This document shows, piece after piece, positions 1-64,000 of a stretch of 64,000 bases of DNA. The notes below the pieces were generated by a model, which was given only the letters and a program-made list of their open reading frames with translations, did no database searches and was not told where the DNA came from. The position numbers and the translations under genes are program-made. Location of the stretch: NCBI GenBank assembly GCA_046293175.1, contig JBKBPM010000001.1, forward strand, positions 102,891 through 166,890, read 5' to 3'. Each line of letters begins with the position of its first letter. The first letter of the stretch is position 1. The DNA is from Minisyncoccia bacterium. Its GTDB lineage: Bacteria; Patescibacteriota; Minisyncoccia; Phycocordibacterales; UBA918.

Positions 1-1122
1 CTCACACGCACCCTTAACAACTACGCCAAGAAAGGCAACTTCTTTAGTGTCAAAGAAAAGGATGCTGGCTTCACGGGGGATGATGTACTCGAAGGTATCA
101 CCGCCGTAGTTTCGGTAAAGATGCCTGAAATCCAGTTTGAAGGTCAGACCAAAGCAAAGCTTGGATCAGTGGAAGCGCGGGGTGCGGTGGAGACCGTGTT
201 TGGTGAAGCTTTTGCGACATACCTTGAAGAAAATCCTGACGATGCCAAAGCCATCATCAATAAAGTGATTATTGCGGTGAAGGCGCGCAAGGCAGCAAAA
301 GCAGCCAAGGACAGTGTACTTCGTAAAGGTGCCCTTGAAGGGATGTCACTCCCTGGTAAACTCGCGGACTGTCAGAGTAAGAAGGCGAGTGATTCAGAAC
401 TGTTTATTGTAGAGGGAGATTCAGCGGGAGGAAGTGCCAAAATGGGTCGTGACCGTAAGACCCAGGCGATTCTGCCACTACGCGGTAAGATTTTAAATGT
501 TGAACGAGCGCGTATCGATAAGATGCTGGCTTCAGAACAAATTAAAAACCTTGTGATTGCGATGGGTACCGCTATCGGAGACGTGTTTGATATCGAACGC
601 CTTCGCTACCATAAGCTCATCATTGCGACTGATGCCGACGTGGACGGAGCGCACATACGTACGCTTCTTCTCACGCTGTTCTACCGGTACTTTAGGCCAC
701 TTATTGATGCCGGATATGTCTACATCGCGCAGCCGCCACTGTATAAGATTCAAAAAGGTAAGGAGATTCGCTATGCCTTCTCTGATGATGAAAAAATCCA
801 GGTACTCAAAGCTATGGGTGAGGAAGTCGTGGCTGATGTGGAAGTGGCCGAAGACGGAGAAGAAGAATCGGAAGACGATACTGAAGTCGCTACTAAGAAA
901 GGTGGTAAGGTCCGTATCCAGCGGTACAAGGGTCTTGGTGAAATGAACCCTGAAGAGCTCTGGGAAACCACCATGGATCCACAGAACCGAATTCTCATGC
1001 AGGTCACGATAGAGGATGCGGTACAGGCAGACCGGGTGTTTGATATCTTGATGGGGACGGATGTGAGTAACCGGAAGTCGTTTATTCAGTCGAATGCTCG
1101 TCTCGCCACATTGGATATTTAG
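1..1122 (+). CDS. gyrB: DNA gyrase subunit B, C-terminal part; gene begins upstream of the window
   Basis: Frame is open from position 1 (LTRTLNNYAKK...VSVKMPEIQFEGQTKAKLG). Toprim and C-terminal GyrB motifs are present (IVEGDSAGGSAKMGRDR, PLRGKILNVE, QRYKGLGEMNPEELWETTMDP). Confidence 0.9.
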   Translation, partial: LTRTLNNYAKKGNFFSVKEKDAGFTGDDVLEGITAVVSVKMPEIQFEGQTKAKLGSVEARGAVETVFGEAFATYLEENPDDAKAIINKVIIAVKARKAAKAAKDSVLRKGALEGMSLPGKLADCQSKKASDSELFIVEGDSAGGSAKMGRDRKTQAILPLRGKILNVERARIDKMLASEQIKNLVIAMGTAIGDVFDIERLRYHKLIIATDADVDGAHIRTLLLTLFYRYFRPLIDAGYVYIAQPPLYKIQKGKEIRYAFSDDEKIQVLKAMGEEVVADVEVAEDGEEESEDDTEVATKKGGKVRIQRYKGLGEMNPEELWETTMDPQNRILMQVTIEDAVQADRVFDILMGTDVSNRKSFIQSNARLATLDI

Positions 1123-1267
1123 CCAAATTTCTAGCATCTACTTTGTTATTCTTCGGTAAATATCTCTTCACCGTACCACTAGTACGGCTCACCAATATTT
1201 CCTCGAATGCCGCGTAGCTGCAGAAAAATTTGACTAAATATAATTCAGCAAACACTGAAGAAACACA

Positions 1268-1297
1268 AAACCCGCGCCATTGGCGCGGGTTTTGTGT
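1268..1297. terminator. Bidirectional rho-independent terminator hairpin between convergent gyrB and the surface protein gene
   Basis: aaaacccgcgccattggcgcgggttttgtg is a GC stem flanked by A and T runs. Confidence 0.6.
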
Positions 1298-1317
1298 TTC
1301 AGGTAAGTCGAGAGAGA

Positions 1318-2367
1318 TTAGTCGACAATCGCTACAGCAGTCTCAAACGAGTTGTTGTTACGGTTACTATCTGGAGTAACAGATACTTCGACGTTATAGC
1401 GCTTGGCGCCCGTATCATCTCCCATTGTAAAGCCGAGAGTGATAGTTGCTCGTTCGTTTGGTTTGAGGGCCGCCTGACTTGGTGAAGTATAGGTCTCACC
1501 ATTTGGAAGTTTAGCGGTATAGGTCCAAGTGCTTGAGGTCTTGGTACCAATGTTCTTCACCTCAAACTTGATAGCGCCAGTTTCGTCGTTGTCGATGATT
1601 CCAGTAGCCTTAAAGGTCTCTTGAACGAGGATACCACTACCCACAAAGGCAACCGAGAGATCAGTAAAGCCATTTGGATTTGAGGCTGGGATACTGTAGA
1701 CCGGCTTTTGGGTATACACTGGCTTGGTTGGGATTGCTGGCTGAGTCGGCTTAGCCGGAGTGGCAGGTTTGGCCGGTTCAGCTGGCTTTTCCGTCAGGAC
1801 TGGTGGAGTAGTAGTGGCAGGGGATGAAGTAGCTACCGGTGTACCGGCCGTACCAATCGTAGCGTTAACAATCGTGATTGAGTTATCGTCGGTCATGAGT
1901 GGCGCCTCTTTACCTGAAGGGATAAAGTCGATGCGGTAGTTGAGGTCGGTAAAGCGATTCTTTTCAGAGGTAGCGACAATATCAATGGCACTCACACTTC
2001 CGATATTGTAGTTGGTGTCACAGGAGAGCGACTTGATAGCCCCGAGACTGTCTCGCATATCAACGGCTAGACCTTCACTACACGCGTATGAAAAGGCGAA
2101 GGTACCGGTACGCTTTGGTACATTCCAACTGATAGTGACCGATTCACCATCACTGACCGTTCCCTTGGTACTTGTGGTCTCAAGACCACGGGTATCGTAG
2201 CTATAGACACTGTCGGCGAGGGAAGCGAGCGACGTGAAGGCGCTTGGTAATACCTTCACGAGTTGGATACCTAACCACGCAATTACAATAATCAGGCCAA
2301 TAAAACCCACAATAGCAAGCGACTTAATGATTCCGTCTTTCTGCTGCTGTTCACGATTGTTTGTCAT
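1318..2367 (-). CDS. Hypothetical membrane-anchored (type II) surface protein with a Pro/Thr/Lys-rich linker
   Basis: 349 aa. N-terminal transmembrane helix (IIKSLAIVGFIGLIIVIAWLGIQLV). Central linker TPPVLTEKPAEPAKPATPAKPTQPAIPTKP. No recognisable catalytic motif. Confidence 0.55.
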   Translation of the reverse strand: MTNNREQQQKDGIIKSLAIVGFIGLIIVIAWLGIQLVKVLPSAFTSLASLADSVYSYDTRGLETTSTKGTVSDGESVTISWNVPKRTGTFAFSYACSEGLAVDMRDSLGAIKSLSCDTNYNIGSVSAIDIVATSEKNRFTDLNYRIDFIPSGKEAPLMTDDNSITIVNATIGTAGTPVATSSPATTTPPVLTEKPAEPAKPATPAKPTQPAIPTKPVYTQKPVYSIPASNPNGFTDLSVAFVGSGILVQETFKATGIIDNDETGAIKFEVKNIGTKTSSTWTYTAKLPNGETYTSPSQAALKPNERATITLGFTMGDDTGAKRYNVEVSVTPDSNRNNNSFETAVAIVD

Positions 2368-2456
2368 AATGTGGTCATATTACCATATAATAATGCAAAA
2401 GTCAATAAAACGAAAGTTACAAATTGTCAACCTAAGCACAAATGAAATTCAACATC

Positions 2457-2481
2457 TTCCCTAGGCCTTGCCTAGGGAAGA
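2457..2481. repeat. Palindromic repeat element (CTTCCCTAGG-ccttg-CCTAGGGAAG), one member of a family
   Basis: 10-bp perfect inverted repeat. The same core CCCTAGG/CAAGG/CCTAGGG recurs at 9925-9975 and 27437-27467. Confidence 0.5.
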
Positions 2482-2556
2482 TGCTACACGATGCAAAGGG
2501 GCACCCTAGGCAATAGTCGAAGACCGGTCCCGGGAGAGGATTTCTAACGGGGTTAA

Positions 2557-2590
2557 TTGACAAATTAATATTTTATGATACTATATGACC
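2557..2590 (+). promoter_or_regulatory. Sigma70-like promoter upstream of the sortase gene
   Basis: TTGACAAAT at 2557, about 16-17 nt spacer, extended -10 TGaTACTAT; ATG at 2595. Confidence 0.4.
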
Positions 2591-2594
2591 ATCT

Positions 2595-3248
2595 ATGCAC
2601 GACGAATCTTCATTTTTTGATGCCTTGTGGGTTAAAAAAGTACCATTTTTGGTAGTCTTTTTTGTGATTTTTACTCTCACGTACGGTGTCCTTTTTGCGG
2701 TTGATTTCTTGCCAGAACCAAAAACCAGTGCCCCAGTTAAAGCTGTGGCAACTTCTACTTTTGCCACCACAACCAAAGAAGTAGAGGAGGTGTCTCCGGC
2801 AGCTATGGCCGAAGAGCCGGTGCAGCTCTCGATTCCGTCACTTGATCGGGTAGTGTCTGTCCTTAATCCTGAAACCCGCGATATTGTTGAGCTTGACCGC
2901 GAACTCCTCAAGGGTGTGGTACGTCACCCTGACTCAGCCCTTCTTGGTGAAGAGGGGAATGTGGTTATTTTGGGTCATTCAAGCTACCTGCCAAACGTGA
3001 TGAACAAGAACTTCCAGGCCCTCAATGGTATCCAAAAGATGAAATGGGGCGATATTATCACGCTCCAAAGTGATGGTACCGAATATACCTATCGGGTAGA
3101 AAAGGTCTATCAGGCCAAGGCCTCGGGAGTCACTATCCCAACTGAGGTAACAGGGAAGCGTCTGACGCTCGTGACCTGTAACAGTTTTGGTGCCAAGGAA
3201 GACCGGTTTATCGTTGAAGCGAAGCTCCTCTCTGAAAAAGCCCTCTAA
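2595..3248 (+). CDS. Sortase (transpeptidase, class A/E-like)
   Basis: 217 aa. N-terminal TM anchor. Catalytic His in VVILGHSSY and the TLxTC catalytic Cys motif (RLTLVTCNS). Confidence 0.8.
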   Translation: MHDESSFFDALWVKKVPFLVVFFVIFTLTYGVLFAVDFLPEPKTSAPVKAVATSTFATTTKEVEEVSPAAMAEEPVQLSIPSLDRVVSVLNPETRDIVELDRELLKGVVRHPDSALLGEEGNVVILGHSSYLPNVMNKNFQALNGIQKMKWGDIITLQSDGTEYTYRVEKVYQAKASGVTIPTEVTGKRLTLVTCNSFGAKEDRFIVEAKLLSEKAL

Positions 3249-3280
3249 TCCAGGGCTTTTTGCTGCCTTTTTAATACATT

Positions 3281-3330
3281 TGACAGAATCTCTAATGTAT
3301 TGACAAATACATTAGAGTGTGATAGTATAT
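3281..3330 (+). promoter_or_regulatory. Promoter whose -35 box is embedded in an 11-bp inverted repeat; candidate operator
   Basis: CTCTAATGTAT-TGACAA-ATACATTAGAG is a perfect IR centred on the TTGACA -35. TGtGATAGTAT -10-like follows 17 nt later. A related TTTGACA-N-TTGACAAATAC arrangement repeats at 3661-3714. Confidence 0.35.
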
Positions 3331-3384
3331 ACCCATAACCAGCAACCGCGGATATGATTCCGCAGCATGACAAAGGAGACCTCC

Positions 3385-3606
3385 ATGCAAAAGTTCCTTC
3401 TTCTGGCCGTTTTGGCTACGTCACTCGGCGGCTGTGTCGGTGGTTCCGGTGTTCCGGGCACCGGTGGCGGCGGTGGCTACTCCGGCGGGGAAACCCAGGC
3501 CGAAAGCCAGGCCAAGTCCGGTGAAACCAAACCGGGCGAAACCCAGGGTCCCGAAGGGACCATGGACGACGGCTCGGGGGCAGGCTTCGGACCGATCAGC
3601 GGCTAA
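3385..3606 (+). CDS. Small glycine-rich lipoprotein, in a GC-rich island
   Basis: RBS aggag at 3374-3378, then ATG at 3385. Signal peptide MQKFLLLAVLATSLGGC with lipobox L-G-G-C. Gly-rich body (GTGGGGGYSGGETQ). Local GC is about 65-68% against a backbone of about 47%. Confidence 0.5.
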   Translation: MQKFLLLAVLATSLGGCVGGSGVPGTGGGGGYSGGETQAESQAKSGETKPGETQGPEGTMDDGSGAGFGPISG

Positions 3607-3797
3607 GGCCGCGCAAGGGGTGGGAAGGGGCAAATTTACATGCCCTGACCCACCTTTTTCTATATTTGACATTCTGCTGGTTATGTTGACAAATACCGGC
3701 GGATATGATAAGATACTTGAGTGAACAGAACCTTTGCTCTTTGACGAAATTACTGTCAGAGCGAACCCAACGCGGTGTTACCGCAAGGAGACTCCAA

Positions 3798-4289
3798 ATG
3801 GACCGTCGCAACTTTCTTCTTAGCATGGGTGCTGCCGGTCTGGTGAGCACATTGCCGGACATGGCTGCTGCATGCCCAGCGAAAAAGGCAACCAACTGCG
3901 TCCTCGTGCCGGCGCCGAATCATCGGACTCTCGGAACGCTTGAGCAGGAGCTTGAGCATTGGGCATGGCTCTGCCATCCCGATTATGCCAAACTCAAGCA
4001 ACCTCGCTGGTGGTCGTACGTGATGGTCACCGACAAGAGCTATCCGGCAGCAGTTCAGAGGGTTCTCAACAATCCGAAGGCTCCGCTCCCGGATGAAGTC
4101 GAGGTGCATGGGCAAGAGTGCCGTCAGCAGTGGTTCAAACCGGGCTGGCGCGCTCTCACGGTCACCAACTGTCGTCGTGAAGACCGGCGTTGGACCTTCT
4201 TGCTCTCTCGGCGGTTGACTGCAAAAGATCAAGGTCAGCCGCTCAAGAAAGCGGACTGGCAAGATCTTGAACCGGTCTTCGACATCTGA
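3798..4289 (+). CDS. Secreted cysteine-rich protein with a twin-arginine (Tat)-type signal, in a GC-rich island
   Basis: RBS aaggag at 3785-3790, then ATG at 3798. MDRRNFLLSMGAAGLVSTLPDMAAA is a Tat-like RRxFL signal. 163 aa with 6 Cys. GC about 58%. Confidence 0.5.
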   Translation: MDRRNFLLSMGAAGLVSTLPDMAAACPAKKATNCVLVPAPNHRTLGTLEQELEHWAWLCHPDYAKLKQPRWWSYVMVTDKSYPAAVQRVLNNPKAPLPDEVEVHGQECRQQWFKPGWRALTVTNCRREDRRWTFLLSRRLTAKDQGQPLKKADWQDLEPVFDI

Positions 4290-4393
4290 CAGCTGCCGGG
4301 GCTTCGAAAGTAGTCCCGGCAACAAATCTTTGAATCAACTTGGATTCAGAGTAATCGTCTTTAGAGACGATTGCTTTAATCCGAAGAAATTCG

Positions 4394-6484
4394 GTGTTGG
4401 TAAATAAATTTAAAATTATGTTTAGCATTATAAATATCAAAAATATTTTCATTGCAGGTCTCTTTTTGACCGTGATGTTTTTTGCTACCCTTGCAACTGC
4501 TCCACAAGCTTTCGCGCTCGGAACAAGTGGTTGTGATGGTTGTGGTGGCAGTGGTAGTACTGGTGGCAGTAACGATGGTGGTAATGATACTCCACAGACT
4601 CCTACCTGTTCGCTTGAGCTTAATAAGCTCGAAGTAACCGCTATTGGTGAGACCTACCGACTTACGTGGTCAGGCGGTCCGGCTTCAGCTCAGTTCTACA
4701 TCAATGGTGCTGCAGTAGCCGACTCAGGCGCTGCGAACTTCACCTTTACTGGTCCAAACTATGACCGTTTTAAGATGGTCGGTAACAATGGAGGTGTGAC
4801 CTGTGAAAAGGAAGTGCGTATTATTAAGAAAGTCCAGGAAGTGCCAAAGTGTGAATCGTTTACCGCTTCACCGGCGACTCTTCCAGCTGGCGGTGGCAAT
4901 GTGACCCTTACTTGGGATACCACGAATGCTACCAACGCTTCAATTGATAACGGTGTTGGCACAGTAGCTGGCGACGGTAGTACTGTCATCAACAATGTGA
5001 CCTCAAACCGTACCTTTACCCTCACGCTCTCAAACGCGGTAGGAAGTGCAAGTTGTCAGGCTTCGGTGACGGTTACCCCAGTGGTACACGCTCCAATCTG
5101 TGACTTCATTACCGCTAGTCCAGTAACCATCACTCGTGGCCAGTCAAGTACTCTCTCATGGGGAACTACGAATGCTACTAGTGCCTTCATCAACAATGGT
5201 ATTGGTACGGTTGCAGTTGATGGTTCAACTTCAGTGTCACCACTTGAAACTACTACCTACACCCTCACCGCTACTGGTGCTGAGAACAAGACAGTATCTT
5301 GTTCAAAGACTATCGTGGTTGATCAGCCAGAAGTGAAGACTCCACGTTGTGAATACTTCAACGCATCTGCTACTACCATTAAGCGTGGCGACAATGTAAC
5401 TCTTACATGGGATACAACAAACGCAAATAGTGCAGTCATCAACCCAGGTGTTGGCTCAGTCGCTGCTGATGGTTCAACCACCGTTTCTCCATCTGAAACG
5501 ACTACCTACACCCTCACCATCACTGGTGACAACAACCAGACTTCATCATGTACTCGTACCGTGAATGTCGAAAGTGGTAGTAACGGCGGAGGTGGCGGTG
5601 GATCATCTTCACCAAAGTGTACCCTCAAGATTTCAGACACTAAGATTACTCGTGGCGATCGTATCACCCTGAAGTGGGATACCTCACGCGCTACTGAAGT
5701 AACGCTTAAGGATAGTCACGGCAAGACCCTTGTTACCACTGATGGTAAGAAGTCATCTGATAAGAAGGATCTCTACGACGGTGAAATCACCCTTCGTCCA
5801 GAAAAGGATACTACCTACACCTTGATGGCTGAACGTGGTTCAAAGGATCGAACCTGTAAGGTGTCAGTAGATGTGAAGGATGGTGTAACGGTTATCACTG
5901 ACCGTGATCAGAAGCCGGTCGTAACTGGTATCTCTCTTACACAGGTTCCATACACTGGTTTTGAAGCTGGTCCATTCCTCACGATGCTTTTCTACGGACT
6001 CTTGCTCCTCTGGGCTCTCTACCTCGCGTATGTACTCGTGGTACGCAAGAACGGTGGCGCAGGTGCCCTTGCTATAGCGACACCTACTCCTACTCCGGTA
6101 GCTCCAGTTGCTCCGGTAGCAGTAAGTACTATGAGTACTCCACGATTCGTGGCTCCAGTTGCAGAAGCTGTAGCTGCACCAGTAGTTGGGTACGCAGCAG
6201 CGACCTCTACTACTGATGCCGCCTACGAAGCGATCGCTGAGAAGGTAGAAGATGCAGCACACGCGCAACACGTCCTTATCTCAAGTGAAGCCATGCGTCA
6301 CTTTATCGGTGCCACGAGTGAAGAAACTCGTACCGAGACATTGACCGCAGTCCTCGCTAAGGCTAAGGCATCATATCCGGCGGAAGATGGTTGGGTAGTT
6401 CTCAACATCGACCGTATGAAGAGTGTGATGGCAGCGATGGCACCAGCCGTCTCAGTCTTCACTCCTCGTTCTGTAGCTGCGTAA
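4394..6484 (+). CDS. Large surface protein with five tandem Ig-like repeats of about 90 aa, a sortase-like VPYTGF motif, a TM segment and a 170-aa C-terminal domain
   Basis: Signal peptide. Repeats follow the pattern C-x-F-ASP-TL-GG-VTLTWDTTNAT-I-NGVGTVA-DGST-TTTYTLT...C. VPYTGF (5945-5962) is followed by a hydrophobic stretch and RKNGG, then an Ala/Pro/Val-rich tail. Confidence 0.75.
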   Translation: MLVNKFKIMFSIINIKNIFIAGLFLTVMFFATLATAPQAFALGTSGCDGCGGSGSTGGSNDGGNDTPQTPTCSLELNKLEVTAIGETYRLTWSGGPASAQFYINGAAVADSGAANFTFTGPNYDRFKMVGNNGGVTCEKEVRIIKKVQEVPKCESFTASPATLPAGGGNVTLTWDTTNATNASIDNGVGTVAGDGSTVINNVTSNRTFTLTLSNAVGSASCQASVTVTPVVHAPICDFITASPVTITRGQSSTLSWGTTNATSAFINNGIGTVAVDGSTSVSPLETTTYTLTATGAENKTVSCSKTIVVDQPEVKTPRCEYFNASATTIKRGDNVTLTWDTTNANSAVINPGVGSVAADGSTTVSPSETTTYTLTITGDNNQTSSCTRTVNVESGSNGGGGGGSSSPKCTLKISDTKITRGDRITLKWDTSRATEVTLKDSHGKTLVTTDGKKSSDKKDLYDGEITLRPEKDTTYTLMAERGSKDRTCKVSVDVKDGVTVITDRDQKPVVTGISLTQVPYTGFEAGPFLTMLFYGLLLLWALYLAYVLVVRKNGGAGALAIATPTPTPVAPVAPVAVSTMSTPRFVAPVAEAVAAPVVGYAAATSTTDAAYEAIAEKVEDAAHAQHVLISSEAMRHFIGATSEETRTETLTAVLAKAKASYPAEDGWVVLNIDRMKSVMAAMAPAVSVFTPRSVAA

Positions 6485-6594
6485 GCCTGACTGAAGAAGA
6501 AACATCAAAAACCGCCCGTATGGGCGGTTTTTGTTTTCCTGAAGTCGCTATCAAAAACAGCGTTTCGAAAGATCAGACACGGTATACTAAAGGG

Positions 6595-7803
6595 GTGAAA
6601 ACTTGGCCGGCATTTTTCGTACTCATATTGGTGGGCATTGGCTTTTTGGCAGTGTCCGTACCGGTTTATGCAGCAGTGTCTTGTGACAGCTTTACAGTGA
6701 CTCCAACCAGTGCTTTGCCCGGTGACTTTGTCACCCTTGATTGGACGACTACCGGTGCCACAGATGTCACGATTGATGCCATTGGAGCAGTCGCTACAAC
6801 AGGAAGTACCATTTTTGAGGTACCAAATAGTCCAGGAACGTTTACTTTTTCTATGGAAGTTTCCGGTGGAAGTATCTTTGAGCCAGAAACTGCATTTTGT
6901 TCGACCGATCTCACTATCAACAGTCTACCAGTTTGTGATGTATTTACCGCTACCCCGGACACCCTCACTGAGCCGGGTGAGGTGACGCTGACCTGGGATA
7001 CTGCATCCGCGACTACTTCAGTGACCATTGATAATGGGATAGGTGTCGTAGCGGAAGATGATTCAGTAGTGGTTAGTGTGGCTGGTGACACCACGTATAC
7101 GCTCACTGCCGTTAATGCGTTTGGAAGCACGCAGTGTACCGCATCGGTGACCTTTGCCGCGACAGATGTAGGTAGTCTGAGTAGCGGCGGGGGAGGCAAG
7201 AGTATCAATCCTCGCTGTGACCTTACAATCGATACTGCGAGTGTGATGGCTGGAGACACGGCACTTATTTCGTACGAAGCGGTAAACGCTACCAACCTTA
7301 TGCTGATTGAATCAACCGCTGGTGGATCAAAAACATTATTTAGTACTACTACGTCCCTCGGTGAACAAACGGGAACTTGGCCAGTCACCGTTTTGGCGGA
7401 TACGACATATACGCTCAAAGTTACAAGACCTCATCGCTCAAGTGAATGTACTGCCGTTGTAGCACTGGCAGACCTCAGCGGCCTTGGTTTGGGCGAAATG
7501 CAAGGTGCGTCTTCACTTGCACTCCGGAATCTACCGGATACGGGATTTTATCCAACTACCGGCTTTATAGTGATTATGAATGTGGTTCTCGTAGCGGCAG
7601 CGGCTTTTGTGGCGTATGTGATCGTAGTATTTGGACAGTTGGCACGGCGGGCAAAGACGGTACCGATACGAGATCGTCTATTTACCCCACAGACAGTTCT
7701 GTACCTGACTGAACGCACCACCCTCCAAACCAAATTATTATTGTGGCGCATTATTGCAGTGACTATCATCTTACTTTTGATAATCTGGTACGCATTTCGA
7801 TAG
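6595..7803 (+). CDS. Surface protein with three Ig-like repeats and a C-terminal LPDTG sorting signal; a sortase substrate
   Basis: Likely GTG start at 6595 after aaagggg; an alternative ATG at 6520 lies inside the upstream terminator hairpin. Signal peptide. Repeats are paralogous to the 4394 gene. LPDTGF (7531-7548) is followed by a TM segment and RRAK, then a second hydrophobic segment. Confidence 0.7.
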   Translation: MKTWPAFFVLILVGIGFLAVSVPVYAAVSCDSFTVTPTSALPGDFVTLDWTTTGATDVTIDAIGAVATTGSTIFEVPNSPGTFTFSMEVSGGSIFEPETAFCSTDLTINSLPVCDVFTATPDTLTEPGEVTLTWDTASATTSVTIDNGIGVVAEDDSVVVSVAGDTTYTLTAVNAFGSTQCTASVTFAATDVGSLSSGGGGKSINPRCDLTIDTASVMAGDTALISYEAVNATNLMLIESTAGGSKTLFSTTTSLGEQTGTWPVTVLADTTYTLKVTRPHRSSECTAVVALADLSGLGLGEMQGASSLALRNLPDTGFYPTTGFIVIMNVVLVAAAAFVAYVIVVFGQLARRAKTVPIRDRLFTPQTVLYLTERTTLQTKLLLWRIIAVTIILLLIIWYAFR

Positions 7804-7811
7804 AAACAAAA

Positions 7812-7845
7812 CCAGCGGCCTCAAGGCCGCCGGTTTTGATTTATA
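7812..7845. terminator. Bidirectional terminator hairpin
   Basis: aaaaccagcggcctcaaggccgccggtttt lies between the convergent surface protein gene and thrS. Confidence 0.6.
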
Positions 7846-7855
7846 GACGTCTCTC

Positions 7856-9622
7856 TTATGAGAGTGCGCGAGTATCGCGTTCGTGGGTGAGCTGCTTCAC
7901 AAGGTCATCAATCGTGAGTACCTCCTTGGTGCCATCACGTTTTTCAAGTGTGACCGTGTGACTATTCATTTCTTGGTCACCAAGGACGATGAAGTAGGGA
8001 AGTCGGTCGGTCTTTGCTTGGCGAATCTTCTTACCCATAGATTCGTTTTCTGCATCAAGGGTGGCGCGTAGACCTGCTATCTTGAGTGTTTGGAGCACAT
8101 CCTCAGCATAGGCGATATGCACTGCATTAACAGGGATGATACGCACCTGTTCAGGAGCGAGCCAGAGGGGGAAGTTGCCACCAAGGTGCTCAATGAGGAC
8201 GGCGAGGAAACGTTCGAGTGATCCAGCAATTGCGGCGTGAATCATCACAATTGGCTCCTTCTCACCCTTTTCATTCGTGCAGGTGAGGCCGAAGCGGACC
8301 GGCATGAGACGGTCGAGTTGGATGGTTGCAACCTGGTGGGTGCGACCAATTGAGTCCTTGGCCATGAAGTCGAGTTTCGGTGCATAAAAGGCCGCTTCAC
8401 CAACGCCTTCGAAGTAATCAGCCTCACGGTCTTGTGCAATTTGCTTCATGAGACTCTCGGTCTCTTCCCAGACGGCACTATCGCCAAGATACTTTTCTTT
8501 GTTCTTTGGGTCGTGGAAGGAGAGACGGACACGGAGTTTGAAGTTAAAGGCACCGTAGAACTCACTAATGATGTCCCAGATTTTTTCAATCTCTTCACGA
8601 AGCTGCGACTCACGGCAAAATACGTGTGCATCATCCTGAGTGATTGAGAGTACACGAGTGAGGCCGGTAAGCTCACCTGATTGTTCGGCGCGGTAGACCA
8701 TAGTGGTCTCGGCGTAGCGCTGCGGGAGGTCACGGTACGAACGGGGTACAGCATCATAAATCTGCGTGTGATGCGGACAGTTCATCGGCTTGAGCACATA
8801 CATCTCATGATCATCACCTTCCTTTGCCATAACCTTAAAGAGGTCCTCACTGTATTTGTTCCAGTGACCGGAGGTTTCGTAGAGAGACTTCTTGGCAATA
8901 TGTGGAATTGTCACGTGCTCATAACCACGAGCGTCACGGAGTTCTTGCACAAAAGCATCAAGCCGCTGCCGCAAGGCGGTACCCTTAGGCGACCAAAGCG
9001 GCAGTCCCACCCCGACGAGATCAGAGAATGAAAAGAGCCCCATCTCCTTACCAAGCTTCCGATGATCGCGCTTCTTCGCTTCCTCAAGTTGGGTCAGGTA
9101 AGCGTCAAGCTCGGCAGCTGAATCGAACGCAAGACCATAGACACGGGTCAACATCGGATTTTTTTCGTCACCACGCCAGTAGGCCCCGGCGACTTTGTCT
9201 AGTTTGAAACTATCCGCGTCAATTTCAGCTGAAGGGTTCTCCGAGTGGCCACCGCGACAGAGGTCGGTAAATTCACTCTTACCAGTACCACAGGTGTAGA
9301 GGGTGATGGTTTCGCCACGAGCAGCGATTTCTTCGATCAGTTCGAGCTTAAACCGATTGCCGGCAAAAATTTCACGAGCTTCTTCGACTGACACCTCGCG
9401 ATGGCTCCAAGCGGTCCAAGTATTGAGGAGCTTCTTCATAGCCTTCTGAATCTCCTTTAAGCCATCGTCACCAAGGGCCGGACCGTCACTAAAATCAACG
9501 TCGTAATAGAAGCCAGTGTCGATGGCCGGGCCAAGGGTGAGCTTGGCGTGGGGGTAGGCGTCGATGATGGCTTTGGCCATTAGGTGCGCCAGCGTATGTC
9601 TCTTATGATCTAAGTTACTCAT
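7856..9622 (-). CDS. thrS: Threonine--tRNA ligase lacking the N-terminal TGS domain; it starts at the N2 editing domain
   Basis: 589 aa from MSNLDHKRHTLAHLMAKAI. Class II aaRS motifs present (RDHRKLGKEMGLFSF, KPMNCPHHTQIY, FYAPKLDFMAKDSIGR). The ORF-track extension up to 9799 runs through a terminator hairpin and was rejected. Confidence 0.9.
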   Translation of the reverse strand: MSNLDHKRHTLAHLMAKAIIDAYPHAKLTLGPAIDTGFYYDVDFSDGPALGDDGLKEIQKAMKKLLNTWTAWSHREVSVEEAREIFAGNRFKLELIEEIAARGETITLYTCGTGKSEFTDLCRGGHSENPSAEIDADSFKLDKVAGAYWRGDEKNPMLTRVYGLAFDSAAELDAYLTQLEEAKKRDHRKLGKEMGLFSFSDLVGVGLPLWSPKGTALRQRLDAFVQELRDARGYEHVTIPHIAKKSLYETSGHWNKYSEDLFKVMAKEGDDHEMYVLKPMNCPHHTQIYDAVPRSYRDLPQRYAETTMVYRAEQSGELTGLTRVLSITQDDAHVFCRESQLREEIEKIWDIISEFYGAFNFKLRVRLSFHDPKNKEKYLGDSAVWEETESLMKQIAQDREADYFEGVGEAAFYAPKLDFMAKDSIGRTHQVATIQLDRLMPVRFGLTCTNEKGEKEPIVMIHAAIAGSLERFLAVLIEHLGGNFPLWLAPEQVRIIPVNAVHIAYAEDVLQTLKIAGLRATLDAENESMGKKIRQAKTDRLPYFIVLGDQEMNSHTVTLEKRDGTKEVLTIDDLVKQLTHERDTRALS

Positions 9623-10052
9623 ATCTATGGGCGGCAGCCAGGGTGAGCGTCTCGCTGTGTTGCGGAGCCTCATTGTCGAACTCATCGTATTGCAATACGT
9701 CTCGTTCGCCAATTTCTCCGCGCTTGCGATACATCTCACCGCAACTGCCGAATTGGTTACTGTATTAATAATTAAACGAAAAATCGCCCGAGCGAACATA
9801 TGACAGGATTCATATGTTCGCTCGGGCGTTCTTTTGGTAAAGTCGCGGTTCCACCGAGCTTTAGTAAGGGGTCAGACCCCTTACTTTCTTTTAGTACAGA
9901 TTAGGGAGAGGTTTCTCCACGTCTCCCTAGGCAAGGCCTCGGGACGTGTCCCGAGGCCTTGCCTAGGGAGACGTGACGTTGGTGGTTGGTAGCCACCACA
10001 ATCTCTGTGTTAGGTATCATCCTAGCGGATAGGGAGAAATTGGTCAACCATA
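9623..10052 (-). promoter_or_regulatory. Candidate T-box riboswitch leader of thrS: promoter, short stem I, antiterminator/terminator
   Basis: Minus-strand promoter TTGACC-17-TAGGAT (10047-10019). AGAGA box, then a hairpin whose loop reads cuACCAa (Thr codon ACC followed by A). T-box-like sequence AAAGCUCGGUGGAACCGCG with the canonical 7-nt bulge UGGAACC. Helix A1 (GCUCGG/CCGAGC) and helix A2 (GCG/CGC) compete with a 19-bp terminator hairpin (9785-9828) that is followed by a U tract. About 160 nt then run to the ATG. Confidence 0.6.
9925..9975. repeat. Long palindromic repeat element: 24-bp stem, an extended member of the CCCTAGGCAAGGCC family
   Basis: tctccctaggcaaggcctcgggac-gtg-tcccgaggccttgcctagggaga is a perfect inverted repeat. 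Confidence 0.55.
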
Positions 10053-10520
10053 ATTGTTTAACCCCGCGCCAGGAGTGGTATGGCGCGGAGCGTGGGTTTA
10101 CACCTGATAGTGTTCGATGGGTCCTTCAGGTCTCGCAGGATTTGGCTTATCTGCAAATAGTGCCAGCCAGCCCCTGAATTCTTGGAGGTCGTGTTTCTTG
10201 CGTTTCGGCACGCCCCTTTTCAGCAACAGGTCCAGGCAGGGCATTTCGAAAATCTGAGGATGCACTTCTATGAAATCGTCTCCGAAGATCTGTGAAGTCA
10301 TTGCAGCGATGCGGGGCTGTAGGCCGATCATAGTCTTGAATTCTTAAGTCGTCGTATACCGACTCTCGTTTGGTCCGGTGTAGATCATGATGTAGAAATT
10401 GGAAACGATAGTATCAGGTGCACCTCCGCCAAACCCAATCAATCTCAGTCGCATGTTCGTCCTCCTCTTTAAGGTTGTCGACTTACAATCAAGAATTACA
10501 GAGATAGTGACGAAAAACTA

Positions 10521-13500
10521 CTATGATTTAGATTCTGTGGATGCGATTGGGATGAGTGCCTTCACCCGATCAATGGCAATACTGGGTTCGTCGTTACGAA
10601 TGGTGAGCTTGCCCTTAATGGCCACACATTGGCCGGGGACAAAGAGCTCTTTTTGCTCTGTGTACGTAGATGGGAAGGCGACCATCTCAATCGTATCGTG
10701 TTGATCGCCAAGGACGACAAACGCCATCTTGTCACCTTTCTTGGTGATGAGTTCACGGACACTCACGATCATACCGGTGGTGACTAATTCGCCCTTGAGG
10801 CGGACAATAGTGATTTCTTCATTGTTGCGAACAGCGTTCAGAATCGTACCGATACGCGGTCGCTTGACCACTTCAGCTTCGTAGTCGTCAAGCGGGTGGC
10901 CAGAGACGTAGATTCCCAACAAGTCTTTCTCCCAAATGAGTTTTTCAGCCTTGCTCGCCGCGGGGGCGGGTAGGAGGGTGAGATTGGAGACACTATTACC
11001 ACCGAGGCCAAAGAGGGAATCTTGAGCGCTTTCGGCGTTGGCCACTTGCTCGCGGTTAAAGGACAGCATGAGGTCGACATTGGCGAGCAGATGTCCGCGT
11101 TCGTCCATACTATCAAACGCACCGACCATGATCAGGGCTTCAAGAGATTTTTTATTAAGATTGCGGTTCTTGACTCGGGTAAGAAAGTCTTGGAGAGACG
11201 CGAAGCGTCCGTTCTGCTTACGTTCTTCGATAATCGCTTCACTGATACCCTCACCAAAGTTCTTAATAGTTGTCAGTCCAAACCGAATCGTCTGTTTACC
11301 GGGTACTACTGAGAAGTCGGCAAAGGATTCATTGATATCAGGAGGTAATACCTCGATACCCATACGCTCACATTCATGAATGATTTCGGAGATTTTATCC
11401 GTATCGCCAGAATCGGCCGTGAGGACGGCAGACATGTATTCGACCGGATAGTTCGCCTTCATGTAGGCGGTTTGGTAGGCCACGCGACCATAAGAAGCAG
11501 CGTGTGCTTTGTTAAATCCATATGCGGCAAATGGTTCGATCAGGTGCCAGAGTTTTTCGGCCGTAGTAGGGGAGAGCTTACCGTACTCGAGGAAGCCTTT
11601 CATGAGCTTGTCTTTTTCGGCAGCCATGACCTCGGGAATCTTTTTACCCATCGCCTTACGAAGCATATCTGCTTCAAGCCAGCTGTAGCCGGCGAGCTCG
11701 CGTGCGACAGACATGACGTCGTCTTGGTAGGTAATCACCCCGTAACTTCGTTCGAGGATATTCTTAAGGCGGGGGTCGAGATAGGTGACGAGAGCCGGAT
11801 TATGTTTACGCTCAATGTAGGTTGGGATCATTTCCATTGGGCCAGGGCGGTAGAGAGCCACCATCGCATTGATATCGTGGATGGTGGTGGGGCGGAGTTG
11901 TTTCAAAAATGCGGTCATGCCCGAACCGTTGAGCTGGAAGAGCCCCATCGTCTGACCACTGGCGAGCACTGCAAAGGTTTTCGGATCATCGAGTGGAATG
12001 GCTTCAATATCAATTGCTACACCATGAATCTTTTTTACTCGTTTGACCGCATCGGCCAAAATGGCGAGGTTTTTGATACCCAAAAAGTCGAATTTGAGAA
12101 GTCCCACACCGTCTTCACCGACCGATTTCATTTCGTACTGGGTCACATACTTACCAGTCTTCGGGTCGGGTTGGATTGGTACAAATTGATTGAGAGGTGC
12201 AGGCGCAATTACCACACCGGCGGCGTGTACCCCGAGGTGGCGGACGCGCCCTTCGATCTTTTGGGCGAGGTCAATGACCTCACGCGCTTCAGCGTTGGTT
12301 TTGTATAACTTTTGGAGGTCAGGTTCGATTTCAAGTGCCTTCTTGATGGTCATGGGGAAGCCCTGACTACCCATTGGAATGAGCTTCGCTATGGTGTCCC
12401 CAACACTGTAGGGATGCCCAAGCGCTCGCGCCACGTCGCGTACAGCCGCTCGCGCCATCATCGTCCCGAAGGTGCCAATTTGCGCTACTTTATCTTCACC
12501 GTACTTACTCTTCGCGTATTCAATAATCTCATCACGCCGATTATCGGCGTAGTCCATATCGATATCAGGAGCCGATGGTCGCTCGGGGTTGAGGAATCGT
12601 TCAAAGGGAAGTTGGTATTCAAGGGGGTCTACGTTTGTAATTCCGAGTACATAGGTCGTAAGTGATCCTGCCACCGAACCTCGAATGGTGGTGAGAATAC
12701 CGCGTTCGCGCGCTTCGCGGAGGAGGTCTCCTACCACGAGGAAGTACTTAGCATAGCCTTTGTGCTTGATGACCTCCAGTTCGTAATCAAGACGCTCTTT
12801 CACCTCTGTTTGTTTGGTCAAATCAAAACCACGCCAGGTCGCTCCGCGGTACGCCATGTCCTGCAGTTCTTCGTCTGGTGCTTTGCCACTCTCGATTTGG
12901 TAGTCAGGGAAGTACCAGTGAGTACCAATCTCGAGTTCGACCGTACATTGTTCTGCAATTTTAACGGTGTTTAGAACAGCATCTGGAGTCCCCTTGAAAC
13001 GTTCGATCATATCGGCCTGAGTCAAGAACGAAAAGTCTTCTTCACCTTGACCATCGCCTGAGGTGTCAACGACGCCACCGCTTTGAATTTTGACCATAAT
13101 CTCGCGCGCGATGCGGTCCTCAGGATGGATGTAGTAGACATCGTGTGCGGCGACGAGTGGCGTGTTGGTCGTGCGAGCGAGGGTTATCAATTTGTTTTGC
13201 CATTTCTCATGCTCCACAATTTCGGGATGATGGGTAATTTCGAGGTAGCAGTCTTCACCAAAGACACTCTTGTACCAATCGAGTCGCTCCGCTGCCTTCT
13301 CATCATTTTCGTTTTTGAATTGTTGCACCACTTCGCCAGCAAAGGAGGGGATGATACAGATAAGATCCTTCGCGTAAGTGCGAATCAGCTCTTCGTCGAT
13401 GCGGGCCTTGTAATAAAATCCTTCGAGGTTCGAGAGCGTGACGAGCTTGATGAGGTTTTGGTAGCCCGCAAATGTTTTAGCAAGGAGAACGAGGCGTGAG

Positions 13501-13778
13501 CGTGGCTTATCGATCATAGCTTCTTTATTGTGGCGAGTGCGGGGAGCTAAGTAGGCATCAAGACCAATAATGGGTTTGATGCCTTCTTTGGTACAGGCTT
13601 TATAAAAATCGATAGCACCGTAGAGAGCACCAGCGTCTGTGATAGCAAGCGCATCTTGCCCATCCTCTTTGGCGGCTTTAGCCAGTTCCTTAGGGGTTGG
13701 GAGGGCATTAAGGAGAGAGTAGTGCGAGTGCACATGGAGATGGACGAACTGGGCAGACAGGGGTTTCGGGTCAGACAT
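10521..13778 (-). CDS. dnaE: DNA polymerase III alpha subunit
   Basis: 1085 aa. PHP domain (HLHVHSHYSLLNA), polymerase core (GLLKFDFLGIKNL, YQDDVM) and a C-terminal OB fold. Confidence 0.95.
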   Translation of the reverse strand: MSDPKPLSAQFVHLHVHSHYSLLNALPTPKELAKAAKEDGQDALAITDAGALYGAIDFYKACTKEGIKPIIGLDAYLAPRTRHNKEAMIDKPRSRLVLLAKTFAGYQNLIKLVTLSNLEGFYYKARIDEELIRTYAKDLICIIPSFAGEVVQQFKNENDEKAAERLDWYKSVFGEDCYLEITHHPEIVEHEKWQNKLITLARTTNTPLVAAHDVYYIHPEDRIAREIMVKIQSGGVVDTSGDGQGEEDFSFLTQADMIERFKGTPDAVLNTVKIAEQCTVELEIGTHWYFPDYQIESGKAPDEELQDMAYRGATWRGFDLTKQTEVKERLDYELEVIKHKGYAKYFLVVGDLLREARERGILTTIRGSVAGSLTTYVLGITNVDPLEYQLPFERFLNPERPSAPDIDMDYADNRRDEIIEYAKSKYGEDKVAQIGTFGTMMARAAVRDVARALGHPYSVGDTIAKLIPMGSQGFPMTIKKALEIEPDLQKLYKTNAEAREVIDLAQKIEGRVRHLGVHAAGVVIAPAPLNQFVPIQPDPKTGKYVTQYEMKSVGEDGVGLLKFDFLGIKNLAILADAVKRVKKIHGVAIDIEAIPLDDPKTFAVLASGQTMGLFQLNGSGMTAFLKQLRPTTIHDINAMVALYRPGPMEMIPTYIERKHNPALVTYLDPRLKNILERSYGVITYQDDVMSVARELAGYSWLEADMLRKAMGKKIPEVMAAEKDKLMKGFLEYGKLSPTTAEKLWHLIEPFAAYGFNKAHAASYGRVAYQTAYMKANYPVEYMSAVLTADSGDTDKISEIIHECERMGIEVLPPDINESFADFSVVPGKQTIRFGLTTIKNFGEGISEAIIEERKQNGRFASLQDFLTRVKNRNLNKKSLEALIMVGAFDSMDERGHLLANVDLMLSFNREQVANAESAQDSLFGLGGNSVSNLTLLPAPAASKAEKLIWEKDLLGIYVSGHPLDDYEAEVVKRPRIGTILNAVRNNEEITIVRLKGELVTTGMIVSVRELITKKGDKMAFVVLGDQHDTIEMVAFPSTYTEQKELFVPGQCVAIKGKLTIRNDEPSIAIDRVKALIPIASTESKS

Positions 13779-14285
13779 ACTGGCAGTATACCAAAAATCC
13801 CTGATTCAGTTATCTACATAGGAAAGGGCGTCTCGGGAGAGTATCGAAGGCGCCCGGCGGGCTTCATTTATTGATGGCTACGACACGTAACGTGCAGTAT
13901 CCGCACCGTCATAGTGGATCTCTCACGGGATTTTTACCTCGAGCAGCAAGTTCCTTGTCATCGACTGATAGACTCGATAGAAGTTTTCACCTGGCGTCCG
14001 GTCTCAATTCTGGCGGAATTCAATCTACATAGTCTTGACTGTCCAGAGCAGATTTCTGGTTATGGGTGTCGAGTATTTCGGCTGGACAAATGGCACTGCC
14101 AAGCTCCATGTAGGCATTCGGGAGTTCTTGCTTGGTGAGGATGCTGGCACTGAGAATATCAGCATCAGTCAGATTGTCGGCCGAGGTGAAAGTGGGGAGT
14201 ATTGAAAGTCTCTTGAGAGATGAGCGTTTCGCTCGAAATAATGCCATATTTATCATAAATAGTCAATTAGTGGTATACTGATCAA

Positions 14286-14963
14286 ATGATGAATTTCCGC
14301 TACGAAATCGGTATTGATGAGGCTGGGCGAGGCCCATTAGCTGGTCCGGTGGCGGTTGGGTTAGTGCTCGTGCCGGCTGGTTTTGATTGGTCATTGTTGC
14401 CGGGGGTGGGTGATAGTAAAAAGGTGAGTGAAAAGAATCGAGAGTGGATCTATAAAGAAGCTCTACAACTCGCTAAGGCTGGTAAGCTTTGGTGTACGGT
14501 GGAGATGGCGAGTGCCAAGGCGATTGATAAAAAGGGGATTGCGGTCGTGATCCGCTCGTGTATTGATAAGGGTCTACAAGAACTTAGTTCGAGGCAAGAC
14601 CTCGAATTAGATTGGGGCACGGTTGCAGTGAAGCTTGATGGGAGTCTGCGGGCCCCCGAGTACTGTCTCCAGCAAGAAACAATTATCAAAGGGGATGCAA
14701 AAGAAAAGGTGATAGGACTGGCGTCCATCCTCGCCAAAGTGACCCGCGATGCCTATATGTGCCGCCTGGCCAACAAACCGGCTTATGCGTCCTACCAACT
14801 CGCGAAGCATAAGGGTTACGGTACCGCCCTTCACCGTCGGACAATAACACAAAATGGCCTTTCCCCTGAGCATCGAGCGAGCTATTGTAAAAATATAAAG
14901 TTGTGTTATATTTCAAACCCCCTAAGTGGGGTAACAAAAGAAGAAAGAGGAAAGAATGCTTGA
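14286..14963 (+). CDS. rnhB: Ribonuclease HII
   Basis: GIDEAGRGPLAGPVAVG active-site motif; 225 aa. Confidence 0.9.
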   Translation: MMNFRYEIGIDEAGRGPLAGPVAVGLVLVPAGFDWSLLPGVGDSKKVSEKNREWIYKEALQLAKAGKLWCTVEMASAKAIDKKGIAVVIRSCIDKGLQELSSRQDLELDWGTVAVKLDGSLRAPEYCLQQETIIKGDAKEKVIGLASILAKVTRDAYMCRLANKPAYASYQLAKHKGYGTALHRRTITQNGLSPEHRASYCKNIKLCYISNPLSGVTKEERGKNA

Positions 14964-15561
14964 TCATCCCAAGAGCTCTGAGTTTGAAAACATGCACGCT
15001 GCTCCGGCTCAGAACGCGGTCAGTTCCTATCAAGTGCTACTTTCGCTCATGGTGACCGCCTTTGACCCGTTCGGGTTCTGGCGAGAGCATTTTATCGCCG
15101 GTAGGCACACCCGCATTTGCACTTGTGGTGAAAATGTCGTATAGTATAAAAGGTCTAATCAACCAAATTGTCCCGCTTCAATGTACTCAGAAAAGATGGA
15201 GAAAGAAGTTGAGGGACAACGAAGGTTTGAAAATGACCAAGCCGAGCGCGTGTGAAAAGTGTTTCGGCAATGAAAACGGCTGCAAGTTTGGTGGTGACAT
15301 CAAAAAGCCGCCACGGTCATGGAAGCAATGCGAGTATCGAGTCGCGCAAGCGAAAAAACTCATTCTCGAATCCAAGATTGCTCGTGGACAGGCATGTCCA
15401 TGGACGCCAACCTCTCTGGCAGTCTAAGTACAACGACAAGTGATGGTCTTCGAAGACATCTCTTGGCTGGATATTCCGGCAAACTGACCACCAGTCACGG
15501 TGGTCTTTCTTTTTGCTTTAGTATTGCATTTTTTTCTGTATCTGCTATAGTTTGCCCCATT

Positions 15562-15828
15562 ATGGTAGTACGAATGCGACATACGCGGTCCCACTCCGCC
15601 AATCGACGCTCTCACCACGCTCTTAAGAGCCCGGAGATGGCTGTCTGCAAAAACTGTGGTGCGATGCACCGTCCACATCACATGTGTTTGGCATGTGGCT
15701 TTTACAACGGTCGTATCGTGATTGATATGAAAGCTAAGGCAGAAGCCCGAGCAGCTCGCATGACCGCGAAGCGCGAAGCAATCCGCGCTGAGGCTGGTTT
15801 GCAAGCAGAAGCTCCGGCAACCAAGTAG
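15562..15828 (+). CDS. rpmF: 50S ribosomal protein L32 with a C-terminal Ala/Arg/Glu-rich extension
   Basis: MVVRMRHTRSHSANRRSHHALKSP...HRPHHMCLACGFYNGRIVI matches the L32 family (RRSHDAL, C-x2-C zinc ribbon). About 30 extra C-terminal residues. Confidence 0.75.
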   Translation: MVVRMRHTRSHSANRRSHHALKSPEMAVCKNCGAMHRPHHMCLACGFYNGRIVIDMKAKAEARAARMTAKREAIRAEAGLQAEAPATK

Positions 15829-15934
15829 TCACTCTCACACAAAGTCCCGCTTCGAAGCGGGACTTTGTGGATAATGCAGTAATGGTCTCTTTGGTGAGGC
15901 TATACTGATGGACAGTAGTAGTTAGTACATTTTT

Positions 15935-16837
15935 ATGGCAAATCGGCACCTTTCACGAAGTATCGTTCTTCAAACCATGTTTGAGTGGGATTTAAATGCA
16001 ATTGACCGCAAAGACGTCATCACTGTTTTAGATAGAAATATAGAAGAATTTGCGCCGAACAAAACTGATCGCCCATTCATGGAAAAGCTCCTTGATGGGG
16101 TTTTGAGTAAGCAACCGGAGCTTGACCTGGTCATAGAAAAAGCCGCTCCTGAGTGGCCAATTGATCGTATCTCTCCTGTCGATCGAAACATCCTTCGCCT
16201 TGGCCTCTTTGAGCTGTTGTTTGCTGATCGTAGTGAAGTACCGGCCAAAGTAGCAATTAATGAAGCGATTGAACTCGCGAAGCAATTTGGCGGAGAAAAC
16301 AGTAGTCGTTTTGTAAATGGTGTTCTCGGTGCGGTGTACAAAGAAATCGGTGAACCTGGCAAAGAAGAAATTGGTAAAAAGAAAAAGCGCGACATTCCAT
16401 TCCACGAAATGCCAGTGGAGCGCCTTGGTGGTGCGGTCGTGTATGCCGAAGACAATGGATCAATGTACCTCGCACTTGTGCATGACATTTTTGGTCACTG
16501 GACGCTCTCGAAGGGCAAAATAGAAGAAGGAGAAGAACTAGAAGCTGGGGCTGTGCGCGCCCTGAAGTCTGAGCTTGGACTTGATGTTACCATCGAAGCA
16601 CCACTGGGGATGAATGAATACGTAGCTAGTCACCCAGAAAAAGGTAAAGTTCGCAAGCAGGTCAACTATTTTCTGGCTTCTTCACCATATACTGAAATCA
16701 CTCTTGAACAAAAAGGTGGGCTTGATGATGGGCGCTGGTTTAAGGTGGCTGATATCCTCGACCTCAATTTTTATGAGGATATTCTGCCGATTGTGACTAA
16801 GGCTGTTACCATGCTTGTCGGTCGCCGAAGCAAATAG
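15935..16837 (+). CDS. nusB: Transcription antitermination factor NusB fused to a C-terminal Nudix-hydrolase-like domain
   Basis: The N-terminal 140 aa are NusB-like (LRLGLFELLF, VAINEAIELAKQFGGENSSRFVNGVLG). The C-terminal 150 aa carry a Nudix-box-like GKIEEGEELEAGAVRALKSELGL (G-x5-E-x7-R-A-L-x-S-E-L-G-L). Confidence 0.75.
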   Translation: MANRHLSRSIVLQTMFEWDLNAIDRKDVITVLDRNIEEFAPNKTDRPFMEKLLDGVLSKQPELDLVIEKAAPEWPIDRISPVDRNILRLGLFELLFADRSEVPAKVAINEAIELAKQFGGENSSRFVNGVLGAVYKEIGEPGKEEIGKKKKRDIPFHEMPVERLGGAVVYAEDNGSMYLALVHDIFGHWTLSKGKIEEGEELEAGAVRALKSELGLDVTIEAPLGMNEYVASHPEKGKVRKQVNYFLASSPYTEITLEQKGGLDDGRWFKVADILDLNFYEDILPIVTKAVTMLVGRRSK

Positions 16838-17030
16838 GACTTGATTTCTAGCCTCATATACTTTGTTGTCTTCGTCCTTCAAGCCTTCAATGTATACCAA
16901 CCATACACCTCAGGCTTTCAGTCCTCGACGCCGCGTCTCTGAGGCCATTAATCAAGCCCTTTGATTTCGAAGGAGAAGCGGCTGCGTTTTCAAATGCTTG
17001 TGAATACGCTATATTAGAAGATACTCATTT

Positions 17031-17747
17031 ATGGAAACACGAAACATAGCGGATGACTTACAGGCGCTGGAGAAAATTCTCGGTGTCACTTTTTCTGATT
17101 CGCTCCTTTTACTTACTGCTATAACTCACCGTTCATATCTCAACGAACACCGAGATGCACAACAGGATCACAACGAACGACTTGAGTTTCTTGGCGATGC
17201 TGTTCTTGAACTGATTGTGACTGATTATCTCTTTCGTACCTATAGCGACAAACCAGAAGGAGAACTCACAGCGATACGAGCAGCGTTGGTGAACACCGTC
17301 TCACTTTCAGCCGCTTCAGAGAAGCTTGGGGTTAATAAGTATCTCCTTATGTCTAAGGGTGAAGCCAAAGACGAAGGACGAGCTCGTCAGTACATCCTCG
17401 CTAATGTGTTTGAGGCATTTATTGGAGCGATATTTCTTGACCAAGGGTACGAGGCCGCGCGTGCTTTTGTTGCTCGTGAGCTTTTTCCAAAAACCGACGA
17501 AATTGTCCGCAAGCGCCTATGGCAGGACCCAAAAAGTCGTTTCCAAGAGCTCGCTCAAGATTACGCGTCAATCACTCCAACCTACAACTTGCTTGGACAA
17601 GAAGGTCCAGATCATGATCGGATGTTTACTATTGGTGTCTATCTTCGTCACGAATTAGTGGCTGAAGGGAAGGGACGTTCAAAACAGGAAGCTGAACAGC
17701 AAGCCGCCTTGCGTGCCATTGCAGTCAAGGGTTGGGATGCTGACTAA
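17031..17747 (+). CDS. rnc: Ribonuclease III
   Basis: ERLEFLGDAVLELIV signature plus a dsRBD at the C-terminus. Confidence 0.9.
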   Translation: METRNIADDLQALEKILGVTFSDSLLLLTAITHRSYLNEHRDAQQDHNERLEFLGDAVLELIVTDYLFRTYSDKPEGELTAIRAALVNTVSLSAASEKLGVNKYLLMSKGEAKDEGRARQYILANVFEAFIGAIFLDQGYEAARAFVARELFPKTDEIVRKRLWQDPKSRFQELAQDYASITPTYNLLGQEGPDHDRMFTIGVYLRHELVAEGKGRSKQEAEQQAALRAIAVKGWDAD

Positions 17748-17804
17748 ATATAGTGTCCACACAAAGATAAAGAGAGCTCTTGGTGCGTGGTACACTAAGA
17801 GTGC

Positions 17805-18476
17805 ATGCAGCGCAAGTACTCTGCCGGTTTTTCACTCATCGAACTAATGGTTACCATTACCATTATTGGTATTTTGGCATCAATTATTTATGCCAATTTT
17901 GGTGGTGGCAATGCTAAAGCCCGTGATGCTAAGCGTCAGTCTGATTTGCGCATCATGCAAACGGCACTTGCTCAGTACAAACAACAGAATGGCCGATATC
18001 CGGCGATGGGGACTGATAGTAATGGTGATGGCTACGCTAGTGAAGGGGAGTCAGCTGCTTTTATTGTTGGGCTAACCCCAACCTACATAAATCGTTTACC
18101 AACCGATCCTCGTCGAGGCAGTAATCCTGGCTATTCATATGCAGTGGATAGTACCGGTAGCGTGTACAAGCTGGTTGCTCTTCGTACCGTTGAAACTGAA
18201 GTAGTGACCCATGAGCACCCATTTAAGAGTTGTGATATACGGGTAGGTAACAGTAGTGGATCTCTCGTCAGTGGTTCGACCGATCGTGAGGTGATTGGTT
18301 GGTGTGGACGTACAGCACAAGCGGGTAATGGTCTTCCAAGTTCATGTAATGCAGCTCAAGCGCCGTTTAATAATACCTACGGTGTTTGGGGAGGCTTTTT
18401 GCCAAAGACATCAGAAACCTGCGCTAACAATCTTACCAACTGTGTGCAAGATACAACTGCTATAATTTGTCTATGA
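17805..18476 (+). CDS. Type IV pilin / pseudopilin-like protein
   Basis: Prepilin N-terminal cleavage/methylation motif G-FSLIELMVTITIIGILASIIYA, followed by a Cys-containing globular domain. Confidence 0.75.
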   Translation: MQRKYSAGFSLIELMVTITIIGILASIIYANFGGGNAKARDAKRQSDLRIMQTALAQYKQQNGRYPAMGTDSNGDGYASEGESAAFIVGLTPTYINRLPTDPRRGSNPGYSYAVDSTGSVYKLVALRTVETEVVTHEHPFKSCDIRVGNSSGSLVSGSTDREVIGWCGRTAQAGNGLPSSCNAAQAPFNNTYGVWGGFLPKTSETCANNLTNCVQDTTAIICL

Positions 18477-18477
18477 T

Positions 18478-19020
18478 ATGAAAACACTTTCTTCACGCTT
18501 TGGCTTCACTTTAGTTGAACTGATGGTGGTCGTATCCGTGATTGGTATTCTTTCGAGTATTATTTATGCCAGTTTTGGTGGAGCAAGAGCAGCTGCTCGA
18601 GATGATGTACGCAAATCTGCTTTGAAGGAAGTACAGCTCGCACTCGAGCGCTATAAGGCTCAGTATGGCGTTTACCCTGCTCAGGGATGTGGCTCGTACC
18701 CAATCTATGCCGGAAGGGGTCCACATCCTGCTTGGGGTTGTTCTGCCGATCAGTACATTACTGGATTAGTACCGGACTTTATTTCCGAATTACCAAAAGA
18801 CCCAAATCAAGAAGATATTGATGGGTACGGCTATCTCTACCTCTCGACTGGAACCGATTATAAGTTAATTGCTCATCTCACTGTTGAGAAAAAACTCATT
18901 CAATCTTACAGGGATGAATTTGCGCGGTGCCCAGCTTCTATTGGTGCGGATCCGTGCGGGCCTGATCATCCTAACCCAAACACGTACGCCGTTTATTCAG
19001 CGGGTGCCGCAGGTTGGTAA
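18478..19020 (+). CDS. Type IV pilin-like protein (paralog A)
   Basis: GFTLVELMVVVSVIGILSSIIYA prepilin motif. About 60% identical to the next gene. Confidence 0.8.
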   Translation: MKTLSSRFGFTLVELMVVVSVIGILSSIIYASFGGARAAARDDVRKSALKEVQLALERYKAQYGVYPAQGCGSYPIYAGRGPHPAWGCSADQYITGLVPDFISELPKDPNQEDIDGYGYLYLSTGTDYKLIAHLTVEKKLIQSYRDEFARCPASIGADPCGPDHPNPNTYAVYSAGAAGW

Positions 19021-19028
19021 TTTAATTA

Positions 19029-19580
19029 ATGTCCCATCGTATGTATCGCTTTTTCAGAAAAACTGGCTTCACACTTGTCGAACTTATGGTAGTGATGTCG
19101 GTAATCGGTATTCTTTCGAGTATTGTCTATGCTAACTATAGCAGCTCTCGCGCCGTCTCGCGAGATGAGGTGCGTAAATCTGCACTCAAATCAATGCAGG
19201 TAGCGATTGAACTCTACAAATCTCAGTACGGCGTATATCCACCTCAAGGTTGTGGGACTTCACCAACTTGGGCTGGACCAGGACCACAACCGGCGTATGG
19301 TTGCACTGCTGACACGTACGTCACTGGTCTCGTACCAGATTTTATTGCTGCCTTGCCTACCGATCCGCTATCAGAAAATACCAACGGACTTGGCTTTTTA
19401 TATCGATCAACTGGTACTGATTACAAGCTTATGGTGCATAACTCAGTTGAAACTAAAACAGTCACTACCTATGAAGATGAGTTCGCCCGCTGTCCGCAGT
19501 CATATGGTACCGCTAATTGTCCCGCCGTACCGATGCCGCGTGTGTATGCTGTTTATTCGCCCGGTGCTGTTGGTTGGTAG
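19029..19580 (+). CDS. Type IV pilin-like protein (paralog B)
   Basis: GFTLVELMVVMSVIGILSSIVYA; a tandem duplicate of 18478-19020 (shared ...YGVYP.QGCG...GLVPDFI..LP.DP...YKL..H...E....Y.DEFARCP). Confidence 0.8.
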   Translation: MSHRMYRFFRKTGFTLVELMVVMSVIGILSSIVYANYSSSRAVSRDEVRKSALKSMQVAIELYKSQYGVYPPQGCGTSPTWAGPGPQPAYGCTADTYVTGLVPDFIAALPTDPLSENTNGLGFLYRSTGTDYKLMVHNSVETKTVTTYEDEFARCPQSYGTANCPAVPMPRVYAVYSPGAVGW

Positions 19581-19583
19581 TAT

Positions 19584-21839
19584 ATGTATCTCAAGGAACT
19601 AACCATCAATGGCTTTAAGTCATTTGCCAAAAAAAGTGAACTCGAATTCTCGGCTCCGATTACTGCTATTGTTGGGCCAAATGGCTCTGGTAAAAGTAAC
19701 GTGGCCGAGTCATTCCGGTTTGTTCTTGGTGAACAATCAGTGAAGTCACTGCGTGGGAAAAAAGGCGAAGATCTTATTTGGGGCGGGAGCGAGGCGGTGT
19801 CCCGAGGGAACCGCGCCTCGGTAGTGGTTGAGCTCGATAACACAAAACGCGTCTTTGCGCTTGATTTTGATACTATAAAAATTGAACGAGTGGTCCATCG
19901 TGATGGGCAAAACGAATATCTTATTAACGATACCCAAGTACGTCTCAAAGATGTTCAAGAGCTTCTTGCGGCAGCTAATATCGGTTCTACCGGTCACCAT
20001 ATTATTTCTCAAGGTGAGGCAGATCGTATTCTCTCTGCTTCAAGTCGCGAGCGTCGGGAGATGATTGAGGATGCACTTGGCTTGAAAGTCTATCAATATA
20101 AAAAGACCGAAGCAGAAAAAAAACTCGAAAAAACCAAAGAAAATATTGCTCAAGTAGAATCACTTCGCCGTGAACTTGCGCCACACCTAAAATATCTCAA
20201 AAAGCAGGTTGAGCGGGTCGAAAAATCATTGGCGGTCCAACAAGAGTTAAAAACGCTGTATGTTACCTACCTCAAACGTGAGGATACCTACCTCGCTTAT
20301 CATGCTGACCGACTTGATCTCGCGCGCCGTGCGCCAGCAAAACTGCTCTCTGAATTACAAGAGAAATTGGTGGCCGCCAAAACATTTTTGCGCAACGTCG
20401 AAGCCGCCAAAGACACGAGTGCTATTATTGAAGCCGAGGAAGCACTCGCCAAGTCGCGTAAGGTGCGAGCTGATTTGCTGCGAACCCTCGGTGCAGTCGA
20501 AGGAGAGGTGACGTACATACAACGCAAAATTGCGGGAGCGAGCCAGCGCGAACAGTCTGTCACAAAACAAGTGATAAGTGTTGAAGCTCTAGAAGAGCTT
20601 GTGGTTTCAGTTGAACAAGAAACCGAAAAGGCGCTCGCACGAGGAGACGAAGCAACACTTCGCCGTGCTCTCCAGGACCTCGTCCATAGTCTTAAGGCTT
20701 TTTTAAAGCGTACTGAGCCAACGACTTTTTCAGACACATCGCAACTTGAAGCAGAACTGCGCGAGACTGAAGCCAAACAAGCGGCACTGGCTCGGGACTA
20801 CGAACAGGCGCTTGCTGTGGAGAAGGGAGCTGAAGCCCATTATAACCACCTCAAACAAGCAATTGAAACCGAGGCGGCCTCGAGTCGTCAGGCCGAGCGA
20901 GCGGTATTTGAGCTCGTAGGTGAGGTGCGTAAGGTTGAGGTAGAGTTAGAGGCGATTGATCGTGAGCGTGAGCAGATCGACCGCGATCGCGAGGAATTCA
21001 AGCGAGAATTGCAAGAAGCAGTGGCGTTGATCAAGGGTGCTGCGGCTCAGTACTTTAATCATGAAATTATAGAAAATGGTGTGGTAGTAAGTCAGGAGGC
21101 GATTGTTGCTGAAGATCGTAACCTTCAGCGTGAGCGACGACGTGAACTTGAGAAGCTCAAGATTCGTCTTGAGGAACTCGGACAGGGTGCAACTGAAGAT
21201 GTACTCGACGAATACAACAAAGCGCTGGAACGCGACCAATTCCTCGAGCGCGAAACGACTGACCTCACGACCTCGGTGGCAAATCTTGAGAATCTTATTC
21301 TTGAGCTCAACAAAGAACTTCATGATCGGTTTGTGGTTGGCATAGACAAAATCACAGTCGAGTTCAACCGTTTCTTTGTGCTTATGTTTGGTGGGGGGAG
21401 CGCAAGCCTCAAGCGCGTGAAGCCAAAGGTAAAGCGTGTCACAGAAGACGGCGAAGAGGTAGAAGAAGACGGTGAAGAAACTGCCGAAGGGGTAGAAATT
21501 GATGTTAATTTACCGAACAAACGAGTCCGCGGACTTGATATGCTCTCAGGCGGCGAGCGAGCGCTCACTTCAATTGCGCTTATTTTCGCGATGAGTCAGA
21601 TTAACCCGCCACTCTTTATCATTCTTGACGAAACCGACGCGGCTCTTGATGAGGCTAATAGTCGTCGCTATGGTGACATGATTACTGCCTTAGCTGAAAA
21701 GTCACAGCTGATTCTCATTACCCACAACCGTGAGACGATGAGTCGTGCCGGGATCCTCTACGGAGTAACGATGGGTAGCGATGGGGTATCAAAACTCCTC
21801 TCGGTGAAGTTTGAGGAGGCGGTGGCGGTGGCAAAATGA
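19584..21839 (+). CDS. smc: SMC-family chromosome condensation ATPase; short at 751 aa, with no obvious hinge domain
   Basis: N-terminal Walker A (GPNGSGKSNV, RGKKGEDLIWGGSE). C-terminal signature/Walker B (LSGGERALTSIALIFAM, FIILDETDAALD). About 430 aa of coiled coil between them. Confidence 0.8.
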   Translation: MYLKELTINGFKSFAKKSELEFSAPITAIVGPNGSGKSNVAESFRFVLGEQSVKSLRGKKGEDLIWGGSEAVSRGNRASVVVELDNTKRVFALDFDTIKIERVVHRDGQNEYLINDTQVRLKDVQELLAAANIGSTGHHIISQGEADRILSASSRERREMIEDALGLKVYQYKKTEAEKKLEKTKENIAQVESLRRELAPHLKYLKKQVERVEKSLAVQQELKTLYVTYLKREDTYLAYHADRLDLARRAPAKLLSELQEKLVAAKTFLRNVEAAKDTSAIIEAEEALAKSRKVRADLLRTLGAVEGEVTYIQRKIAGASQREQSVTKQVISVEALEELVVSVEQETEKALARGDEATLRRALQDLVHSLKAFLKRTEPTTFSDTSQLEAELRETEAKQAALARDYEQALAVEKGAEAHYNHLKQAIETEAASSRQAERAVFELVGEVRKVEVELEAIDREREQIDRDREEFKRELQEAVALIKGAAAQYFNHEIIENGVVVSQEAIVAEDRNLQRERRRELEKLKIRLEELGQGATEDVLDEYNKALERDQFLERETTDLTTSVANLENLILELNKELHDRFVVGIDKITVEFNRFFVLMFGGGSASLKRVKPKVKRVTEDGEEVEEDGEETAEGVEIDVNLPNKRVRGLDMLSGGERALTSIALIFAMSQINPPLFIILDETDAALDEANSRRYGDMITALAEKSQLILITHNRETMSRAGILYGVTMGSDGVSKLLSVKFEEAVAVAK

Positions 21840-21854
21840 AATAAGCCAAAGAGG

Positions 21855-21912
21855 CCTTACGGGCCGATAATGGCGAATTTCCGTGAGCAAAGGCTATTCT
21901 AAATGCCTTTGT
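21855..21912 (+). ncRNA. Conserved 3'-UTR RNA motif (copy 1): shared 20-mer plus a hairpin whose stem covaries with copy 2
   Basis: cgataATGGCGAATTTCCGTGAG followed by hairpin caaaggc-tattctaaat-gcctttg. Copy 2 at 56066-56125 has the identical 20-mer, a similar loop (gattcctaat) and a different stem (tggcc/ggcca). Confidence 0.4.
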
Positions 21913-21985
21913 CCACGTCTCTCAGAGTATTATTTTGTTCTAAGTCATCCATCTGCTCAATTTACTGTAATAATCTAAATGTACT

Positions 21986-22915
21986 ATGTTTGATAAGTTC
22001 CGCCAATCTACATTCAGAAAAGATGAAGCTCCCGTTGATCCAAAGCGCCGCACCCTCATGTTCGGTGCTGTTGCTGGTGCAGCTGCGGTAGGGCTTGGTC
22101 TCACCGGAAAAGAAGAGAGAGGAAATTTTGTTCAAAGTAGTAATAAAGAACCGTTACGAGAGATAGAAGACGACCTTGCTGGTAAAGAGATTGAAGGAGT
22201 TGTGGAGCGTATGAAGACTGATAGTGGGCATTTTTTTGCTGAACGAGATATGTTTGCAGAAGGGTACGTTTCGGAGTTGCAACTAATGGAGAATCCAAAG
22301 CAGTTGAAAAAGCTTCTCGACGAACATTTTGATATGAGTGCTATACCTGACACTACTCTTCGTAAAGAAGTGATGGATAATATCTATGGACTGGCTCTGG
22401 TTGAGTCACGTTTTGATGAGACACGGGTCAGTGAAGCTGGAGCCTTTGGACTTATGCAATTAATGCCTGAGACTTGGAACAAACTCTCCTTGCCCGACGA
22501 GGACCCCACGAATGTGATTGATCAAATTAAAGTAGCGGCCCGATTAGTTGTACAATCTTATGTGTATATTTCGCAGCAGTGTCAAAACGAGCTCGATGTC
22601 ATCACAATTAATCATTTTGATGGTAACCAAAAGGCAATGATGCAATATTTTTTTGGTCCAGTATTAATTGGCGCGTATAACAGTGGTATGGGTAATCTCG
22701 AAAAAATTATCAAGCATTTTGTAAAGCTATATCCGACAACGAAAGAGACGACAGATATGTTTGATGGAGTCGATATTCCGACGGGGTATGATGTTTATTT
22801 TGGTATGACTAAAGCGGCAATGTTTGAAGAATGGCGGCCTTCGTACAAAATCCACGGCAGTGAGTATACTACCAAGGTGTATGGAGCAACCTATGCGATG
22901 AAGGGTACCGCATAG
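21986..22915 (+). CDS. Lytic transglycosylase (SLT domain) with an N-terminal RR-type signal
   Basis: ES...GAFGLMQLMPETW is a family-1 lytic transglycosylase motif. N-terminal KRRTLMFGAVAGAAAVGL. Confidence 0.7.
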   Translation: MFDKFRQSTFRKDEAPVDPKRRTLMFGAVAGAAAVGLGLTGKEERGNFVQSSNKEPLREIEDDLAGKEIEGVVERMKTDSGHFFAERDMFAEGYVSELQLMENPKQLKKLLDEHFDMSAIPDTTLRKEVMDNIYGLALVESRFDETRVSEAGAFGLMQLMPETWNKLSLPDEDPTNVIDQIKVAARLVVQSYVYISQQCQNELDVITINHFDGNQKAMMQYFFGPVLIGAYNSGMGNLEKIIKHFVKLYPTTKETTDMFDGVDIPTGYDVYFGMTKAAMFEEWRPSYKIHGSEYTTKVYGATYAMKGTA

Positions 22916-22951
22916 TCAGAAAAGACAATAGTATAAGTGATGAATGAAAAA

Positions 22952-23000
22952 TGGCCGGCAGTCCATAATTGTTCCGCAAACAATTATGGACTGCCGGCCT
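22952..23000. terminator. Strong bidirectional terminator-like hairpin with a 20-bp stem
   Basis: ggccggcagtccataattgtt-ccgcaa-aacaattatggactgccggcc. Confidence 0.6.
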
Positions 23001-23412
23001 AAGCGCAGGGGATGTGTCGCTGATTTTTCCAGATCCGCTGTTTGTGCCGCCATTCGCGACCGAGCGTGGTCGCTAGGAAATCGCACAGTTTCTGCAGGGC
23101 TCGATCTGCTTCCTTATCGCTTCTGGCGAGTTGTGGACTTTTGGGTTTCCCGTAGCGCTTCGGGTAGAAGATTTCATTCAGCCCATCAGGGTTGGGTTCA
23201 GTTAATAAAAGCAACTTCAGACCCTGCTTTTTCAAACTAGCGAAGAAATACTTGACGTGAGTTTCGTCACGAAAAGTTTCGTCCCTAATTTGAACCAGAA
23301 CGAGATCCTCGTGAATCATCATTCCTCCGGCCATACCATACCCGCGGAAGATGAGCTCGAGCGCACTCGCTTTCATGGGCGATTTTGTTTGTAGAAGAGC
23401 GTAGAGTAGCAT
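22999..23412 (-). CDS. Hypothetical protein with a possible DUF559/Vsr-like endonuclease core
   Basis: 137 aa. FRGYGMAGGMMIHEDLVLVQIRDETF...RDETHVKYFFASLKKQGLKLLLL resembles the DUF559 pattern (F-R...I-D-F...LVIE-DG...D-RD..L...G..VLR). Weak; the 3' end overlaps the hairpin. Confidence 0.3.
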   Translation of the reverse strand: MLLYALLQTKSPMKASALELIFRGYGMAGGMMIHEDLVLVQIRDETFRDETHVKYFFASLKKQGLKLLLLTEPNPDGLNEIFYPKRYGKPKSPQLARSDKEADRALQKLCDFLATTLGREWRHKQRIWKNQRHIPCA

Positions 23413-23513
23413 TGGTCACCATCTTTCTGTTGCTGTCAGCTGGCGACACATTATCATAGTCAAGAAACAAAAGAAAGGACGTCTTTTTAGTGTCTTTTCG
23501 TTGTGATCGTTAG

Positions 23514-25475
23514 CTATTTTGTAACTACCAGTTCGAAATCAAGTTGGCGTTCTTCTGCATCAGCACGGGTCAGCTTCACACGTACGGTGTCACCGAGGCG
23601 GTAGACCTTACCGGTTTTTTGACCCTTAATTTGGTACTTGCTCGCTTCGTGCTCAAAGTAGTCGCTCTTGATGGTGGCGAGACGTACCATACCTTCACAG
23701 AGGGCTTCTTGTTCCTGGACGTAGATACCCCAGTCAGCCGTACCGGTAATCACCGCGTCAAATTCTTTGCCGACATTATTCATCATAAATTCTACTTGCT
23801 TAAACTTAATTGAATCCCGTTCAGCAGAGACGGCTTCCATTTCGCGTTTTGAGGATTGGATACTGACCGCTTCAAAAGCTGATACCTCGCCAGCGGCAAT
23901 CGGTTGGTTATCAAGGTGAAGGCGTAGTAGTCGGTGGGCGAGGAGGTCTGGGTAGCGACGAATTGGGGACGTGAAGTGCGTGTAAAACTTAAACGCGAGA
24001 CCAAAGTGTCCGATGTTTTTGGTCGAGTAGACGGCCTTGGCCATTGAGCGTATAGTCGCTGTCTTGATGAGGTTTTCTTCTGGGGTACCGGTAACTTCCT
24101 TAAGAAGCTTGTTGATGTCGGTGGCTTTGACGATGCCTTTGTGCGTCTCAAACTCGTACCCAAGTACCCGGAGAAAGAGAGACAATTCTTCAATCTTGTC
24201 TGGGTTTGGCATGTCGTGAATACGGTAAATGAAGGCATGGTCGCGTCCGCGCTTTTCGGCGAGGTTGTAGATATGCTGCGCGACGCGTTCATTGGCGAGG
24301 AGCATAAAGTCCTCAATCATCATCATCGTTTCGGTACGCGTCTTTTTAAACGCACGAATTGGCTTACCACGCTCATCAAGTTCAAATTTTACCTCCGGCT
24401 GTTCAAACGCAATAGCGCCATTAGTGTACCGGCGCTTGCGAAGGGTACGGCTAAGGTCCATCATGATAGTGAGTTCGGCGAAATAGTCGCCACGACCAGT
24501 ATCAAGGGTGGTCTGCGCGTCTTCGTACGTATACCGACGGTCACTATTGATGATGGTTTGCCCGTACCATTCATTGACCACCTTGGCGTCTTTGGTCATC
24601 TCAAACACAGCCGAGAAGGCGAGACGGTCTTCGTGGGGACGCAGTGAACAGAGGTCGTTACTCAGGACCTCAGGCAGCATCGGAATCACACGGTCAACGA
24701 GGTAGACCGATGTACCACGGTCTCTAGCTTCTTGATCAAGTAAACTGCCTTTGGTGACGTAGTGTGAGACGTCGGCAATATGGATACCAATTTCGTAGTT
24801 GCCGTTTGGAAGAGACTGAAGCGAGAGGGCGTCGTCAAAGTCCTTCGCGTCATGCGGGTCAATCGTCATGGTGGTCACACCACGCATATCGTGGCGCTTC
24901 GGGTCCTTGAGGGCCTCGGCAAAGATTTCTGCTTGCCGTTCGTAAAGAGCATGAGCTTCTTTTTGGACAACCTCCGGGAAGGTCTTAGAGAATCCACCAC
25001 TGCGGATAATGGCTTGCATTTCAGTTTCGTGGTCTCCCGCTCGACCGAGGGTTTCGGTGATGGTACCGACTGGGTCAGTGTGTTCACTCGTCCAACTAGA
25101 GATTTTAATCGCCACCTTCATACCCAGGTCGTTTACGGTTGCGGTGGGGAGGACTGGACGGACGTGGATACGGTGGTTATCAGGAGCGAAGTAGTACTGT
25201 TTTTTGCCTTCGACCTCACGCTCTTTGACAGTACCAATTAGTTCTTGCCAGGCGCGGGTAATGACGCGAATCACCTTACCTTCCTGGCGTTTGCCGGGGA
25301 TTTTCTTCTTCAGGCTAATTTCGACAATATCGCCATCAAGGCCAAAGCCAAGGGATTCACGTTCAATAACAATATCTTCCTCGTGGTCTGGTAACTTTAT
25401 AAAACCAGTCCCTTTACCGCGTACCATGAGTACGCCTTCAAATGTTTCGTTCATATTTATTGGCGAGTATAGCAC
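23514..25475 (-). CDS. rnr: Ribonuclease R / RNase II family exoribonuclease
   Basis: 653 aa. N-terminal cold-shock/OB domain, RNB catalytic domain (GIHIADVSHYV, DRVIPMLPE), C-terminal S1 domain. Confidence 0.9.
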   Translation of the reverse strand: MLYSPINMNETFEGVLMVRGKGTGFIKLPDHEEDIVIERESLGFGLDGDIVEISLKKKIPGKRQEGKVIRVITRAWQELIGTVKEREVEGKKQYYFAPDNHRIHVRPVLPTATVNDLGMKVAIKISSWTSEHTDPVGTITETLGRAGDHETEMQAIIRSGGFSKTFPEVVQKEAHALYERQAEIFAEALKDPKRHDMRGVTTMTIDPHDAKDFDDALSLQSLPNGNYEIGIHIADVSHYVTKGSLLDQEARDRGTSVYLVDRVIPMLPEVLSNDLCSLRPHEDRLAFSAVFEMTKDAKVVNEWYGQTIINSDRRYTYEDAQTTLDTGRGDYFAELTIMMDLSRTLRKRRYTNGAIAFEQPEVKFELDERGKPIRAFKKTRTETMMMIEDFMLLANERVAQHIYNLAEKRGRDHAFIYRIHDMPNPDKIEELSLFLRVLGYEFETHKGIVKATDINKLLKEVTGTPEENLIKTATIRSMAKAVYSTKNIGHFGLAFKFYTHFTSPIRRYPDLLAHRLLRLHLDNQPIAAGEVSAFEAVSIQSSKREMEAVSAERDSIKFKQVEFMMNNVGKEFDAVITGTADWGIYVQEQEALCEGMVRLATIKSDYFEHEASKYQIKGQKTGKVYRLGDTVRVKLTRADAEERQLDFELVVTK

Positions 25476-25680
25476 GCTATTGTTATTTAGGAATACAAAA
25501 ATGCCATTAATCCAGGCTCAAATAATTGCTGATATTCAAGGCGGCGAGGAAAAACATCATAAAACGTACGTATTTACTAAGTTACATGATGGTATGACAA
25601 AGCCAACAAAGAAGATAAGTGATTAGTGGATGGCTGGAGCTATTGACCAAATGACTGGTTTCTGCTACTCTTTCGCCACT

Positions 25681-26148
25681 ATGTTAATGATGCGTTTAAA
25701 GCGCGTAGGCCGCAAAAACAACCCAAGCTACCGTATTGTAGTCGTTGATAAGCGTACGAGCGTAAAAAGTAACAAAACTGTCGACCTCCTTGGCTCATAC
25801 GACCCAAAGCTCGGCCGTATTTCTATTAATGGTGATAAGGCTAAGCACTGGCTAGCTCACGGTGTTAAGCCATCAGTTACCGTGTACAATATGCTCGTCT
25901 CAGAGAAGATTGTCGACGGCAAGAAAAAGAATGCTTTGCCAAAAAAGTCACCAATCATTGACGAGGCGAAGCTCAAGGCTGAAGCCGAAGCTAAGGCTGC
26001 CGCTGAAAAAGCTGAAGCTGATGCTAAAGCAGCCGCTGAAGCTGCTAAAAAGGCTGAAGAAGAAGCGTCTGCCGTCCCAGCACCAGAGGTTGAAACACCA
26101 GTTGAGGCACCGGCTGAAACTCCAGTCGAAGAAGCAAAGGCTGAATAA
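25681..26148 (+). CDS. rpsP: 30S ribosomal protein S16 with a C-terminal Ala/Lys/Glu-rich tail
   Basis: MLMMRLKRVGRKNNPSYRIVVVDKRTS...LLGSYDP matches S16. The tail reads EAKLKAEAEAKAAAEKAEADAKAAAEAAKKAEEE. Start adjusted to an internal Met. Confidence 0.85.
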   Translation: MLMMRLKRVGRKNNPSYRIVVVDKRTSVKSNKTVDLLGSYDPKLGRISINGDKAKHWLAHGVKPSVTVYNMLVSEKIVDGKKKNALPKKSPIIDEAKLKAEAEAKAAAEKAEADAKAAAEAAKKAEEEASAVPAPEVETPVEAPAETPVEEAKAE

Positions 26149-26301
26149 CCTATTATTTTCATACAGCCCGTCTGGTGATTTGTTCAAGGCGGGCTGTTGA
26201 CGTACCTACAATACCCCCGTACCATATATATACGTCTACAGTGTCGCCGATTACCTCCGCGCAAACTGTGTGACATTTACACGATAGTATTCGAATACGA
26301 T

Positions 26302-26652
26302 ATGCACGAAGATCAGCAATTTCTAGAAACGGTAGTTAAGGCATTGGTCGATAATCCAGGTTCAATCCATATCAACCGGACGGTTGATGAGATGGGTGTA
26401 CTCTTGACGCTAGATGTTCACGCAGATGATATGGGTAAGATTATTGGTCGTTCTGGCAATACTGCCAAGGCCATCCGTACCCTCCTTCGGGTTGTGGGGA
26501 TGAAGCATGATGCTCGGGTGAACCTCAAGATCAATGAACCAGAAGGTGGTAAGGGAATGACTCGCGATATGAGTGAAGCGATGGAAGATGAGGGGATTGT
26601 CTCAAGTTCTGTGAAATCTCTTGATGAAGCAATTGATGATTTGAAGATTTAA
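26302..26652 (+). CDS. KH-domain RNA-binding protein (KhpA/YlqC-like) with a C-terminal extension
   Basis: VVKALVDNPGSIHINRTVDEMGVLLTLDVHADDMGKIIGRSGNTAKAIRTLLRVVG has a KH GxxG loop. Conserved position between rpsP and trmD. Confidence 0.7.
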   Translation: MHEDQQFLETVVKALVDNPGSIHINRTVDEMGVLLTLDVHADDMGKIIGRSGNTAKAIRTLLRVVGMKHDARVNLKINEPEGGKGMTRDMSEAMEDEGIVSSSVKSLDEAIDDLKI

Positions 26653-26654
26653 GA

Positions 26655-26700
26655 AAAACAAAAGCGGGCGGAACCTTCGGTTCCGCCCGCTTTTGTGATA
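26655..26700 (+). terminator. Rho-independent terminator
   Basis: aaaagcgggcggaaccttcggttccgcccgcttttgtg. Confidence 0.7.
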
Positions 26701-26710
26701 GGCTTCTGGT

Positions 26711-27397
26711 ATGCAATTTCACGTTATCACTATTTTCCCGGAGGTCTGCGCAGCATACACGAGTGCGAGTGTGCTTGGTCGCGCCCAGAAGGCAGAGAAG
26801 GGTAAGGGGGCAAAGGTAAAGGGGAAGCAGATTGATATCTCGTACTATAATCCACGGGACTTTGCGACCAATAAACACAAGAAGGTCGATGAGCGACCGT
26901 ATGGTGGCGGACCCGGTATGGTGATGTTGGCCGAACCAATCCTCAAAGCCTGGGAGAAAGCCGTGGGGAAGAAGACCGCTAGTTTGAAGAAGGGGAAGGT
27001 GAAGACGCTCATTATGTCGCCACGCGGGACCATGTTCACTAACGAACTGGCCAAACAGTGGGCAAGCAAGTACGACCACCTCGTCCTAATCTCTGGTCGC
27101 TACGAAGGGATTGATGCGCGGGTCAAAGAGATTCTTGAGGCCGAGGAAGTATCGGTTGGTGACTATGTCCTCACCGGTGGCGAACTACCCGCTCTCACCA
27201 TCATCGACTCAGTCTCACGACAGATTCCGGGTGTGCTCGGTACCTTTGAATCACTCGAAGATGAACGGTCAACCAGCGGTGTCACCTACACCCGTCCGGA
27301 GGTCCTCACCTACAAAAAGAAAAAGTACCCCGTGCCAGAGGTACTCCTCAACGGTAACCACGCTGAAATTGATAAGTGGCGTAGCGGTCTCAGCTAA
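26711..27397 (+). CDS. trmD: tRNA (guanine37-N1)-methyltransferase
   Basis: MQFHVITIFPE, the SPOUT knot region (ISGRYEGIDARV, LTGGELPAL) and SIGDYVLTGG-like motifs. Confidence 0.9.
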   Translation: MQFHVITIFPEVCAAYTSASVLGRAQKAEKGKGAKVKGKQIDISYYNPRDFATNKHKKVDERPYGGGPGMVMLAEPILKAWEKAVGKKTASLKKGKVKTLIMSPRGTMFTNELAKQWASKYDHLVLISGRYEGIDARVKEILEAEEVSVGDYVLTGGELPALTIIDSVSRQIPGVLGTFESLEDERSTSGVTYTRPEVLTYKKKKYPVPEVLLNGNHAEIDKWRSGLS

Positions 27398-27545
27398 ACC
27401 AAAACCAAGGACATCCGATGTCCTTGGTTTTGGTTTAGTATTCTCCCTAGGCAAGGCCTAGGGAGAATACTTCATTTAAATGAAGTATTCGATTTTATAA
27501 AAATGAAGAACCCCCGAATCGCTCCGGGGAGCCTTCGGGGGTTAT
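27397..27545. repeat. Cluster of four consecutive perfect hairpins/palindromes
   Basis: H1 27397-27436: aaaccaaaaccaaggacatc-cg-atgtccttggttttggttt. H2 27437-27467: REP-like ttctccctagg-caagg-cctagggagaa. H3 27463-27484: atacttcatttaaatgaagtat, the same family as the palindromes around 61500-62080. H4 27508-27540: acccccgaa-tcgctccggggagcc-ttcgggggt. Confidence 0.6.
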
Positions 27546-27913
27546 GCTGCGTCATGGAGGCGCCCGCTGTCATCGCAGGGCAGCCAGCCATTCGAAGAAA
27601 GGTATGCCGAGATTTGCTCAGCCAACACTTCGGGCTCGACAATCAGCTTGGTCGCCGCGAGGTCGATCTGCTTGAACCTGACGAAGGGGAACTTGTCGGA
27701 CAAGTCCTCCTCGACCATGTCCATTTCGAGAGCGAGACCGTGGCAGTCGACGTCGCAGGGCAGTCAACACAACGTAAGTATATGGCCCACCTTGGGCTCG
27801 CGAATGAAACTTCCGCGAGCGTTCACGGTGTACACCGTGTTGTCTTCGCTGGTGGGAATGGTGACGAAAAGCACGGATTCGTAGTTCATGTCATACTCCA
27901 TGCCTGGATTTAA
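27503..27913 (-). pseudogene. GC-rich segment carrying a disrupted minus-strand ORF; likely a degraded foreign gene
   Basis: Minus-strand pieces MEYDMNYESVLFVTIPTSEDNTVYTVNARGSFIREPKVGHI...stop (27901..27764) and MDMVEEDLSDKFPFVRF...SSNGWLPCDDSGRLHDAA (27724..27542) sit in different frames. Local GC about 57%. Confidence 0.3.
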
Positions 27914-27980
27914 CTCGTACTACTAAATCAAATTATTACCAAATTGTCATAGTATTATATAGCTTTCCAACATTAATAGC

Positions 27981-28009
27981 TTGCCAAAATCAGAGAAATC
28001 CGTATAATA
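27981..28009 (+). promoter_or_regulatory. Sigma70 promoter upstream of rpoB, with a 160-nt leader
   Basis: TTGCCA-17nt-TATAAT. The leader contains a small hairpin gcacg-gaca-cgtgc followed by TTTTT (28119-28141), a possible attenuator. Confidence 0.5.
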
Positions 28010-28172
28010 CCCCCACAAACGCAATCTCGGGTGAGTTCTGATTGAGAGATGTCGCGGAGGTAAATCACAGTCGTAATGACCATTTTACAAGTGCACCTCT
28101 AACATCCATATAAGTAGCACGGACACGTGCCGCTTTTTGTGTGTTTAAGATGCTAATAAGTTTAAAAACCTT

Positions 28173-31100
28173 ATGAAGTTAAAGTACGAAGACTACGCCT
28201 CAGTTGGTGCGATGGAGCAAAAGACCTTTGCCATCTCACCAGCGCCAATGATTGAAGTGCCGGACCTCATCGAACCACAACGCGATTCGTTTAAGTGGTT
28301 TGTCGAGACAGCGCTTAAGGAGATTTTTACCGAATTTTCTCCAATCACCGACTACTCAGAAAAGAAGTTTGAACTCCGCTTCAAGAAGTACGAGCTTGGT
28401 GAAGCCAAGTGTACTCCTGAGTATGCTAAGGAAAACAAGCTTACCTACGATGCACCGCTTCGTGCCCAGGTGATTTTGAAAAACAAGACTTTTGAATCTG
28501 AGAAGGATCAAGAGATGTTCCTCGCTGATATGCCGATCATGACCGAAAACGGTACCTTCATCATCAATGGTGTGGAGCGTGTTATCGTGCCACAACTCGC
28601 GCGTAGTTACGGTATTTTCTTTACTGCCAACGAAGTAAAGGGTCGCACCCTCTTTGGTGCGAAGATTATCCCAGCCCGTGGTGCTTGGGTAGAAATCGAA
28701 TCAGATGCTGACGGTGTGATTTACGTCAAAATCGATCGTAAGAAGAAGTTTCCAATCTCATCACTGCTCCGTGTCCTTGGTCTTGAGAAAGATAAGGAGA
28801 TTATTGACCTCATGAAGGGAGTAGAGCGTGGTGAAGAATACATGAAGGCAACTATAGCCAAGGATGGAGCGAAGACCACGGATGATTCGTTTATCGAAAT
28901 CTATAAGCGTCTGCGTGATGGTGATCTCGCGACAGTAGAAAACGCCCGTGAATTCGTTCGTTCACTTTTTGCGCCAGAACGATATGACCTTTCAGAAATT
29001 GGTCGTCACCACTTCAATGAGCGGTACGGTCTTCCAACTGATGCAAAGGCGACTGCGGTCCGCACCGTGTCTATCGAGGACATGAAGCTGATCTTGAAGA
29101 ACATCATTGAGATGAATCATGATCCTTTGGCGATGCCAGACGACATCGACCACCTCGGTTTCCGTCGAGTACGCTACTTTGGTGAAATGCTCCAACAGCG
29201 TGTCCGTGTTGGTATGACTCGCATGAAGCGAAACATTCAGGATCGTATGTCAACCATTGAAGCCGAAACCTCACTCCCAATGCAGATCTTGAATCCTCGT
29301 CCACTCCAGGCCGCTATTAAGGAGTTCTTCAGTACGAACCAACTCTCACAATTCTCTCAGCAGCAAAATAATCTCGCTGAAATCGAGCACCTCCGCACAC
29401 TTTCAGCGCTTGGCCCCGGTGGTCTTACCCGTGAACGAGCCGGTTTTGAAGTGCGTGACGTACACACCTCACACTATGGGCGACTTTGTCCAATTCATAC
29501 TCCAGAAGGTCCAAACATCGGTCTTATCTTGCGTCTTTCAATGTACGCCAAGGTTAACCGCTTTGGTATCATCGAAACCCCATACGTGAAGGTAGAAAAG
29601 GGTCGTGTCACTGGTGAAGTGGTATACATGAATGCGCACGAAGAAGAGAAGTACACCATTGCACATGCAGCTATCGAACTCGATAAAGATGGCAAGATTA
29701 AAGACAGGTTCGTTGACGCGCGAAAGCGCGGGGACGCACTCACAGTAAAGCGAGAGGATGTTGAGTATATGGACGTCGCAACCAACCAAGGTTTCTCAAT
29801 TGCAACCTCAATGATTCCATTCCTTAACCACGATGACGCCAACCGTACCCTCATGGGTTCTAACATGCAGAAGCAGGCCACTCCGTGTCTCATCACTGAG
29901 GCGCCGATTGTGGCGACCGGCGTAGAAGGTGTTGCTGCTCGTGACAGTGGACGGGTGGTGTACGCTCTGGAAGCTGGTGAAGTTGTTGAATGTGATGCCA
30001 ATCACATCGTGGTGAAGAACAAAGAAGGAAAGAAGAAGGAGTACCCACTGACGACCCTCCAGCGCACTAACGACTTCTCTGCTTTTTACCACCGTCCAGC
30101 GGTAACGCTTGGTGATAAGGTAAAGCGTGGCGATCTCCTTGCTGATACGACTTCAACTGATCAGGGACAGCTTGCTGTAGGGCAAAACGCTCTTGTGGCC
30201 TTTATGTCATGGAATGGTGCAAACTACGAAGACGCGATTGTTATCTCTGAACGTCTCGTGAAAAATAGTAAGTTTGCGAGCATTCACCTCGATGAGCTCG
30301 AAGTATCGGTTCGTGATACGAAGCTTGGACCAGAGGTTACTACCCCAGACATTCCAAACGTCAGTGAGTTAAAACTCCGCAACCTCGATGAAAACGGTAT
30401 CATTCGCATCGGTGCTGAAGTCCGTCCGGGCGACATTCTTGTTGGTAAGGTAACGCCAAAGGGTGAAACCCAGCTCACGCCAGAGGAACGACTACTGCGC
30501 AGTATCTTTGGTGAAAAGGCCAAGGATGTGAAAGATACCTCACTTCGTCTTGAGGCGGGCAAGCGTGGACGTGTAATCGGCGTCAAAGTATTCTCACGTG
30601 AGAATGGTGATCAGCTCGAAAGTGGTGTGATCAAGCGAATCCACGTGACTGTTGCTCAGATACGTAATGTATCAGTGGGAGACAAGCTCGCTGGACGTCA
30701 CGGTAACAAGGGCGTTATTTCTCGCATCTTGCCAGAAGAAGATATGCCGTACACCGAAGATGGTCGTCCAATTGATATTCTCCTTACACCACTTGGTGTG
30801 CCATCACGTATGAACCTCGGTCAGATTCTTGAGCTTCACCTTGGTATGGCCGCTGGTACCCTCGGCTATCAAGCCGTTGTGCCTCCATTTGCCGGAGCAA
30901 ATGAAAACCATGTGAAAGCAGAGCTCAAGGCTGCCGGATTCCCTGAAGATGGTAAGATCCAGCTCCGTGATGGGCGTACGGGTGAACGGTTCGCCCAGAA
31001 GACTGCGGTTGGTATCATGTATATCCTCAAGCTTCACCACATGGTGGAAGACAAAATCCACATGCGTTCGATTGGTCCGTACTCACTTATTACCCAGCAG

Positions 31101-31412
31101 CCGCTTGGTGGTAAGGCGCAGATTGGTGGTCAGCGCTTTGGAGAAATGGAAGTGTGGGCACTCCTTGGCTATGGTGCTGCTCACACCCTGCGCGAAATGC
31201 TTACTATCAAGTCTGACGACATTGTCGGTCGTTCGGCCGCCTTTGACGCGATTGTTCGTGGTGAAAAGATTCCGCATCCACATACACCAGCCGCGTTTAA
31301 CGTGCTCGTGAATCAGCTCCGTGGTCTCTCACTCGATGTAAAGCTCGAGAAGGAAGAAGGAGAAGCGCGACCACGCCGCAGTCGAGACGAGTCAATTTAT
31401 GAGACCAATTAA
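28173..31412 (+). CDS. rpoB: DNA-directed RNA polymerase subunit beta
   Basis: 1079 aa with canonical beta-subunit motifs (GRHGNKGV, NMQRQA-like, rifampicin cluster regions). Confidence 0.97.
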   Translation: MKLKYEDYASVGAMEQKTFAISPAPMIEVPDLIEPQRDSFKWFVETALKEIFTEFSPITDYSEKKFELRFKKYELGEAKCTPEYAKENKLTYDAPLRAQVILKNKTFESEKDQEMFLADMPIMTENGTFIINGVERVIVPQLARSYGIFFTANEVKGRTLFGAKIIPARGAWVEIESDADGVIYVKIDRKKKFPISSLLRVLGLEKDKEIIDLMKGVERGEEYMKATIAKDGAKTTDDSFIEIYKRLRDGDLATVENAREFVRSLFAPERYDLSEIGRHHFNERYGLPTDAKATAVRTVSIEDMKLILKNIIEMNHDPLAMPDDIDHLGFRRVRYFGEMLQQRVRVGMTRMKRNIQDRMSTIEAETSLPMQILNPRPLQAAIKEFFSTNQLSQFSQQQNNLAEIEHLRTLSALGPGGLTRERAGFEVRDVHTSHYGRLCPIHTPEGPNIGLILRLSMYAKVNRFGIIETPYVKVEKGRVTGEVVYMNAHEEEKYTIAHAAIELDKDGKIKDRFVDARKRGDALTVKREDVEYMDVATNQGFSIATSMIPFLNHDDANRTLMGSNMQKQATPCLITEAPIVATGVEGVAARDSGRVVYALEAGEVVECDANHIVVKNKEGKKKEYPLTTLQRTNDFSAFYHRPAVTLGDKVKRGDLLADTTSTDQGQLAVGQNALVAFMSWNGANYEDAIVISERLVKNSKFASIHLDELEVSVRDTKLGPEVTTPDIPNVSELKLRNLDENGIIRIGAEVRPGDILVGKVTPKGETQLTPEERLLRSIFGEKAKDVKDTSLRLEAGKRGRVIGVKVFSRENGDQLESGVIKRIHVTVAQIRNVSVGDKLAGRHGNKGVISRILPEEDMPYTEDGRPIDILLTPLGVPSRMNLGQILELHLGMAAGTLGYQAVVPPFAGANENHVKAELKAAGFPEDGKIQLRDGRTGERFAQKTAVGIMYILKLHHMVEDKIHMRSIGPYSLITQQPLGGKAQIGGQRFGEMEVWALLGYGAAHTLREMLTIKSDDIVGRSAAFDAIVRGEKIPHPHTPAAFNVLVNQLRGLSLDVKLEKEEGEARPRRSRDESIYETN

Positions 31413-31427
31413 TCTTTTGTTCTGAAT

Positions 31428-34400
31428 ATGTCTACATTTTCACCAAAGAAGCCGGCCCTCACGCCAAACCAGTTCACAGAGATTGGTCTCAAGCTCGCCT
31501 CACCAGAAACCATTCTTGAATGGTCATACGGCGAGGTGACTAAACCAGAAACCATCAACTACCGCACCCAGCGTCCAGAAAAGCATGGTCTGTTCGACGA
31601 GCGTATCTTTGGACCGGTAGAAGACTACGAATGTAGTTGTAAGAAGTACCGCGGTATTCGCTATAAGGGAATTGTTTGTGAGAAGTGTGGCGTTGAAATC
31701 ACTCGCGCTATCGTGCGGCGTGAACGGATGGGTCACATCGAACTCTGTGTACCAGTGTCACACATCTGGTTTCTCCGTGGTGTGCCAAGTCGTATTGCAC
31801 TCCTGACTGGTATCACTGCGTCTGCTATCGAGAAGGTAGTGTACTTTGCCGGGTATATTGTAACCAAAGTACGTGAGGATGAACGCTCACGTCTCCTTAA
31901 GGAACTTGATACTGAGTTTAAGGTTAAGTACAAGGAACTTCAGAACGAAGATGCTCGTGAGGCACTCAAGGCTCGCATGGAAGATATGAAACGCGAGATT
32001 GAAGGTGTCGCGGTTGGAACAGTACTTGATGAAACAACCTTCCACAAGTTCTCAATAAAGTACTCGACACTTTTTGAGGCGAAGATTGGTGCTGAATCAA
32101 TTTACGAACTCTTTAAGAACCTCGACCTTAATAAACTCCAGGCACAGCTCGAAGGTGAGCGCGAAAAGGCAGGTGCCATGGAGCGAGCGAAGCTCGATAA
32201 GCGTCTCTCACTCGTGAAGGGGATGATCCATGCCGGCGTGAAGCCTGAGTGGATGTTCCTCACTCGTATTCCAGTGATTCCGCCAGCGATTCGTCCAATG
32301 GTAGCACTCGAAGGTGGTCGTCATGCCTCTTCTGACCTCAACGACCTCTACCGTCGCGTGATCAACCGAAACAATCGTTTAAAGAAGCTTATTGATATTA
32401 TGGCACCAGACGTTATCTTGCGTAACGAAAAGCGTATTCTCCAGGAAGCGGTGGATGCTCTTATCGATAACTCGATTCGTCACGGCAATGCTGCCTACTC
32501 AGCGCTTGGTCAGGCGCAGCGTCGTCCACTGAAGTCTCTCTCAGACTACCTCAAGAGTAAGCAAGGATATTTCCGCCAGAACCTCCTTGGTAAGCGTGTC
32601 GACTACTCAGGACGTTCAGTGATTGTGATTGGTCCAGACCTCGCGCTTGACCAGTGTGGTCTGCCGAAGCACATGGCCCTTGAACTCTTCCGTCCATTTG
32701 TGATTGCTGAGCTCCTCAAGCAGGAACTCGCGTACAACATCCGTGGTGCAGGTCGTCTTATCGAAGACGGAGTGCCAGAGGTATGGGCAATTCTTGAAAA
32801 TATCATCAAGAACAAGCATGTACTTCTTAACCGTGCACCGACGCTCCACCGTCAAGGTATTCAGGCGTTTCGTCCGGTCCTTATTGAAGGTAACGCTATC
32901 CAGGTACACCCACTCGTTTGTCGTGCGTTTAACGCTGACTTTGACGGTGACCAGATGGCGGTACACGTACCACTTGGTGAAGAAGCCCAGATGGAAGCCC
33001 AAGAGATTATTTCTGCGAACAAGAATATTCTCAAGCCTGGTTCAAGTGAGCCGGTAGTTTCAGAAAAACTTCTCGATCTCGCGCTTGGTGCCTACTGGAT
33101 GACTAAAGAAGTCCCAGGAGCACTTGGTGAGGGTAAGTTCTTCTCGTCACCAAACGATGCGATCAACGCGTTTGACTACGGCATTATCGATTTCCGCGCC
33201 AAGGTGAAAGTCCTTGCTACGTCAACCGAGAAGTATCAGCAGTTTGAAGGGAAGGTGTTTGAGACTACCGTTGGTCGTCTTCTCTTCAACTCAGTACTGC
33301 CAAGTGATCACGCCTTCGTGAACACTCAGGTGACGCAGAAGATGCTCTTTAAGGTCATTATCGACATCATCGACGAGCGTGGACCAGAAGCGGTGCCAGC
33401 CATTGTCGACAAACTCAAGAAGCTTGGTTTCAAGTATGCAACGGTGTCAGGTACAACTTGGGGCATTGATGAAGTTAAAGTGCCGGAAGGCAAGGCAAAA
33501 ATCATCGAAGAATCTCGTGCCGAAGAACAGAAGGTATTTGCCTTCTATAACGAAGGACTTATCTCGCGTGACGAACGTCGTCGGATGATTGTTGAAATTT
33601 GGCACCGTGCCAAGACTCGTCTTGAAAAGCTCCTTCCTGAAACGCTTGACCACAACGGTTCAGCTTTCGAAATGTGGGACTCTGGTGCTCGAGGTTCACT
33701 TGGACAAATTGCACAGATGGCGGGTATGAAGGGTCTTATCGTGAACACCCGAGGTGAAACTCTCGAGTTCCCAATCCTTTCTTCTATGAAGGAAGGTATG
33801 ACGCCACTGGAGTACTTCAACACGACCCACGGTTCACGTAAGGGTCTTGCCGACACCGCCTTGCAGACTGCGAAGGCTGGCTACCTCACCCGTCGTCTCT
33901 TCGTAGTTGCTCAGGATGCGATTGTGACCGAAGAAGACTGTAAGACGAAGGAAGGAACTCGTATCAGCCGCATTAGTGCTTCAGGTATCGAGATTGCTTT
34001 CAGTAAAGCGATTAAAGGTCGTATTCTCGCCGAGGATGCAGTTGATAGCAAGGGTGCGGTGATTTTCCCGAAGGGACACTTACTCTCACGTCTGGATGCG
34101 ATTGCGGTTGAAGAATCAACTTGTAGCGAAGTGATCGTACGTTCACCAATGACCTGTAAGACACTGCGTGGTGTCTGTCAGAAGTGTTACGGTATTGACC
34201 TTACCACGAACAAGCTTGTTGATATCGGAGAGGCGGTTGGTACCGTGGCAGCCCAAGCGATTGGTGAACCAGGTACCCAGCTCACGATGAACACAAAACA
34301 CGCAGGTGGAGCGGCGTCAGCGGGAGGAGACGTGACCTCAGGTCTTCCACGTGTAGAAGAAGTCTTTGAAAAGCGGGCACCAAAGATTCCGGCCGTGGTC

Positions 34401-35090
34401 TCAAAGTGTGAGGGTGTCGTCGTGGACATTCGTCGCGATGGTCGCGAATCAGTGATTGTGGTTGCTCCAGATATGGGCGCCAAAGGTGCACCAAAGAAGA
34501 AGGAAAACATCGAATATGTAGTGCCATACCGGCGTGTGGTAACGGTTAGTAAGGGTGAGACGGTCCGGGCTGGTCAGATTATGACCGACGGTTCGGCACT
34601 CCTCCCTGAACTCTTCAAGTTTGGCGGTCAAGAAGTGGCTCAGGAATACATCATTTCTGAAGTAAACAAAATCTACGAGCTCCAGGGTGTGACGATTGCG
34701 CGCAAGCACATCGAACTCATCGTGAAGCAGATGATGTCACGCGTGAAGGTGACTGCTCCAGGTGATAGTCACTTCACGGTTGGGGACGTGGTTGAAGAAT
34801 GGATCTTCATTGATACAAACAACAAGCTCAAGGAAGAAGGGAAGGAGAGTGCTAAGGCCGAACGCCTTATCCTCGGTATCACCGAGACCTCGCTCTCTCG
34901 TAAGAGCTTCCTTTCCGCGGCCTCATTCCAGAATACCACTCGCGTACTTATCAACGCTGCCGTAAAGGGTAGTAGCGATAACCTCGCTGGTCTCATGGAA
35001 AACGTGATCATTGGTAAGTTGATTCCAGCGGGATCAGGATTTAAGGGGTCACGCAAGCACACAATGATCGAATCACTCAAGCAGGAGTAG
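31428..35090 (+). CDS. rpoC: DNA-directed RNA polymerase subunit beta'
   Basis: 1220 aa. Zinc-binding CxxC..CxxC, NADFDGD catalytic motif, trigger loop and bridge helix regions. Confidence 0.97.
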
Positions 35091-35238
35091 TCGGCTTCCA
35101 AAACGCACGCATCTGCTTTGTTGGTCGGCAAAAATATTGTTCAATGTGCAATCAGCACACCTCACAATATTTTCCACCGCCCGCCTCGCATCTCCATACG
35201 TTTTGAAACCCTCCGGTAGAGGTAACTGATACAACAAA

Positions 35239-35272
35239 AGCCGGCCCCTTCGGGGCCGGCTTTTGTTGTATT
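35239..35272 (+). terminator. Rho-independent terminator after rpoC
   Basis: aaaagccggccccttcggggccggcttttgttg. Confidence 0.8.
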
Positions 35273-35319
35273 AAAAAAGTAGACCCCCGACCCAGTATTG
35301 CCGGGTCGGGGGGTCGCAG

Positions 35320-35427
35320 TCAGAACTTGCGTCCTGCCTGCTCTTCGTCGGTGATGGGTTGGTTTACGTCCCGCCACATCTTGAGTTCGCGGCGGTACCA
35401 CGAAAGCAGTGCTTGCAGAAATTTCAT
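35320..35427 (-). CDS. Small ORF (35 aa), hypothetical
   Basis: MKFLQALLSWYRRELKMWRDVNQPITDEEQAGRKF. RBS ggaggcg upstream. Its own GC-rich terminator hairpin lies at 35282-35316 (gacccccgacc...ggtcgggggg). Not in the ORF track because it is under 60 aa. Confidence 0.3.
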   Translation of the reverse strand: MKFLQALLSWYRRELKMWRDVNQPITDEEQAGRKF

Positions 35428-35602
35428 TTCGCCTCCATTGCTGCGATAATTATACACATAATAGCGGTTATGTCAATACTACGCGGATGGTTGGATTCAG
35501 GTTCTGGTCGTTGATAGTAAGGCACATGGTAGGGAAGTGGAAAACATAGAACGACCCCCGTGCGCGAAGCGGCGGGGGGTCGTGGGGTGAGGCTTTTCGA
35601 CC

Positions 35603-35776
35603 TCATTCTTGGGGCTTGTTGATGCCCATATGTTCCGCGATAGCCTCGATTTTTTCCGCCATGGTCTTCACATATTTCAGGGTCTCGTAGGCGACCGGGA
35701 TGAAGACGATAATGAAGATAATCAAGGCTGATTTCACAAGGTTACCAAAACCCTGATTTGAACGATGCGACGACAT
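35603..35776 (-). CDS. Small membrane protein (57 aa), hypothetical
   Basis: MSSHRSNQGFGNLVKSALIIFIIVFIPVAYETLKYVKTMAEKIEAIAEHMGINKPQE. RBS gggag. Downstream hairpin cgacccccg...cggggggtcg at 35540-35575. Confidence 0.35.
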   Translation of the reverse strand: MSSHRSNQGFGNLVKSALIIFIIVFIPVAYETLKYVKTMAEKIEAIAEHMGINKPQE

Positions 35777-35899
35777 GCAGTGTGCTCCCGTACTGATTTA
35801 TTATATAATATCACAAAAATATGTATAAGTCAATATATCTATAAAAAAGTGATTTTGGCAATGAAAAACCCCGCCATTTTCAGGTGGGGTAAGGTTCTC

Positions 35900-36560
35900 G
35901 GGCGACGGGGCAGGTATTAGCCGTTTTTGGCCAAGATGGGGCGCCGAATCACGTTGGCCTGCATCCAGCAACCCGCCACGAGTTCTGGAGCCGATAGTTC
36001 CCCCGGATGGAGAGTCAAATCATAGTTGCCCCCGGGCGTCATTAGCGTCAGGGCGATTGATGCTGTTTTTGCCCACTGCGTCACACGGTACCGAAGTCGA
36101 TCTCCTGGCCAGTACCGTCGGAGATCTTTATCGACGTGCCGGCCCTGTAACAGGACAGGCCGGTGGCATTGAAGACTTCCAGGAGCGATGTCGAGTACTC
36201 GAAACGACGGTTGAGTTTCTGCTGGCAGGCCTGATTAATTCTTCGGCCGACTGGCCTTTCTGCTCGCTTGAACGAGCGAACTCGCCAATCACCCCATTTC
36301 GTTTCTGATCCGGATGCCCCCTTCATTGGTGTCCGCCGCCGTCAACCGTCCCGGCCCAGCGATCGCATGATCCGGGGAATGCCAAAAGTAGAGCATCCCT
36401 CCGGTTGCAGTGCAATCGAAGCTGAGCTTCTCTTTCGGCGTTTCGGCGATTGCCGCGTTGGGAAGAGGGTAGAGAGAAGAATAAGTAGGTACCGCATCGG
36501 TAGTCCATTCTGGACAAGTTGGCTACCGTGGACTATATATTACAAACGTCAATGAGTCAA
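35900..36560. pseudogene. GC-rich (about 58%) segment with only fragmented ORFs; probable decayed foreign gene
   Basis: The longest clean reading is a minus-strand frame of about 105 aa ending at 35919 (...HRPVLLQGRHVDKDLRRYWPGDRLRYRVTQWAKTASIALTLMTPGGNYDLTLHPGELSAPELVAGCWMQANVIRRPILAKNG*). It has no start codon. The other frames are broken. Confidence 0.3.
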
Positions 36561-36593
36561 TAGCTCACCAAAAAGTGTTGAATCGGGTATACT

Positions 36594-38360
36594 GTGGCTA
36601 CTTTTATTCTTATGGCCTCGGGTGACTCAGTACAACAAATCAAAGATCGTCTCAACATCCTCGATATAGTCGGGCAATACGTTGAACTCCAGCGAGCCGG
36701 AAAGCACTTCAAAGGTCGCTGTCCTTTTCATAATGAAAAGTCACCGAGCTTCCACGTCTCTCCAGATCGCGGGACGTACCACTGCTTTGGCTGTGGTGTC
36801 GGAGGTGATATCTTCTCCTTTGTACAGGCGATTGATGGAGTGGAGTTCAAGGAAGCACTGAAGACTCTCGCACAAAAGGCCGGTGTCGAACTCGTACCCG
36901 AAAATCCTGAGCGGCGCACAGAGCGTGATACCCTCTACAGTATCCTCGAAGCCGCGACCGCCTTTTATGAAGCCGAACTTGCAAAGAACAGCGAAGCATT
37001 GGCTTATCTTGAAAAGCGGGGAGTAAGCAAAGAGACTATCAAAAAGTGGCGTATCGGTTTTGCACCTGGTCCACCTGTCGGTGGTTGGCGAGAAGTGAAG
37101 AATCATCTGAATACCATTGGACACCCGGATGCGCTCATTATCAAAGCGGGCTTAGCGAAAACTGCTGATCAGGGCAAGGAGCCATTTGATGTATTTCGAG
37201 ACCGGATTATGTTCCCGCTCCGTGATGCCAATGGAAAAGTGGTAGCGTTCTCTGGTCGCATCCTTCATCCTGACGATAAGGCACCGAAGTACGTGAATAG
37301 TCCCGAGACCGAGCTTTTCCATAAATCAGATTTGCTCTATGGGTATGATTTTGCAAAGCATCATATCAGGCAGTTACCATTTTGGCTTTTGGTCGAAGGA
37401 CAGTTTGATGTGGTGATGAGTCACCAATGTGGCTATGCTACGGCAGTAGCTGTATCTGGCACTGCTTTGACCGTACATCACGTACAGCAGCTCGAGCGGC
37501 TCTCTCGTAATGTAGTCTTGGGACTTGATACCGACCAGGCGGGGATTAATGCGATGAAGAAGTCAGCCGATATTATGCTCAGGCGGGGACTGGATGTAAA
37601 AGTAGCGCGCTTTGCCGAAGGAGCCGACCCAGCTGATATGGTGCAAAAGGATCTCGCTGGTTTTAAGACGGCTATCAAGGACTCGGTCCATATCATTGAG
37701 TTTTTGCTTGCACACTTGAGACGTGATATCACGGACGAGCGCGCCTACAAACTCAAAGTACGAGAAGAAGTGATTCCATTTGTAACCCTCATTCCCAATC
37801 GCATTGACCAAGAGCACTTTGAAGGGGTGATAGCGGAAGCGCTCGGTACGACCAAAGATGCAATTCACTTTGAAGTACTGCGACTGATAGACACACAAGC
37901 CAAAACACCAACTGCGAGCTTTGAAAAACCAAAGACACCAAATATGCCACCAGCTGAAACTCGCGACCAGCGCGAGAAGACCCTCGCGTATCTCGTCGCT
38001 GCACTGGCTATTGTGGATGAGCATGAAGCCAATGTCATCCGCCGCTGCCTCAGACAAATACATGATACACAATTCGAGGATGTATTAAGTAGTGTTGATC
38101 AATTGCTTGTCTCAAAACTCACCTTCTCACTTGAGCGAGAATTTGATGCAGTAGCAGGGAAGGTACGGCGGGATGAAATCCTCCACAAGCTCAATCGCTA
38201 CCGTGACCTCGTTTGCAAAGAGGCGATTCAACAACAACGTGCGAAGCTTGGTACAGTATCGAGTGACGAGGAAGCCGTCCTACTGCAGACGATTGCGCAT
38301 TATACGAATCAACTTCGGCGACCTCCTTATGGTGACGACATCTTCTTAAAAACATCGTAA
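36594..38360 (+). CDS. dnaG: DNA primase
   Basis: Zinc ribbon (CPFHNEKSPSFHVSPDRGTYHCFGCGVGGD), RNA polymerase domain and Toprim (LLVEGQFDVV, LGLDTDQAG). Confidence 0.9.
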   Translation: MATFILMASGDSVQQIKDRLNILDIVGQYVELQRAGKHFKGRCPFHNEKSPSFHVSPDRGTYHCFGCGVGGDIFSFVQAIDGVEFKEALKTLAQKAGVELVPENPERRTERDTLYSILEAATAFYEAELAKNSEALAYLEKRGVSKETIKKWRIGFAPGPPVGGWREVKNHLNTIGHPDALIIKAGLAKTADQGKEPFDVFRDRIMFPLRDANGKVVAFSGRILHPDDKAPKYVNSPETELFHKSDLLYGYDFAKHHIRQLPFWLLVEGQFDVVMSHQCGYATAVAVSGTALTVHHVQQLERLSRNVVLGLDTDQAGINAMKKSADIMLRRGLDVKVARFAEGADPADMVQKDLAGFKTAIKDSVHIIEFLLAHLRRDITDERAYKLKVREEVIPFVTLIPNRIDQEHFEGVIAEALGTTKDAIHFEVLRLIDTQAKTPTASFEKPKTPNMPPAETRDQREKTLAYLVAALAIVDEHEANVIRRCLRQIHDTQFEDVLSSVDQLLVSKLTFSLEREFDAVAGKVRRDEILHKLNRYRDLVCKEAIQQQRAKLGTVSSDEEAVLLQTIAHYTNQLRRPPYGDDIFLKTS

Positions 38361-38545
38361 CGCCCGTCCAAAAGCCCTAATGCTTCGTTGTATTTCGCTC
38401 AGAAACATTCATCGTATAGCTAATTCGCTTCATATTTCTTCACTCGTACACTTTGCCTGATGACTTTTTGACCAGGCTCTGGATGAGGTGTCTGAAACTT
38501 AGGAATATAACGGGGGACTGGACAATTTCCCATTTTTCTGTATAG

Positions 38546-39967
38546 TTGTCCACATCTATGGCAACTGCCAAAAAAGTAGCGAAAAAAGCCAATACACCAA
38601 AGAAAAAAGCGGCAAAAGCCGTCAAGCCATTCACTAAAAAGAAAGTAATCAAAGGAGCAAAAAAGACTGTCAAAAAAGTCGCCGCTCCAAAGAAGAACGT
38701 CGTCAAGCCCACCAAAAAAGCTATTTCAAAAAAACTAACCAAAAAGGTCATCAAACCCGCTAAGAAAGCAGCAGTCAAAAAAGTCGTGCCAAAAAAGATG
38801 AAGAAGCCAGTAACTAAAAAAGTCGCCGCTAAAAAAGTGGTAGCAAAAAAAGTCGCTCCAATCAAAGTACTCCCTGTGAAGGCGCCGACAAAGAGTGAAA
38901 AGATTTTAGAACTTAAAGCCGCCGAACTCATGAAGAGTGGTCGCGAGCGTGGTTATGTAACATACGACGAGCTCTTACGCTCTTTTCCAGAAATTGAAAA
39001 GGATATCATGTTCCTCGATGAACTCTACGAGCGCTTTTCGAATGCTGGGGTTGATGTGCTGAAGAGTGGTGGTATGCTTGGTGCCGATCCAGCCGAAGAG
39101 CTTTTGGCTCAAAAGAATGCCTTTCGTCGTAATGATTCAAGTTATGACTCAATCCAGATGTACCTCCGTGAAATTGGTCAGTATCCACTCCTCTCCGCAC
39201 ACGAAGAGCGTACCCTCGCAAAGCGTATCGTTGATGGTGACGAAGAAGCACGTAACCTCCTTGCGCGTGCGAACCTCCGTCTTGTGGTTTCAATTGCGAA
39301 GAAGTACGTCGGACGTAGTCCAGACCTTACCCTCCTTGACTTGATTCAAGAAGGGAATCTTGGTCTCTTTAAAGCAGTTGATAAATTCGACTTCACCAAG
39401 GGCTTTAAGTTCTCAACCTACGCTACCTGGTGGATTCGCCAGGCGATTACCCGTGCGCTTGCTGACCAGTCTCGAACTATCCGTATCCCGGTACACATGG
39501 TAGAAACCATGGCGAAGTACAAACAGGTAGCTCGTCGTCTTTCCCAGGACCTCGGCCGTGACCCAATGCCAGAAGAAATCGCTACCGAAATGGGTGTTGA
39601 AGTTGAAAAGATTTACCAAATTGAAAAAATCAGTCAGGACACCATTTCACTCGAACTCCCAATTGGTGACGAAGATGATCATTCTCGCCTCTCAGACTTT
39701 ATTGCTGATGATAAGATTATCGCTCCTGACCAAGAAGTATCTCACAGTATCCTGACCGATCAGATTACCGAAATCCTCGATACCCTTTCAGAGAAAGAGC
39801 GCAAGATTCTCGAGATGCGTCATGGACTTCTCGATGGTACCTACCATACCCTTGAAGAAGTAGGAAAGGAGTTTGGAGTAACCCGCGAACGTATCCGCCA
39901 GATCGAAGCCAAGGCACTCGAAAAAATCCGCAGCCATGAGAAGGCTCGTCGTCTCAAGAGTTACTAA
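38546..39967 (+). CDS. rpoD: Primary sigma factor (sigma-70 family) with a lysine-rich, histone-H1-like N-terminal extension
   Basis: Regions 1.2-4.2 present ([57 protein letters not shown]). The first 115 aa are KKxA/KKV repeats. Confidence 0.9.
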
Positions 39968-39981
39968 TATCAAATATGAAG

Positions 39982-40020
39982 AAAGGGCGGCCCTGCTATA
40001 GGGTCGCCCTTTTTTTCTTC
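39982..40020. terminator. Bidirectional terminator after rpoD
   Basis: aaagggcggccctgctatagggtcgccctttttttc. Confidence 0.7.
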
Positions 40021-40511
40021 TTGCTGCGCTGCTGGCGACTTTTCCGAGGGCGGTCAAAGGCTATATATCCGCGTGTTAGAGTGATGAGCACTGATTGTGG
40101 TAGTCCGTCCTTGGTAACGTAGACAGATTCGATAGTGAGAAGCTTCTCATGCGCCCTCCAGGCGGAGGGTGGTCCATCGACCGGTCTCCCTCTTGCGGTA
40201 AAGCGCTGCTCGCTGGTGAGGAGTTTGGCGTCGGGGTGCAGCCATTTGATTGGTCCTCTGCGTCCCCAGCCCTTGTCCTCTTTGGCGGTGAGGTGTCCCC
40301 AGAGCAAAATAGTCTCGTCATCGAGGAGTCTCTGTAGCACTGCTCTGAAGAGATTTTCTTCTATGACTGGAATAATCGCCGCCAGCAGTGTATCGAAAGC
40401 GAGGCCCCGATAGCAGATGCCTTTTACACCAGGTATTGGGGCACGACGGAGACGACGAATCATGTCGACTACCAGCTGCGCGGCACGCGCATCAGGAGAT
40501 GTGTCTGTCAT
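39996..40511 (-). CDS. GC-rich ORF resembling a degenerate calcineurin-like metallophosphoesterase; possibly a pseudogene
   Basis: 171 aa. DDETILLWGHLTAKEDKGWGRRGP aligns loosely to phosphoesterase motif II (DxLxLxGDxVDRG) with the metal ligands substituted. No GNHE. The 3' end runs into the rpoD terminator. GC about 56%. Confidence 0.25.
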   Translation of the reverse strand: MTDTSPDARAAQLVVDMIRRLRRAPIPGVKGICYRGLAFDTLLAAIIPVIEENLFRAVLQRLLDDETILLWGHLTAKEDKGWGRRGPIKWLHPDAKLLTSEQRFTARGRPVDGPPSAWRAHEKLLTIESVYVTKDGLPQSVLITLTRGYIAFDRPRKSRQQRSKKKKRATL

Positions 40512-40657
40512 TGGTCCACCTTTGGGTTTGATTAAAAGAGCGGCAGGAAGGTACAGGGTGTTGTGTCTATTAAACTACCGCTCGCGTGTACCGTCAAACA
40601 TATAACCACAAGTTTGACCACATTTTACCTTATGTCTTGTTACAATAGAGACGTCAT

Positions 40658-41431
40658 ATGGACGTTCCTTCACAGAGTTGGCACATACTCACTATTACGC
40701 TGTATTCAGCGTTAGTGACTTTGGCTGCGGTCATGTTTGCATGGCCGGTGCCCTTGGCACTCTTTTTTCTCTGTGGTGTGCCGCTTATTGTTCTTCTCTA
40801 TGAGACAGATTTACCACTCGGTCGACTACTTGGTCTCGTGGGTATTTTGTCGGTCGTAGTGGTGGTGCTTGATGCGGTTGCTCATACCACAGGGAGTTGG
40901 TATACGGTTGTTGGTTCCCCGTGGCGATTCTTGGGAGTGACGTTTGAGTCGGCACTCTTCGCTTTTATACATACCTTGTACTTCCTTGTTCTGTATGAGT
41001 TCATGTTTGATGACACCAAAGTCAGAGGAATAGCCCGCCGGGGGGTGGCTGGTATGGCTGCTGTGATTGCTACCCTCGTCATAGCCGGTTTTTATCTCTT
41101 TTCGGTTTGGTTGGTAACATTTGCTTTTTTGTGGATGATTGTCCTGTTGTTTGTGCTGGTGCTCGCTCTTATGTGGCTCGCACATCCAGGGAACTCGACA
41201 CACTTGGTCAACAAAGCCTTTCTCTTTGGTATTCTTGTCTATCCACTGTCGTTACTCTTTGAGTTGGTTGCCCAGGCCGGGGAAGTCAGAATATTTGCAT
41301 TCACCAACGAGTATCTGTTTATGGTACCCCTTGCTCAGTATGCTGTTCCTGTTGAAGAACTTCTCCTCCTCATCCTGTGGCCAACATTACTCGTATTTCT
41401 CTACGAGTGTTTCATTGATGATGGGATATAA
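40658..41431 (+). CDS. Polytopic integral membrane protein, hypothetical
   Basis: 257 aa with about 7 predicted TM helices. PVEELLLL-type motif faintly reminiscent of lycopene-cyclase-domain proteins. Confidence 0.55.
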   Translation: MDVPSQSWHILTITLYSALVTLAAVMFAWPVPLALFFLCGVPLIVLLYETDLPLGRLLGLVGILSVVVVVLDAVAHTTGSWYTVVGSPWRFLGVTFESALFAFIHTLYFLVLYEFMFDDTKVRGIARRGVAGMAAVIATLVIAGFYLFSVWLVTFAFLWMIVLLFVLVLALMWLAHPGNSTHLVNKAFLFGILVYPLSLLFELVAQAGEVRIFAFTNEYLFMVPLAQYAVPVEELLLLILWPTLLVFLYECFIDDGI

Positions 41432-41462
41432 AAAATCACGACGATGTCGTGATTTTTTTATA
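41432..41462. terminator. Bidirectional terminator
   Basis: aaaaaatcacgacgatgtcgtgatttttttat. Confidence 0.7.
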
Positions 41463-41468
41463 CTGAGT

Positions 41469-43550
41469 TTACGAATGGCGGACTAATTCTTCTTGCAATG
41501 TTACGTAGAGCTTTGGCGTAATGAGTTGCCGCTCAAAAAGTTCAGTGAGCATCACTTCTTCAATTTTTGATACACCACGGAGAGCAAGGGTATGGGCAAG
41601 TGCTTCGTAGCGAACTTTGTGTCCGATGGCAATTTCCCGCATCTTTTGCTCAGATTGTTCTTTGAAGGTAGTGTAGAGGGCTGTCACATGTTCAAGAGCG
41701 TCTTTGGTGAAAATGTGCGCAGCTTGTTCGGTACCAATATCACCAATCTCTTTTACCACTTTTCGAGAGATAATCGCTTGGGCTCGGTAGTACATAAAGA
41801 GATGGTCGACATCTTCTTCATGGGTTCGAGGACTTACGAGATTACGGATACTGTTGGCAATCCGATCAAAGATATCTTTACCATCGGTGTGAAGAGACAT
41901 GTCGGGTTTGAGGTTGCCTGATTCAATGGCTTCTTGCTGCAATTGCAATTTACCGTACAGGTGTCGGTAGACCGCCTCATCAACCTCATTGTGATGATAT
42001 AGCTCCTTGAGGTGCCGCAGTTCAATACCAATAGCAAACATGCGTAATACTCGCTTTGCGAGTGCTTTAGTATCTGGCGCAGTAAGTTTTTCACAAGCAG
42101 CACGAAAGGCTGTTTCGTGATGCTGAAGAAGGTTTTCTGCTACGGCACTTTCAATGTAACCACGTTCGGCATATCTAGTAATACGTTCGGTGACTTCATG
42201 ATGGATGAGAGCTCTCGCTTCAAGTGATTCGACTTCCTCAATTGGGGTGAGCGTGTCTAGCTTGAGGCGACGCATGAAGTATTGGATAGTTGGCGCCTTT
42301 ATAAACAGTGTCGCGACAATGCATCCAACTGTCAAAGAGAGGAGAAACTCTTTTGGAGAGAGGGGTAGTGTCCAACCAGCAAAGGCAAGATCGTTTGGAA
42401 TGAGGAGCACCATCGTAACCGCGAGCGCACCACGGAGTGACCCCCATGACAGGAGGTGTTGCCACGAGAGCGGAATGTAGCGATCTTTTTGACTGAATAG
42501 GTTATATGTTGATACGACTGGGTAGATAGAGATGGCCCGAGCGATGGCAACGATAATAATCGTCAAAAGTACAATCAATAAGGTGGCAGGTGTCACTGGT
42601 GGCATATTTGCTACCAAGAGACCGATAAGAATGAAGATGAGGGAGTTGGCAATAAAGGCCAGTTCACTCCAGAGCTTCTCAACGAACTCTTCAGCGCGGG
42701 GATGGATTTTGCTACGACCATAATTACCCATGAGAAGAGCGGCCACCGTGGTGGCAATAATTGGTGATAGCGGCAAATGTGTGTCACCGATGTGGAGATG
42801 GTGTGAAGCAATCTCAGCGCCAATAAAAGTGATGTGCGCGAGGGCAATCGTGAGCGTGATGCTCGCTACCTCGTTTTCACGGGTGAAGCCAATTAATTGA
42901 GCAAAAATACCACCAACCACTACACCAAAGATGACACCTCCAACCATCATCGAGGTAAACGCTATGGTGCCGTCGAGGACAGTGTCAAACCCCTGGTAGC
43001 CGAATCGTGCCACTTCAAGAAGAACTAAAAAGAGTGCCACTGCGGTTGCGTCATTAAAAAGACTCTCACCTTCAAAGATGAGTGACAACCGACGTGGTGC
43101 ACCGTACTCCTTAAAGAGTGCCAGTACCGCCACTGGGTCGGTAGCAGAGATGAGTGCGCCAAAGATAAGGGTTACTATGAACGGTACCCCAAGACCGAGG
43201 AATAAGAGTGCGTAATAGAGGCCGGCTGCGATAATAACAGTTGAAACCAGTAAGCCGACTACTGATAAAATGAGAATAATCCAGGCGTCTTCTACCATGC
43301 GACGAACATTGATGTTGTACGCTGATTCAAAAATGAGTGTCGGTAGAAGGAGGTAAAAAAGTAGTTCTGGGGTGAGTTGAAACTCGCCAAAAAAGTGAAA
43401 GGTTGGTGTATGCGATAAAATGCCGAGAACAAGTCCAACAATTACTAAAAATACGGTATGGGGCAGCTTGACTCGTTTCGCCCAAAAAATAGCGAGACTC
43501 GAGATGGCGAGCATAGCAAAGATGGCGAGTGTAGCGTTGGCAGTAAGCAT
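41469..43550 (-). CDS. Na+/H+ antiporter (CPA1/NhaP-type) with a C-terminal cytoplasmic domain of about 280 aa
   Basis: 693 aa. 10-12 TM helices with the cation/H+ exchanger signature (ATDPVAVLALFKEYGAP, SLFNDATA). Soluble C-terminal domain. Confidence 0.85.
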   Translation of the reverse strand: MLTANATLAIFAMLAISSLAIFWAKRVKLPHTVFLVIVGLVLGILSHTPTFHFFGEFQLTPELLFYLLLPTLIFESAYNINVRRMVEDAWIILILSVVGLLVSTVIIAAGLYYALLFLGLGVPFIVTLIFGALISATDPVAVLALFKEYGAPRRLSLIFEGESLFNDATAVALFLVLLEVARFGYQGFDTVLDGTIAFTSMMVGGVIFGVVVGGIFAQLIGFTRENEVASITLTIALAHITFIGAEIASHHLHIGDTHLPLSPIIATTVAALLMGNYGRSKIHPRAEEFVEKLWSELAFIANSLIFILIGLLVANMPPVTPATLLIVLLTIIIVAIARAISIYPVVSTYNLFSQKDRYIPLSWQHLLSWGSLRGALAVTMVLLIPNDLAFAGWTLPLSPKEFLLSLTVGCIVATLFIKAPTIQYFMRRLKLDTLTPIEEVESLEARALIHHEVTERITRYAERGYIESAVAENLLQHHETAFRAACEKLTAPDTKALAKRVLRMFAIGIELRHLKELYHHNEVDEAVYRHLYGKLQLQQEAIESGNLKPDMSLHTDGKDIFDRIANSIRNLVSPRTHEEDVDHLFMYYRAQAIISRKVVKEIGDIGTEQAAHIFTKDALEHVTALYTTFKEQSEQKMREIAIGHKVRYEALAHTLALRGVSKIEEVMLTELFERQLITPKLYVTLQEELVRHS

Positions 43551-43659
43551 AAAATAACCATTATTTTCTAAAAACAGGTTGACACTATACTCCTCTAGTC
43601 GATTGGCGGCAAGCCCTCACGATGCGTCAAGTGCGAGGTGAAATGGTATACTAGAGTCC

Positions 43660-46600
43660 ATGAAGAATCTCCATGACGATGCCTATCAGACTGCCTACAA
43701 ACGCCTCAATGCCAAGCAAAAGGAAGCGGTAGACGCTATTGAAGGGCCGGTGATGGTGATAGCAGGACCGGGAACAGGTAAGACGCAGATTCTGACGTTG
43801 CGGATTGCGAATATCCTCAGACAAACCCAGATGAATCCGGAAAACATCCTCGCTCTCACGTTTACCAAGTCTGGCGCCAAAGCCATGCGCGAGCGTCTCT
43901 TCCAGTTTATCGGGAACGCTGCCTATCGTGTTTCTATCAATACCTTCCATGGACTGGCCGAACGGCTTATTCGTGAGTATCCTGAAGCGTATACAAAAAT
44001 TATTGGAGGGAAAGCCGTCACCGAAATTGAAAAAATCGACATTATCGAAACGATTCTTGAAGCACCTGACTTGCGACTCCTTCGTCCGACCGGTGCACCT
44101 GAGTTTTATGTAGCGCCACTGTTGTCGATTATCAGTCATATGAAGCAGGAGAATATATCGCCTGATGGTTTGGCAGAACTCATTACGATACAGGAGTGTG
44201 AACTTAAAGCTACTCCTCAGTATCATGAAAAAGGCGCCTACAAAGGTAAAGAGCGTGGTGAATATACAAAAATGGCTGGATATATCGAAAAGCAACGAGC
44301 GCTTCTGGTAGTCTATCGACAGTACGAAACCTTGCTGCGCGAGCGGCAGCGCTACGACTTTGACGACATGATTGTGGAGACGGTGCGCGTGCTTACTCAA
44401 AACGAGACCGTGCGCCTTAATCTCCAAGAAACCTACCAGTATATCTTGGCTGACGAACATCAAGATGTGAACGGTGCCCAAAACGAAATTTTGGTACAAC
44501 TGACCTCCTTTCATGAAAATCCCAATCTCTTTGTGGTAGGTGATGAGAAGCAAGCCATCTACCGTTTTCAAGGCGCCTCTTTGGAGAACTTTCTCCATTT
44601 TGAAAAGTTGTACCCGCAAACCAAAGTGATTGTCTTGACTTCCAACTATCGATCGACTCAGCCAATCCTTGATGTGGCACACGAATTAATTAAGGTAGAG
44701 GAGGGGCCATTGATTGATTACCGTATCGCACTTGAAGCACATACTGATATAGCGACAGCACCAACACTCACTACCTACAGTAACGAGCAACACGAACACG
44801 CAGCACTTTTGGTAAAGATCAGAGCTGCATTAGCTCTAGGTGTTGCACCAAACGATATAGCGGTAATTGTCCGGTCCAACCGTGAAGTTGAAACTATTGC
44901 TGAATTGCTGACGGGAGCTGGTATTGCTGTTGAGGCTAGTGCCGACGCTGATGTCCTTGAACATCCACTCTTTTTGGCAGTAATTGATTTGCTCGAGACC
45001 ATTTTGAACCCTGCTGATATGACACGTCTCACCCGAGTGTTTATGGCGCCGTATTCCGGTGTACCAGCGTCTGATATGGCCCGTATTATGGCCAACCTTT
45101 CTTATGATACACCTTTGGTTGTTCGCCTCGGGGATGAAAAATGGCTTTTGAGTGTTGGTGTTGAAAACATAGCTGCTTGTACACGTCTAGTAACGCTCCT
45201 TGAGGAAATTCGGGGTAAAGTACTCACTGCTCCGCCACATCGGCTTTTAGCTTCACTTTTGACAGAGAGTGGACTCTTTAAGGAGGCATTTGGTGCTCTG
45301 CCGCAAGAGAGTACGAGAGTACTACGACGACTTTATGATGAAGTGGAGGGGTTTGTGCGTAATGGCGAAGCGCTCACGCTGGCTGATGTCGTGCGGCTGT
45401 TGCGTCGGCGAATGGAGTATCGAGTACCGCTTTCAGCGCCATTTGTGTCGGGAGGCGCTGAAGCGGTGCAGGTGATGACTGCTCACAAATCAAAAGGTCT
45501 CGAATTTGATACTGTCTTTATTCCTCATCTTACTGAGGGTAGTTGGGGGAAAGGCAGTCAGGCTGATTACTTCAAGGTGCCACTGGTTGCGACGGCGAGC
45601 CTCAAGCTCGAAGCTAATGAAGACGAACGACGACTCCTCTACGTGGCGATGACACGCGCGAAGCGAGCACTTTCTCTATCGTATGCCGAGCAAAGTAGTG
45701 ATGGTAAGGTACTCATGCCAGCGCCATTTACGGCTAGTATTGGCGAACTGCTGCCAACAATCACCGATGATACAGTCGTCTCTCATGATTCACTACCGTT
45801 GCCAAAAATTGAGTCACCAACCATAACAGTACTGAGGGGTATCCTGCTTCGTTCACTGACTGATCGCGGACTCTCAGCGACGTCACTAAATAACTGCATC
45901 AAAAACCCATGGCAGTACCTCTACCGGAATGTGTTCCATGTACCTGAAGTACAGGCGCTCCCAATGCTCTATGGTACGGCGATGCACGGCGTCCTTGAGA
46001 TGGCAACCAAACACCATACTGTTCATGGTTCACTCCCATCCATAAGCCAGCTCCGCGATGTGCTCATTCGTGAGCTCGGACGTTTACCGTTAAGTACGGT
46101 GGAGTTCAGCGATCTCCTCGAAAAAGGCCAAGAGACACTCGTGGTGTACCGCGAACATCTGGCGGAGACATTGCCACCAGCTTCCAGAGCTGAATTGTCT
46201 GTGAAAGTACTTCTCCCAACAAAACATCCTCAGGTACCATTGTTACCACTGACTGGGAAGCTCGACCGCATTGATCTAAACCCTGACGGTACCGCCTTGC
46301 GAGTAGTTGATTATAAGACCGGCAAGGCCAAGACCCGCAATGATATCGAAGGCAAAACCGCCAAAGCTGATGCCTCGTACCGCCGCCAGCTATCATTTTA
46401 CTCACTCCTCTTATCACTCCATGACGATGAGCGGTATCGAACTGATGAGGGTGTATTGTCATTTATCGAACCTGATAGTAAAGGTCGTATACATGATGAG
46501 TCATATACAAGCGGGGAAGTCGAGCGAGCTGCCTTACTAGAAGAAATTGAAGCAGCTATTGCGACGATTGTCTCTGGTGATTTCTTATACGATGAAGTGC

Positions 46601-46662
46601 TCCTTGAAGCGAGTGATTACGCTCACTTGGGACGACTCTTATTTAAGCAGTTACATTCGTAG
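43660..46662 (+). CDS. UvrD/PcrA-like superfamily-1 helicase fused to a C-terminal PD-(D/E)XK (RecB/AddB-type) nuclease domain
   Basis: Walker A AGPGTGKTQ, motif II LADEHQDVNG, motifs III-VI (FVVGDEKQAIYRFQGA, TSNYRST, MTAHKSKGLEFDTVF, LLYVAMTRAK). C-terminal nuclease motifs GK-LDRIDL ... VVDYKTGKAK. Confidence 0.85.
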   Translation: MKNLHDDAYQTAYKRLNAKQKEAVDAIEGPVMVIAGPGTGKTQILTLRIANILRQTQMNPENILALTFTKSGAKAMRERLFQFIGNAAYRVSINTFHGLAERLIREYPEAYTKIIGGKAVTEIEKIDIIETILEAPDLRLLRPTGAPEFYVAPLLSIISHMKQENISPDGLAELITIQECELKATPQYHEKGAYKGKERGEYTKMAGYIEKQRALLVVYRQYETLLRERQRYDFDDMIVETVRVLTQNETVRLNLQETYQYILADEHQDVNGAQNEILVQLTSFHENPNLFVVGDEKQAIYRFQGASLENFLHFEKLYPQTKVIVLTSNYRSTQPILDVAHELIKVEEGPLIDYRIALEAHTDIATAPTLTTYSNEQHEHAALLVKIRAALALGVAPNDIAVIVRSNREVETIAELLTGAGIAVEASADADVLEHPLFLAVIDLLETILNPADMTRLTRVFMAPYSGVPASDMARIMANLSYDTPLVVRLGDEKWLLSVGVENIAACTRLVTLLEEIRGKVLTAPPHRLLASLLTESGLFKEAFGALPQESTRVLRRLYDEVEGFVRNGEALTLADVVRLLRRRMEYRVPLSAPFVSGGAEAVQVMTAHKSKGLEFDTVFIPHLTEGSWGKGSQADYFKVPLVATASLKLEANEDERRLLYVAMTRAKRALSLSYAEQSSDGKVLMPAPFTASIGELLPTITDDTVVSHDSLPLPKIESPTITVLRGILLRSLTDRGLSATSLNNCIKNPWQYLYRNVFHVPEVQALPMLYGTAMHGVLEMATKHHTVHGSLPSISQLRDVLIRELGRLPLSTVEFSDLLEKGQETLVVYREHLAETLPPASRAELSVKVLLPTKHPQVPLLPLTGKLDRIDLNPDGTALRVVDYKTGKAKTRNDIEGKTAKADASYRRQLSFYSLLLSLHDDERYRTDEGVLSFIEPDSKGRIHDESYTSGEVERAALLEEIEAAIATIVSGDFLYDEVLLEASDYAHLGRLLFKQLHS

Positions 46663-46728
46663 GTATCCATCATGAAAAGAAACACCCGGTGTGGAGTGTT
46701 TCTTTTGATTGCTTTTTACGACTTGAGG

Positions 46729-47493
46729 TTAAGTACCGGCCTCGGCGGTTCCCCCTTCAAGCTGTGTGATCAAACGTTCGATAATTTGTTTTACTACAGG
46801 GTATGGCTGGGCACCATTGATGACGGCCTTTTGGTCACCTACTGTTACAACTGAGTATGGTGTACCCTGTGCGCCAGCTTTCACACCGTCTTCAAGACTT
46901 GCTTCAACGGTGGCAGTATGACGGCCACTTGAAAGACAGGTATTAAAATCAGCACGTGAGACACCGGCCTTTTCAGCAAACTCTGGGAGCTTCGTCATAT
47001 TGGTTGGTTCGTTGACATCACGTTCACTGAAGACTAAGTCTGAGAAGGTCCAGAATGCTCCATCTCCTCCAAGTTCACCAACACAATAGGCAGCTTCAGA
47101 AATACGTGGTGCGTTTGGGTGAAGCTGGGCGAGCGGGAACTGACGGTACACCCAGGCGACTTTACCAGTTACCCCATAATCATCCATGATGAGCTTCATA
47201 GTATCGTGGAAGTTCTTACAAAATGGACAATCGTAGTCAGAATACTCGACAATCGTGATTGGTGCATTTGGGTTACCACGAATAAAGTCCTTTTCAGTTA
47301 CTGGCGAGAGCTCAATCGCTTTTTCAGCCTCTGGTGTTTGCACAACAGTGTTTGGTGTGTTCGTTGTTTTTCCACCACTAAAGTAAATGGCAATAGCAAT
47401 AAATGCGAATCCAACTACAATCGCAAAGGGAATTCCCATATTTGCAGCTGGTCTTGGTGTAGGGGCAAAATTTTGGTTTGTCTCTTCTGGCAT
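46729..47493 (-). CDS. DsbA-family thiol:disulfide oxidoreductase, membrane-anchored
   Basis: Start adjusted to MPEETNQ.... TM anchor, then a thioredoxin fold with the CPFC active site (YSDYDCPFCKNFH). Confidence 0.8.
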   Translation of the reverse strand: MPEETNQNFAPTPRPAANMGIPFAIVVGFAFIAIAIYFSGGKTTNTPNTVVQTPEAEKAIELSPVTEKDFIRGNPNAPITIVEYSDYDCPFCKNFHDTMKLIMDDYGVTGKVAWVYRQFPLAQLHPNAPRISEAAYCVGELGGDGAFWTFSDLVFSERDVNEPTNMTKLPEFAEKAGVSRADFNTCLSSGRHTATVEASLEDGVKAGAQGTPYSVVTVGDQKAVINGAQPYPVVKQIIERLITQLEGGTAEAGT

Positions 47494-47584
47494 ACACAAT
47501 AATATCAATAACGAATATGGACACAGTATACCATGGCATTTAGGGAAATAAATCGTATGGTATACTCTTGGGGATTGGCTACAT

Positions 47585-48394
47585 ATGACATTTATTGAAT
47601 CGATTGCACTTGGTGTACTACAAGGACTAACAGAATTTTTACCGATTTCTTCATCTGGACACCTCGTCCTGGCCCATGATTTTTTAGGTGTAGTAGGGGA
47701 AGGGTCGCTCGCTTTTGATGCCGTTTTACACCTTGCGACCGCTACCGCTGTCCTCATCTATTTTAAAAAAGACTTCTGGATACTGTTTCAGGCCTTGCTG
47801 CGTAAGCTCGGTCGACTCCCGGTTCATACCCCTGACCTTACCTTAGCCTACGCGCTCCTCATCGGTACCATCCCAGCGGTAATCATTGGTATCTTCCTCG
47901 AAGATATCATGGCCACCCTATTTCGGAACCCACTTTTGGTCGCGGGTTCCCTCATTGCTGGATCGCTTTTGTTTATCTATGCCGAGTGGTTTTACTACAA
48001 CTCTACCCCACAAAATGATATGACTATCAGCAAAGCTGTGAAGATTGGCCTCTTCCAGTGTCTAGCCTTTGTACCGGGCTTCTCCCGCTCCGGTGCGACT
48101 ATTGCCGGCGGTATGCTCATGGGGCTGTCACGCAGTGAAGCGGCGCGCTTTGGGTTTTTGCTCGCGGTACCGCTTCTCATGGGGGCGGGTGGGAAGAAGC
48201 TCCTTGAACTTATCTCTACCGGCGGTGACTTTGCCTGGGCTACTATCTTTGCGGGTGCAATTGCGGCCTTTGTGGTGGGACTCGCGGCTATTCATTTTAT
48301 GCTTTCATTTGTCCGGAAGTATTCGCTGTGGCCGTTTGTGTGGTATCGACTGTTTCTCGCACTTCTTGTTATCTATATATTTGCACTAAGTTAG
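47585..48394 (+). CDS. uppP: Undecaprenyl-diphosphate phosphatase
   Basis: ALGVLQGLTEFLPISSSGHLVL and GFSRSGATI motifs; 8 TM helices. Confidence 0.9.
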   Translation: MTFIESIALGVLQGLTEFLPISSSGHLVLAHDFLGVVGEGSLAFDAVLHLATATAVLIYFKKDFWILFQALLRKLGRLPVHTPDLTLAYALLIGTIPAVIIGIFLEDIMATLFRNPLLVAGSLIAGSLLFIYAEWFYYNSTPQNDMTISKAVKIGLFQCLAFVPGFSRSGATIAGGMLMGLSRSEAARFGFLLAVPLLMGAGGKKLLELISTGGDFAWATIFAGAIAAFVVGLAAIHFMLSFVRKYSLWPFVWYRLFLALLVIYIFALS

Positions 48395-48570
48395 AGAACG
48401 CACTTCTAAATGCGCACAGACTTTGTTGCGCTACAGTCAACACAATTCATCGTACAGGCCAGTACGCCTCATCATGTCTCCCTTGCGCGCTTCGTCTTTG
48501 CATCATTTATAAACGCGTTGTGATGTAGTAGCTTTAGGATTTCAAAAAACCGCACACGGTTTTGTGGCGG

Positions 48571-49146
48571 TTAAAAGAGGAGAGAGTGAGTCATGGCGGC
48601 GTCTTCCTTGATCATCCAAGTGGAGATATCCAGAGGGATTTCACGTTTTCGGCTGCCGTCTTTGAACTTCACATGACCGTGAGCGAGGGCATAGTCAAAG
48701 ACCTTCTTGGTGACTTTTACATCCTGTTCGCAGTACTTTTTGATCTCATCAATTTTACCTTCTTTCCACCAGCGAACGGCTTGGAGACCATGGGCAGATT
48801 TTTTGGCTCCGACGGTAGCTTCGGCCACACTATCGAGGCGTAGGCGGCGACCAAGTGACTGACGGATACTCTCTAGAAGATCAATACTCTTGATATGGGA
48901 GAGATCGCCTGGATAGTACTTATTGAGGAGGGGAATATCAAAGTGGTTACTGTTGTAGCCAACGAGCGCATCAGCTTGCTCGACAATTGGCCAGGCCTGG
49001 TCAAGCTCATCAACCGTGAAGGTGGAGTACTTGTCAGTGCCACTATCGTAGAAGGTGGCGACAGAGATATCGAGCGCTGCCGGATCATTTGAACCAACTT
49101 CCTCAAAGATATTTTGCGTTTCTAAGTCGAAGATAATGTACCGCAT
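48571..49146 (-). CDS. DEDD-family 3'-5' exonuclease
   Basis: FDLET (exo I), YNSNHFDIPLL (exo II), YCEQDVKVT (exo III, Y-x3-D). Confidence 0.7.
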   Translation of the reverse strand: MRYIIFDLETQNIFEEVGSNDPAALDISVATFYDSGTDKYSTFTVDELDQAWPIVEQADALVGYNSNHFDIPLLNKYYPGDLSHIKSIDLLESIRQSLGRRLRLDSVAEATVGAKKSAHGLQAVRWWKEGKIDEIKKYCEQDVKVTKKVFDYALAHGHVKFKDGSRKREIPLDISTWMIKEDAAMTHSLLF

Positions 49147-49315
49147 AGATAGAGCGACATTGTAACATTGTAGGGTTTATTGTGGAAATTTTTAAAACAA
49201 GGTAGAGTATTTTTAGATTCATGTAGATGGAGGCTTTGATGCTCGATATTCCCAATAACTGCGATGAAAAAACCCGATCTACATCCACAAGCAGCAACTC
49301 ATTGATAAACATCAG

Positions 49316-49618
49316 TTGCCGCACCAATTTGGGAGTGTTGATTTGGTGCCCGCGCAGAACGAAGACGAACACAGTCGCCTGCGCGACGCGATGTTTGAAG
49401 TGCAGCTTGCCATTATGGTTGGTGAGGTTTATCTTCAGGTTTACACACGCGAAGTGGAAGAAATCGAGCCTAAGGTGGCAGAGCTGCGTGAAGGAGTAAG
49501 GCTTTGTAAGCTGCTAGAACAGTGGCTTGAACCATTTGTTACCAAGAGCGCAGAAACGCACTTGTCTATCGAAGCAGTGCACCGTCATGAGCATGGACGA
49601 AAACCCCCGTCAGGTTAG
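49316..49618 (+). CDS. Hypothetical small protein
   Basis: 100-aa ORF followed by a hairpin cccccgtc-aggtta-gacggggt (49595-49626). No homology recognised. Confidence 0.25.
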   Translation: MPHQFGSVDLVPAQNEDEHSRLRDAMFEVQLAIMVGEVYLQVYTREVEEIEPKVAELREGVRLCKLLEQWLEPFVTKSAETHLSIEAVHRHEHGRKPPSG

Positions 49619-49637
49619 ACGGGGTTCATCGGTTATA

Positions 49638-50906
49638 CTACTCGCTCTTTGTAATGTGAGTGATGAGTTCTTCAAGTGTGCCTTTGAGCTCAGTTTCTTC
49701 AATGAGGTTTTTGAGGGTGTAGGTACCTGAGGCAAGTTCGTTTTCACCGACCACAATGATATATTCGACGAGGCGTTCGGCGGCGTCACTGATTTTTTTG
49801 CCAAGCTTACGGGTACCGATATCGGTCGCCACACTGATTTCTTTTTTGCGGATAGCCATAGCAATTTTTTGGGCAGCGAGATTGTGGCTTGCTTCCATCG
49901 GAATCACCATCACGGTTGGGGCGGTGATACTTGAGGTCAAAAGGTCGTGCGTCTCTAGGAAATCTCGCATCGTGACATCGCCCATCCCAAAACCAATACC
50001 AGAAATTGGGTCGGCGCTAAACATACCGGTGAGGTTGTCGTAGCGACCACCGCCAAGCATTGAACGGTTGTTCTCACCTGAAACATCGAAGATTTCGAAA
50101 ATGGTTCCGGTGTAGTAATTAAAGCCACGAGCGATAGAACGATCAATTTTTACGTTCTCGATTCCAAGTTCACGAAGTCCATCAACAACTTTGTTTGTGT
50201 CAGTCGTATCACCACCTGAAATGAGTGTGTAAACATCATCGACAATAGCATCTTCAACCACAATTTCTTTGAGTGCTGTTTTGTATTCGTCAGTGCTAAT
50301 CTTGTGGAAGCGGTCATTAAGACGAGTAATGGCATCTTGCTTTTCAATGTCGGTAACACCAAAGACTGTGTATTTGGTGCGCATCTCTGCTCGGTCATTG
50401 ATACGGATTTCAAAAAGATTGGCTTCGGCACCAAAGTTCATGATAATTTGGTAGGCGAGCGCTATAATCTCGACGTCGGCGGTGTAATCGTCCGCGCCAA
50501 AAATGTCGCAGTTAAGCTGCCAGTGTTCACGCAAGCGACCACGCTGTGGGCGCTCGTAGCGGAAGAGGTTTGGGATACTGTACCAACGGACGGGAAGAGA
50601 CAGTTCACGACGGCGACCAGCGACCATCCGAGCGACGGTAGGGGTCATCTCAGGGCGCAGTGTCACTTCACGTTCGCCACGATCAATAAAGGTGTAGGTC
50701 TGCTCGTTCACCATCTCTTCGTTTTCGGCCCCTTTGCTCTTGTAGAGGATAGACGGTTCGAGGACTGACGCATCATAGCGCTCAAAGCCAAAGCTTTCGG
50801 CGGTCGCTGCCCAAACATCAAAAATATAGCGTTGGATCGCCATATCTTCTGGATAAAAGTCACGGACACCTTTGTATGGGTCGGTGGAGAGGTAGTTGTC
50901 TGCCAT
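49638..50906 (-). CDS. hisS: Histidine--tRNA ligase
   Basis: Class II aaRS. HisRS motifs (YKGVRDFYPED, RYERPQRGRLREHWQ, GGGRYDNL) and the anticodon-binding domain. Start adjusted to MADNYL. Confidence 0.9.
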   Translation of the reverse strand: MADNYLSTDPYKGVRDFYPEDMAIQRYIFDVWAATAESFGFERYDASVLEPSILYKSKGAENEEMVNEQTYTFIDRGEREVTLRPEMTPTVARMVAGRRRELSLPVRWYSIPNLFRYERPQRGRLREHWQLNCDIFGADDYTADVEIIALAYQIIMNFGAEANLFEIRINDRAEMRTKYTVFGVTDIEKQDAITRLNDRFHKISTDEYKTALKEIVVEDAIVDDVYTLISGGDTTDTNKVVDGLRELGIENVKIDRSIARGFNYYTGTIFEIFDVSGENNRSMLGGGRYDNLTGMFSADPISGIGFGMGDVTMRDFLETHDLLTSSITAPTVMVIPMEASHNLAAQKIAMAIRKKEISVATDIGTRKLGKKISDAAERLVEYIIVVGENELASGTYTLKNLIEETELKGTLEELITHITKSE

Positions 50907-50947
50907 GCGCTTGATTCTAGGGGAAAAAACGGCCGATAGCAAGCATT

Positions 50948-51511
50948 TTAATCGGCGGCAATTGGCTTATCACCAAGCGATTGGAGTCGTGCATCCATGG
51001 CTGTCTGGATGAGGGATTGTAGTCCGCGTGGGTCAGGCAAAGCTGGTGAGGTGAAGTTGCTTTCGGCGGCACTGGCTGTCTGGGCACGAATGGTGCCAAA
51101 ATTGAGCAAGGTTGGGATAATACCACTAATAGTTACTTTGATATCCTGCATCCGCTCGAGACGGAAGTTACTGACCTTACGATTAAAGAAACTAATCTGT
51201 TCAATCACAATGATACGACGGTCAGTAATGACCCACAGGTCAAGGTAGTAGTGTGTCCATGATACGGTCGCGGCCATCACAGAGAGGAGAAGCCAGGTAC
51301 AAAGCATAAACATAATGACGGCCATATTGTCTGCAAACAGGTTCGCGATATCAAGATTAAATGGGAGATTGAGAAGGGCAATACAACCAATCACTGGCAA
51401 AAAGCCCATCATGACAATTGATAGGAGTTCAACGGTAATGACAAACCAGTGTTTGCGGACGGTACGAAGTACTTGCTCATCAGGTTCAAGTTCAATTTTG
51501 TCGTAAAGCAT
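50948..51511 (-). CDS. Membrane protein with a bacterial PH domain (bPH_2, YdbS/YdbT-like)
   Basis: Two TM helices followed by a PH-like domain (ITDRRIIVIEQISFFNRKVSNFRLERMQDIKV). Start adjusted. Confidence 0.6.
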   Translation of the reverse strand: MLYDKIELEPDEQVLRTVRKHWFVITVELLSIVMMGFLPVIGCIALLNLPFNLDIANLFADNMAVIMFMLCTWLLLSVMAATVSWTHYYLDLWVITDRRIIVIEQISFFNRKVSNFRLERMQDIKVTISGIIPTLLNFGTIRAQTASAAESNFTSPALPDPRGLQSLIQTAMDARLQSLGDKPIAAD

Positions 51512-51512
51512 A

Positions 51513-51731
51513 TTATAAGAAAGCGATACCAGCCATGATGGCAAGGAGTGGTAATGAGAAAACGGCAAAGGCAATGTAGGTCTGCGCCGTCACGGTTGCT
51601 GATATTGAATAGTTTTGCCAGTGATAAAATAGGATGGCACTAAAAATCGCGTAGACGATAGCCGTGAGGTAAAACCCGATTTGGAGGAGGGGAGTAATAG
51701 AGAAAGCTTCCATACGTTTATTCTGCCACAA
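51513..51731 (-). CDS. Small 2-TM membrane protein
   Basis: 72 aa, hydrophobic. Co-oriented between prmC and the PH-domain gene. Confidence 0.4.
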   Translation of the reverse strand: MWQNKRMEAFSITPLLQIGFYLTAIVYAIFSAILFYHWQNYSISATVTAQTYIAFAVFSLPLLAIMAGIAFL

Positions 51732-52530
51732 GAGGCTTCATGATGCTATAGCGGTATGTGTCGTATTGGTCCTGGTGGTGGGTGACCGCAAGGTGGTGCT
51801 CTGCGGCCAGAGTAGCGATGGCTTCGCACTGAAAGGGTTCGTGTTCAATCCAAAGCTGACCGTTTGGTGTGAGGTAAGTAGAAGCTTCAGCAATAATACG
51901 AGCAATAATCTCCATGCCACCGACTCCACCAAAGAGAGCAAGCGCCGGTTCGTGTGCAACGACCGAGTCCTCGACAGTGTCTGCTGCTTTATCAATATAG
52001 GGAGGATTGGTGAGAATAAAATCAAACGTACCAGTCGCGTTTGCAAATAGGTCACTTTGAACACAGTGGTAGTACCCCAACCGATTGGGGTACTCGGTGA
52101 TATTCGCAGTGAGATTCTTTGTGATGGTGGGGAGGTGATTTTGGTCAATTTCAGCAAAAGTGACCATTGCTTCAGGAGTAGCTTTGGCGACCGCGACCCC
52201 AATTGCGCCACTACCAGCGCAGAGGTCGAGGATTTTAGGGGTCCGACCCCGAGACTCTAAGTTCGAGGCAAGACCTCGTATTACCAGGTCTTGCCTTAAA
52301 CTTCTGGACCTGATTTCTGTAATCGCTTGCTCGACCCAGTACTCAGTCTCTGGGCGGGGGATGAGCGGGTGGGAATCAAGCGAGATCTGGCAGTCAAGAA
52401 AGGGAATCGAACCGATGAGGTAAGCCAGCGGTTCACCAGCTTCGAGCCGGGCACAGTCGGCGAAAAAAGCGTCGCTTTTTTCGCCGTGATATTTCTCCTT
52501 AAGGAGCCACTCGATTTCTTGATTTTTCAT
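51718..52530 (-). CDS. prmC: Release factor glutamine methyltransferase
   Basis: NPPY motif (FDFILTNPPYI) and SAM-binding motif I (ILDLCAGSGAIG). Confidence 0.85.
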   Translation of the reverse strand: MKNQEIEWLLKEKYHGEKSDAFFADCARLEAGEPLAYLIGSIPFLDCQISLDSHPLIPRPETEYWVEQAITEIRSRSLRQDLVIRGLASNLESRGRTPKILDLCAGSGAIGVAVAKATPEAMVTFAEIDQNHLPTITKNLTANITEYPNRLGYYHCVQSDLFANATGTFDFILTNPPYIDKAADTVEDSVVAHEPALALFGGVGGMEIIARIIAEASTYLTPNGQLWIEHEPFQCEAIATLAAEHHLAVTHHQDQYDTYRYSIMKPLVAE

Positions 52531-53161
52531 GAAATTTATGGCATGGTACTACACGGAAGCTTGGAAAACAAGCATGCATTTTGGCATAGGGAGCCACAAC
52601 ATGACCGATACGAAATTTGTTGAATCGACCTGCGCTTTGAAGCATGTCGTGCTTACCAGTGAGGGCGTATTGGAGCAAATAGCCGGGTCGAGACTGGCTG
52701 CTTTCGTGGCCGAGATTAATGCTCATTAGGAGCAACTTCGTCAGGCCTGTCTCGGCTACCGTGCATCGATTCCGGAACGTCCGACTGAGGAGAAGTTCTA
52801 TGAGCTCGTCGATCTCCTGCGTGAAATGACCTACAGTTTCCACCCCTCACGGATGAATACCCAGCTCCTTGAAGCATCGACATTTATGAGTTGGAGAGAG
52901 CGCTCTAAAGCACCGACGCTGACGACACGGCGCAACATCATGCTCGTCCTTCTTGATGATGCTATGGAGAAGGCAATTCTATCGGGCGTTAAAGTTTTGC
53001 GCGAAATGCTGCGCAACCACGATGGTTCTTCCTTCCCCGTGAGCTGGTGCCTGGGGCCGCTGAAGATGACAACCTAATGAAGGAGGGGAAAAAGATAGGG
53101 GTGGTGCTTCGGCGCCGCCCTTTCTACGTATACGGAGGGCAAATCTGCTATACTACTGCCT

Positions 53162-53899
53162 ATGTCAGATACACCAATGTTAGAGATAAAAGACCTTGTG
53201 AAGGTCTATGGAAGTGGGGCGAAGGCGAAGCGAGCCGTTGATGGGATTTCACTCTCAATTCCGCGCGGGGCTTTTTTTGGTCTTTTGGGCCCCAATGGCG
53301 CCGGGAAGTCGACCACCATTCACTGTATTACTGGTATTGCGCAGCCAACTTCAGGCACCATTACGATTGACGGTGCTGATGTTGTGAAAGATTACAAGCT
53401 CGCTCGCACCAAAGTGGGTCTCTCGCCACAGGAGTTTAATGTCGACATTTTTTCTACCCCTGAACAACTGATGGACTTTATGGGTGGGTATTATGGCATT
53501 CCCCACGAGGAGCGCATGAAGCGAGTGAATGAACTCATCAAGCGTTTTGATCTTGAAGCGCATCGTGATGTGAAGTTTCAAAAACTCTCCGGCGGTCTCA
53601 AGCGTCGGGCGATGCTCGGCCGAGCCCTCGTCCATATGCCGGGACTCCTCATCCTCGATGAGCCAACCGCCGGGGTAGACGTTGAGCAGCGTCGTGACCT
53701 TTGGGCTTATCTTAAAGAGCTTAATGACGCTGGGACAACCATTATTCTCACCTCCCACTACCTCGAAGAAATTCAACAGCTTTGTAATCACATTGCGGTC
53801 ATTAATCACGGACAGATTATCTGGAACGGTACCAAGGCAGACTTTATGGATGGCGGGAAGTCGGTTGAAGATAAATATTTAGAACTCCTCAAAAAATAA
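53162..53899 (+). CDS. ABC transporter ATP-binding protein
   Basis: Walker A GPNGAGKST, signature LSGGLKRR, Walker B LLILDEPT. Confidence 0.9.
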   Translation: MSDTPMLEIKDLVKVYGSGAKAKRAVDGISLSIPRGAFFGLLGPNGAGKSTTIHCITGIAQPTSGTITIDGADVVKDYKLARTKVGLSPQEFNVDIFSTPEQLMDFMGGYYGIPHEERMKRVNELIKRFDLEAHRDVKFQKLSGGLKRRAMLGRALVHMPGLLILDEPTAGVDVEQRRDLWAYLKELNDAGTTIILTSHYLEEIQQLCNHIAVINHGQIIWNGTKADFMDGGKSVEDKYLELLKK

Positions 53900-53903
53900 T
53901 ATT

Positions 53904-54671
53904 ATGTATACGAATTGGATAGGACTCTATACGATGGTCCGTCGTGAAGTGAAACGGACAATGCGCGTGATGGTACAGACACTCATCGCTCCCGCTGTCT
54001 CAGCTGCGCTCTACATTTTTATTTTTGGCACCGTTATTGGGAGCAAGATTGAAGATTTTGCCGGTGTACCATACATATCATTTGTCTTCCCGGGCGTGCT
54101 CATGCTTTCAATCATCAATGCGTCGTTTGGGAGCGCATCGTCCGCACTCTACTTCATGCGCTTTACCCGCGGAATTGAAGAAATTCTCATCACCCCATTT
54201 TCGTATGTGGAGATGCTCATTGGGTTTGTCGGGAGTGCCGTGGCGCGTGCGGTGATGGTAGCGTGTCTCATTCTCCTCGTTGGACTCGCTTTTGGAGCGG
54301 TGACGCTCGTGTCGCCACTTGGGTTCCTTCTCTACATCAGTGCGATTGCGGCCATCTTTGCCATGCTTGGTATTATTGTGGCGCTCTGGGCGGAGAGCTT
54401 TGAACAACTCCAGGTCCTTAATACCTTTGTGATTACGCCACTGACCTACCTCGGGGGTATCTTTTACTCTATCACCATGTTGCCACCGCTTGCTGCTGCC
54501 ATTACCCGCTATAATCCATTTTTCTACTTTGCTGATGGGGTGCGCGGAAGCATGATTGGATACCATGAGGCGAATACGACAGTTGGCTTCTTGGTGATTG
54601 GAGGATTAGTAGTGGGACTTGGCATCATCGTAACCACTTTGTTTCGTCGCGGCTGGAAGATACGAGCATAA
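53904..54671 (+). CDS. ABC-2 type transporter permease
   Basis: 255 aa with 6 TM helices, immediately downstream of the ATPase. Confidence 0.8.
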   Translation: MYTNWIGLYTMVRREVKRTMRVMVQTLIAPAVSAALYIFIFGTVIGSKIEDFAGVPYISFVFPGVLMLSIINASFGSASSALYFMRFTRGIEEILITPFSYVEMLIGFVGSAVARAVMVACLILLVGLAFGAVTLVSPLGFLLYISAIAAIFAMLGIIVALWAESFEQLQVLNTFVITPLTYLGGIFYSITMLPPLAAAITRYNPFFYFADGVRGSMIGYHEANTTVGFLVIGGLVVGLGIIVTTLFRRGWKIRA

Positions 54672-54727
54672 GCTATTTACATTTACCGCCAATTCGTGTT
54701 TTATAGCTTAAGTAACGGGAGGAAAAG

Positions 54728-54955
54728 ATGGAGCAAATCTGTTGGTTCTTTAGTAAAGTCCGGCAGTATCTTAAGTGGTTGGTGGTACGGTGGCATATCA
54801 GCTACATCTCGATTGGCTTTTACGGAGTTGCCGTCAAACACGTCAGGGAAAACCCCGACCAGATGATGGCCTTCATTGAAACTAATGCCCACTACTATCT
54901 GGTAGGGGTATTGATCGAGATTTTTGTTTTGCGGAGAAAGCTCCTTCCGAGCTGA
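54728..54955 (+). CDS. Small hypothetical protein
   Basis: Strong RBS gggagg 8 nt upstream. 75 aa. Downstream hairpin agcccgagcgcacttagcgttcgggct. Confidence 0.4.
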   Translation: MEQICWFFSKVRQYLKWLVVRWHISYISIGFYGVAVKHVRENPDQMMAFIETNAHYYLVGVLIEIFVLRRKLLPS

Positions 54956-55016
54956 GCCACCATCCCCATAGAGCCCGAGCGCACTTAGCGTTCGGGCTGT
55001 TATACTTTAAGGTAGT

Positions 55017-56042
55017 ATGAACACACAAGCAAAACTGTACGAAACAGTGGCTGCCATGATGGCACCAGGTAAAGGAATTTTAGCAGCGGACGAAAGTGAT
55101 GCGACCGCGGGGAAGCGTCTTGAGATGGTGCATCTCCCGAATAGTCCTGAGAATCGTCAGGATTTCCGCGAACTATTATTTACCGCCCCTGGTATTGAAG
55201 AATACCTCTCTGGCGTCATTATGTACGACTCATCAATGCGTACTAGTACCGATGCTGGTGTCCCATTCCCTGACGTGCTCACCGCCAAGGGCATTGTGCC
55301 AGGTATCAAAGTTGACCTCGGTACCAAGGATCTTGATGGCTTCCCAGGCGAGGTGGTGACCCAAGGTCTTGATGGTCTTGAAGACCGCTTTCTCGAATAC
55401 TATGACCTTGGTGCTCGCTTTGCGAAGTGGCGCGCGGTGGTAACGATTGATAAAGGTCTCCCGACCGACGCTTGTCTTGAAATCAATGCCGTGATGCTTG
55501 CCCGTTACGCGCAGATTGCGCAACGTTGTGGCATTGTCCCAATGGTAGAACCAGAAGTGATTTTTGCGGGGGACCACTCAATTATTGAAGCCGAACAGGT
55601 GACGACCCGAACGCTCCAAATTTTGTTCCAGACTCTCATGAAGTACCGCGTTGACCTCGGTGGTCTTATCCTCAAGTCGTCGATGGTACTGGCTGGTGAT
55701 CTTAATCGTGACCAATCAACTCCCGCTGAAGTAGCGAATGCTACGTTGCGGACTTTCCACATGTCGGTGCCGCACGAGGTCGGAGGCATTGTCTTCCTCT
55801 CGGGCGGTCAGTCACCAAAGCGTTCAACCGAGAATCTCAATGCGATTGGCAAGATGGGTCCTCAGCCATGGGCAATTACGTACTCGTACTCCCGCGCTAT
55901 TGAAGAGCCGTTCCTCCTTGCTTGGCAGGGTAAGCCAGAGAACACCGAAGAAGCCCAGAAGGTCCTTCTCCATGCCTGTAAGATGAATAGTTTGGCTACG
56001 GAAGGGAAATATGAAGTCACCCTTGATCAGATTCTGAAGTGA
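55017..56042 (+). CDS. fba: Fructose-bisphosphate aldolase, class I
   Basis: GKGILAADES, the Schiff-base lysine region (LEGTLLKP-like ILKSSMVLAG) and the C-terminal aldolase fold; 341 aa. Confidence 0.9.
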   Translation: MNTQAKLYETVAAMMAPGKGILAADESDATAGKRLEMVHLPNSPENRQDFRELLFTAPGIEEYLSGVIMYDSSMRTSTDAGVPFPDVLTAKGIVPGIKVDLGTKDLDGFPGEVVTQGLDGLEDRFLEYYDLGARFAKWRAVVTIDKGLPTDACLEINAVMLARYAQIAQRCGIVPMVEPEVIFAGDHSIIEAEQVTTRTLQILFQTLMKYRVDLGGLILKSSMVLAGDLNRDQSTPAEVANATLRTFHMSVPHEVGGIVFLSGGQSPKRSTENLNAIGKMGPQPWAITYSYSRAIEEPFLLAWQGKPENTEEAQKVLLHACKMNSLATEGKYEVTLDQILK

Positions 56043-56065
56043 AATGAGCCACAGAGCACGTAGCG

Positions 56066-56125
56066 CGACAATGGCGAATTTCCGTGAGTGTGGCCGATTC
56101 CTAATGGCCAGATCAATGTCTCAAA
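56066..56125 (+). ncRNA. Conserved 3'-UTR RNA motif (copy 2)
   Basis: cgacAATGGCGAATTTCCGTGAG followed by hairpin tggcc-gattcctaat-ggcca; see copy 1 at 21855-21912. Confidence 0.4.
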
Positions 56126-56204
56126 GATGTCTGCCTGCTTGGATGAAGTTACATTCCTCGCCTCGTCTTCGCTAGATTTTGAATCTCAATTAAAACAGCG
56201 ACAC

Positions 56205-56245
56205 CTGAAGTAAAACAAAACCCCGAATGGGGCTTTGTTTTACTT
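56205..56245. terminator. Bidirectional terminator between fba and rpmG
   Basis: gtaaaacaaaaccccgaatggggctttgttttac. Confidence 0.7.
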
Positions 56246-56419
56246 CTTCTGCTTGTACTTTGTGTGCTTTCGGGCAATTGGGTTGAACTTGACCGTTTCG
56301 TACTTCTTACTTGGGTCCTTCTTTACCTTGTTATTGTAGCGGGTGTAGTAAACATGACCTTTACCAACGCCATTTTCGTCGCCGACTGATACGAGTTTTA
56401 CGAGTAAATCTTGTGACAT
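56240..56419 (-). CDS. rpmG: 50S ribosomal protein L33
   Basis: MSQDLLVKLVSVGDENGVGKGHVYYTRYNNKVKKDPSKKYETVKFNPIARKHTKYKQKK resembles L33 (YTTTKNKRN...LELKKY.P...KHT.HKE). Start adjusted from the ORF track. Confidence 0.65.
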   Translation of the reverse strand: MSQDLLVKLVSVGDENGVGKGHVYYTRYNNKVKKDPSKKYETVKFNPIARKHTKYKQKK

Positions 56420-56585
56420 AGTGGGACTGATTGTAGCAGAAAATGGATTTTTCGTCAATTTACCCATTACATACTAGTCTAAATCAGGCTCCTATCAACA
56501 GCCTTTTGACCTTTCTTGAGGCCCTCGCGAAGCTCTGCGTGCTACTATGAGGACGAGTACGCGGGGTGGCTCGTGTTGTGTGTGT

Positions 56586-57803
56586 ATGCGTGTATTAACC
56601 TTTGGTTGGGACTTTCCTCCGATGAAAAACGGCGGACTTGGTGTTGCATGTTTCGGTCTCACTCGCGAGCTCGTCGGGCAAGGAGTTGAGGTTCTCTTTG
56701 TCCTTCCGAAAAAGCAGGTAACTATCGGTGAACCAAAATTTATCTTCGCTGACCAAGCGGAAAAGATTACTATACGACCTGTTGAATCATCCCTCCTCCC
56801 GTACCAATCGACCGATACGTACGTGGAAAGTCTTGAGTATGATCCGACGACTGGAACACCCATCAAGCATCGGCGCACTATCCTTGAGGAGATACACCGC
56901 TTCGCGCACCAAGCGTCCTTGATTGCGCAGACTGAACAGTTTGATCTTATTCATGCGCACGATTGGACATCGTACCTTGCTGGGGTGGCTGCCAAACGGG
57001 CGTCAGGAAAGCCTCTCATGCTTCATGTACATGCCACGTCATTTGATCAGGCAGCGAGTGTACATGTTGATCCAGCGATGTATCAGATTGAATGTGAGGG
57101 ATTTGCATTTGCGGACATTATTGTCGCGGTCAGTGAGTTTACAAAGCGTATTCTCATTGAACGGCACGGTGTTGATCCGCGGAAGATTGCTGTTGTGTAC
57201 AACGGCTGTGATACCTCCACACCACCAACTTTGGCACCGAGCTTAGCAGGACTCAAGGCACAGGGTAAAAAGATTGTGCTCTATCACGGACGTATCACCA
57301 TCCAAAAAGGAGTGGATTATTTTGTGAAAGCAGCTAGGCGCGTGGTTGATGTGGATCCAAATGTTGTGTTTGTTATTTCCGGTTGGGGTGATATGACTAC
57401 CCAAATTATCGAACAAGTTGGACGTGAACGGTTATCAGGAAATGTGATTTTTGCCGGTGCACTTTGGGATGAAGACCGCGATCGGATGTATCAATCTGCC
57501 GACCTCGTGGTGATGCCGTCAGTGTCGGAGCCATTTGGCCTTGTGCCACTTGAGGCACTGCAACAGGGGACTCCGTCTCTTATCTCAAAGCAATCAGGTG
57601 TGGCTGAAGTATTACAGCATGCACTGAAGGTAGATTTTTGGGATGTGGATGAGATGGCTAATCAGATACTCGCAGCACTGCGATATGATGCACTGCGTCG
57701 ACAGCTTACCAATCACGGTCGTGACGAATTAAAGAAATTATCGTGGAAAGACGCAGCGGTAAAAGTGGCACAGCTTTACCAACGTCTGGTACACTACACA
57801 TAG
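56586..57803 (+). CDS. Glycosyltransferase, glycogen/starch-synthase-like (GT4/GT5)
   Basis: MRVLTFGWDFPPMKNGGLGVA matches the K-x-GGL donor-binding motif of glycogen synthases. C-terminal GT1 domain (EPFGLVPLEALQQGTP). Start adjusted. Confidence 0.8.
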   Translation: MRVLTFGWDFPPMKNGGLGVACFGLTRELVGQGVEVLFVLPKKQVTIGEPKFIFADQAEKITIRPVESSLLPYQSTDTYVESLEYDPTTGTPIKHRRTILEEIHRFAHQASLIAQTEQFDLIHAHDWTSYLAGVAAKRASGKPLMLHVHATSFDQAASVHVDPAMYQIECEGFAFADIIVAVSEFTKRILIERHGVDPRKIAVVYNGCDTSTPPTLAPSLAGLKAQGKKIVLYHGRITIQKGVDYFVKAARRVVDVDPNVVFVISGWGDMTTQIIEQVGRERLSGNVIFAGALWDEDRDRMYQSADLVVMPSVSEPFGLVPLEALQQGTPSLISKQSGVAEVLQHALKVDFWDVDEMANQILAALRYDALRRQLTNHGRDELKKLSWKDAAVKVAQLYQRLVHYT

Positions 57804-57805
57804 TT

Positions 57806-59161
57806 ATGTTATCGGTCTGTCCTTATTTTCATGTACATCAACCATACCGGGTAAAACGGTATCGGGTTTTTGATATTGGACATGACCCAGAGTATTTTAA
57901 TGATGATGGATTCAGTGATCTCAATAATCGTAAAATTATTGAGAAGGTAGCGGATAAATCGTATCGACCAACCAATCGTATCCTCAAAGAACTGCTTGAA
58001 ACGCATCCAGAATTTCGCTTCGCACTCTCTTTTTCTGGCACTGCCCTTGATCAATTTGAAGCCTATGCGCCTGATGTATTAAAGTCTTTTCAAGAATTGG
58101 TGGATACTGGTCGTGTGGAGATTTTAGCTGACACCTATTACCACTCACTAGCGTTCTTTTATTCACGATCAGAGTTCGAGCGACAGGTGGCCTATCATGC
58201 TCGTCGTATCAAAGAACTTTTTGGGGTGACGCCGCGGGTATTTCGTAATACTGAGATGTCCTACCGCAACGATCTAGCTAAGTGGTGTGAAGATCATGGT
58301 TACCTCGGTATTCTTGCTGAAGGTTGGGATAAGTACCTCGGGTGGCGCAGTCCAAACTACGTGTACCGACCAACCGGCACTGAGAAGATCAAGGTCTTAC
58401 TCAAAAATTACAAACTCTCTGACGACGTCGCGTTTCGGTTTGGTAATCGAGAGTGGGCGAGTTGGCCGCTTTCGGCCGAGACCTATGCCGGCTGGATCCA
58501 TAGTCACCACGGGGACGGACAGACTATTAATCTCTTTATGGACTATGAGACCTTTGGTGAGCATCAATGGGAAGATACCGGTATATTTGACTTCCTTCGC
58601 GTGTTACCGAAGAATTTGATGCGCCATCCTGAGACCACGTTTAAAACACCGTCCGAGACCATTCTTACCTATGATGCTATAGGTGAATACGATGTACCTG
58701 ATATTCTCACGTGGGCTGACACTGACCGTGATCTGACCGCTTGGACAGGTAATGATATTCAACAAGATGCACTTCATAAGACCTATGCACTTGAAGATGC
58801 TGTTTTAGCGACTAATGATGCAGAGCTTATTGAGCGCTGGCGAAAACTCCAAACCTCCGATCACTTCTACTACATGTGTACCAAGTGGTCAAACGATGGT
58901 GATGTCCATGCGTATTTTAGTCCTTATCAATCTCCATACGACGCGTACATTTCGTTTATGAATGCTCTCTCAGACTTGAAGGCTCGCGTTGACCAGAAAC
59001 AACCACAACCAGAAGCATCGGTGGCAGTGCCTGAAACGGTTGAGCTTGATATCACTCTTGGCATGCTCATGAAGGCGTCCTGGCGACACTTTGTCACCGC
59101 CTCAGTATTCGGGAAGCTTTGGCAGCGCGCCAAGCGAGCAATTTATAAGTTAGTAACGTAA
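57806..59161 (+). CDS. Glycoside hydrolase family 57 protein (alpha-amylase / branching-enzyme-like)
   Basis: N-terminal FHVHQPYR (GH57 HQP motif) and a conserved Glu/Asp catalytic region (WDKYLGWRSPNYVY... FMDYETFGEH). Start adjusted. Confidence 0.8.
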   Translation: MLSVCPYFHVHQPYRVKRYRVFDIGHDPEYFNDDGFSDLNNRKIIEKVADKSYRPTNRILKELLETHPEFRFALSFSGTALDQFEAYAPDVLKSFQELVDTGRVEILADTYYHSLAFFYSRSEFERQVAYHARRIKELFGVTPRVFRNTEMSYRNDLAKWCEDHGYLGILAEGWDKYLGWRSPNYVYRPTGTEKIKVLLKNYKLSDDVAFRFGNREWASWPLSAETYAGWIHSHHGDGQTINLFMDYETFGEHQWEDTGIFDFLRVLPKNLMRHPETTFKTPSETILTYDAIGEYDVPDILTWADTDRDLTAWTGNDIQQDALHKTYALEDAVLATNDAELIERWRKLQTSDHFYYMCTKWSNDGDVHAYFSPYQSPYDAYISFMNALSDLKARVDQKQPQPEASVAVPETVELDITLGMLMKASWRHFVTASVFGKLWQRAKRAIYKLVT

Positions 59162-59165
59162 TCTT

Positions 59166-59495
59166 ATGCCAACTAAAACCAAAACCACTGCTACACCAAA
59201 AAAGGCAGCAGTCAAACCAAAAAGCAAGGCTGCACCAGTTGTTGTAGTACCAGCAGAACTAGCCTTCTGGACTATTAACGGTGTTGTGTATCACTCGCTT
59301 TCTGAGTTAGCGGATGGGTTTGCTACTATGGAAGGACGAGTATATCGGTACCATGCCGACAAAGACCATCAAGATTTTGCCGTCTGGGTAAGTAGTGTCT
59401 TTATGAATAAACAACTTTCAACACTTCTCAAAAAAGCCGCTACACCGAAAGCTGCCGAGAAAGTCATTCGTACCCATCTTAAAGCTTCCAAGTAA
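59166..59495 (+). CDS. Small protein with a lysine-rich histone-like N-terminus, hypothetical
   Basis: MPTKTKTTATPKKAAVKPKSKAAPVVV followed by a globular part. Embedded in the glucan locus. Confidence 0.5.
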   Translation: MPTKTKTTATPKKAAVKPKSKAAPVVVVPAELAFWTINGVVYHSLSELADGFATMEGRVYRYHADKDHQDFAVWVSSVFMNKQLSTLLKKAATPKAAEKVIRTHLKASK

Positions 59496-59501
59496 ATTTA
59501 T

Positions 59502-61475
59502 ATGGCACGCGCAATCACGCTCGGAAATGGCAATATGCTCGTTGGTCTCGACTACCGTGGCCAGGTGCGTGATTTGTATTACCCGTACGTTGGGCAAACC
59601 AATCATGTCAGTGGCGCCAGCGGCAGCTACGTTCATCGGATTGGTGTCTTTGTTGATGGTGAGACCTCATGGCTTGATGATGGTGAGTGGGTGGTCACTA
59701 TTGGTACCAATAGCGATAGTGTGATTGGGCATGTGACAGCTGTTAATGAGAGGAGAGGTGTGACGCTCGTGACTCGTGATGCTGTTCATAACGAGCATGA
59801 TGTTTTTTTACGACATGTTGTCGTCCATAATGATCGTAGCGAAGTGCGCGAGATAAAAGTATTTTTTGCTCAACAATTTCGGATTGCGGAGTCTCGTCGT
59901 GGGGATACAGCGTTGTTTGATCCGCGGGTGAGCGCCATCATCCACTACAAAGGCAAAGACACGTTTTTGGTTAATGCCATGATTAATGATGTGCAATTTA
60001 CCGAATACAATATTGGGTTATTTGGTATCGAAGGAAAAGAGGGTACCTGGCACGATGCATTTGATGGGGTGCTTGAAAAAAATCCCATTGAACACGGATC
60101 GGTTGATTCAATTATTGCTCTCTCGCACATCTACGACGCGAAGGCGAGTGCTGATATCTACTACTGGGTGGTTTGTGCTGATTCGATCCCGAAAGCCCAC
60201 ACTTTAGATGAAATAGTCATTGATGAGACTCCAAAACGACTCATTGTTTCGACCGATGCCTACTGGAAGGCATGGCTTGAAAAAGAGAATCGTGACTTCA
60301 GTGCGTTGCCCACTGAACTCACCAAACTCTACCGGCAATCACTTGCTACCATTCGGGTTCATACGGATAATCGTGGCGGGATTATTGCTTCTTCTGATAC
60401 AGACATGTTGCACCACGGGCGCGATACGTATAGCTACGTCTGGCCGCGCGATGGGGCTATGATTGCCCGTGCGCTCGATAAGGTTGGGTACCAAGATGTA
60501 GCGGAACGCTTCTTTGAATTTGTTGCGCGCTGCCAAGAACCTGGAGGTTACCTTATGCATAAGTACCTCACTGATGGATCGCTCGGTAGTTCGTGGCATC
60601 CCTGGCTCCAACACGGAAAGCCATATCTCCCGATTCAGGAAGATGAAACCGCTTCAATTTTGTTTGCCTTGTGGGAACACTATGAAATTAGTCGTGACCT
60701 CGAATTTGTCGAAACACACTACAACAGTTTTATTGAACCGGCCGCTAAATTTATTTCCGAATACATCGAGGCAACAACCGGTCTCCCACAGGCTTCCTTT
60801 GACCTTTGGGAAGAGAAGTATGGTACGTCTACCTACACGGCGGCGTCGGTCTACGGAGGACTTATGGCAGCAACCCGCTTCGCTGGACTTCTCGGTAAAG
60901 ATAATGATGCGCGCACGTACCAGGCGATAGCGCAGCGGCTAGCGTCTGCGATTGTGACGTACCTCTACAAGCCAGAGCTCAAAATGTTTGTGAAGCAGGT
61001 CTTTCATACTGACGATGGACTCTCGTACGATGATACCCTTGATATTTCAAGCTTCCATGGCATAGTCCTTTTTGGCGTATTGCCGGTTGATGATGAACGA
61101 GTCAAAACCTCACTCAAAACTATCGAAGCGAAGCTTGCGGTGAACGCTATAAGTCAGGGCTTTGTCCGCTACGAACGAGATACCTACTACACGATGCAAG
61201 AAGCAGGGAGTCCAAATCCTTGGGTGATTACGACTTTGTGGGTAGCACAGTATTATATTGCCACAGCGACGAAAGCCGCTGATCTCAAGACTGCTCTGGA
61301 AATCCTCGAGTGGACCGCTTCCCATGCTGGTGCTGGTGGTACTTTAGCCGAGCAAATGCACCCACATACCCGCGAGCACAAATCTGCTGCGCCACTCATT
61401 TGGAGCCATGCGGAATTTGTGTTGGCAGTTGATGCGTACCTCAAGAAACTAGAATCGTTTAAAACCAAAAAATAA
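59502..61475 (+). CDS. Glycoside hydrolase family 15 protein (glucoamylase / glucodextranase-like)
   Basis: 657 aa. N-terminal beta-sandwich plus an (alpha/alpha)6 barrel. Conserved region FDLWEEKYGTSTYTAASVYGGL (catalytic E in WEE). Confidence 0.8.
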   Translation: MARAITLGNGNMLVGLDYRGQVRDLYYPYVGQTNHVSGASGSYVHRIGVFVDGETSWLDDGEWVVTIGTNSDSVIGHVTAVNERRGVTLVTRDAVHNEHDVFLRHVVVHNDRSEVREIKVFFAQQFRIAESRRGDTALFDPRVSAIIHYKGKDTFLVNAMINDVQFTEYNIGLFGIEGKEGTWHDAFDGVLEKNPIEHGSVDSIIALSHIYDAKASADIYYWVVCADSIPKAHTLDEIVIDETPKRLIVSTDAYWKAWLEKENRDFSALPTELTKLYRQSLATIRVHTDNRGGIIASSDTDMLHHGRDTYSYVWPRDGAMIARALDKVGYQDVAERFFEFVARCQEPGGYLMHKYLTDGSLGSSWHPWLQHGKPYLPIQEDETASILFALWEHYEISRDLEFVETHYNSFIEPAAKFISEYIEATTGLPQASFDLWEEKYGTSTYTAASVYGGLMAATRFAGLLGKDNDARTYQAIAQRLASAIVTYLYKPELKMFVKQVFHTDDGLSYDDTLDISSFHGIVLFGVLPVDDERVKTSLKTIEAKLAVNAISQGFVRYERDTYYTMQEAGSPNPWVITTLWVAQYYIATATKAADLKTALEILEWTASHAGAGGTLAEQMHPHTREHKSAAPLIWSHAEFVLAVDAYLKKLESFKTKK

Positions 61476-61482
61476 TTACAAG

Positions 61483-61516
61483 ATAAAATACTCCATTTAA
61501 ATGGAGTATTTTATCG
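61483..61516. promoter_or_regulatory. 34-bp perfect palindrome overlapping the 3' end of the TrpR-like gene
   Basis: gataaaATACTCCATTTAAATGGAGTATtttatc. Confidence 0.6.
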
Positions 61517-61933
61517 CTTCCGTTTTGCTTTAATAATATAGTTTCGGCGTGGCATGATGCCACCCACAGTGAGAATTGAGTCGATTAATATGAGCAAATC
61601 AGTGTAGTTCTTTTTGCTTTTAGTTAATGATTCGATGATGTTAGAAAACTCTTTTCTCTCATACCTCTCAAATAATTTTGCTACGGTAGTTTCGCTCACT
61701 TTGAGCCGCTGTGCAATTGAGTAGCAAGATCTCCCTTCATTGAGCATTAATACAATTGCTAATCTTTTAGCGAAGATTTCTTTTTCTTCATACCCAAATA
61801 GTTCTTCATAAAACATTCGCGCTTGATTTCCATTTAACTTTCCAAGTACATCAGTAAATTGCGAGATAAGATGTTCGCGTTGAACCTCTGAGAGACGATC
61901 TTTGGATAACCTCATACCAACAATATACTCCAT
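61511..61933 (-). CDS. TrpR-family (YerC/YecD-like) helix-turn-helix protein
   Basis: 140 aa. ...LMLNEGRSCYSIAQRLKVSETTVAKL... is a TrpR/YerC-type HTH. The first ATG lies inside a palindrome; the real start may be the Met at 61915 (MRLSKDRL). Confidence 0.7.
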   Translation of the reverse strand: MEYIVGMRLSKDRLSEVQREHLISQFTDVLGKLNGNQARMFYEELFGYEEKEIFAKRLAIVLMLNEGRSCYSIAQRLKVSETTVAKLFERYERKEFSNIIESLTKSKKNYTDLLILIDSILTVGGIMPRRNYIIKAKRKR

Positions 61934-61953
61934 TTAAATGGAGTATATTGTTG
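61916..61953. promoter_or_regulatory. 38-bp perfect palindrome overlapping the start codon of the TrpR-like gene
   Basis: ccaacaatATACTCCATTTAAATGGAGTATattgttgg. Confidence 0.6.
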
Positions 61954-62036
61954 GTAGGCGTGGATTAGTTAATCTACCCATAACAGTTTTGGCTGCACAC
62001 CTTATTAAATTTTTATTTGTGAAATTATTAATACTG

Positions 62037-62080
62037 ATACTCCCCAATACTCCATTTAAATGGAGTATTGGGGAGTATCA
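62037..62080. promoter_or_regulatory. 44-bp perfect palindrome with duplicated ATACTCC half-sites
   Basis: GATACTCCccaATACTCCATTTAAATGGAGTATtggGGAGTATC. Lies between truB (3' end) and the TrpR-like gene. Confidence 0.6.
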
Positions 62081-62098
62081 AATAGTATTTGCTTGGGG

Positions 62099-62926
62099 TT
62101 AGAATTTTTTGCGCCAAAAGCCGCCAATGATGGGAAGTGGGACAAATTTTCCGATGGTGGTGCGATGGATATGGTACGCAAGCGCCGGTACACCGAGGTC
62201 TTTGCCGATGGCGGGGGCGAGGCTGCGGATATAGGTACCGCTGCTCACAGTAGCTCGGAAGTAGGCAATAGTAAAGCGGTCGCTAGGTGCACCACCTTTT
62301 TTGAAGATATCCCAATCAGCCCGAACGTTGGTTCGCCTGAAGTCATTACCAAGCGCTTTGCGTAGGTCGGTGACTGGAGGGATGCTATTGATTTTTTGAA
62401 GCGCGTCTTTTACGACTTCAGCCCGCATCTTGGTCTCAACTTTAGTTAATATGAGTTGATGAATAGTTGAGGTCTGGACTGGTATTTCAATTTCATTAAG
62501 ACGTCCTTCGACGGCCCAGGTGTGTAGTGGTTTACCTTTCACTGTACGAGAAGAAAAAGCCGGGAAGGTGAGATTGATGGTGTCTTTAAAATACGGCAGG
62601 ACATGGCTGAGGCGCTTTTTTGTTACCACTACTTGAGGGTACGGTGGTGGAGTAAGGCGACCCATGACATCCCCGGTATCACTGCCAACACCAAATAGAA
62701 TCGAGAACTCGTACGCCTTATCGAGGCTATGGTACTGCTCTTGTACTTTGCAGGTGTCACCAATAAGGATAAGGAGTTTGCCCGACGCTAGTGGATCGAG
62801 TCGGCCGGCGTAGGCTAAGGGGAGTTTTGTATACTCACTTGATTGTTTCCTACGCCACGTTTCCATTGCCTCAAGCGGCGTTTCACCAACTCGTTTTTCG
62901 ATAACGACGTACCGAGGGATGTTCAT
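62099..62926 (-). CDS. truB: tRNA pseudouridine(55) synthase
   Basis: AGRLDPLASGKLLILIGDTCK (the TruB catalytic Asp motif) and a PUA-like C-terminus. Confidence 0.85.
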   Translation of the reverse strand: MNIPRYVVIEKRVGETPLEAMETWRRKQSSEYTKLPLAYAGRLDPLASGKLLILIGDTCKVQEQYHSLDKAYEFSILFGVGSDTGDVMGRLTPPPYPQVVVTKKRLSHVLPYFKDTINLTFPAFSSRTVKGKPLHTWAVEGRLNEIEIPVQTSTIHQLILTKVETKMRAEVVKDALQKINSIPPVTDLRKALGNDFRRTNVRADWDIFKKGGAPSDRFTIAYFRATVSSGTYIRSLAPAIGKDLGVPALAYHIHRTTIGKFVPLPIIGGFWRKKF

Positions 62927-63033
62927 GTATATATTGTAGCAGATTCAACTAGTAAGAATTCCGGCGGTCTGCAACAGTTACCGTTTAGAAATGATTGTAT
63001 GAAAAATAAAAAACTTTAAATGCTAAAGAAAGG

Positions 63034-63058
63034 AAAGGGCGACCCGAAGGTCGCCCGG
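63034..63058. terminator. Terminator hairpin
   Basis: aaagggcgacccgaaggtcgccc. Confidence 0.6.
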
Positions 63059-63065
63059 CTCCATC

Positions 63066-63452
63066 TTATGCTGTCGGCGGAAAACAAATCCCTTTCGCCC
63101 AGATCTCGACTTCTTCGAGGGTGGCGAATTGGCCGCCTGGACTCACCACGTCATCACTCCTGAAGATGATGATTTGTCCGTATTCGGCATCGTCAGCGAC
63201 GAATGTTGCCATCGGCTCTCCCGACATATATGCCTCGAAGTTCTCGACGTAGCATTCGCCCCCTTCGTTCAGGGTGACCATGCCCGGGTAAACAAATGCT
63301 GTGTACCCGTATTCAACTTCGACGAGAGGATTGTCTGCAAAGACAACTCCACCAGCACCGATGGTATCGCAGTCACAGCTGATATCTTCAGCCATCGCGA
63401 CCGAAGAGAGAAGAATCGAAACTGCCAGTCCAACTTTTGCCCCAAAGTACAT
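63066..63452 (-). CDS. Secreted hypothetical protein
   Basis: 128 aa. Signal peptide MYFGAKVGLAVSILLSSVAMA, acidic Cys-containing mature part. GC about 53%. Confidence 0.45.
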   Translation of the reverse strand: MYFGAKVGLAVSILLSSVAMAEDISCDCDTIGAGGVVFADNPLVEVEYGYTAFVYPGMVTLNEGGECYVENFEAYMSGEPMATFVADDAEYGQIIIFRSDDVVSPGGQFATLEEVEIWAKGICFPPTA

Positions 63453-63740
63453 TAAAGCACCTCCATGTGCATTTTTACCGACGGGTTGATTCCTGTCGAT
63501 TCTTTACACTATACCATAGATTAAGGTAAAAATCAATGAATTATTATTAATCACCAGGTTTTAAGCCTTAAATTAAACACAACAACTACCAACCAGATCC
63601 TAACGTCTTAGTTGGCCGTTATGGCAACAAACAGGCATTAAAACGGACTACCGCCGAGGAAGCTATTGAGAATAGCGAGACCAATAAAGAGGGCAAGCGC
63701 CATGACAACGTATTTCATATGCAAATATAGTAACACAAAG

Positions 63741-63772
63741 GGCCGCCCTTCGTTTTACGAAGGGCGGCCCTT
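63741..63772. terminator. Bidirectional terminator
   Basis: aagggccgcccttcgttttacgaagggcggccctt. Confidence 0.7.
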
Positions 63773-63787
63773 TGGAAATTTTTTAGG

Positions 63788-64000
63788 TTACTGTTTCGGT
63801 ACAAATGTTAGGGCTGTGCCGGTCTTATCAGCCCGACCAGTACGACCAATACGGTGAACATAATCTTCAAACGTGTTTGGGAGGTCGTAGTTGATTACGT
63901 GTGAGACGTTGTCGACGTGGATACCACGGGCAGCGACGTCAGTGGCGACGAGGATATTCACCCGACCAGATTTGAAGTTCTGGAGTGAGCGCTGACGCTG
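63788..64000 (-). CDS. DEAD-box RNA helicase, C-terminal part; gene continues beyond the window
   Basis: Minus-strand translation ...[54 protein letters not shown]... carries helicase motifs V/VI ([13 protein letters not shown]). Confidence 0.8.

Follow-up and report, generated by a model that had tools for sequence, protein, structure and literature searches.

We found that the primary sigma factor encoded in the window (the whole 64,000-nucleotide stretch of DNA analyzed here) begins with a lysine-rich tail that stands ahead of region 1.1. From the comparison of sequences across related genomes, we concluded that this tail is a translated, added N-terminal extension, present lineage-wide in sigma A of the Paceibacteria/Parcubacteria, and that the selection keeping it acts on its charge density and length and not on its sequence. 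Textbook models of holoenzyme loading rest on an acidic, DNA-mimicking sigma N terminus. Here, in a CPR class with very small genomes, few regulators, and mRNAs whose leaders appear to be short or absent, a long polycationic arm has become fixed on sigma A, and the same class has lost most of the acidity of sigma region 1.1.

The rpoD/sigA gene runs on the forward strand from an ATG at 38558 to a stop codon ending at 39967 and encodes 469 aa. The ORF listing confirmed an ORF at 38546 to 39967 on the same strand, which also includes a TTG at 38546. The gene, its domains, and its flanks are laid out as follows.

36594 to 38360, forward strand: dnaG (primase), directly 5' of rpoD, with Pfam domains Zn_ribbon_DnaG, DNAG_N, and Toprim.
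38558 to 38890, forward strand: polycationic N-terminal extension, predicted to be disordered (aa 1 to 111; 43 K, no R, no D or E, net charge +43).
38891 to 39073, forward strand: sigma region 1.1, aa about 112 to 172, helical and weakly acidic (PF03979, E = 3.7e-9, 36.9 bits).
39146 to 39247, forward strand: sigma region 1.2 (PF00140, E = 2.5e-15).
39260 to 39478, forward strand: sigma region 2, for -10 recognition and core binding (PF04542, E = 1.3e-21).
39503 to 39733, forward strand: sigma region 3 (PF04539, E = 5e-21).
39776 to 39931, forward strand: sigma region 4, for -35 recognition (PF04545, E = 8.9e-18).
39978 to 40016, forward strand: intrinsic-terminator-like hairpin with an 18-bp stem and a T run, just 3' of the rpoD stop codon (39965 to 39967).

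As judged from its domains, the product is a complete primary sigma factor of the B. subtilis type, with regions 1.1, 1.2, 2, 3, and 4. The matches to PF00140, PF04542, PF04539, and PF04545 were all far over their gathering cutoffs, and the match to PF03979 (cutoff, 22.5 bits) spanned aa 126 to 176 in the 473-aa form of the protein. To our knowledge, region 1.1 is restricted to group 1 sigmas. In a phmmer search, aa 120 to 469 matched residues 16 to 369 of B. subtilis SigA (7ckq_F), and regions 2 to 4 were 50 to 60% identical to PDB SigA/RpoD chains, with E values down to 1e-106. The best NCBIfam model was RpoD PRK09210, whose positions 7 to 368 of 370 aligned with aa 116 to 473. Its score of 436.8 bits fell below the curated cutoff of 572, as did that of TIGR02393 (RpoD_Cterm; 346.3 bits, cutoff 354). 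RpoD equivalog scores that rank first but stay under the cutoff are expected in a divergent CPR lineage; we judged that they weaken automatic naming and leave the domain-based assignment intact. The initial annotation had called the product a primary sigma factor, and the Pfam and NCBIfam domains, together with the position directly after dnaG, bear this out. The dnaG-rpoD order is the classical arrangement; two related loci, L084 and L085, likewise have DnaG upstream. Neither an Rfam nor a tRNA scan of the whole 64-kb window gave a match.

Where translation begins decides whether the tail is part of the protein. Two features bear on this.

38519 to 38546, forward strand: promoter-like site TGGACA-N16-TATAGT, found by consensus scan with 10/12 matches.
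38558 to 38560, forward strand: start codon ATG (MATAKK..., 469 aa), the most likely start and that of NCBI protein P0001.

The true start is almost certainly the ATG at 38558, since most of the best 120 homologues begin with MA(T/V)xKK or a close variant. The -10 hexamer TATAGT (38541 to 38546) ends only 11 nt 5' of this ATG, and the 5' UTR should thus be very short, making the mRNA near-leaderless. Of 77 related loci, 23 have a -35 plus -10 pair at the equivalent place; 31 have a -10-like box 9 to 12 nt ahead of the ATG, and 13 have the exact arrangement TGTATAGT-N10-12-ATG. Two other starts were rejected: TTG 38546 overlaps the -10 box, and homologues begin at MATAKK; M81 is not conserved, with Val in its place in L081 and L083. 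Shine-Dalgarno sequences are absent at most genes in the window. Many genes there look leaderless.

The initial annotation had raised a start 3' of the repeats with its own ribosome-binding site. According to this reading, the A-rich tract serves as a 5' UTR and the tail is untranslated, and the true start is M125 (469-aa form; codon 38930), which is a nearly invariant Met. At least one public annotation (Lloydbacteria, P0271, 360 aa) also begins 3' of the tail. We checked M125 and found no Shine-Dalgarno sequence before it, and M125 falls within helix 1 of region 1.1. The conserved promoter lies 11 nt 5' of ATG 38558 instead. The tail frame is open in 77 of 77 loci, with about 5 stops in each alternative frame, and the tail also shows the dN/dS of about 0.2 and the replacement of K by R with rising GC described below. 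On these comparisons, we regard the untranslated reading as effectively refuted. Gene callers do sometimes truncate the tail, as in the Lloydbacteria entry, whose 360 aa compare with 454 aa for other proteins in its cluster. CPR annotations are thus an unreliable guide to where sigma starts and how long it is.

The initial annotation had proposed alignment with related taxa as a check on lineage specificity. We found a basic tail in all 120 best database homologues; in the 117 where it could be delimited, it was 86 to 123 aa long with 30 to 43% K. It was likewise present in every one of the related GTDB species genomes open to analysis, 77 in all (Kaiser-, Adler-, Taylor-, and Nomurabacteria and others), among which core identity goes down to 71%. 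In these species, the tails ranged from 47 to 162 aa (89 ± 20 aa), with 38.1% K+R and 1.8% D+E, and their charge density was constant at +0.37 ± 0.06 per residue. Between close relatives, the tails differed by whole-codon gaps that kept the reading frame throughout. Tail dN/dS in close relatives was 0.15 to 0.22, compared with 0.007 to 0.046 for the core, which indicates purifying selection on the tail. The share of arginine, R/(K+R), climbed with genome GC (Spearman rho = 0.55, P = 1.6e-7), and the tail of L053, with 65% GC, had 23% R and 11% K. The exchange of K for R in GC-rich genomes while charge density stays constant indicates selection on protein charge, not on A-rich mRNA.

Codon usage in the tail raises the question of whether it is a tolerated low-complexity expansion without a specific function, produced by A-rich codon slippage at the gene's 5' end. 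It would then be kept only because it does no harm, or because a 5' coding region that is unstructured and rich in A aids translation of a near-leaderless mRNA. AAA accounts for 70% of Lys codons in the tail, compared with 27% of those in the core and 16% of those in rpoB/rpoC, which lie at 28173 to 35090, and the bias has the same direction in 65 of 77 loci. Rather than selection on the protein alone, this bias could reflect growth by mutation or slippage or a role at the mRNA level. The poor conservation of tail sequence, its wide range of lengths, and the many leaderless-looking genes of the window are also consistent with such an expansion. In contrast, purifying selection and the presence of the tail in every species, even at the lowest core identity, argue against it. 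So do the near exclusion of acidic residues, when one transition would turn K into E, and the constant charge density, with R taking over from K as A-richness disappears in GC-rich genomes. We therefore consider a tolerated expansion improbable.

Close relatives also share a well-conserved tail/core junction, which is circumstantially consistent with the tail being a pro-sequence, that is, with an inactive precursor from which a protease removes the basic N terminus to activate sigma. N-terminal pro-sequences are a known mechanism in sigma factors, as in B. subtilis pro-sigma E and pro-sigma K, but the known ones are 20 to 30 aa long, lack polycationic character, and belong to sporulation sigmas instead of the housekeeping sigma. 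The tail here is 111 aa long and polycationic, and no protease gene adjoins rpoD. Moreover, a mere inhibitory peptide would not be expected to be under selection for charge density along about 90 aa. We find a pro-sequence very unlikely.

The A-rich Lys codons have a further consequence on the opposite strand.

38440 to 38931, reverse strand: Phe-rich antisense ORF (163 aa, 21% Phe), a compositional artifact of the A-rich Lys codons and no gene.

This ORF exists as first described and, as then suspected, is a spurious by-product of composition. Codon pairs that give antisense stops (Tyr/His/Gln-type codon junctions) are missing from the tail, which is why the antisense frame across it is open in 60 of 77 related loci. 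The selection signal at this locus is carried by the sense frame.

We next describe the tail itself. The initial annotation had given it 115 aa, which is its length from the TTG; those residues contain 43 K and no D or E (16% A, 16% V, 9% P; net +43), so that its lysine-rich character stands, but from ATG 38558 it is 111 aa long. The remainder of sigma has a net charge of -10, with acidic patches at aa 141 to 170 and 341 to 410 (473-aa numbering). A disorder and charge profile had been suggested as a check: AlphaFold2 gave aa 1 to 109 a pLDDT of about 30 and no secondary structure, which agrees with a disordered tail, and the net charge of the tail is +43. Lysines show a loose periodicity of 4 to 5 residues (KK-x2-3), and three (S/T/A/V)PKK motifs occur, at aa 13, 43, and 77. 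The described array of AKK/KKV repeats did not hold up: at the DNA level, we found one weak tandem repeat (15-bp unit, 2.9 copies, 38814 to 38856) and rejected a true tandem array. The region is a compositionally biased tract. Its composition (39% K, 16% A, 9% P) is consistent with an H1-type lysine-rich segment, and to that extent the reported likeness to H1 and Hc1 is sound. It does not extend to homology. A Pfam search with the tail alone (E ≤ 10) gave only a meaningless match to Thioredoxin_14 (E = 0.97), and a search of PDB chains at the same limit gave none; by profile, the tail belongs to neither H1/H5 nor Hc1, and we rejected homology to H1/Hc1 or to a solved structure.

Other genes in the window had been credited with similar tails. 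In a window-wide charge scan, sigma alone among real genes reached a net charge of at least +11 per 30 aa, and we rejected basic tails as a proteome-wide habit in the window. The small protein at 59166 to 59495 does have a basic N terminus, but it is short, at only about 24 aa. The S16 tail is rich in A, E, and K, as stated, but is not basic, and no L32 with an Ala/Lys/Glu-rich tail was found within the window.

In canonical sigma-70 proteins (E. coli sigma 70, B. subtilis SigA), the N terminus is an acidic DNA mimic and autoinhibitor. Region 1.1 fills the holoenzyme's channel for downstream DNA until open-complex formation drives it out, and together with the sigma N terminus it governs DNA loading by the holoenzyme. 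The tail had been thought to replace region 1.1. We found instead that a domain homologous to canonical region 1.1 follows the tail, as indicated by the PF03979 match, by an alignment with B. subtilis SigA residues 16 to 74, and by the AlphaFold2 fold, which has helices at 112 to 131, 136 to 147, and 150 to 162 (pLDDT 67 to 77). It differs from its canonical counterpart in charge. Region 1.1 plus the linker has a net charge of -5, compared with -15 for the aligned stretch of B. subtilis. Similarly, tailed sigmas averaged -5.0 and tail-less sigmas -14.2 over this stretch (Mann-Whitney P = 5e-4, a test that ignores phylogeny; the tailed representatives are probably one clade). Where the canonical N terminus is acidic, a region of -5 here stands behind a tail of +43, so the N-terminal third is strongly cationic overall. 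The lowered acidity suggests that the DNA-mimic and autoinhibitory role of the sigma N terminus is weakened in this lineage.

By analogy with other lysine-rich tails, we somewhat favor the idea that the tail serves as a nonspecific polyanion or DNA tether on sigma and the holoenzyme. According to this model, the tail would attach electrostatically and without specificity to the DNA backbone, like the lysine-rich tails of H1, HupB/TopA, and DdbA. It is anchored to region 1.1, a module of the downstream-DNA channel, and, being excluded from that positively charged channel, should project out of its mouth. There it would hold sigma and the holoenzyme on the nucleoid, help the one-dimensional search for promoters, and stabilize promoter complexes through additional DNA contacts independent of sequence. 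Free B. subtilis sigma A can itself bind promoter DNA unaided (PMC3035472). If the tail binds DNA, then promoter search, open-complex kinetics, and sigma-core exchange would be altered across a major uncultivated radiation. The tailed sigma also offers a simple recombinant system for testing the role of basic N-terminal sigma tails.

Because a basic disordered tail will bind RNA, polyphosphate, and acidic proteins as it would any polyanion, DNA is only the default guess for the ligand. The same composition would fit a regulatory arm that binds some polyanion other than DNA and so controls sigma availability, not promoter search. Such an arm might fold back on acidic sigma surfaces, causing autoinhibition or compaction, or bind an acidic partner, an anti-sigma-like factor, or RNA/polyphosphate. 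Consistently with this, the sigma core is acidic and has the patches noted above, and the disordered N-terminal domain of M. smegmatis sigma A binds a partner protein, MoaB2 (PMC11656743). The basic 60 aa of that domain, however, are specifically uninvolved in MoaB2 binding (PMC11656743). In addition, we saw no candidate partner gene in the neighborhood of rpoD, and region 1.1, which would be the obvious acidic partner within the molecule, has lost acidity in tailed sigmas instead of gaining it. We consider this arm unlikely.

A bolder extension of the DNA-tether model would be that the logic of the sigma N terminus is inverted in Paceibacteria. With a tail of +30 to +45 and a de-acidified region 1.1 in place of an acidic DNA mimic that holds free sigma away from DNA, free sigma A might be nucleoid bound and histone-like, giving sigma-first promoter recognition and doubling as a chromosome organizer. 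The DNA-resident sigma would recruit core as TBP/TFB do with archaeal/eukaryotic polymerases, and the most abundant transcription factor would also organize the chromosome in tiny, regulator-poor cells. We offer this extension as speculation and think it rather unlikely.

Searching the literature for a lysine-rich sigma N terminus in CPR/Patescibacteria, or for HrdB, we found nothing specific; the only precedents were mycobacterial sigma A and DdbA. With the H1 C-terminal domain, Chlamydia Hc1, HupB, HupS, and TopA, the tail shares about 35 to 40% K together with A, P, and T/S, as well as disorder, which is predicted here; by analogy, electrostatic, sequence-independent DNA binding is to be expected of it. 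Unlike H1 and Hc1, to which it is not homologous, the tail has no winged-helix globular domain and is unusually rich in Val (16%). H1-like tails are carried by nucleoid proteins or a topoisomerase, whereas this one is on a sigma factor. In actinobacterial TopA, lysine repeats are reported to be the source of processivity (PMC7398561). In Streptomyces DdbA, N-terminal H1-like lysine repeats bind DNA and compact it in vitro, and a DksA-like domain potentially modulates RNA polymerase (PMC3643593). DdbA, in contrast, is a secondary-channel factor, not a sigma, and has defined pentapeptide repeats in place of loose KK-x2-3 spacing.

The other precedent is on a sigma factor. In M. smegmatis, sigma A starts with a disordered domain that carries mostly positive charges over its first 60 aa and is believed to lie close to where the DNA channel opens (PMC11656743). 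Both are lineage-specific N-terminal additions to a primary-type sigma, start basic, and are disordered, by prediction in the case of the tail here. In mycobacteria, though, about 60 basic aa are followed by a strongly acidic disordered stretch, whereas the tail here runs for 111 aa with no D or E. By CD/NMR, the mycobacterial domain of 160 aa is also disordered throughout, and it stands where a folded region 1.1 would be. Here, the basic stretch leads into a region 1.1 that is predicted to be folded and, with its linker, has a net charge of -5, so that it does not conform to the actinobacterial type. The two tails have no sequence homology and are probably of independent origin. We concluded that the Paceibacteria tail is a lineage-wide variant of a feature already seen in mycobacteria.

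We confirmed the ORF at 38546..39967 (+) as a real primary sigma factor gene in which sigma-70 regions r1_1, r1_2, r2, r3, and r4 are all present. The top NCBIfam model was PRK09210, the B. subtilis-type RpoD, whose positions 7-368 of 370 matched amino acids 116-473 (numbered from TTG 38546) with 436.8 bits, under the curated cutoff of 572. NCBI holds an identical 469-aa protein labelled "Candidatus Paceibacteria bacterium" (MAG), which places the organism in the CPR (Patescibacteria). The start and the neighborhood of the gene involve the following features:

28173-35090, rpoB and rpoC
36594-38360, dnaG, just 5' of the sigma gene
38519-38546, promoter-like sequence TGGACA-N16-TATAGT

The initial annotation had started the protein at TTG 38546, which overlaps the -10 hexamer; ATG 38558 lies 11 nt 3' of the hexamer. 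A similar -35 and -10 pair was found at 23 of 77 related loci, a -10-like box lies 9 to 12 nt 5' of the ATG at 31 of the 77, and homologues mostly begin with MA(T/V)xKK or a near variant. Taken together, these sequence features place the start codon at ATG 38558 and the earlier start 12 nt off. With the usual distance from the -10 element to the transcription start, the sigma mRNA leader would be only a few nucleotides. Shine-Dalgarno sequences are absent at most genes of the window, and many have a TATACT/TATAAT-like box 6 to 8 nt 5' of the ATG, which suggests that leaderless or very-short-leader mRNAs are pervasive in this genome. Examples of such boxes stand upstream of the ATGs at

10521-13778 (-)
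14286
43660
53162
55017
61511-61933 (-)

Several other observations concern the surroundings of the gene. The rpoC-dnaG gap (35091-36593, about 1.5 kb) has no ORF above 95 aa, and scans found neither a tRNA nor an Rfam family reaching its gathering score; sub-threshold hairpin-type hits at 35205-35320 are probably the rpoC terminator. An apparently noncoding gap of this size is odd in a compact CPR genome. On the other side, ORFs 39996-40511 (-) and 40658-41431 (+), neither with a Pfam family, flank the rpoD terminator; the latter resembles a multipass membrane protein. GC reaches 57% at 40000-40450, above its surroundings.

As first noticed, the N terminus is strongly basic. The tail (115 aa from TTG, 111 from ATG) contains 43 Lys, no Arg, and no Asp or Glu, for a net charge of +43, with 16% Ala, 16% Val, 9% Pro, and 8% Thr. 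The other 358 residues have a net charge of -10. We found only a single weak tandem repeat in the tail DNA (15-bp unit, 2.9 copies, 38814-38856), and thus the tail is a biased-composition tract rather than the repeat array first described. Its basic residues are loosely periodic, every 4 to 5 residues, and it holds three (S/T/A/V)PKK motifs. The tail alone matched neither Pfam families nor PDB chains, so "H1-like" describes composition and not homology.

Four independent lines of sequence evidence show that the tail is translated. In all 77 GTDB species genomes recovered with the sigma protein, the frame is open from an ATG through a basic tail of 47 to 162 aa, and the two alternative frames have about 5 stops apiece. 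Against five close relatives, dN/dS was 0.15 to 0.22 for the tail and 0.007 to 0.046 for the core; in the least saturated pairs, the tail gave dS 0.34 and dN 0.069 (window and L083) and dS 0.49 and dN 0.10 (window and L081). Tail gaps between close relatives are whole codons and never break the reading frame. That the tail is merely an untranslated leader, with translation beginning 3' of it, is therefore barely credible.

A conserved downstream Met with its own ribosome-binding site had been named as a possible true start. The conserved Met is M125 (codon 38930); we found no Shine-Dalgarno sequence upstream of it, it pairs with Thr21 of B. subtilis SigA, inside region 1.1, and it sits in a helix predicted by AlphaFold2 (112-131). 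M125 was rejected as the start. In public databases, CPR sigma A starts are annotated inconsistently: Lloydbacteria protein P0271 (NCBI/UniRef) has 360 aa and a non-ATG start 3' of the basic tail, and P0121 and P0272, from the same 90% cluster, have 452 to 454 aa, tail included.

The third line of evidence for translation is that composition is kept across tails and sequence is not (K+R 38.1%, D+E 1.8%, charge density 0.37 ± 0.06 per residue). The fourth is that, with higher GC, Arg takes the place of Lys (Spearman 0.55, p=1.6e-7), as in the L053 tail (GC 65%; 23% R, 11% K), for which selection on protein charge is the only sensible account. At the codon level, the share of AAA among Lys codons goes from 16% in rpoB/rpoC and 27% in the sigma core to 70% in the tail; it is higher in tail than core at 65 of 77 related loci (Wilcoxon p=1e-9). 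A-runs reach at most 6 to 7 nt, and there are two in-frame A_AAA_AAG heptamers (38659 and 38791), the slippery motif of the dnaX type. The AAA bias may be a sign that the tail grew by slippage, or of an effect on translation or on the mRNA. It would suit a functionless low-complexity expansion, possibly with an mRNA-level benefit; given the selection on charge, we regard this as improbable.

The tail is lineage-specific and occurs throughout the 77 genomes. All of the best 120 homologues (439 to 476 aa) have a Lys-rich N terminus, and the tail could be delimited in 117 (86 to 123 aa, 30 to 43% K). The 80 genome loci are labelled Kaiserbacteria, Adlerbacteria, Taylorbacteria, Nomurabacteria, Paceibacteria/Paceibacterota, or Parcubacteria, and Lloydbacteria form one more distant tailed cluster. 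Unrelated long sigma-70 representatives, among them P0154, P0193, P0216, P0263, and P0264 (537 to 718 aa), have AKK/PAAK-type basic tracts at the start or within, with N-terminal net charges of +29 to +63. This indicates that primary sigmas gained cationic N-terminal segments repeatedly and independently.

The tail had been thought to replace region 1.1. We found instead that region 1.1 follows it:

aa 126-176 (473-aa numbering), Pfam Sigma70_r1_1, E=3.7e-9, 36.9 bits, cutoff 22.5

Consistently with this, phmmer against the PDB aligned amino acids 120-469 (469-aa numbering) with residues 16-369 of B. subtilis SigA (7ckq_F), region 1.1 included. We ran AlphaFold2 on an alignment of 67 sequences; in the model, the pLDDT is about 30 over residues 1-109, which show no secondary structure and are predicted to be disordered. 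Residues 112-170 (pLDDT 67 to 77; helices 112-131, 136-147, and 150-162) are predicted to be the region 1.1 domain, and the rest of the chain folds into the helical domains typical of sigma factors. The alignment has little diversity, which keeps confidence in the model as a whole modest (mean pLDDT 57.5). The stretch aligned to SigA 16-116 has a net charge of -5 here and -15 in B. subtilis. We compared the 150 cluster representatives (50% identity) with the highest similarity, of which 74 had region 1.1 aligned; region 1.1 plus linker averaged -5.0 in 20 representatives with a basic extension directly before it and -14.2 in 22 without (Mann-Whitney p=5e-4, phylogeny not corrected for). Region 1.1 is retained but de-acidified.

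All of these data taken together show a translated, conserved, charge-selected, predicted-disordered extension before an intact sigma. We infer that it is an electrostatic tether to DNA, and DNA binding is probable; the AAA bias is left unexplained by this model. In the E. coli holoenzyme, region 1.1 occupies the channel for downstream DNA, which is positively charged, and gives way when DNA loads. A +43 chain on region 1.1 would be kept out of the channel and point toward incoming DNA, which could raise nonspecific DNA affinity, nucleoid residence, and promoter-complex stability. The same charge might instead bind another polyanion or an acidic partner, or the tail might inhibit its own sigma; we consider this unlikely. 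A pro-sequence ahead of the intact core is a very improbable reading. The tail is of interest mainly because a large uncultivated class carries it universally and, along with it, has lost acidity in region 1.1.

Two other proteins had been said to carry similar tails:

25630-26148 (+), ribosomal protein S16 (PF00886, aa 25-82)
59166-59495 (+), 109-aa protein with no Pfam family and a K/A/P/T-rich basic N terminus, MPTKTKTTATPKKAAVKPKSKAAP

S16 does have a C-terminal low-complexity tail (about 70 aa, Ala/Glu/Lys/Pro-rich), but it is mixed to acidic, not basic; its ORF as listed probably begins too far upstream, with a likely start at MLMMRLKR. The small protein is sigma-tail-like in composition, but only over a basic N terminus of about 24 aa.

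Our literature search on basic or lysine-rich sigma N termini, limited in coverage, found the tail in CPR bacteria nowhere described. Sigma A is already known to bear disordered extensions at its N terminus in particular lineages. The closest described case is the N-domain of M. smegmatis sigma A, which is disordered by CD and NMR, has a mostly positive first 60 aa followed by a strongly acidic region, and is thought to lie near the DNA cleft entrance, its basic part having no assigned role (PMC11656743). Streptomyces DdbA is a functional analogue of the tail: DNA is bound and condensed by its H1-like N-terminal lysine repeats, and its DksA-like domain has the potential to modulate RNAP (PMC3643593). 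Actinobacterial TopA owes its processivity to lysine repeats (PMC7398561). B. subtilis sigma A, the nearest solved relative of this sigma core, can, when free of core polymerase, bind promoter DNA (PMC3035472).

What the first reader, a model, noticed from the sequence alone, without database searches (positions are those of the whole stretch)
43660..46662. Single-polypeptide UvrD-type helicase fused to a RecB-family nuclease (AddA/AdnB-like) with no partner subunit nearby
Full SF1 helicase motif set, followed by a C-terminal PD-(D/E)XK module with the diagnostic DYKTGK motif and no Fe-S cysteine cluster. Typical AddAB/AdnAB systems are two-subunit. A lone helicase-nuclease next to an antiporter and DsbA suggests a minimal end-resection enzyme for a reduced genome, or a defence-related nuclease-helicase.
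Basis: partly seen in the sequence, partly recalled or inferred. Interest (0 to 1): 0.5.

Follow-up and report, generated by a model that had tools for sequence, protein, structure and literature searches.

The report
Lone helicase-nuclease that lost its iron-sulfur cluster
This gene encodes a one-piece DNA-unwinding and DNA-cutting enzyme that belongs to an already catalogued but biochemically unstudied family of stand-alone "UvrD-Cas4" fusions; here it sits among housekeeping genes of a small-genome Patescibacteria bacterium and has lost the iron-sulfur cluster its relatives keep.

Summary
Window 43660-46662 (+) is one 1000-aa ORF with a complete UvrD/PcrA-type SF1A helicase (aa 1-~700) and a C-terminal PD-(D/E)XK nuclease (aa ~720-1000). 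All catalytic motifs, including DYKTGK, are present, and there is no Fe-S cysteine set.

No second helicase or nuclease gene lies in the 64-kb window or within 10 kb in 41 related Patescibacteria loci. The same test found AddB beside AddA in 28 of 39 control loci.

The label "AddA/AdnB-like" is only half right. The motor is closest to PcrA/UvrD and AdnB. The nuclease belongs to the Cas4/AddB/AdnA/Dna2 class, not the RecB/AddA class.

The protein belongs to the stand-alone "Cas4-UvrD" fusion family, described by comparative genomics in 2017 and including Parcubacteria leaves. Clear relatives, also without partners, occur in Bacteroidota chromosomes and plasmids.

That family ancestrally carries four Fe-S cysteines: 117/117 Bacteroidota members and most Patescibacteria. 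The window's sub-clade lost them stepwise (CCCC, SCCC, SCSC, NVSA).

Synteny with dnaG-rpoD and HisRS argues for a vertically inherited repair gene, not a defence gene.

An unlinked partner could not be excluded. The verdict is a variant of a known kind, of modest interest.

The parts
43660..46662 (+). Complete gene for the 1000-aa stand-alone helicase-nuclease (stop codon included)
   Evidence: ORF list and translation. Pfam UvrD-helicase + UvrD_C + PDDEXK_1. At least 7991 homologues at E <= 1e-10; the 120 best listed all share this architecture.
43660..45759 (+). SF1A (UvrD/PcrA-type) helicase module, aa 1-700
   Evidence: Best NCBIfam and PDB matches are PcrA, then Rep and UvrD, then AdnB, then AddA, then RecB. 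Foldseek of the full-length model hits UvrD and PcrA. No PcrA/UvrD Tudor domain appeared in the Pfam scan.
43765..43785 (+). Helicase motif I / Walker A, GPGTGKT (aa 36-42)
   Evidence: Invariant in alignment A1. G38, K41 and T42 are intact in all 39 family loci.
44452..44466 (+). Helicase motif II / Walker B, DEHQD (aa 265-269)
   Evidence: Invariant.
45643..45663 (+). Helicase motif VI, VAMTRAK (aa 662-668)
   Evidence: V662, T665, R666 and K668 are invariant and A663 and A667 nearly so in alignment A1; R666 is intact in all 39 family loci.
45817..46659 (+). PD-(D/E)XK nuclease module of the Cas4/AddB/AdnA/Dna2 class, aa 720-1000
46255..46275 (+). Nuclease motif II, GKLDRID, with catalytic D869
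   Evidence: Invariant. Aligns with GRLDRLE of AdnA.
46309..46326 (+). Nuclease motif III, DYKTGK (D884, K886)
   Evidence: Invariant. D884 aligns with AdnA D934, the residue mutated in nuclease-dead AdnA (PMC5314763).
46387..46401 (+). QxxxY motif (Q910, Y914) of RecB-family nucleases
   Evidence: Invariant.
45904..45906 (+). N749, the position of the first Fe-S cysteine in relatives (LxCP(W) becomes KNPW)
   Evidence: Alignment with Bacteroidota and other Patescibacteria members.
46597..46623 (+). V980, S985 and A988, the positions of the C-terminal C-x4-C-x2-C Fe-S ligands in relatives
   Evidence: Pattern CCCC in 117/117 Bacteroidota members and most Patescibacteria loci. Pattern NVSA in the window.
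43644..43652 (+). Possible extended -10 promoter element TGGTATACT, ending 7 nt before the ATG. No Shine-Dalgarno sequence, so the mRNA may be leaderless.
   Evidence: Read directly from the sequence. The simple promoter scan did not flag it. Inference only.

Best explanation
The gene encodes a self-contained helicase-nuclease of the "Cas4-UvrD" fusion family. It joins an active SF1A (UvrD/PcrA-type, 3'-to-5') motor to an active PD-(D/E)XK nuclease of the Cas4/AddB/AdnA/Dna2 class.

Shown:
- The domain composition and the intact catalytic residues.
- Family membership by homology.
- No adjacent partner gene in Patescibacteria or Bacteroidota.
- Placement in a conserved block of housekeeping genes in Patescibacteria.
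- Stepwise loss of the four Fe-S ligand cysteines in the window's sub-clade.

Inferred:
- It is a vertically inherited chromosome-maintenance enzyme of this Patescibacteria lineage.
- It most likely loads at a DNA end, nick or gap.
- The motor tracks 3'-to-5' on one strand while the displaced 5'-ended strand is fed to the nuclease, as in AdnA and AddB. This leaves a 3' single-stranded tail for RecA.
- It works either as a monomer or as a homodimer.
- It may also do UvrD/PcrA-type jobs.
For: Architecture and motifs.

Motor affinity:
- NCBIfam: PcrA 310 bits, Rep 252, UvrD 231, AddA and RecB about 165.
- PDB sequence search: PcrA 3e-59, AdnB 5e-29, AddA 3e-20, RecB 8e-10.

Nuclease class:
- The nuclease profile finds only AdnA in the PDB.
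- It detects the AddB-type ORF in 28/39 AddAB loci, but AddA's own nuclease in only 6/39.
- NCBIfam hits over the nuclease region are addB_alphas and TIGR03623.
- Relatives carry the Cas4/AddB-type 1+3 cysteine set.
- The AdnA nuclease takes the displaced 5' strand and has an Fe-S subdomain (PMC5314763; PMC13000450).

Lone status:
- 0/41 Patescibacteria loci have a second helicase or nuclease ORF within 10 kb, with a working positive control.
- The Hymenobacter, Pontibacter and Mucilaginibacter relatives also have no adjacent partner.
- All family members keep both active sites, so there is no degenerate "B-type" subfamily.
- In the NJ tree the syntenic loci are paraphyletic. There is no deep A/B paralogue split.

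Housekeeping character:
- The block dnaG-rpoD-...-gene-DsbA-BacA-exonuclease-HisRS is conserved in 20/42 loci, down to 31-35% identity.
- Only 4 weak partial hits were found in viral contigs.

Family already described: PMC5704561, section 8 and supplementary tree.
Against: - There is no biochemical or genetic data for any member of the family.
- Strand polarity of cleavage is inferred only from which nuclease class the domain resembles. In AddA, AdnB and RecB, the nuclease fused to the active motor cuts the tracked 3' strand. On geometry alone, the opposite polarity is therefore possible.
- In other bacteria the family co-occurs with RecB (PMC5704561) and sometimes sits in defence islands (BREX-adjacent). 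It need not be the main resection enzyme.
- I could not see whole Patescibacteria genomes. Absence of AddAB/RecBCD, of a separate UvrD/PcrA, or of an unlinked partner is not shown.
- Loss of the Fe-S cluster, which is needed for DNA-end binding in AddAB (title of Yeeles et al. 2009, as listed in the references of PMC3321194), might change the substrate preference in this clade.
Confidence: 0.55

Rival explanations
1. It is the A-type subunit of a conventional two-subunit AddAB/AdnAB-type machine whose partner is encoded elsewhere in the genome.
For: - The domain architecture equals that of AddA, AdnA and AdnB.
- From my own knowledge, addA and addB are unlinked in Helicobacter pylori, so lack of adjacency is not proof.
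- Only 64 kb of this genome is visible.
Against: - 0/41 related loci have an adjacent partner, while 28/39 AddAB control loci do.
- The family is distinct from AddA: own-domain HMM scores are 387/108 bits for a Bacteroidota relative, against about 120 and at most 21 bits for AddA.
- Relatives in Bacteroidota are stand-alone as well.
- There is no deep paralogue split and no degenerate subfamily.
- The nuclease is already of the "B-type" class.
Confidence: 0.1
2. It is a defence-related helicase-nuclease that degrades invading DNA, as proposed for Cas4-UvrD fusions next to type III R-M or Dcm/Vsr genes.
For: - The published family analysis links many members to defence contexts (PMC5704561).
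- The Hymenobacter plasmid relative lies next to a BREX system.
- The helicase part hits PADLOC GajB models.
Against: - The PADLOC hits cover only the generic UvrD fold. No GajA or other defence gene is nearby.
- The neighbours here, and in 20/42 loci, are dnaG, rpoD, DsbA, BacA and HisRS.
- Neighbours in the non-syntenic loci are also housekeeping genes: TypA, Obg, GyrB, TsaD.
- The gene is vertically inherited across deep Patescibacteria lineages.
- Composition of the region is unremarkable.
Confidence: 0.1
3. It is this lineage's PcrA/UvrD orthologue, working in nucleotide-excision and mismatch repair, RecA-filament removal and replication-transcription conflicts. On this reading the nuclease is an accessory add-on, and the protein is not an end-resection enzyme.
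For: - The best sequence and fold matches of the motor are PcrA, UvrD and Rep.
- Public pipelines name it PcrA or helicase II.
- It sits beside dnaG and rpoD.
Against: - It scores 310 bits against a PcrA model cut-off of 911.
- No PcrA/UvrD Tudor domain was detected.
- The nuclease active site is invariant across the family, so it is not a decaying appendage.
- Bacteroidota relatives belong to large genomes. From my own knowledge these also carry a canonical UvrD; this was not checked here.
Confidence: 0.2

Closest known systems
Cas4-UvrD (UvrD-Cas4-like) helicase-nuclease fusion family, pfam12705 branch (Hudaiberdiev et al. 2017, PMC5704561)
   Same: - N-terminal UvrD-like SF1 helicase and C-terminal PF12705 nuclease in one chain of about 1000-1070 aa.
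- The gene is often stand-alone.
- The paper's supplementary tree contains leaves labelled Cas4-UvrD from the Parcubacteria group and CPR2.
- Bacteroidota proteins of this type are clear homologues over both domains.
   Different: - The window protein lacks all four Fe-S cysteines that Cas4-type nucleases and its own relatives keep.
- Its context is a conserved housekeeping block, not the type III R-M or Dcm/Vsr neighbourhoods stressed in the paper.
- I could not verify that the paper's Parcubacteria leaves are the same orthologous group.
Mycobacterial AdnAB (AdnA and AdnB subunits)
   Same: - Each subunit is a UvrD-like motor followed by a C-terminal PD-(D/E)XK nuclease of about 1000 aa.
- The target's motor resembles AdnB (E 5e-29).
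- Target D884 aligns with AdnA D934.
   Different: - AdnAB is an obligate heterodimer encoded by adjacent genes. Here there is a single gene with no partner nearby.
- The AdnA nuclease has an Fe-S subdomain at the fork (PMC13000450). The window protein has none.
- Here the AdnB-like lead motor and the AdnA-like nuclease are in one chain.
AddAB (Bacillus, Bacteroides, alphaproteobacteria) and RecBCD
   Same: - The same overall logic: an SF1A motor plus a RecB-superfamily nuclease.
- The catalytic set H/E/D/D-x-K/QxxxY is shared with AddA.
- The full-length model aligns with AddA and RecB chains.
   Different: - Curated AddA and RecB models score about 165 bits, against cut-offs of about 700-860.
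- The helicase part is PcrA-sized and lacks the large AddA/RecB insertions.
- There is no AddB, RecC or RecD gene nearby.
- The nuclease is of the AddB class, not the AddA/RecB class.
PcrA/UvrD/Rep helicases
   Same: The motor domain gives the best sequence and fold match, and public annotation names it PcrA.
   Different: - A 280-aa nuclease module is appended.
- No Tudor domain hit was found.
- The scores are far below the equivalog cut-offs.
Dna2 (eukaryotic and archaeal nuclease-helicase)
   Same: - A single polypeptide that combines a Cas4/AddB-class nuclease with an SF1 helicase.
   Different: - Dna2 has the nuclease at the N-terminus.
- Its helicase is an SF1B 5'-to-3' motor.
- It has an Fe-S cluster.

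Membership tests
Cas4-UvrD helicase-nuclease fusion family (PMC5704561) | UvrD-like SF1 helicase fused N-terminally to a pfam12705 nuclease in one polypeptide | tested here: met
   Pfam PF00580 + PF13361 + PF12705 in one 1000-aa ORF.
Cas4-UvrD helicase-nuclease fusion family (PMC5704561) | Homology over both domains to recognised stand-alone members outside Patescibacteria | tested here: met
   - Hymenobacter protein: 29% identity over aa 8-938, E 4e-95.
- Own-domain HMM scores of 387 and 108 bits, against about 120 and at most 21 bits for AddA.
- Identity of these Bacteroidota proteins with the paper's clade is inferred from architecture and cysteines. It was not checked against the paper's tree.
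Cas4-UvrD helicase-nuclease fusion family (PMC5704561) | Cas4-type Fe-S module (one N-terminal and three C-terminal cysteines) | tested here: not met
   The window has N749, V980, S985 and A988 at the four positions. Relatives have CCCC, with SCCC and SCSC intermediates. The loss is secondary within an otherwise orthologous clade.
Cas4-UvrD helicase-nuclease fusion family (PMC5704561) | Stand-alone gene or defence-type neighbourhood (type III R-M, Dcm/Vsr) | tested here: inconclusive
   The gene is stand-alone, but it sits in a housekeeping block rather than a defence neighbourhood.
AddAB, subunit AddA | Score above the curated AddA model cut-offs | tested here: not met
   TIGR02785: 162 bits against a cut-off of 708. 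TIGR02784: 168 bits against 861.
AddAB, subunit AddA | Partner AddB gene (normally adjacent) | tested here: not met
   None in the window, and none in 41 related loci. The control detected AddB in 28/39 AddA loci. A partner elsewhere in the genome cannot be tested with these tools.
AddAB, subunit AddA | AddA/RecB-class nuclease without Fe-S ancestry | tested here: not met
   The nuclease profile prefers AddB and AdnA. Relatives carry the Fe-S cysteines.
AdnAB | Two adjacent paralogous motor-nuclease genes forming a heterodimer | tested here: not met
   There is a single gene. No paralogue lies within 10 kb in 41 loci, and the tree shows no deep A/B split. Heterodimer or homodimer formation cannot be tested here.
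RecBCD, subunit RecB | Score above the RecB model cut-off, and recC/recD genes present | tested here: not met
   TIGR00609: 166 bits against a cut-off of 696. No RecC or RecD hits in the window ORFs.
PcrA/UvrD | Score above the equivalog cut-off, and the PcrA/UvrD C-terminal Tudor domain | tested here: not met
   TIGR01073: 310 bits against a cut-off of 911. UvrD: 223-231 bits against 965-1144. No Tudor-domain family appears among the Pfam hits. A nuclease follows the 2A domain instead.
Gabija GajB or other defence helicases | Co-encoded effector (GajA OLD-family nuclease) or a defence-island context | tested here: not met
   PADLOC gives only generic UvrD-fold hits. The neighbours are housekeeping genes.

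The most novel reading that the evidence does not exclude
In Patescibacteria, this one polypeptide is the cell's only double-strand-break end-resection machine and also its only UvrD-family helicase. It would replace RecBCD/AddAB/AdnAB, and perhaps UvrD plus RecJ, by pairing a 3'-to-5' lead motor with a 5'-strand nuclease in cis. The window's clade would further show that the "essential" Fe-S staple of AddB/AdnA/Cas4/Dna2-class nucleases can be dispensed with.
Probability: 0.25. Interest if true: 0.6.

Novelty: new variant of a known kind. Interest (0 to 1): 0.33.

Why it matters
If the enzyme works alone, it is the simplest known bacterial solution for making recombinogenic 3' tails: one chain, one motor, one nuclease. 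It would be a tractable model for how the two-subunit AdnAB, AddAB and RecBCD machines could have arisen.

The graded loss of the four cysteines among close relatives (CCCC, SCCC, SCSC, none) is a ready-made natural series. It could be used to ask what the Fe-S cluster of AddB/AdnA/Cas4/Dna2-class nucleases is really for.

On the practical side, thousands of Patescibacteria genes now labelled "PcrA" or "ATP-dependent helicase" are helicase-nucleases. Counting them as UvrD/PcrA in metabolic or repair reconstructions is misleading.

Tried and rejected
1. Paralogue hypothesis. About 19 family loci at 33-38% identity lie outside the dnaG-rpoD/HisRS block. I asked whether they are an unlinked "B" paralogue. 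I rejected this for three reasons:
- In the NJ tree, syntenic loci are paraphyletic and one syntenic locus nests among the non-syntenic ones.
- All members keep both active sites.
- The neighbours of the non-syntenic loci are varied housekeeping genes with no recurrent partner.

2. "Family restricted to Patescibacteria". A tblastn search of plasmids then found full-length Bacteroidota relatives, so the claim was dropped.

3. Phage origin. Only four weak partial helicase hits were found in viral contigs.

4. Literature. Six of the eight full-text searches (Patescibacteria/CPR with AddAB, RecBCD, RecFOR, UvrD and similar terms) found nothing on this protein in Patescibacteria. The seventh led to the Cas4 phylogenomics paper, and the eighth to the AdnAB and AddAB papers used for the Fe-S comparison. 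One further search failed on syntax and was not counted.

6. The exact window protein is not on record in the assembly index, so the source contig could not be extended.

7. The representative-library search with the nuclease profile gave family size (594 clusters at E <= 1e-30). In every listed hit the domain ends within about 25 residues of the C-terminus of the protein or gene fragment, and about half of the listed hits are full-length (~1000 aa) proteins carrying it at ~720-1000. No other architecture appeared.

Full report
**1. The observation**

Window 43660-46662 (+) is one uninterrupted ATG-initiated ORF of 1000 codons. Pfam finds three domains:
- UvrD-helicase, aa 16-318, E 2e-60.
- UvrD_C, up to about aa 678.
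- PDDEXK_1, aa 738-976, E 1e-19.

I aligned it with 33 homologues of 49-89% identity (A1). All SF1 helicase motifs are invariant or nearly so: the Q motif, GPGTGKT, DEHQD, VGDEKQ..YRFQGA, YRS, TAHKSKGLEF and VAMTRAK. So is the RecB-family nuclease set: H776, E845, D869 in GKLDRID, D884-Y-K886 in VVDYKTGK, and Q910xxxY914. No cysteine is conserved.

The flanking genes are also as stated. A Na+/H+ exchanger (41469-43550) lies on the opposite strand upstream. A DsbA-like thioredoxin (46729-47757) lies on the opposite strand downstream. The gene is monocistronic.

**2. The organism and the neighbourhood**

The window is a block of core genes: gyrB, ThrRS, dnaE, RNase HII, L32, NusB, RNase III, an SMC-like ATPase, RNase R, S16, TrmD, rpoB, rpoC, dnaG, rpoD, HisRS and aldolase.

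The closest homologues (up to 98% identity) come from metagenomes. Where they are named, the names are Candidatus Parcubacteria, Paceibacteria or Patescibacteria.

Relatives at 65% and 51% identity lie in the same order, rpoC-dnaG-rpoD-...-gene-DsbA-BacA-RNaseH-like exonuclease-HisRS. Across 42 distinct family loci, 20 keep this block. These include the most divergent members, at 31-35% identity. GC content and skew are unremarkable. This is a vertically inherited chromosomal gene, not an island.

**3. Is there a partner?**

I built HMMs from the protein's own helicase and nuclease halves. I searched them against every ORF of at least 100 aa in the window and in all fetched loci.
- In the window and in all 41 Patescibacteria loci (up to 10 kb on each side), the only hit, even at E <= 1, is the gene itself.
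- The same search served as a positive control. In 39 loci that encode bona fide AddA-type proteins (mostly Alphaproteobacteria), the nuclease HMM picked up the separate upstream AddB-type ORF in 28 loci, 15 of them at E <= 1e-3.

I then considered that family members outside the conserved block might be an unlinked paralogous "B subunit". Three results argue against it:
- A neighbour-joining tree shows the Patescibacteria proteins as one clade against AddA, with syntenic loci paraphyletic and interleaved with non-syntenic ones.
- Every member retains both active sites.
- The non-syntenic loci have varied housekeeping neighbours, such as TypA, Obg, GyrB and TsaD, with no recurrent partner.

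What I could not do is inspect a whole genome of this lineage. An unlinked partner therefore remains formally possible. From my own knowledge, addA and addB are unlinked in Helicobacter pylori.

**4. What each half resembles**

The motor:
- Curated NCBIfam models rank PcrA (310 bits), Rep (252), UvrD (231), then AddA and RecB (about 165). All are far below their cut-offs.
- A sequence search of the PDB ranks PcrA 3e-59, UvrD1, UvrD, Rep, AdnB 5e-29, AddA 3e-20, RecB 8e-10.
- The full-length AlphaFold model (pLDDT 82.8, pTM 0.76) matches UvrD and PcrA over the helicase. It matches AddA, AdnB and RecB chains over longer stretches.

The nuclease:
- Modelled alone, it is confident (pLDDT 91.7).
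- A sequence profile of the nuclease finds only AdnA in the PDB. Target D884 falls on AdnA D934. D934 is the residue mutated in nuclease-dead AdnA (PMC5314763).
- In the control loci the profile recognises AddB-type nucleases far more often than AddA's own nuclease: 28 against 6 of 39.

Overall, the protein combines a PcrA/AdnB-like lead motor with an AdnA/AddB/Cas4-class nuclease. "AddA/AdnB-like" is therefore only half right.

**5. The wider family, and prior knowledge**

The genome scan relies on two exact peptide patterns and returned only Patescibacteria as full-length relatives. A tblastn search of plasmids showed that this was an artefact of the method.
- A Hymenobacter plasmid encodes a 1065-aa "ATP-dependent DNA helicase" that aligns over aa 8-938 (29% identity, E 4e-95).
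- That protein scores 387 and 108 bits with my helicase and nuclease HMMs. AddA proteins score about 120 and at most 21 bits.
- It is stand-alone and lies between a sigma-54 regulator/umuDC and a BREX system.
- Using it as a query shows a large Bacteroidota family of 1030-1080-aa proteins with the same architecture.
- Two chromosomal examples, from Pontibacter and Mucilaginibacter, also have no partner nearby.

This corresponds to the "UvrD-Cas4" fusion described by Hudaiberdiev et al. 2017. That paper calls it the largest branch of pfam12705 Cas4-like proteins. It reports the fusion as monophyletic in both domains. It finds the gene either stand-alone or next to type III R-M or Dcm/Vsr genes, usually co-occurring with RecB, and predicts it to be ancillary to defence or repair (PMC5704561). 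The paper's supplementary tree carries leaves labelled Cas4-UvrD from "Parcubacteria group" and "candidate division CPR2".

The kind of protein is therefore already catalogued. None of my searches found any biochemical characterisation.

**6. The Fe-S cluster: a derived loss**

Cas4, AddB, Dna2 and AdnA nucleases carry a 4Fe-4S cluster. In AdnA the cluster subdomain sits at the fork and keeps the two strands apart (PMC13000450). In AddAB the cluster contributes to DNA binding and stability (PMC3321194).

I aligned the C-terminal 340 residues of 117 Bacteroidota members, 119 database Patescibacteria members and 39 locus-derived members. Four cysteine positions emerge: one in L-x-C-P near the start of the nuclease, and three in C-x4-C-x2-C at the C-terminus. 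The patterns are as follows:
- CCCC in 117/117 Bacteroidota proteins.
- CCCC in most Patescibacteria lineages, both syntenic and non-syntenic.
- Progressive loss within the window's clade: SCCC (L011, L012, L019), SCSC (L001, L006-L008, L010), DCCA/ECCA (L009, L022), and finally NASA/NVSA (L004 and the window: N749, V980, S985, A988).
- A second, independent loss in L039 and L044.

The catalytic residues stay invariant throughout, and the cluster-less domain is predicted with high confidence. So the nuclease is very probably still functional. The missing Fe-S motif is thus not evidence of AddA/RecB affinity. It is a secondary loss inside an Fe-S nuclease family.

**7. Mechanism**

Shown:
- One chain carrying an intact SF1A ATPase/translocase and an intact metal-dependent nuclease.
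- No adjacent partner.
- A conserved housekeeping context.

Inferred from established knowledge of SF1A helicases and of AdnAB/AddAB:
- The motor tracks 3'-to-5' on one strand.
- A lead motor joined to a 5'-strand-class nuclease would directly leave a 3' tail for RecA. That is the product of end resection.

I rate this step at roughly 35-40%. In AddA, AdnB and RecB, the nuclease attached to the active motor acts on the 3' strand. A homodimer, with one protomer leading and one trailing as in AdnAB, is an equally open possibility. The protein may also cover UvrD/PcrA-type tasks if the genome has no other SF1A helicase, which I could not test.

**8. Rivals**

- Two-subunit enzyme with an unlinked partner: about 0.1.
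- Defence nuclease-helicase: about 0.1. Family members elsewhere do sit in defence islands, but nothing in this locus or its Patescibacteria relatives does. The family is also essentially absent from viral contigs, and the PADLOC hits are generic UvrD-fold matches.
- PcrA/UvrD orthologue with an accessory nuclease: about 0.2. This is not exclusive of the main explanation.

**9. Verdict**

The protein is a member of the known but uncharacterised stand-alone Cas4-UvrD helicase-nuclease family. Two features make it a variant: complete secondary loss of the Fe-S ligands, and a deeply conserved housekeeping position in Patescibacteria.

Interest is modest (0.33). It is not surprising to a specialist that such fusions exist. 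However, a possible one-chain resection enzyme and the natural series of Fe-S loss are both experimentally attractive.

Noticed in passing
window 46729-47757 (-) and 47585-48394 (+): The DsbA-like ORF is 342 aa here but 257 aa in relatives (L001, L004). Its 5' part overlaps the start of the BacA/UppP gene, so the real start is probably an internal codon.
   Followed up: partly
window 48571-49146 (-): A 191-aa RNase_H_2 / DNA_pol_B_exo2-type predicted 3'-5' exonuclease lies two genes downstream. It is syntenic with the helicase-nuclease in 20 of 42 family loci. A functional link was not examined.
   Followed up: partly
window 43644-43652: TGGTATACT (an extended -10-like element) ends 7 nt before the ATG of the helicase-nuclease gene, and there is no Shine-Dalgarno sequence. 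The mRNA may be leaderless.
   Followed up: no
window 19584-21839 (+), preceded by 17805-19580: An SMC_N/AAA_23 protein of only 751 aa (canonical SMC is about 1180 aa) directly follows three ORFs with N-terminal methylation (type IV pilin-like) motifs.
   Followed up: no
window 15935-16837 (+): NusB domain (aa 7-136) fused to a NUDIX hydrolase domain (aa 167-281) in one 300-aa ORF.
   Followed up: no
window 15319-15828 (+) and 25630-26148 (+): The ribosomal protein L32 domain sits at aa 87-136 of a 169-aa ORF, which means either an N-terminal extension or a wrong start. S16 is 172 aa, with a long C-terminal extension.
   Followed up: no
window 4394-6484 (+) and 6391-7803 (+): Two large ORFs (696 and 470 aa) have no Pfam hit at all. 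They lie downstream of a sortase gene (2595-3248), so they may be surface proteins.
   Followed up: no
window 39996-40511 (-) and 40658-41431 (+): Two ORFs between rpoD and the antiporter have no Pfam hit. The 257-aa one is conserved at the same position in relatives (L004, L005).
   Followed up: no
loci L006, L012, L013, L024, L025: Record titles such as "uncultured Candidatus Saccharibacteria", "Gammaproteobacteria" or "Pseudomonadales" are attached to contigs that carry this Patescibacteria-type gene. In L006 the contig also carries the same rpoC-dnaG-rpoD synteny as the window. These MAG labels look unreliable.
   Followed up: partly
L091 7974-11218 (Hymenobacter sp. DG25B plasmid): Here the family gene is annotated as two adjacent CDSs, a 599-aa helicase and a 458-aa PD-(D/E)XK protein. 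This is either a frameshifted copy or a natural split of motor and nuclease.
   Followed up: no
L039 and L044: A second, independent loss of all four Fe-S cysteines (patterns SIDL and SEDL) occurs in a deep-branching syntenic Patescibacteria lineage. These loci also have the weakest nuclease-domain scores (49 and 38 bits).
   Followed up: partly

What the first reader, a model, noticed from the sequence alone, without database searches (positions are those of the whole stretch)
61478..62085. TrpR/YerC-family gene bracketed by three long perfect palindromes (34, 38, 44 bp) sharing an ATACTCCATTTAAATGGAGTAT core
Three perfect palindromes sit at 61483-61516 (over the stop codon), 61916-61953 (over the start codon) and 62037-62080 (about 110 bp upstream, with duplicated ATACTCC half-sites on each arm). 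All share the same 22-bp core, and perfect palindromes of this length are statistically very unlikely. A fourth near-identical copy (atacttcatttaaatgaagtat) lies at 27463-27484. Two readings are possible. One: these are high-affinity operator sites for the encoded HTH protein, giving autoregulation with cooperative binding and DNA looping. Two: they are terminal or structural repeats of a small palindrome-associated element. YerC/YecD-type proteins have no established function.
Basis: seen in the sequence. Interest (0 to 1): 0.7.

Follow-up and report, generated by a model that had tools for sequence, protein, structure and literature searches.

The report
Repressor gene bracketed by its palindromes
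A small Trp-repressor-like DNA-binding gene of a tiny-genome (CPR/Saccharibacteria) bacterium is flanked upstream and downstream by copies of one long perfect palindrome, and this bracketing recurs across the whole uncharacterised protein family, so the palindromes are most likely the protein's own binding sites.

Summary
Three perfect palindromes (34, 42 and 46 bp) share the 22-mer ATACTCCATTTAAATGGAGTAT around a 134-aa helix-turn-helix gene, and a symmetric variant lies at 27467.

The protein has a TrpR fold but fails the NCBIfam cut-offs for TrpR and YerC/YecD. It belongs to a large CPR-wide family of about 135 aa with an invariant C-terminal ILTVGGIMP motif.

In 12 of 13 family loci tested, from four or more genomic contexts, the gene's upstream and downstream flanks share an exact word of 15-26 nt. 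Only 5 of 243 control genes do. The palindrome sequence differs between lineages.

In six Saccharibacteria-type lineages the start-proximal palindrome centre lies exactly 20.5 nt before the ATG. This places a TANNNT hexamer at -12..-7.

Best reading: these are cognate autoregulatory operators, with P2 over the promoter, P3 auxiliary, and P1 a 3' operator that also acts as a bidirectional terminator.

Three observations complicate this:
- The 22-mer also occurs as low-copy orphans, mostly between convergent unrelated housekeeping genes and once inside pheT.
- Palindromy extends beyond the core with true covariation.
- Two relatives have precise empty sites that keep one palindrome.

I found no transposase, target duplication or viral link. 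Verdict: a new variant of a known kind, of moderate interest.

The parts
61482..61515 (.). P1: 34-bp perfect palindrome (core 61488-61509). It overlaps the HTH gene's stop codon and lies 7 nt after the GH15 stop, between convergent genes.
   Evidence: As RNA it folds to -19.1 kcal/mol on either strand. The terminator scan flags it on both strands. An orthologous copy is present in L004, L010, L023, L035 and others.
61511..61915 (-). TrpR-fold HTH gene, 134 aa from the conserved Met (the ORF caller's 140-aa version starts at 61933). It carries the invariant C-terminal motif ILTVGGIMP.
   Evidence: The family has 922 representatives at E<=1e-10 and 1504 hits. GC is 36.8% against 48.4% for the window.
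61915..61956 (.). P2: 42-bp perfect palindrome (core 61925-61946) abutting the conserved ATG. Proposed primary operator overlapping the promoter.
   Evidence: The centre-to-ATG distance is 20.5 nt in six lineages. The arm difference between the window (TACCAACAAT/ATTGTTGGTA) and L004 (GTCAACAAT/ATTGTTGAC) is compensatory.
61922..61927 (-). TATATT hexamer at -12..-7 relative to the A of the ATG. Candidate -10 box of a leaderless promoter, inside the gene-proximal arm of P2.
   Evidence: Read from the sequence. The equivalent hexamers are TATATT, TATTGT, TAGTCT, TATCAT and TATTAT in L004, L010, L015, L014 and L066. The assignment is an inference; the consensus scan found no full sigma-70 site here.
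62035..62080 (.). P3: 46-bp perfect palindrome (core 62047-62068) with a second ATACTCC half-site on each arm, offset by 10 bp. It lies 19 nt downstream of the truB stop. Proposed auxiliary operator and/or truB terminator.
   Evidence: RNA fold is -37.4 kcal/mol. It is retained, with symmetric 2-nt arm deletions, in the empty-site relative L009. It is absent in L010.
27465..27490 (.). Orphan copy (core 27467-27488, ATACTTC...GAAGTAT) between trmD and rpoB, next to two other hairpins.
   Evidence: Orthologous copies in L006, L029 and L031 read TCC/GGA, and L032 reads TTC/GAA. Every version is symmetric.

Best explanation
The three palindromes are most likely the cognate binding sites of the TrpR-fold protein encoded between them, and together they form an autoregulatory unit.

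Proposed roles:
- P2 sits directly on the gene's promoter. Its gene-proximal arm supplies a TATATT hexamer at -12..-7 of a probably leaderless transcript that starts at the ATG. A bound dimer would therefore shut the gene off.
- P3 is an auxiliary upstream site with tandem half-sites one helical turn apart, for cooperative binding. It is also the hairpin at the end of truB.
- P1 sits at the stop codon. It is a second-order operator that can pair with P2 or P3 (a loop of about 440-560 bp) or act as a roadblock. As a transcribed hairpin flanked by A- and T-runs it also terminates both the HTH gene and the convergent GH15 gene.

Status of each step:
- Shown: the palindromes; the TrpR fold; family-wide bracketing by palindromes that differ between lineages; the fixed geometry at the start codon.
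- Inferred: protein binding, repression, leaderless start, looping or roadblock.

Because the flanking copies are direct repeats of at least 22 bp, the gene can be lost precisely by recombination between them, as seen in two relatives.

The same 22-mer at other loci probably represents further binding sites of this protein or a paralogue. Their role is not classical promoter control.
For: 1. Fold. The AlphaFold model (pLDDT 76) matches TrpR-operator complexes 1trr and 1tro and TrpR-like 3g1c, 3frw and 3kor (probability about 1, TM 0.6-0.77 on the target). Pfam Trp_repressor is just above its cut-off.

2. Bracketing.
- In 12 of 13 family loci the upstream and downstream flanks share an exact word of 15-26 nt, against 5 of 243 control genes. 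Two of those five controls are themselves family-linked.
- Within each 5-14 kb locus the lineage-specific palindrome occurs almost only around the gene.

3. The motif changes with lineage while the architecture stays the same:
- ATACTYCATTTAAATGRAGTAT
- TACCCCCATTTAAATGGGGGTA
- ATACCCCAATCGATTGGGGTAT
- TAGTCCAGTTAACTGGACTA
- GCTACAATATACTGTAGC
- TACTACGATATATCGTAGTA
- TGGTACAATATATTGTACCA
- CTTATCATATATGATAAG

4. Geometry. The palindrome centre is 20.5 nt from the ATG, with TANNNT at -12..-7, in six lineages of 54-100% protein identity.

5. P3 carries tandem half-sites at a 10-bp offset. From established knowledge, TrpR binds tandemly to GNACT half-sites (PDB 1TRR), and the outer ATACT/AGTAT resembles that half-site.

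6. The 22-mer is fully conserved inside pheT across orthologues whose flanks are 68% identical, where a terminator would be harmful.

7. P1 is scored as a terminator on both strands and folds to -19.1 kcal/mol.
Against: - No binding, transcript-start or expression data exist, and the consensus promoter scan found no full sigma-70 site at P2.
- Positions beyond the 22-mer covary in all four Watson-Crick types (columns 8-10). Mean perfect extension is 3.3 nt against 0.98 in controls. The internal Y/R pair is symmetric in 27 of 29 contexts even when both variants occur in one genome. A dimeric protein reading double-stranded DNA does not require this. It points to hairpin or cruciform pairing, or to a copying process that symmetrises the arms.
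- Orphan copies lie mostly between convergent genes, where there is no promoter (about 12 convergent contexts against 1 divergent). Their neighbours are functionally unrelated housekeeping genes, so there is no coherent regulon.
- One distant family member (L058, 31-36% identity) is bracketed by the same exact 22-mer. L003 carries an ATACTCC copy beside a gene bracketed by a different palindrome. Protein-motif co-variation is therefore not strict.
- The P1-P2 and P2-P3 spacings are not helically phased across lineages (computed).
Confidence: 0.6

Rival explanations
1. REP/RAYT-like arrangement. The palindromes are a low-copy, self-propagating or host-recruited hairpin element dispersed at gene 3' ends. 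The bracketed gene is its dedicated partner protein rather than a transcription factor, and the gene plus one palindrome behaves as a cassette.
For: - The apparently single-copy gene is flanked by its own palindromes, with further copies in extragenic 3' and convergent positions.
- Arm covariation shows that intrastrand pairing matters.
- Two independent precise empty sites exist, L009 and L060.
- The gene sits in at least four different genomic contexts.
- Gene GC is 3-13 points below the host in every lineage.
- The yidC 3' end plus palindrome is duplicated around an inserted AbiEii module in L041.
Against: - The protein is all-helical TrpR-fold with no HUH, Tyr or Ser recombinase domain.
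- There is no target-site duplication.
- Copy number is low: 2 exact copies in a 594-kb contig and 4 in this 64-kb window.
- There are no viral copies.
- The tkt-HTH-rpe synteny is conserved at 35-45% protein identity.
- The pheT copy replaced sequence without any length change in L025.
- The empty sites are equally explained by deletion between direct repeats.
Confidence: 0.15
2. The palindromes are simply intrinsic (bidirectional) transcription terminators or RNA 3'-end hairpins of a lineage that favours long perfect stems. Their association with the HTH gene is incidental.
For: - P1 and P3 are flagged as terminator-like, and the hairpins are stable (-12.5 to -37 kcal/mol).
- Orphans lie at 3' ends, often 1-7 nt after a stop codon and with AAA/TTT flanks.
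- Watson-Crick covariation of the arms is as expected if both strands are transcribed.
- The genome has 23 perfect hairpins in 64 kb.
Against: - Terminator stems need no conserved sequence, yet 22 nt are identical across about 30 unrelated contexts and several genomes.
- Most orphans already sit next to a canonical GC-rich terminator.
- One copy is conserved inside the essential pheT gene.
- P2 lies immediately 5' of a start codon.
- Every family member across CPR carries matching copies upstream and downstream, while neighbouring genes do not.
Confidence: 0.1
3. The palindromes are sites for a host site-specific recombinase (Xer/dif-module-like or integron-attC-like), and the HTH gene is a cassette that integrates and excises at them.
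For: - Direct repeats flank the gene. Their orientation is readable where the centre is asymmetric, as in L019, L021 and L063.
- L063 has a direct repeat of about 50 nt that includes the gene's last codons.
- The empty sites retain exactly one copy, with hybrid flanks.
- Orphan copies could serve as landing sites.
Against: - No integrase or recombinase gene lies nearby in any locus.
- The sites are perfectly symmetric including the centre, so recombination would have no direction.
- No inverted or relocated copy of the cassette was seen among closely related genomes.
- The family-wide fixed distance to the start codon is a promoter-type constraint, not a recombination one.
Confidence: 0.07

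Closest known systems
E. coli TrpR and its operators (trpO, aroH, trpR autoregulation; PDB 1TRO, 1TRR)
   Same: - Same fold.
- Small dimeric HTH repressor type.
- Palindromic operators with an outer NTACT/AGTAN-like half-site (from established knowledge of the GNACT half-site).
- Tandem half-sites as in P3.
- An operator overlapping the gene's own promoter.
   Different: - About 35 extra C-terminal residues with the invariant ILTVGGIMP motif.
- Fails TIGR01321.
- The core is 22 bp rather than 18 bp, with different half-site spacing.
- An obligatory extra copy lies at the stop codon.
- Sites occur between convergent genes and inside pheT.
- The ligand is unknown.
YerC/YecD TrpR-related proteins (TIGR02531)
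   Same: Distant sequence similarity over the HTH core (residues 26-86). Some sources name family members 'YerC'.
   Different: - Score is 17.5 bits against a cut-off of 42.2, so it is not a member.
- It is longer (134 against about 100 aa) and has a distinct C-terminal motif.
REP elements and their RAYT genes (REPINs)
   Same: - A gene flanked by its cognate palindromes.
- Other copies in extragenic 3' and convergent positions.
- The palindrome type changes with the gene lineage.
- Hairpin covariation.
   Different: - RAYTs are HUH Y1 transposases, whereas this protein is a TrpR-fold HTH.
- Copy number is tens to hundreds of times lower.
- The palindromes are perfect and have no spacer.
- A real Y1_Tnp gene flanked by a 23-nt repeat in L021 served as an internal contrast.
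Repressors with auxiliary operators that form loops (lac O1/O2/O3, gal OE/OI, deo)
   Same: A primary operator at the promoter, plus auxiliary copies upstream and a few hundred bp downstream.
   Different: Here the downstream copy lies beyond the stop codon, so the loop would enclose the regulator's own whole gene. That copy also doubles as a terminator hairpin. Looping is inferred, not shown.
parS/ParB-type or matS/MatP-type chromosomal site systems
   Same: A few highly conserved palindromic sites per genome, one next to the protein's own gene, some inside coding genes.
   Different: - The protein fold is unrelated.
- The motif varies between lineages.
- No clustering near an origin or terminus could be tested. 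GC skew is monotonic across the window.

Membership tests
Trp repressor superfamily (Pfam PF01371 / TrpR fold) | Sequence match to the Trp_repressor profile above the gathering score | tested here: met
   28.1 bits against a cut-off of 27, residues 29-85. This is marginal. Precomputed PF01371 hits exist on most homologues.
Trp repressor superfamily (Pfam PF01371 / TrpR fold) | All-helical TrpR-type fold with a central helix-turn-helix | tested here: met
   The model has 7 helices and pLDDT 76. Top Foldseek PDB matches are 1trr_A, 1tro_A, 3g1c, 3frw and 3kor, with probability 0.97-1.0. E-values are weak (0.07-0.2).
TrpR proper (NCBIfam TIGR01321) | Equivalog score at or above the cut-off | tested here: not met
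   14.5 bits against 67.25.
TrpR proper (NCBIfam TIGR01321) | L-tryptophan corepressor pocket; control of trp/aro genes | not tested
   Ligand residues were not compared. No trp genes are near any locus.
YerC/YecD (NCBIfam TIGR02531) | Score at or above the cut-off | tested here: not met
   17.5 bits against 42.2.
Autoregulated repressor-operator pair | Cognate palindromic site overlapping the gene's own promoter, changing with the regulator's lineage | tested here: met
   The start-proximal copy is present in all 13 loci read. The motif differs by lineage, and the centre-to-ATG distance is fixed. The promoter itself is inferred.
Autoregulated repressor-operator pair | Protein binds the site and represses transcription | not testable with these tools
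   Needs EMSA or footprinting and reporter or transcript assays.
REP/RAYT (REPIN) systems | Flanked gene encodes an HUH Y1 (IS200-like) transposase | tested here: not met
   No PF01797 or any catalytic domain; HTH families only. The fold is TrpR.
REP/RAYT (REPIN) systems | Tens to hundreds of dispersed extragenic copies per genome | tested here: not met
   - 4 copies in this 64-kb window, 3 of them at the gene.
- 2 exact copies in a 594-kb contig.
- 1-5 per MAG.
Transposable element / MITE | Target-site duplication and terminal inverted repeats around an insertion | tested here: not met
   Flanking direct repeats are no more frequent than in controls, apart from one 10-nt case in L005.
Intrinsic (rho-independent) terminator | Stable stem-loop followed by a T-run | tested here: inconclusive
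   P1 passes on both strands and P3 on the + strand only, not on the truB-sense strand. P2 does not pass. The hairpins are stable, but the stems are AT-rich and the pheT copy is intragenic.
Xer/dif-type or integron attC recombination site | Nearby or dedicated tyrosine recombinase; asymmetric central region giving direction | tested here: not met
   No recombinase gene in any locus table. The sites are perfectly symmetric including the centre.

The most novel reading that the evidence does not exclude
The TrpR-fold family and its palindromes form a CPR-wide system that is not ordinary promoter control. In this reading a sequence-specific protein marks hairpin-forming sites at the boundaries of convergent genes, and around its own gene, to enforce bidirectional termination or insulation in very compact genomes. 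Alternatively, it is a REPIN/RAYT-like partnership built on an HTH protein instead of a transposase. The arm covariation, the convergent-gene bias of orphan sites and the precise loss of the gene between its repeats would all follow from either version.
Probability: 0.2. Interest if true: 0.8.

Novelty: new variant of a known kind. Interest (0 to 1): 0.55.

Why it matters
CPR/Patescibacteria have very few recognisable regulators, and almost nothing is known about how they control transcription.

This work gives a directly testable protein-DNA pair: a 134-aa protein and a 22-bp site. It applies to a family with more than 900 clusters at 50% identity. Each lineage has its own predicted motif, and there is a predicted leaderless promoter geometry.

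The gene-bracketing layout (operator, gene, operator-terminator) is unusual for bacterial repressors, as are the conserved copies between convergent housekeeping genes and inside pheT. They could reveal how minimal genomes insulate neighbouring transcription units.

The layout also explains why this gene drops out cleanly in some relatives, and why assemblies may break at it.

Tried and rejected
- Rfam and tRNA scans of the whole window found nothing.
- Replication-terminus (Tus/RTP-like) idea: GC skew is monotonic across the window, with no switch near 61-62 kb. Dropped.
- Phage or plasmid origin: no family member and no 22-mer in the viral contigs.
- Transposon-type insertion: no target-site duplications.
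- In-frame insertion of a mobile palindrome into pheT (as for Rickettsia RPEs): rejected. L025 shows no length change, and the region is a variable linker.
- Coherent regulon: the neighbours of orphan sites are unrelated housekeeping genes.
- Orthologues of orphan-site neighbours in the window, to find orphan presence/absence pairs: none present.
- An apparent inverted cassette in L066: on inspection this was only a 12-nt chance similarity, and the orientation is the usual one.
- Literature searches returned nothing on this family or motif.

Full report

Yes. The region contains three spacer-less perfect palindromes:
- P1 at 61482-61515 (34 bp)
- P2 at 61915-61956 (42 bp)
- P3 at 62035-62080 (46 bp)

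Each holds the exact 22-mer ATACTCCATTTAAATGGAGTAT, at 61488, 61925 and 62047. A symmetric variant, ATACTTCATTTAAATGAAGTAT, lies at 27467-27488. Shuffled sequence gives no matches. P3 repeats the ATACTCC half-site on each arm at a 10-bp offset.

Long perfect hairpins are common in this genome: 23 with arms of at least 9 nt in 64 kb, mostly GC-rich at gene ends. The anomaly is therefore the shared AT-rich core, not palindromy in itself.

**2. The gene**

The ORF at 61511-61933 (minus strand) lies between a GH15 glucoamylase gene (convergent) and a truB-like gene (co-directional). Alignment with homologues puts the real start at Met7, with its ATG at 61915. The protein is then 134 aa and P2 ends exactly on the A of the ATG.

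- It scores just above the Pfam Trp_repressor cut-off (28.1 against 27).
- It fails NCBIfam TrpR and YerC/YecD badly.
- An AlphaFold model (pLDDT 76) is all-helical. Its best PDB matches are TrpR-operator complexes and TrpR-like structural-genomics proteins.

The family is large and CPR-wide. A profile search found 922 representatives at E<=1e-10 among 1.84 billion representative proteins, and 1504 hits were labelled Saccharibacteria, Paceibacteria, Nomurabacteria and similar. Nearly all are about 135 aa and carry an invariant C-terminal ILTVGGIMP motif that TrpR and YerC lack. I found no paper on the family or the motif.

**3. The bracketing is a family property**

I read the DNA around homologues of 31-94% identity, in several genomic contexts:
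- truB-HTH-GH15
- TatD-HTH-MetRS
- transketolase-HTH-rpe/rpiB
- ThrRS-HTH-UDG
- others

In every case one or two copies of a long palindrome lie upstream and one lies at or just after the stop codon. The sequence differs by lineage:
- TACCCCCATTTAAATGGGGGTA
- ATACCCCAATCGATTGGGGTAT
- TAGTCCAGTTAACTGGACTA
- GCTACAATATACTGTAGC
- TACTACGATATATCGTAGTA
- TGGTACAATATATTGTACCA
- CTTATCATATATGATAAG

As a test, I measured the longest exact word shared by a gene's upstream and downstream flanks. It is at least 15 nt in 12 of 13 family loci, against 5 of 243 control genes. Two of those five controls are themselves linked to the family, and one is an IS200-type gene with its own repeats. Within each locus the lineage's palindrome is found almost only around the gene.

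This is the main reason to conclude that the palindromes are the encoded protein's own sites.

**4. Promoter geometry**

In six Saccharibacteria-type lineages the centre of the start-proximal palindrome is exactly 20.5 nt from the A of the ATG. Positions -12..-7 read TATATT, TATATT, TATTGT, TAGTCT, TATCAT and TATTAT. The same offset from the palindrome centre gives TAGATT in the upstream copies of the Paceibacteria-type loci (read from the sequences).

I infer a -10 element embedded in the operator arm and, in the window's lineage, a leaderless transcript. If instead the whole of P2 were transcribed, a -29.8 kcal/mol hairpin would bury the GGAG and abut the start codon. The consensus scan finds no full sigma-70 promoter here, so this step remains inference.

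**5. What a plain operator model does not explain**

(a) Palindromy extends beyond the 22-mer with site-specific sequences.
- Across 29 independent contexts the mean perfect extension is 3.3 nt, against 0.98 when flanks are re-paired.
- On 52 distinct sites, the pairs at offsets 2-4 show all four Watson-Crick types. All covariation measures exceed 500 of 500 shuffles and every slid control.
- The internal C/T position is matched by G/A on the other arm in 27 of 29 contexts. About 13 mixed cases would be expected if the arms were independent (my arithmetic). Both variants occur within single genomes.
- Orthologous sites differ by symmetric double changes, for example L041 ATAC...GTAT against L037 GTAC...GTAC, and the P2 arms of the window against L004.

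So intrastrand pairing, or a process that copies one arm from the other, matters.

(b) A scan of metagenome and genome collections found the exact 22-mer in about 27 further contexts without the gene.
- These orphans are mostly between convergent genes or directly after stop codons, with only one divergent case.
- They usually sit beside a canonical GC-rich terminator.
- Their neighbours are unrelated housekeeping genes: BipA, AsnRS, YidC, TopA, DnaK, IleRS, Adk, RecO, S7/Obg.

(c) One copy lies inside pheT, read as TPFKWS in a variable linker. It is identical in orthologues whose flanks are 68% identical, and it causes no length change in L025. A terminator there would be harmful, which argues for sequence-specific recognition.

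**6. Presence/absence**

Two relatives have the truB-GH15 junction without the gene.
- L009 keeps one palindrome with P1's outer flank on one side and P2's outer flank on the other, plus a P3-like copy.
- L060 keeps a single palindrome, relative to the two-palindrome L010 type.

These are exactly the products expected from recombination between the flanking direct repeats. They do not by themselves prove mobility:
- there are no target-site duplications;
- there is no recombinase or transposase gene nearby;
- there are no viral copies;
- the tkt-HTH-rpe synteny is stable over deep divergence.

The gene is, however, consistently 3-13 GC points below its surroundings. I cannot explain this.

**7. 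Synthesis**

The best-supported mechanism is an autoregulatory unit of a TrpR-fold repressor.
- P2 is the operator on the promoter.
- P3 is an auxiliary, cooperative site.
- P1 is a 3' site that pairs with the upstream sites or blocks convergent transcription. As RNA it also terminates both converging genes.

The arm covariation fits these sites being transcribed hairpins as well. It also fits a lineage-wide tendency to perfect hairpins. The orphan sites are probably further binding sites whose role is not promoter repression.

I put about 0.6 on the cognate operator and autoregulation model. The rivals are a REP/RAYT-like partnership (0.15), plain terminators (0.1) and a recombination cassette (0.07).

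**8. Novelty and interest**

The protein belongs to a known fold, and autoregulation by palindromic operators is ordinary. The following appear undescribed:
- the obligatory bracketing of the regulator's own gene;
- the fixed operator-to-start-codon geometry;
- covarying arms;
- conserved copies at convergent gene ends and inside pheT.

They concern a large family in a group of bacteria whose regulation is essentially unknown. I rate it a new variant of a known kind, with interest 0.55.

Noticed in passing
window 2453-2483, 9918-9975, 27437-27471: A second palindrome family sharing CCCTAGGCAAGGCCTAGGG. One copy has 28-nt perfect arms, and one directly abuts the orphan ATACTTC palindrome.
   Followed up: no
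window, whole (e.g. 1260-1300, 9785-9828, 22953-22999, 27394-27438, 35229-35271): Very high density of long, mismatch-free hairpins at gene ends: 23 with arms of at least 9 nt, and arms up to 28 nt. This suggests unusually strong selection for perfect terminators, or a mutational process that produces them.
   Followed up: partly
window 27500-28170: About 670 bp between trmD and rpoB with no convincing ORF, no Pfam hit for the small ORFs and no Rfam match. It starts with a GC-rich hairpin.
   Followed up: partly
L024 2939-2960; L025 5493-5514; L048 755-776; L057 3620-3641: The exact 22-mer lies inside the pheT coding sequence and is read as TPFKWS in a variable linker. Related PheT proteins have TPINWR or TPANWS, or unrelated residues, at the same place.
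   Followed up: partly
L041 10119-11525 (also L037, L047): The 3' end of yidC, together with its palindrome, is duplicated on either side of an inserted two-gene module that includes an AbiEii-type toxin. A third palindrome (TTC type) lies inside the insert.
   Followed up: partly
L001 3493-3715: Three different palindromes with the same ATACT...AGTAT ends but different centres (TTTAAA, GTTAAC, ATCGAT) lie within about 220 nt, between rpsG and obg.
   Followed up: no
L021 129-857: A Y1_Tnp (IS200/RAYT-like) gene flanked by a 23-nt repeat (CGGACAAGGTTTAACCTTGTCAA), about 2 kb from the family member in that genome.
   Followed up: no
L064 1820-2476: The unannotated 139-aa gene lying divergent to the family member is itself bracketed by the same palindrome (TGGTACAATATATTGTACCA), with a third copy at 1820-1839.
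   Followed up: no
window 61511-61915 and 11 homologous loci: The HTH gene is 3-13 GC points below its genomic surroundings in every lineage examined (36.8% against 48.4% in the window, GC3 36% against 48-50%).
   Followed up: partly
L005 668-712: A single orphan site is flanked by a 10-nt direct repeat (TTCCTACTTC), partly preserved in its orthologue L044. No other site shows this.
   Followed up: partly
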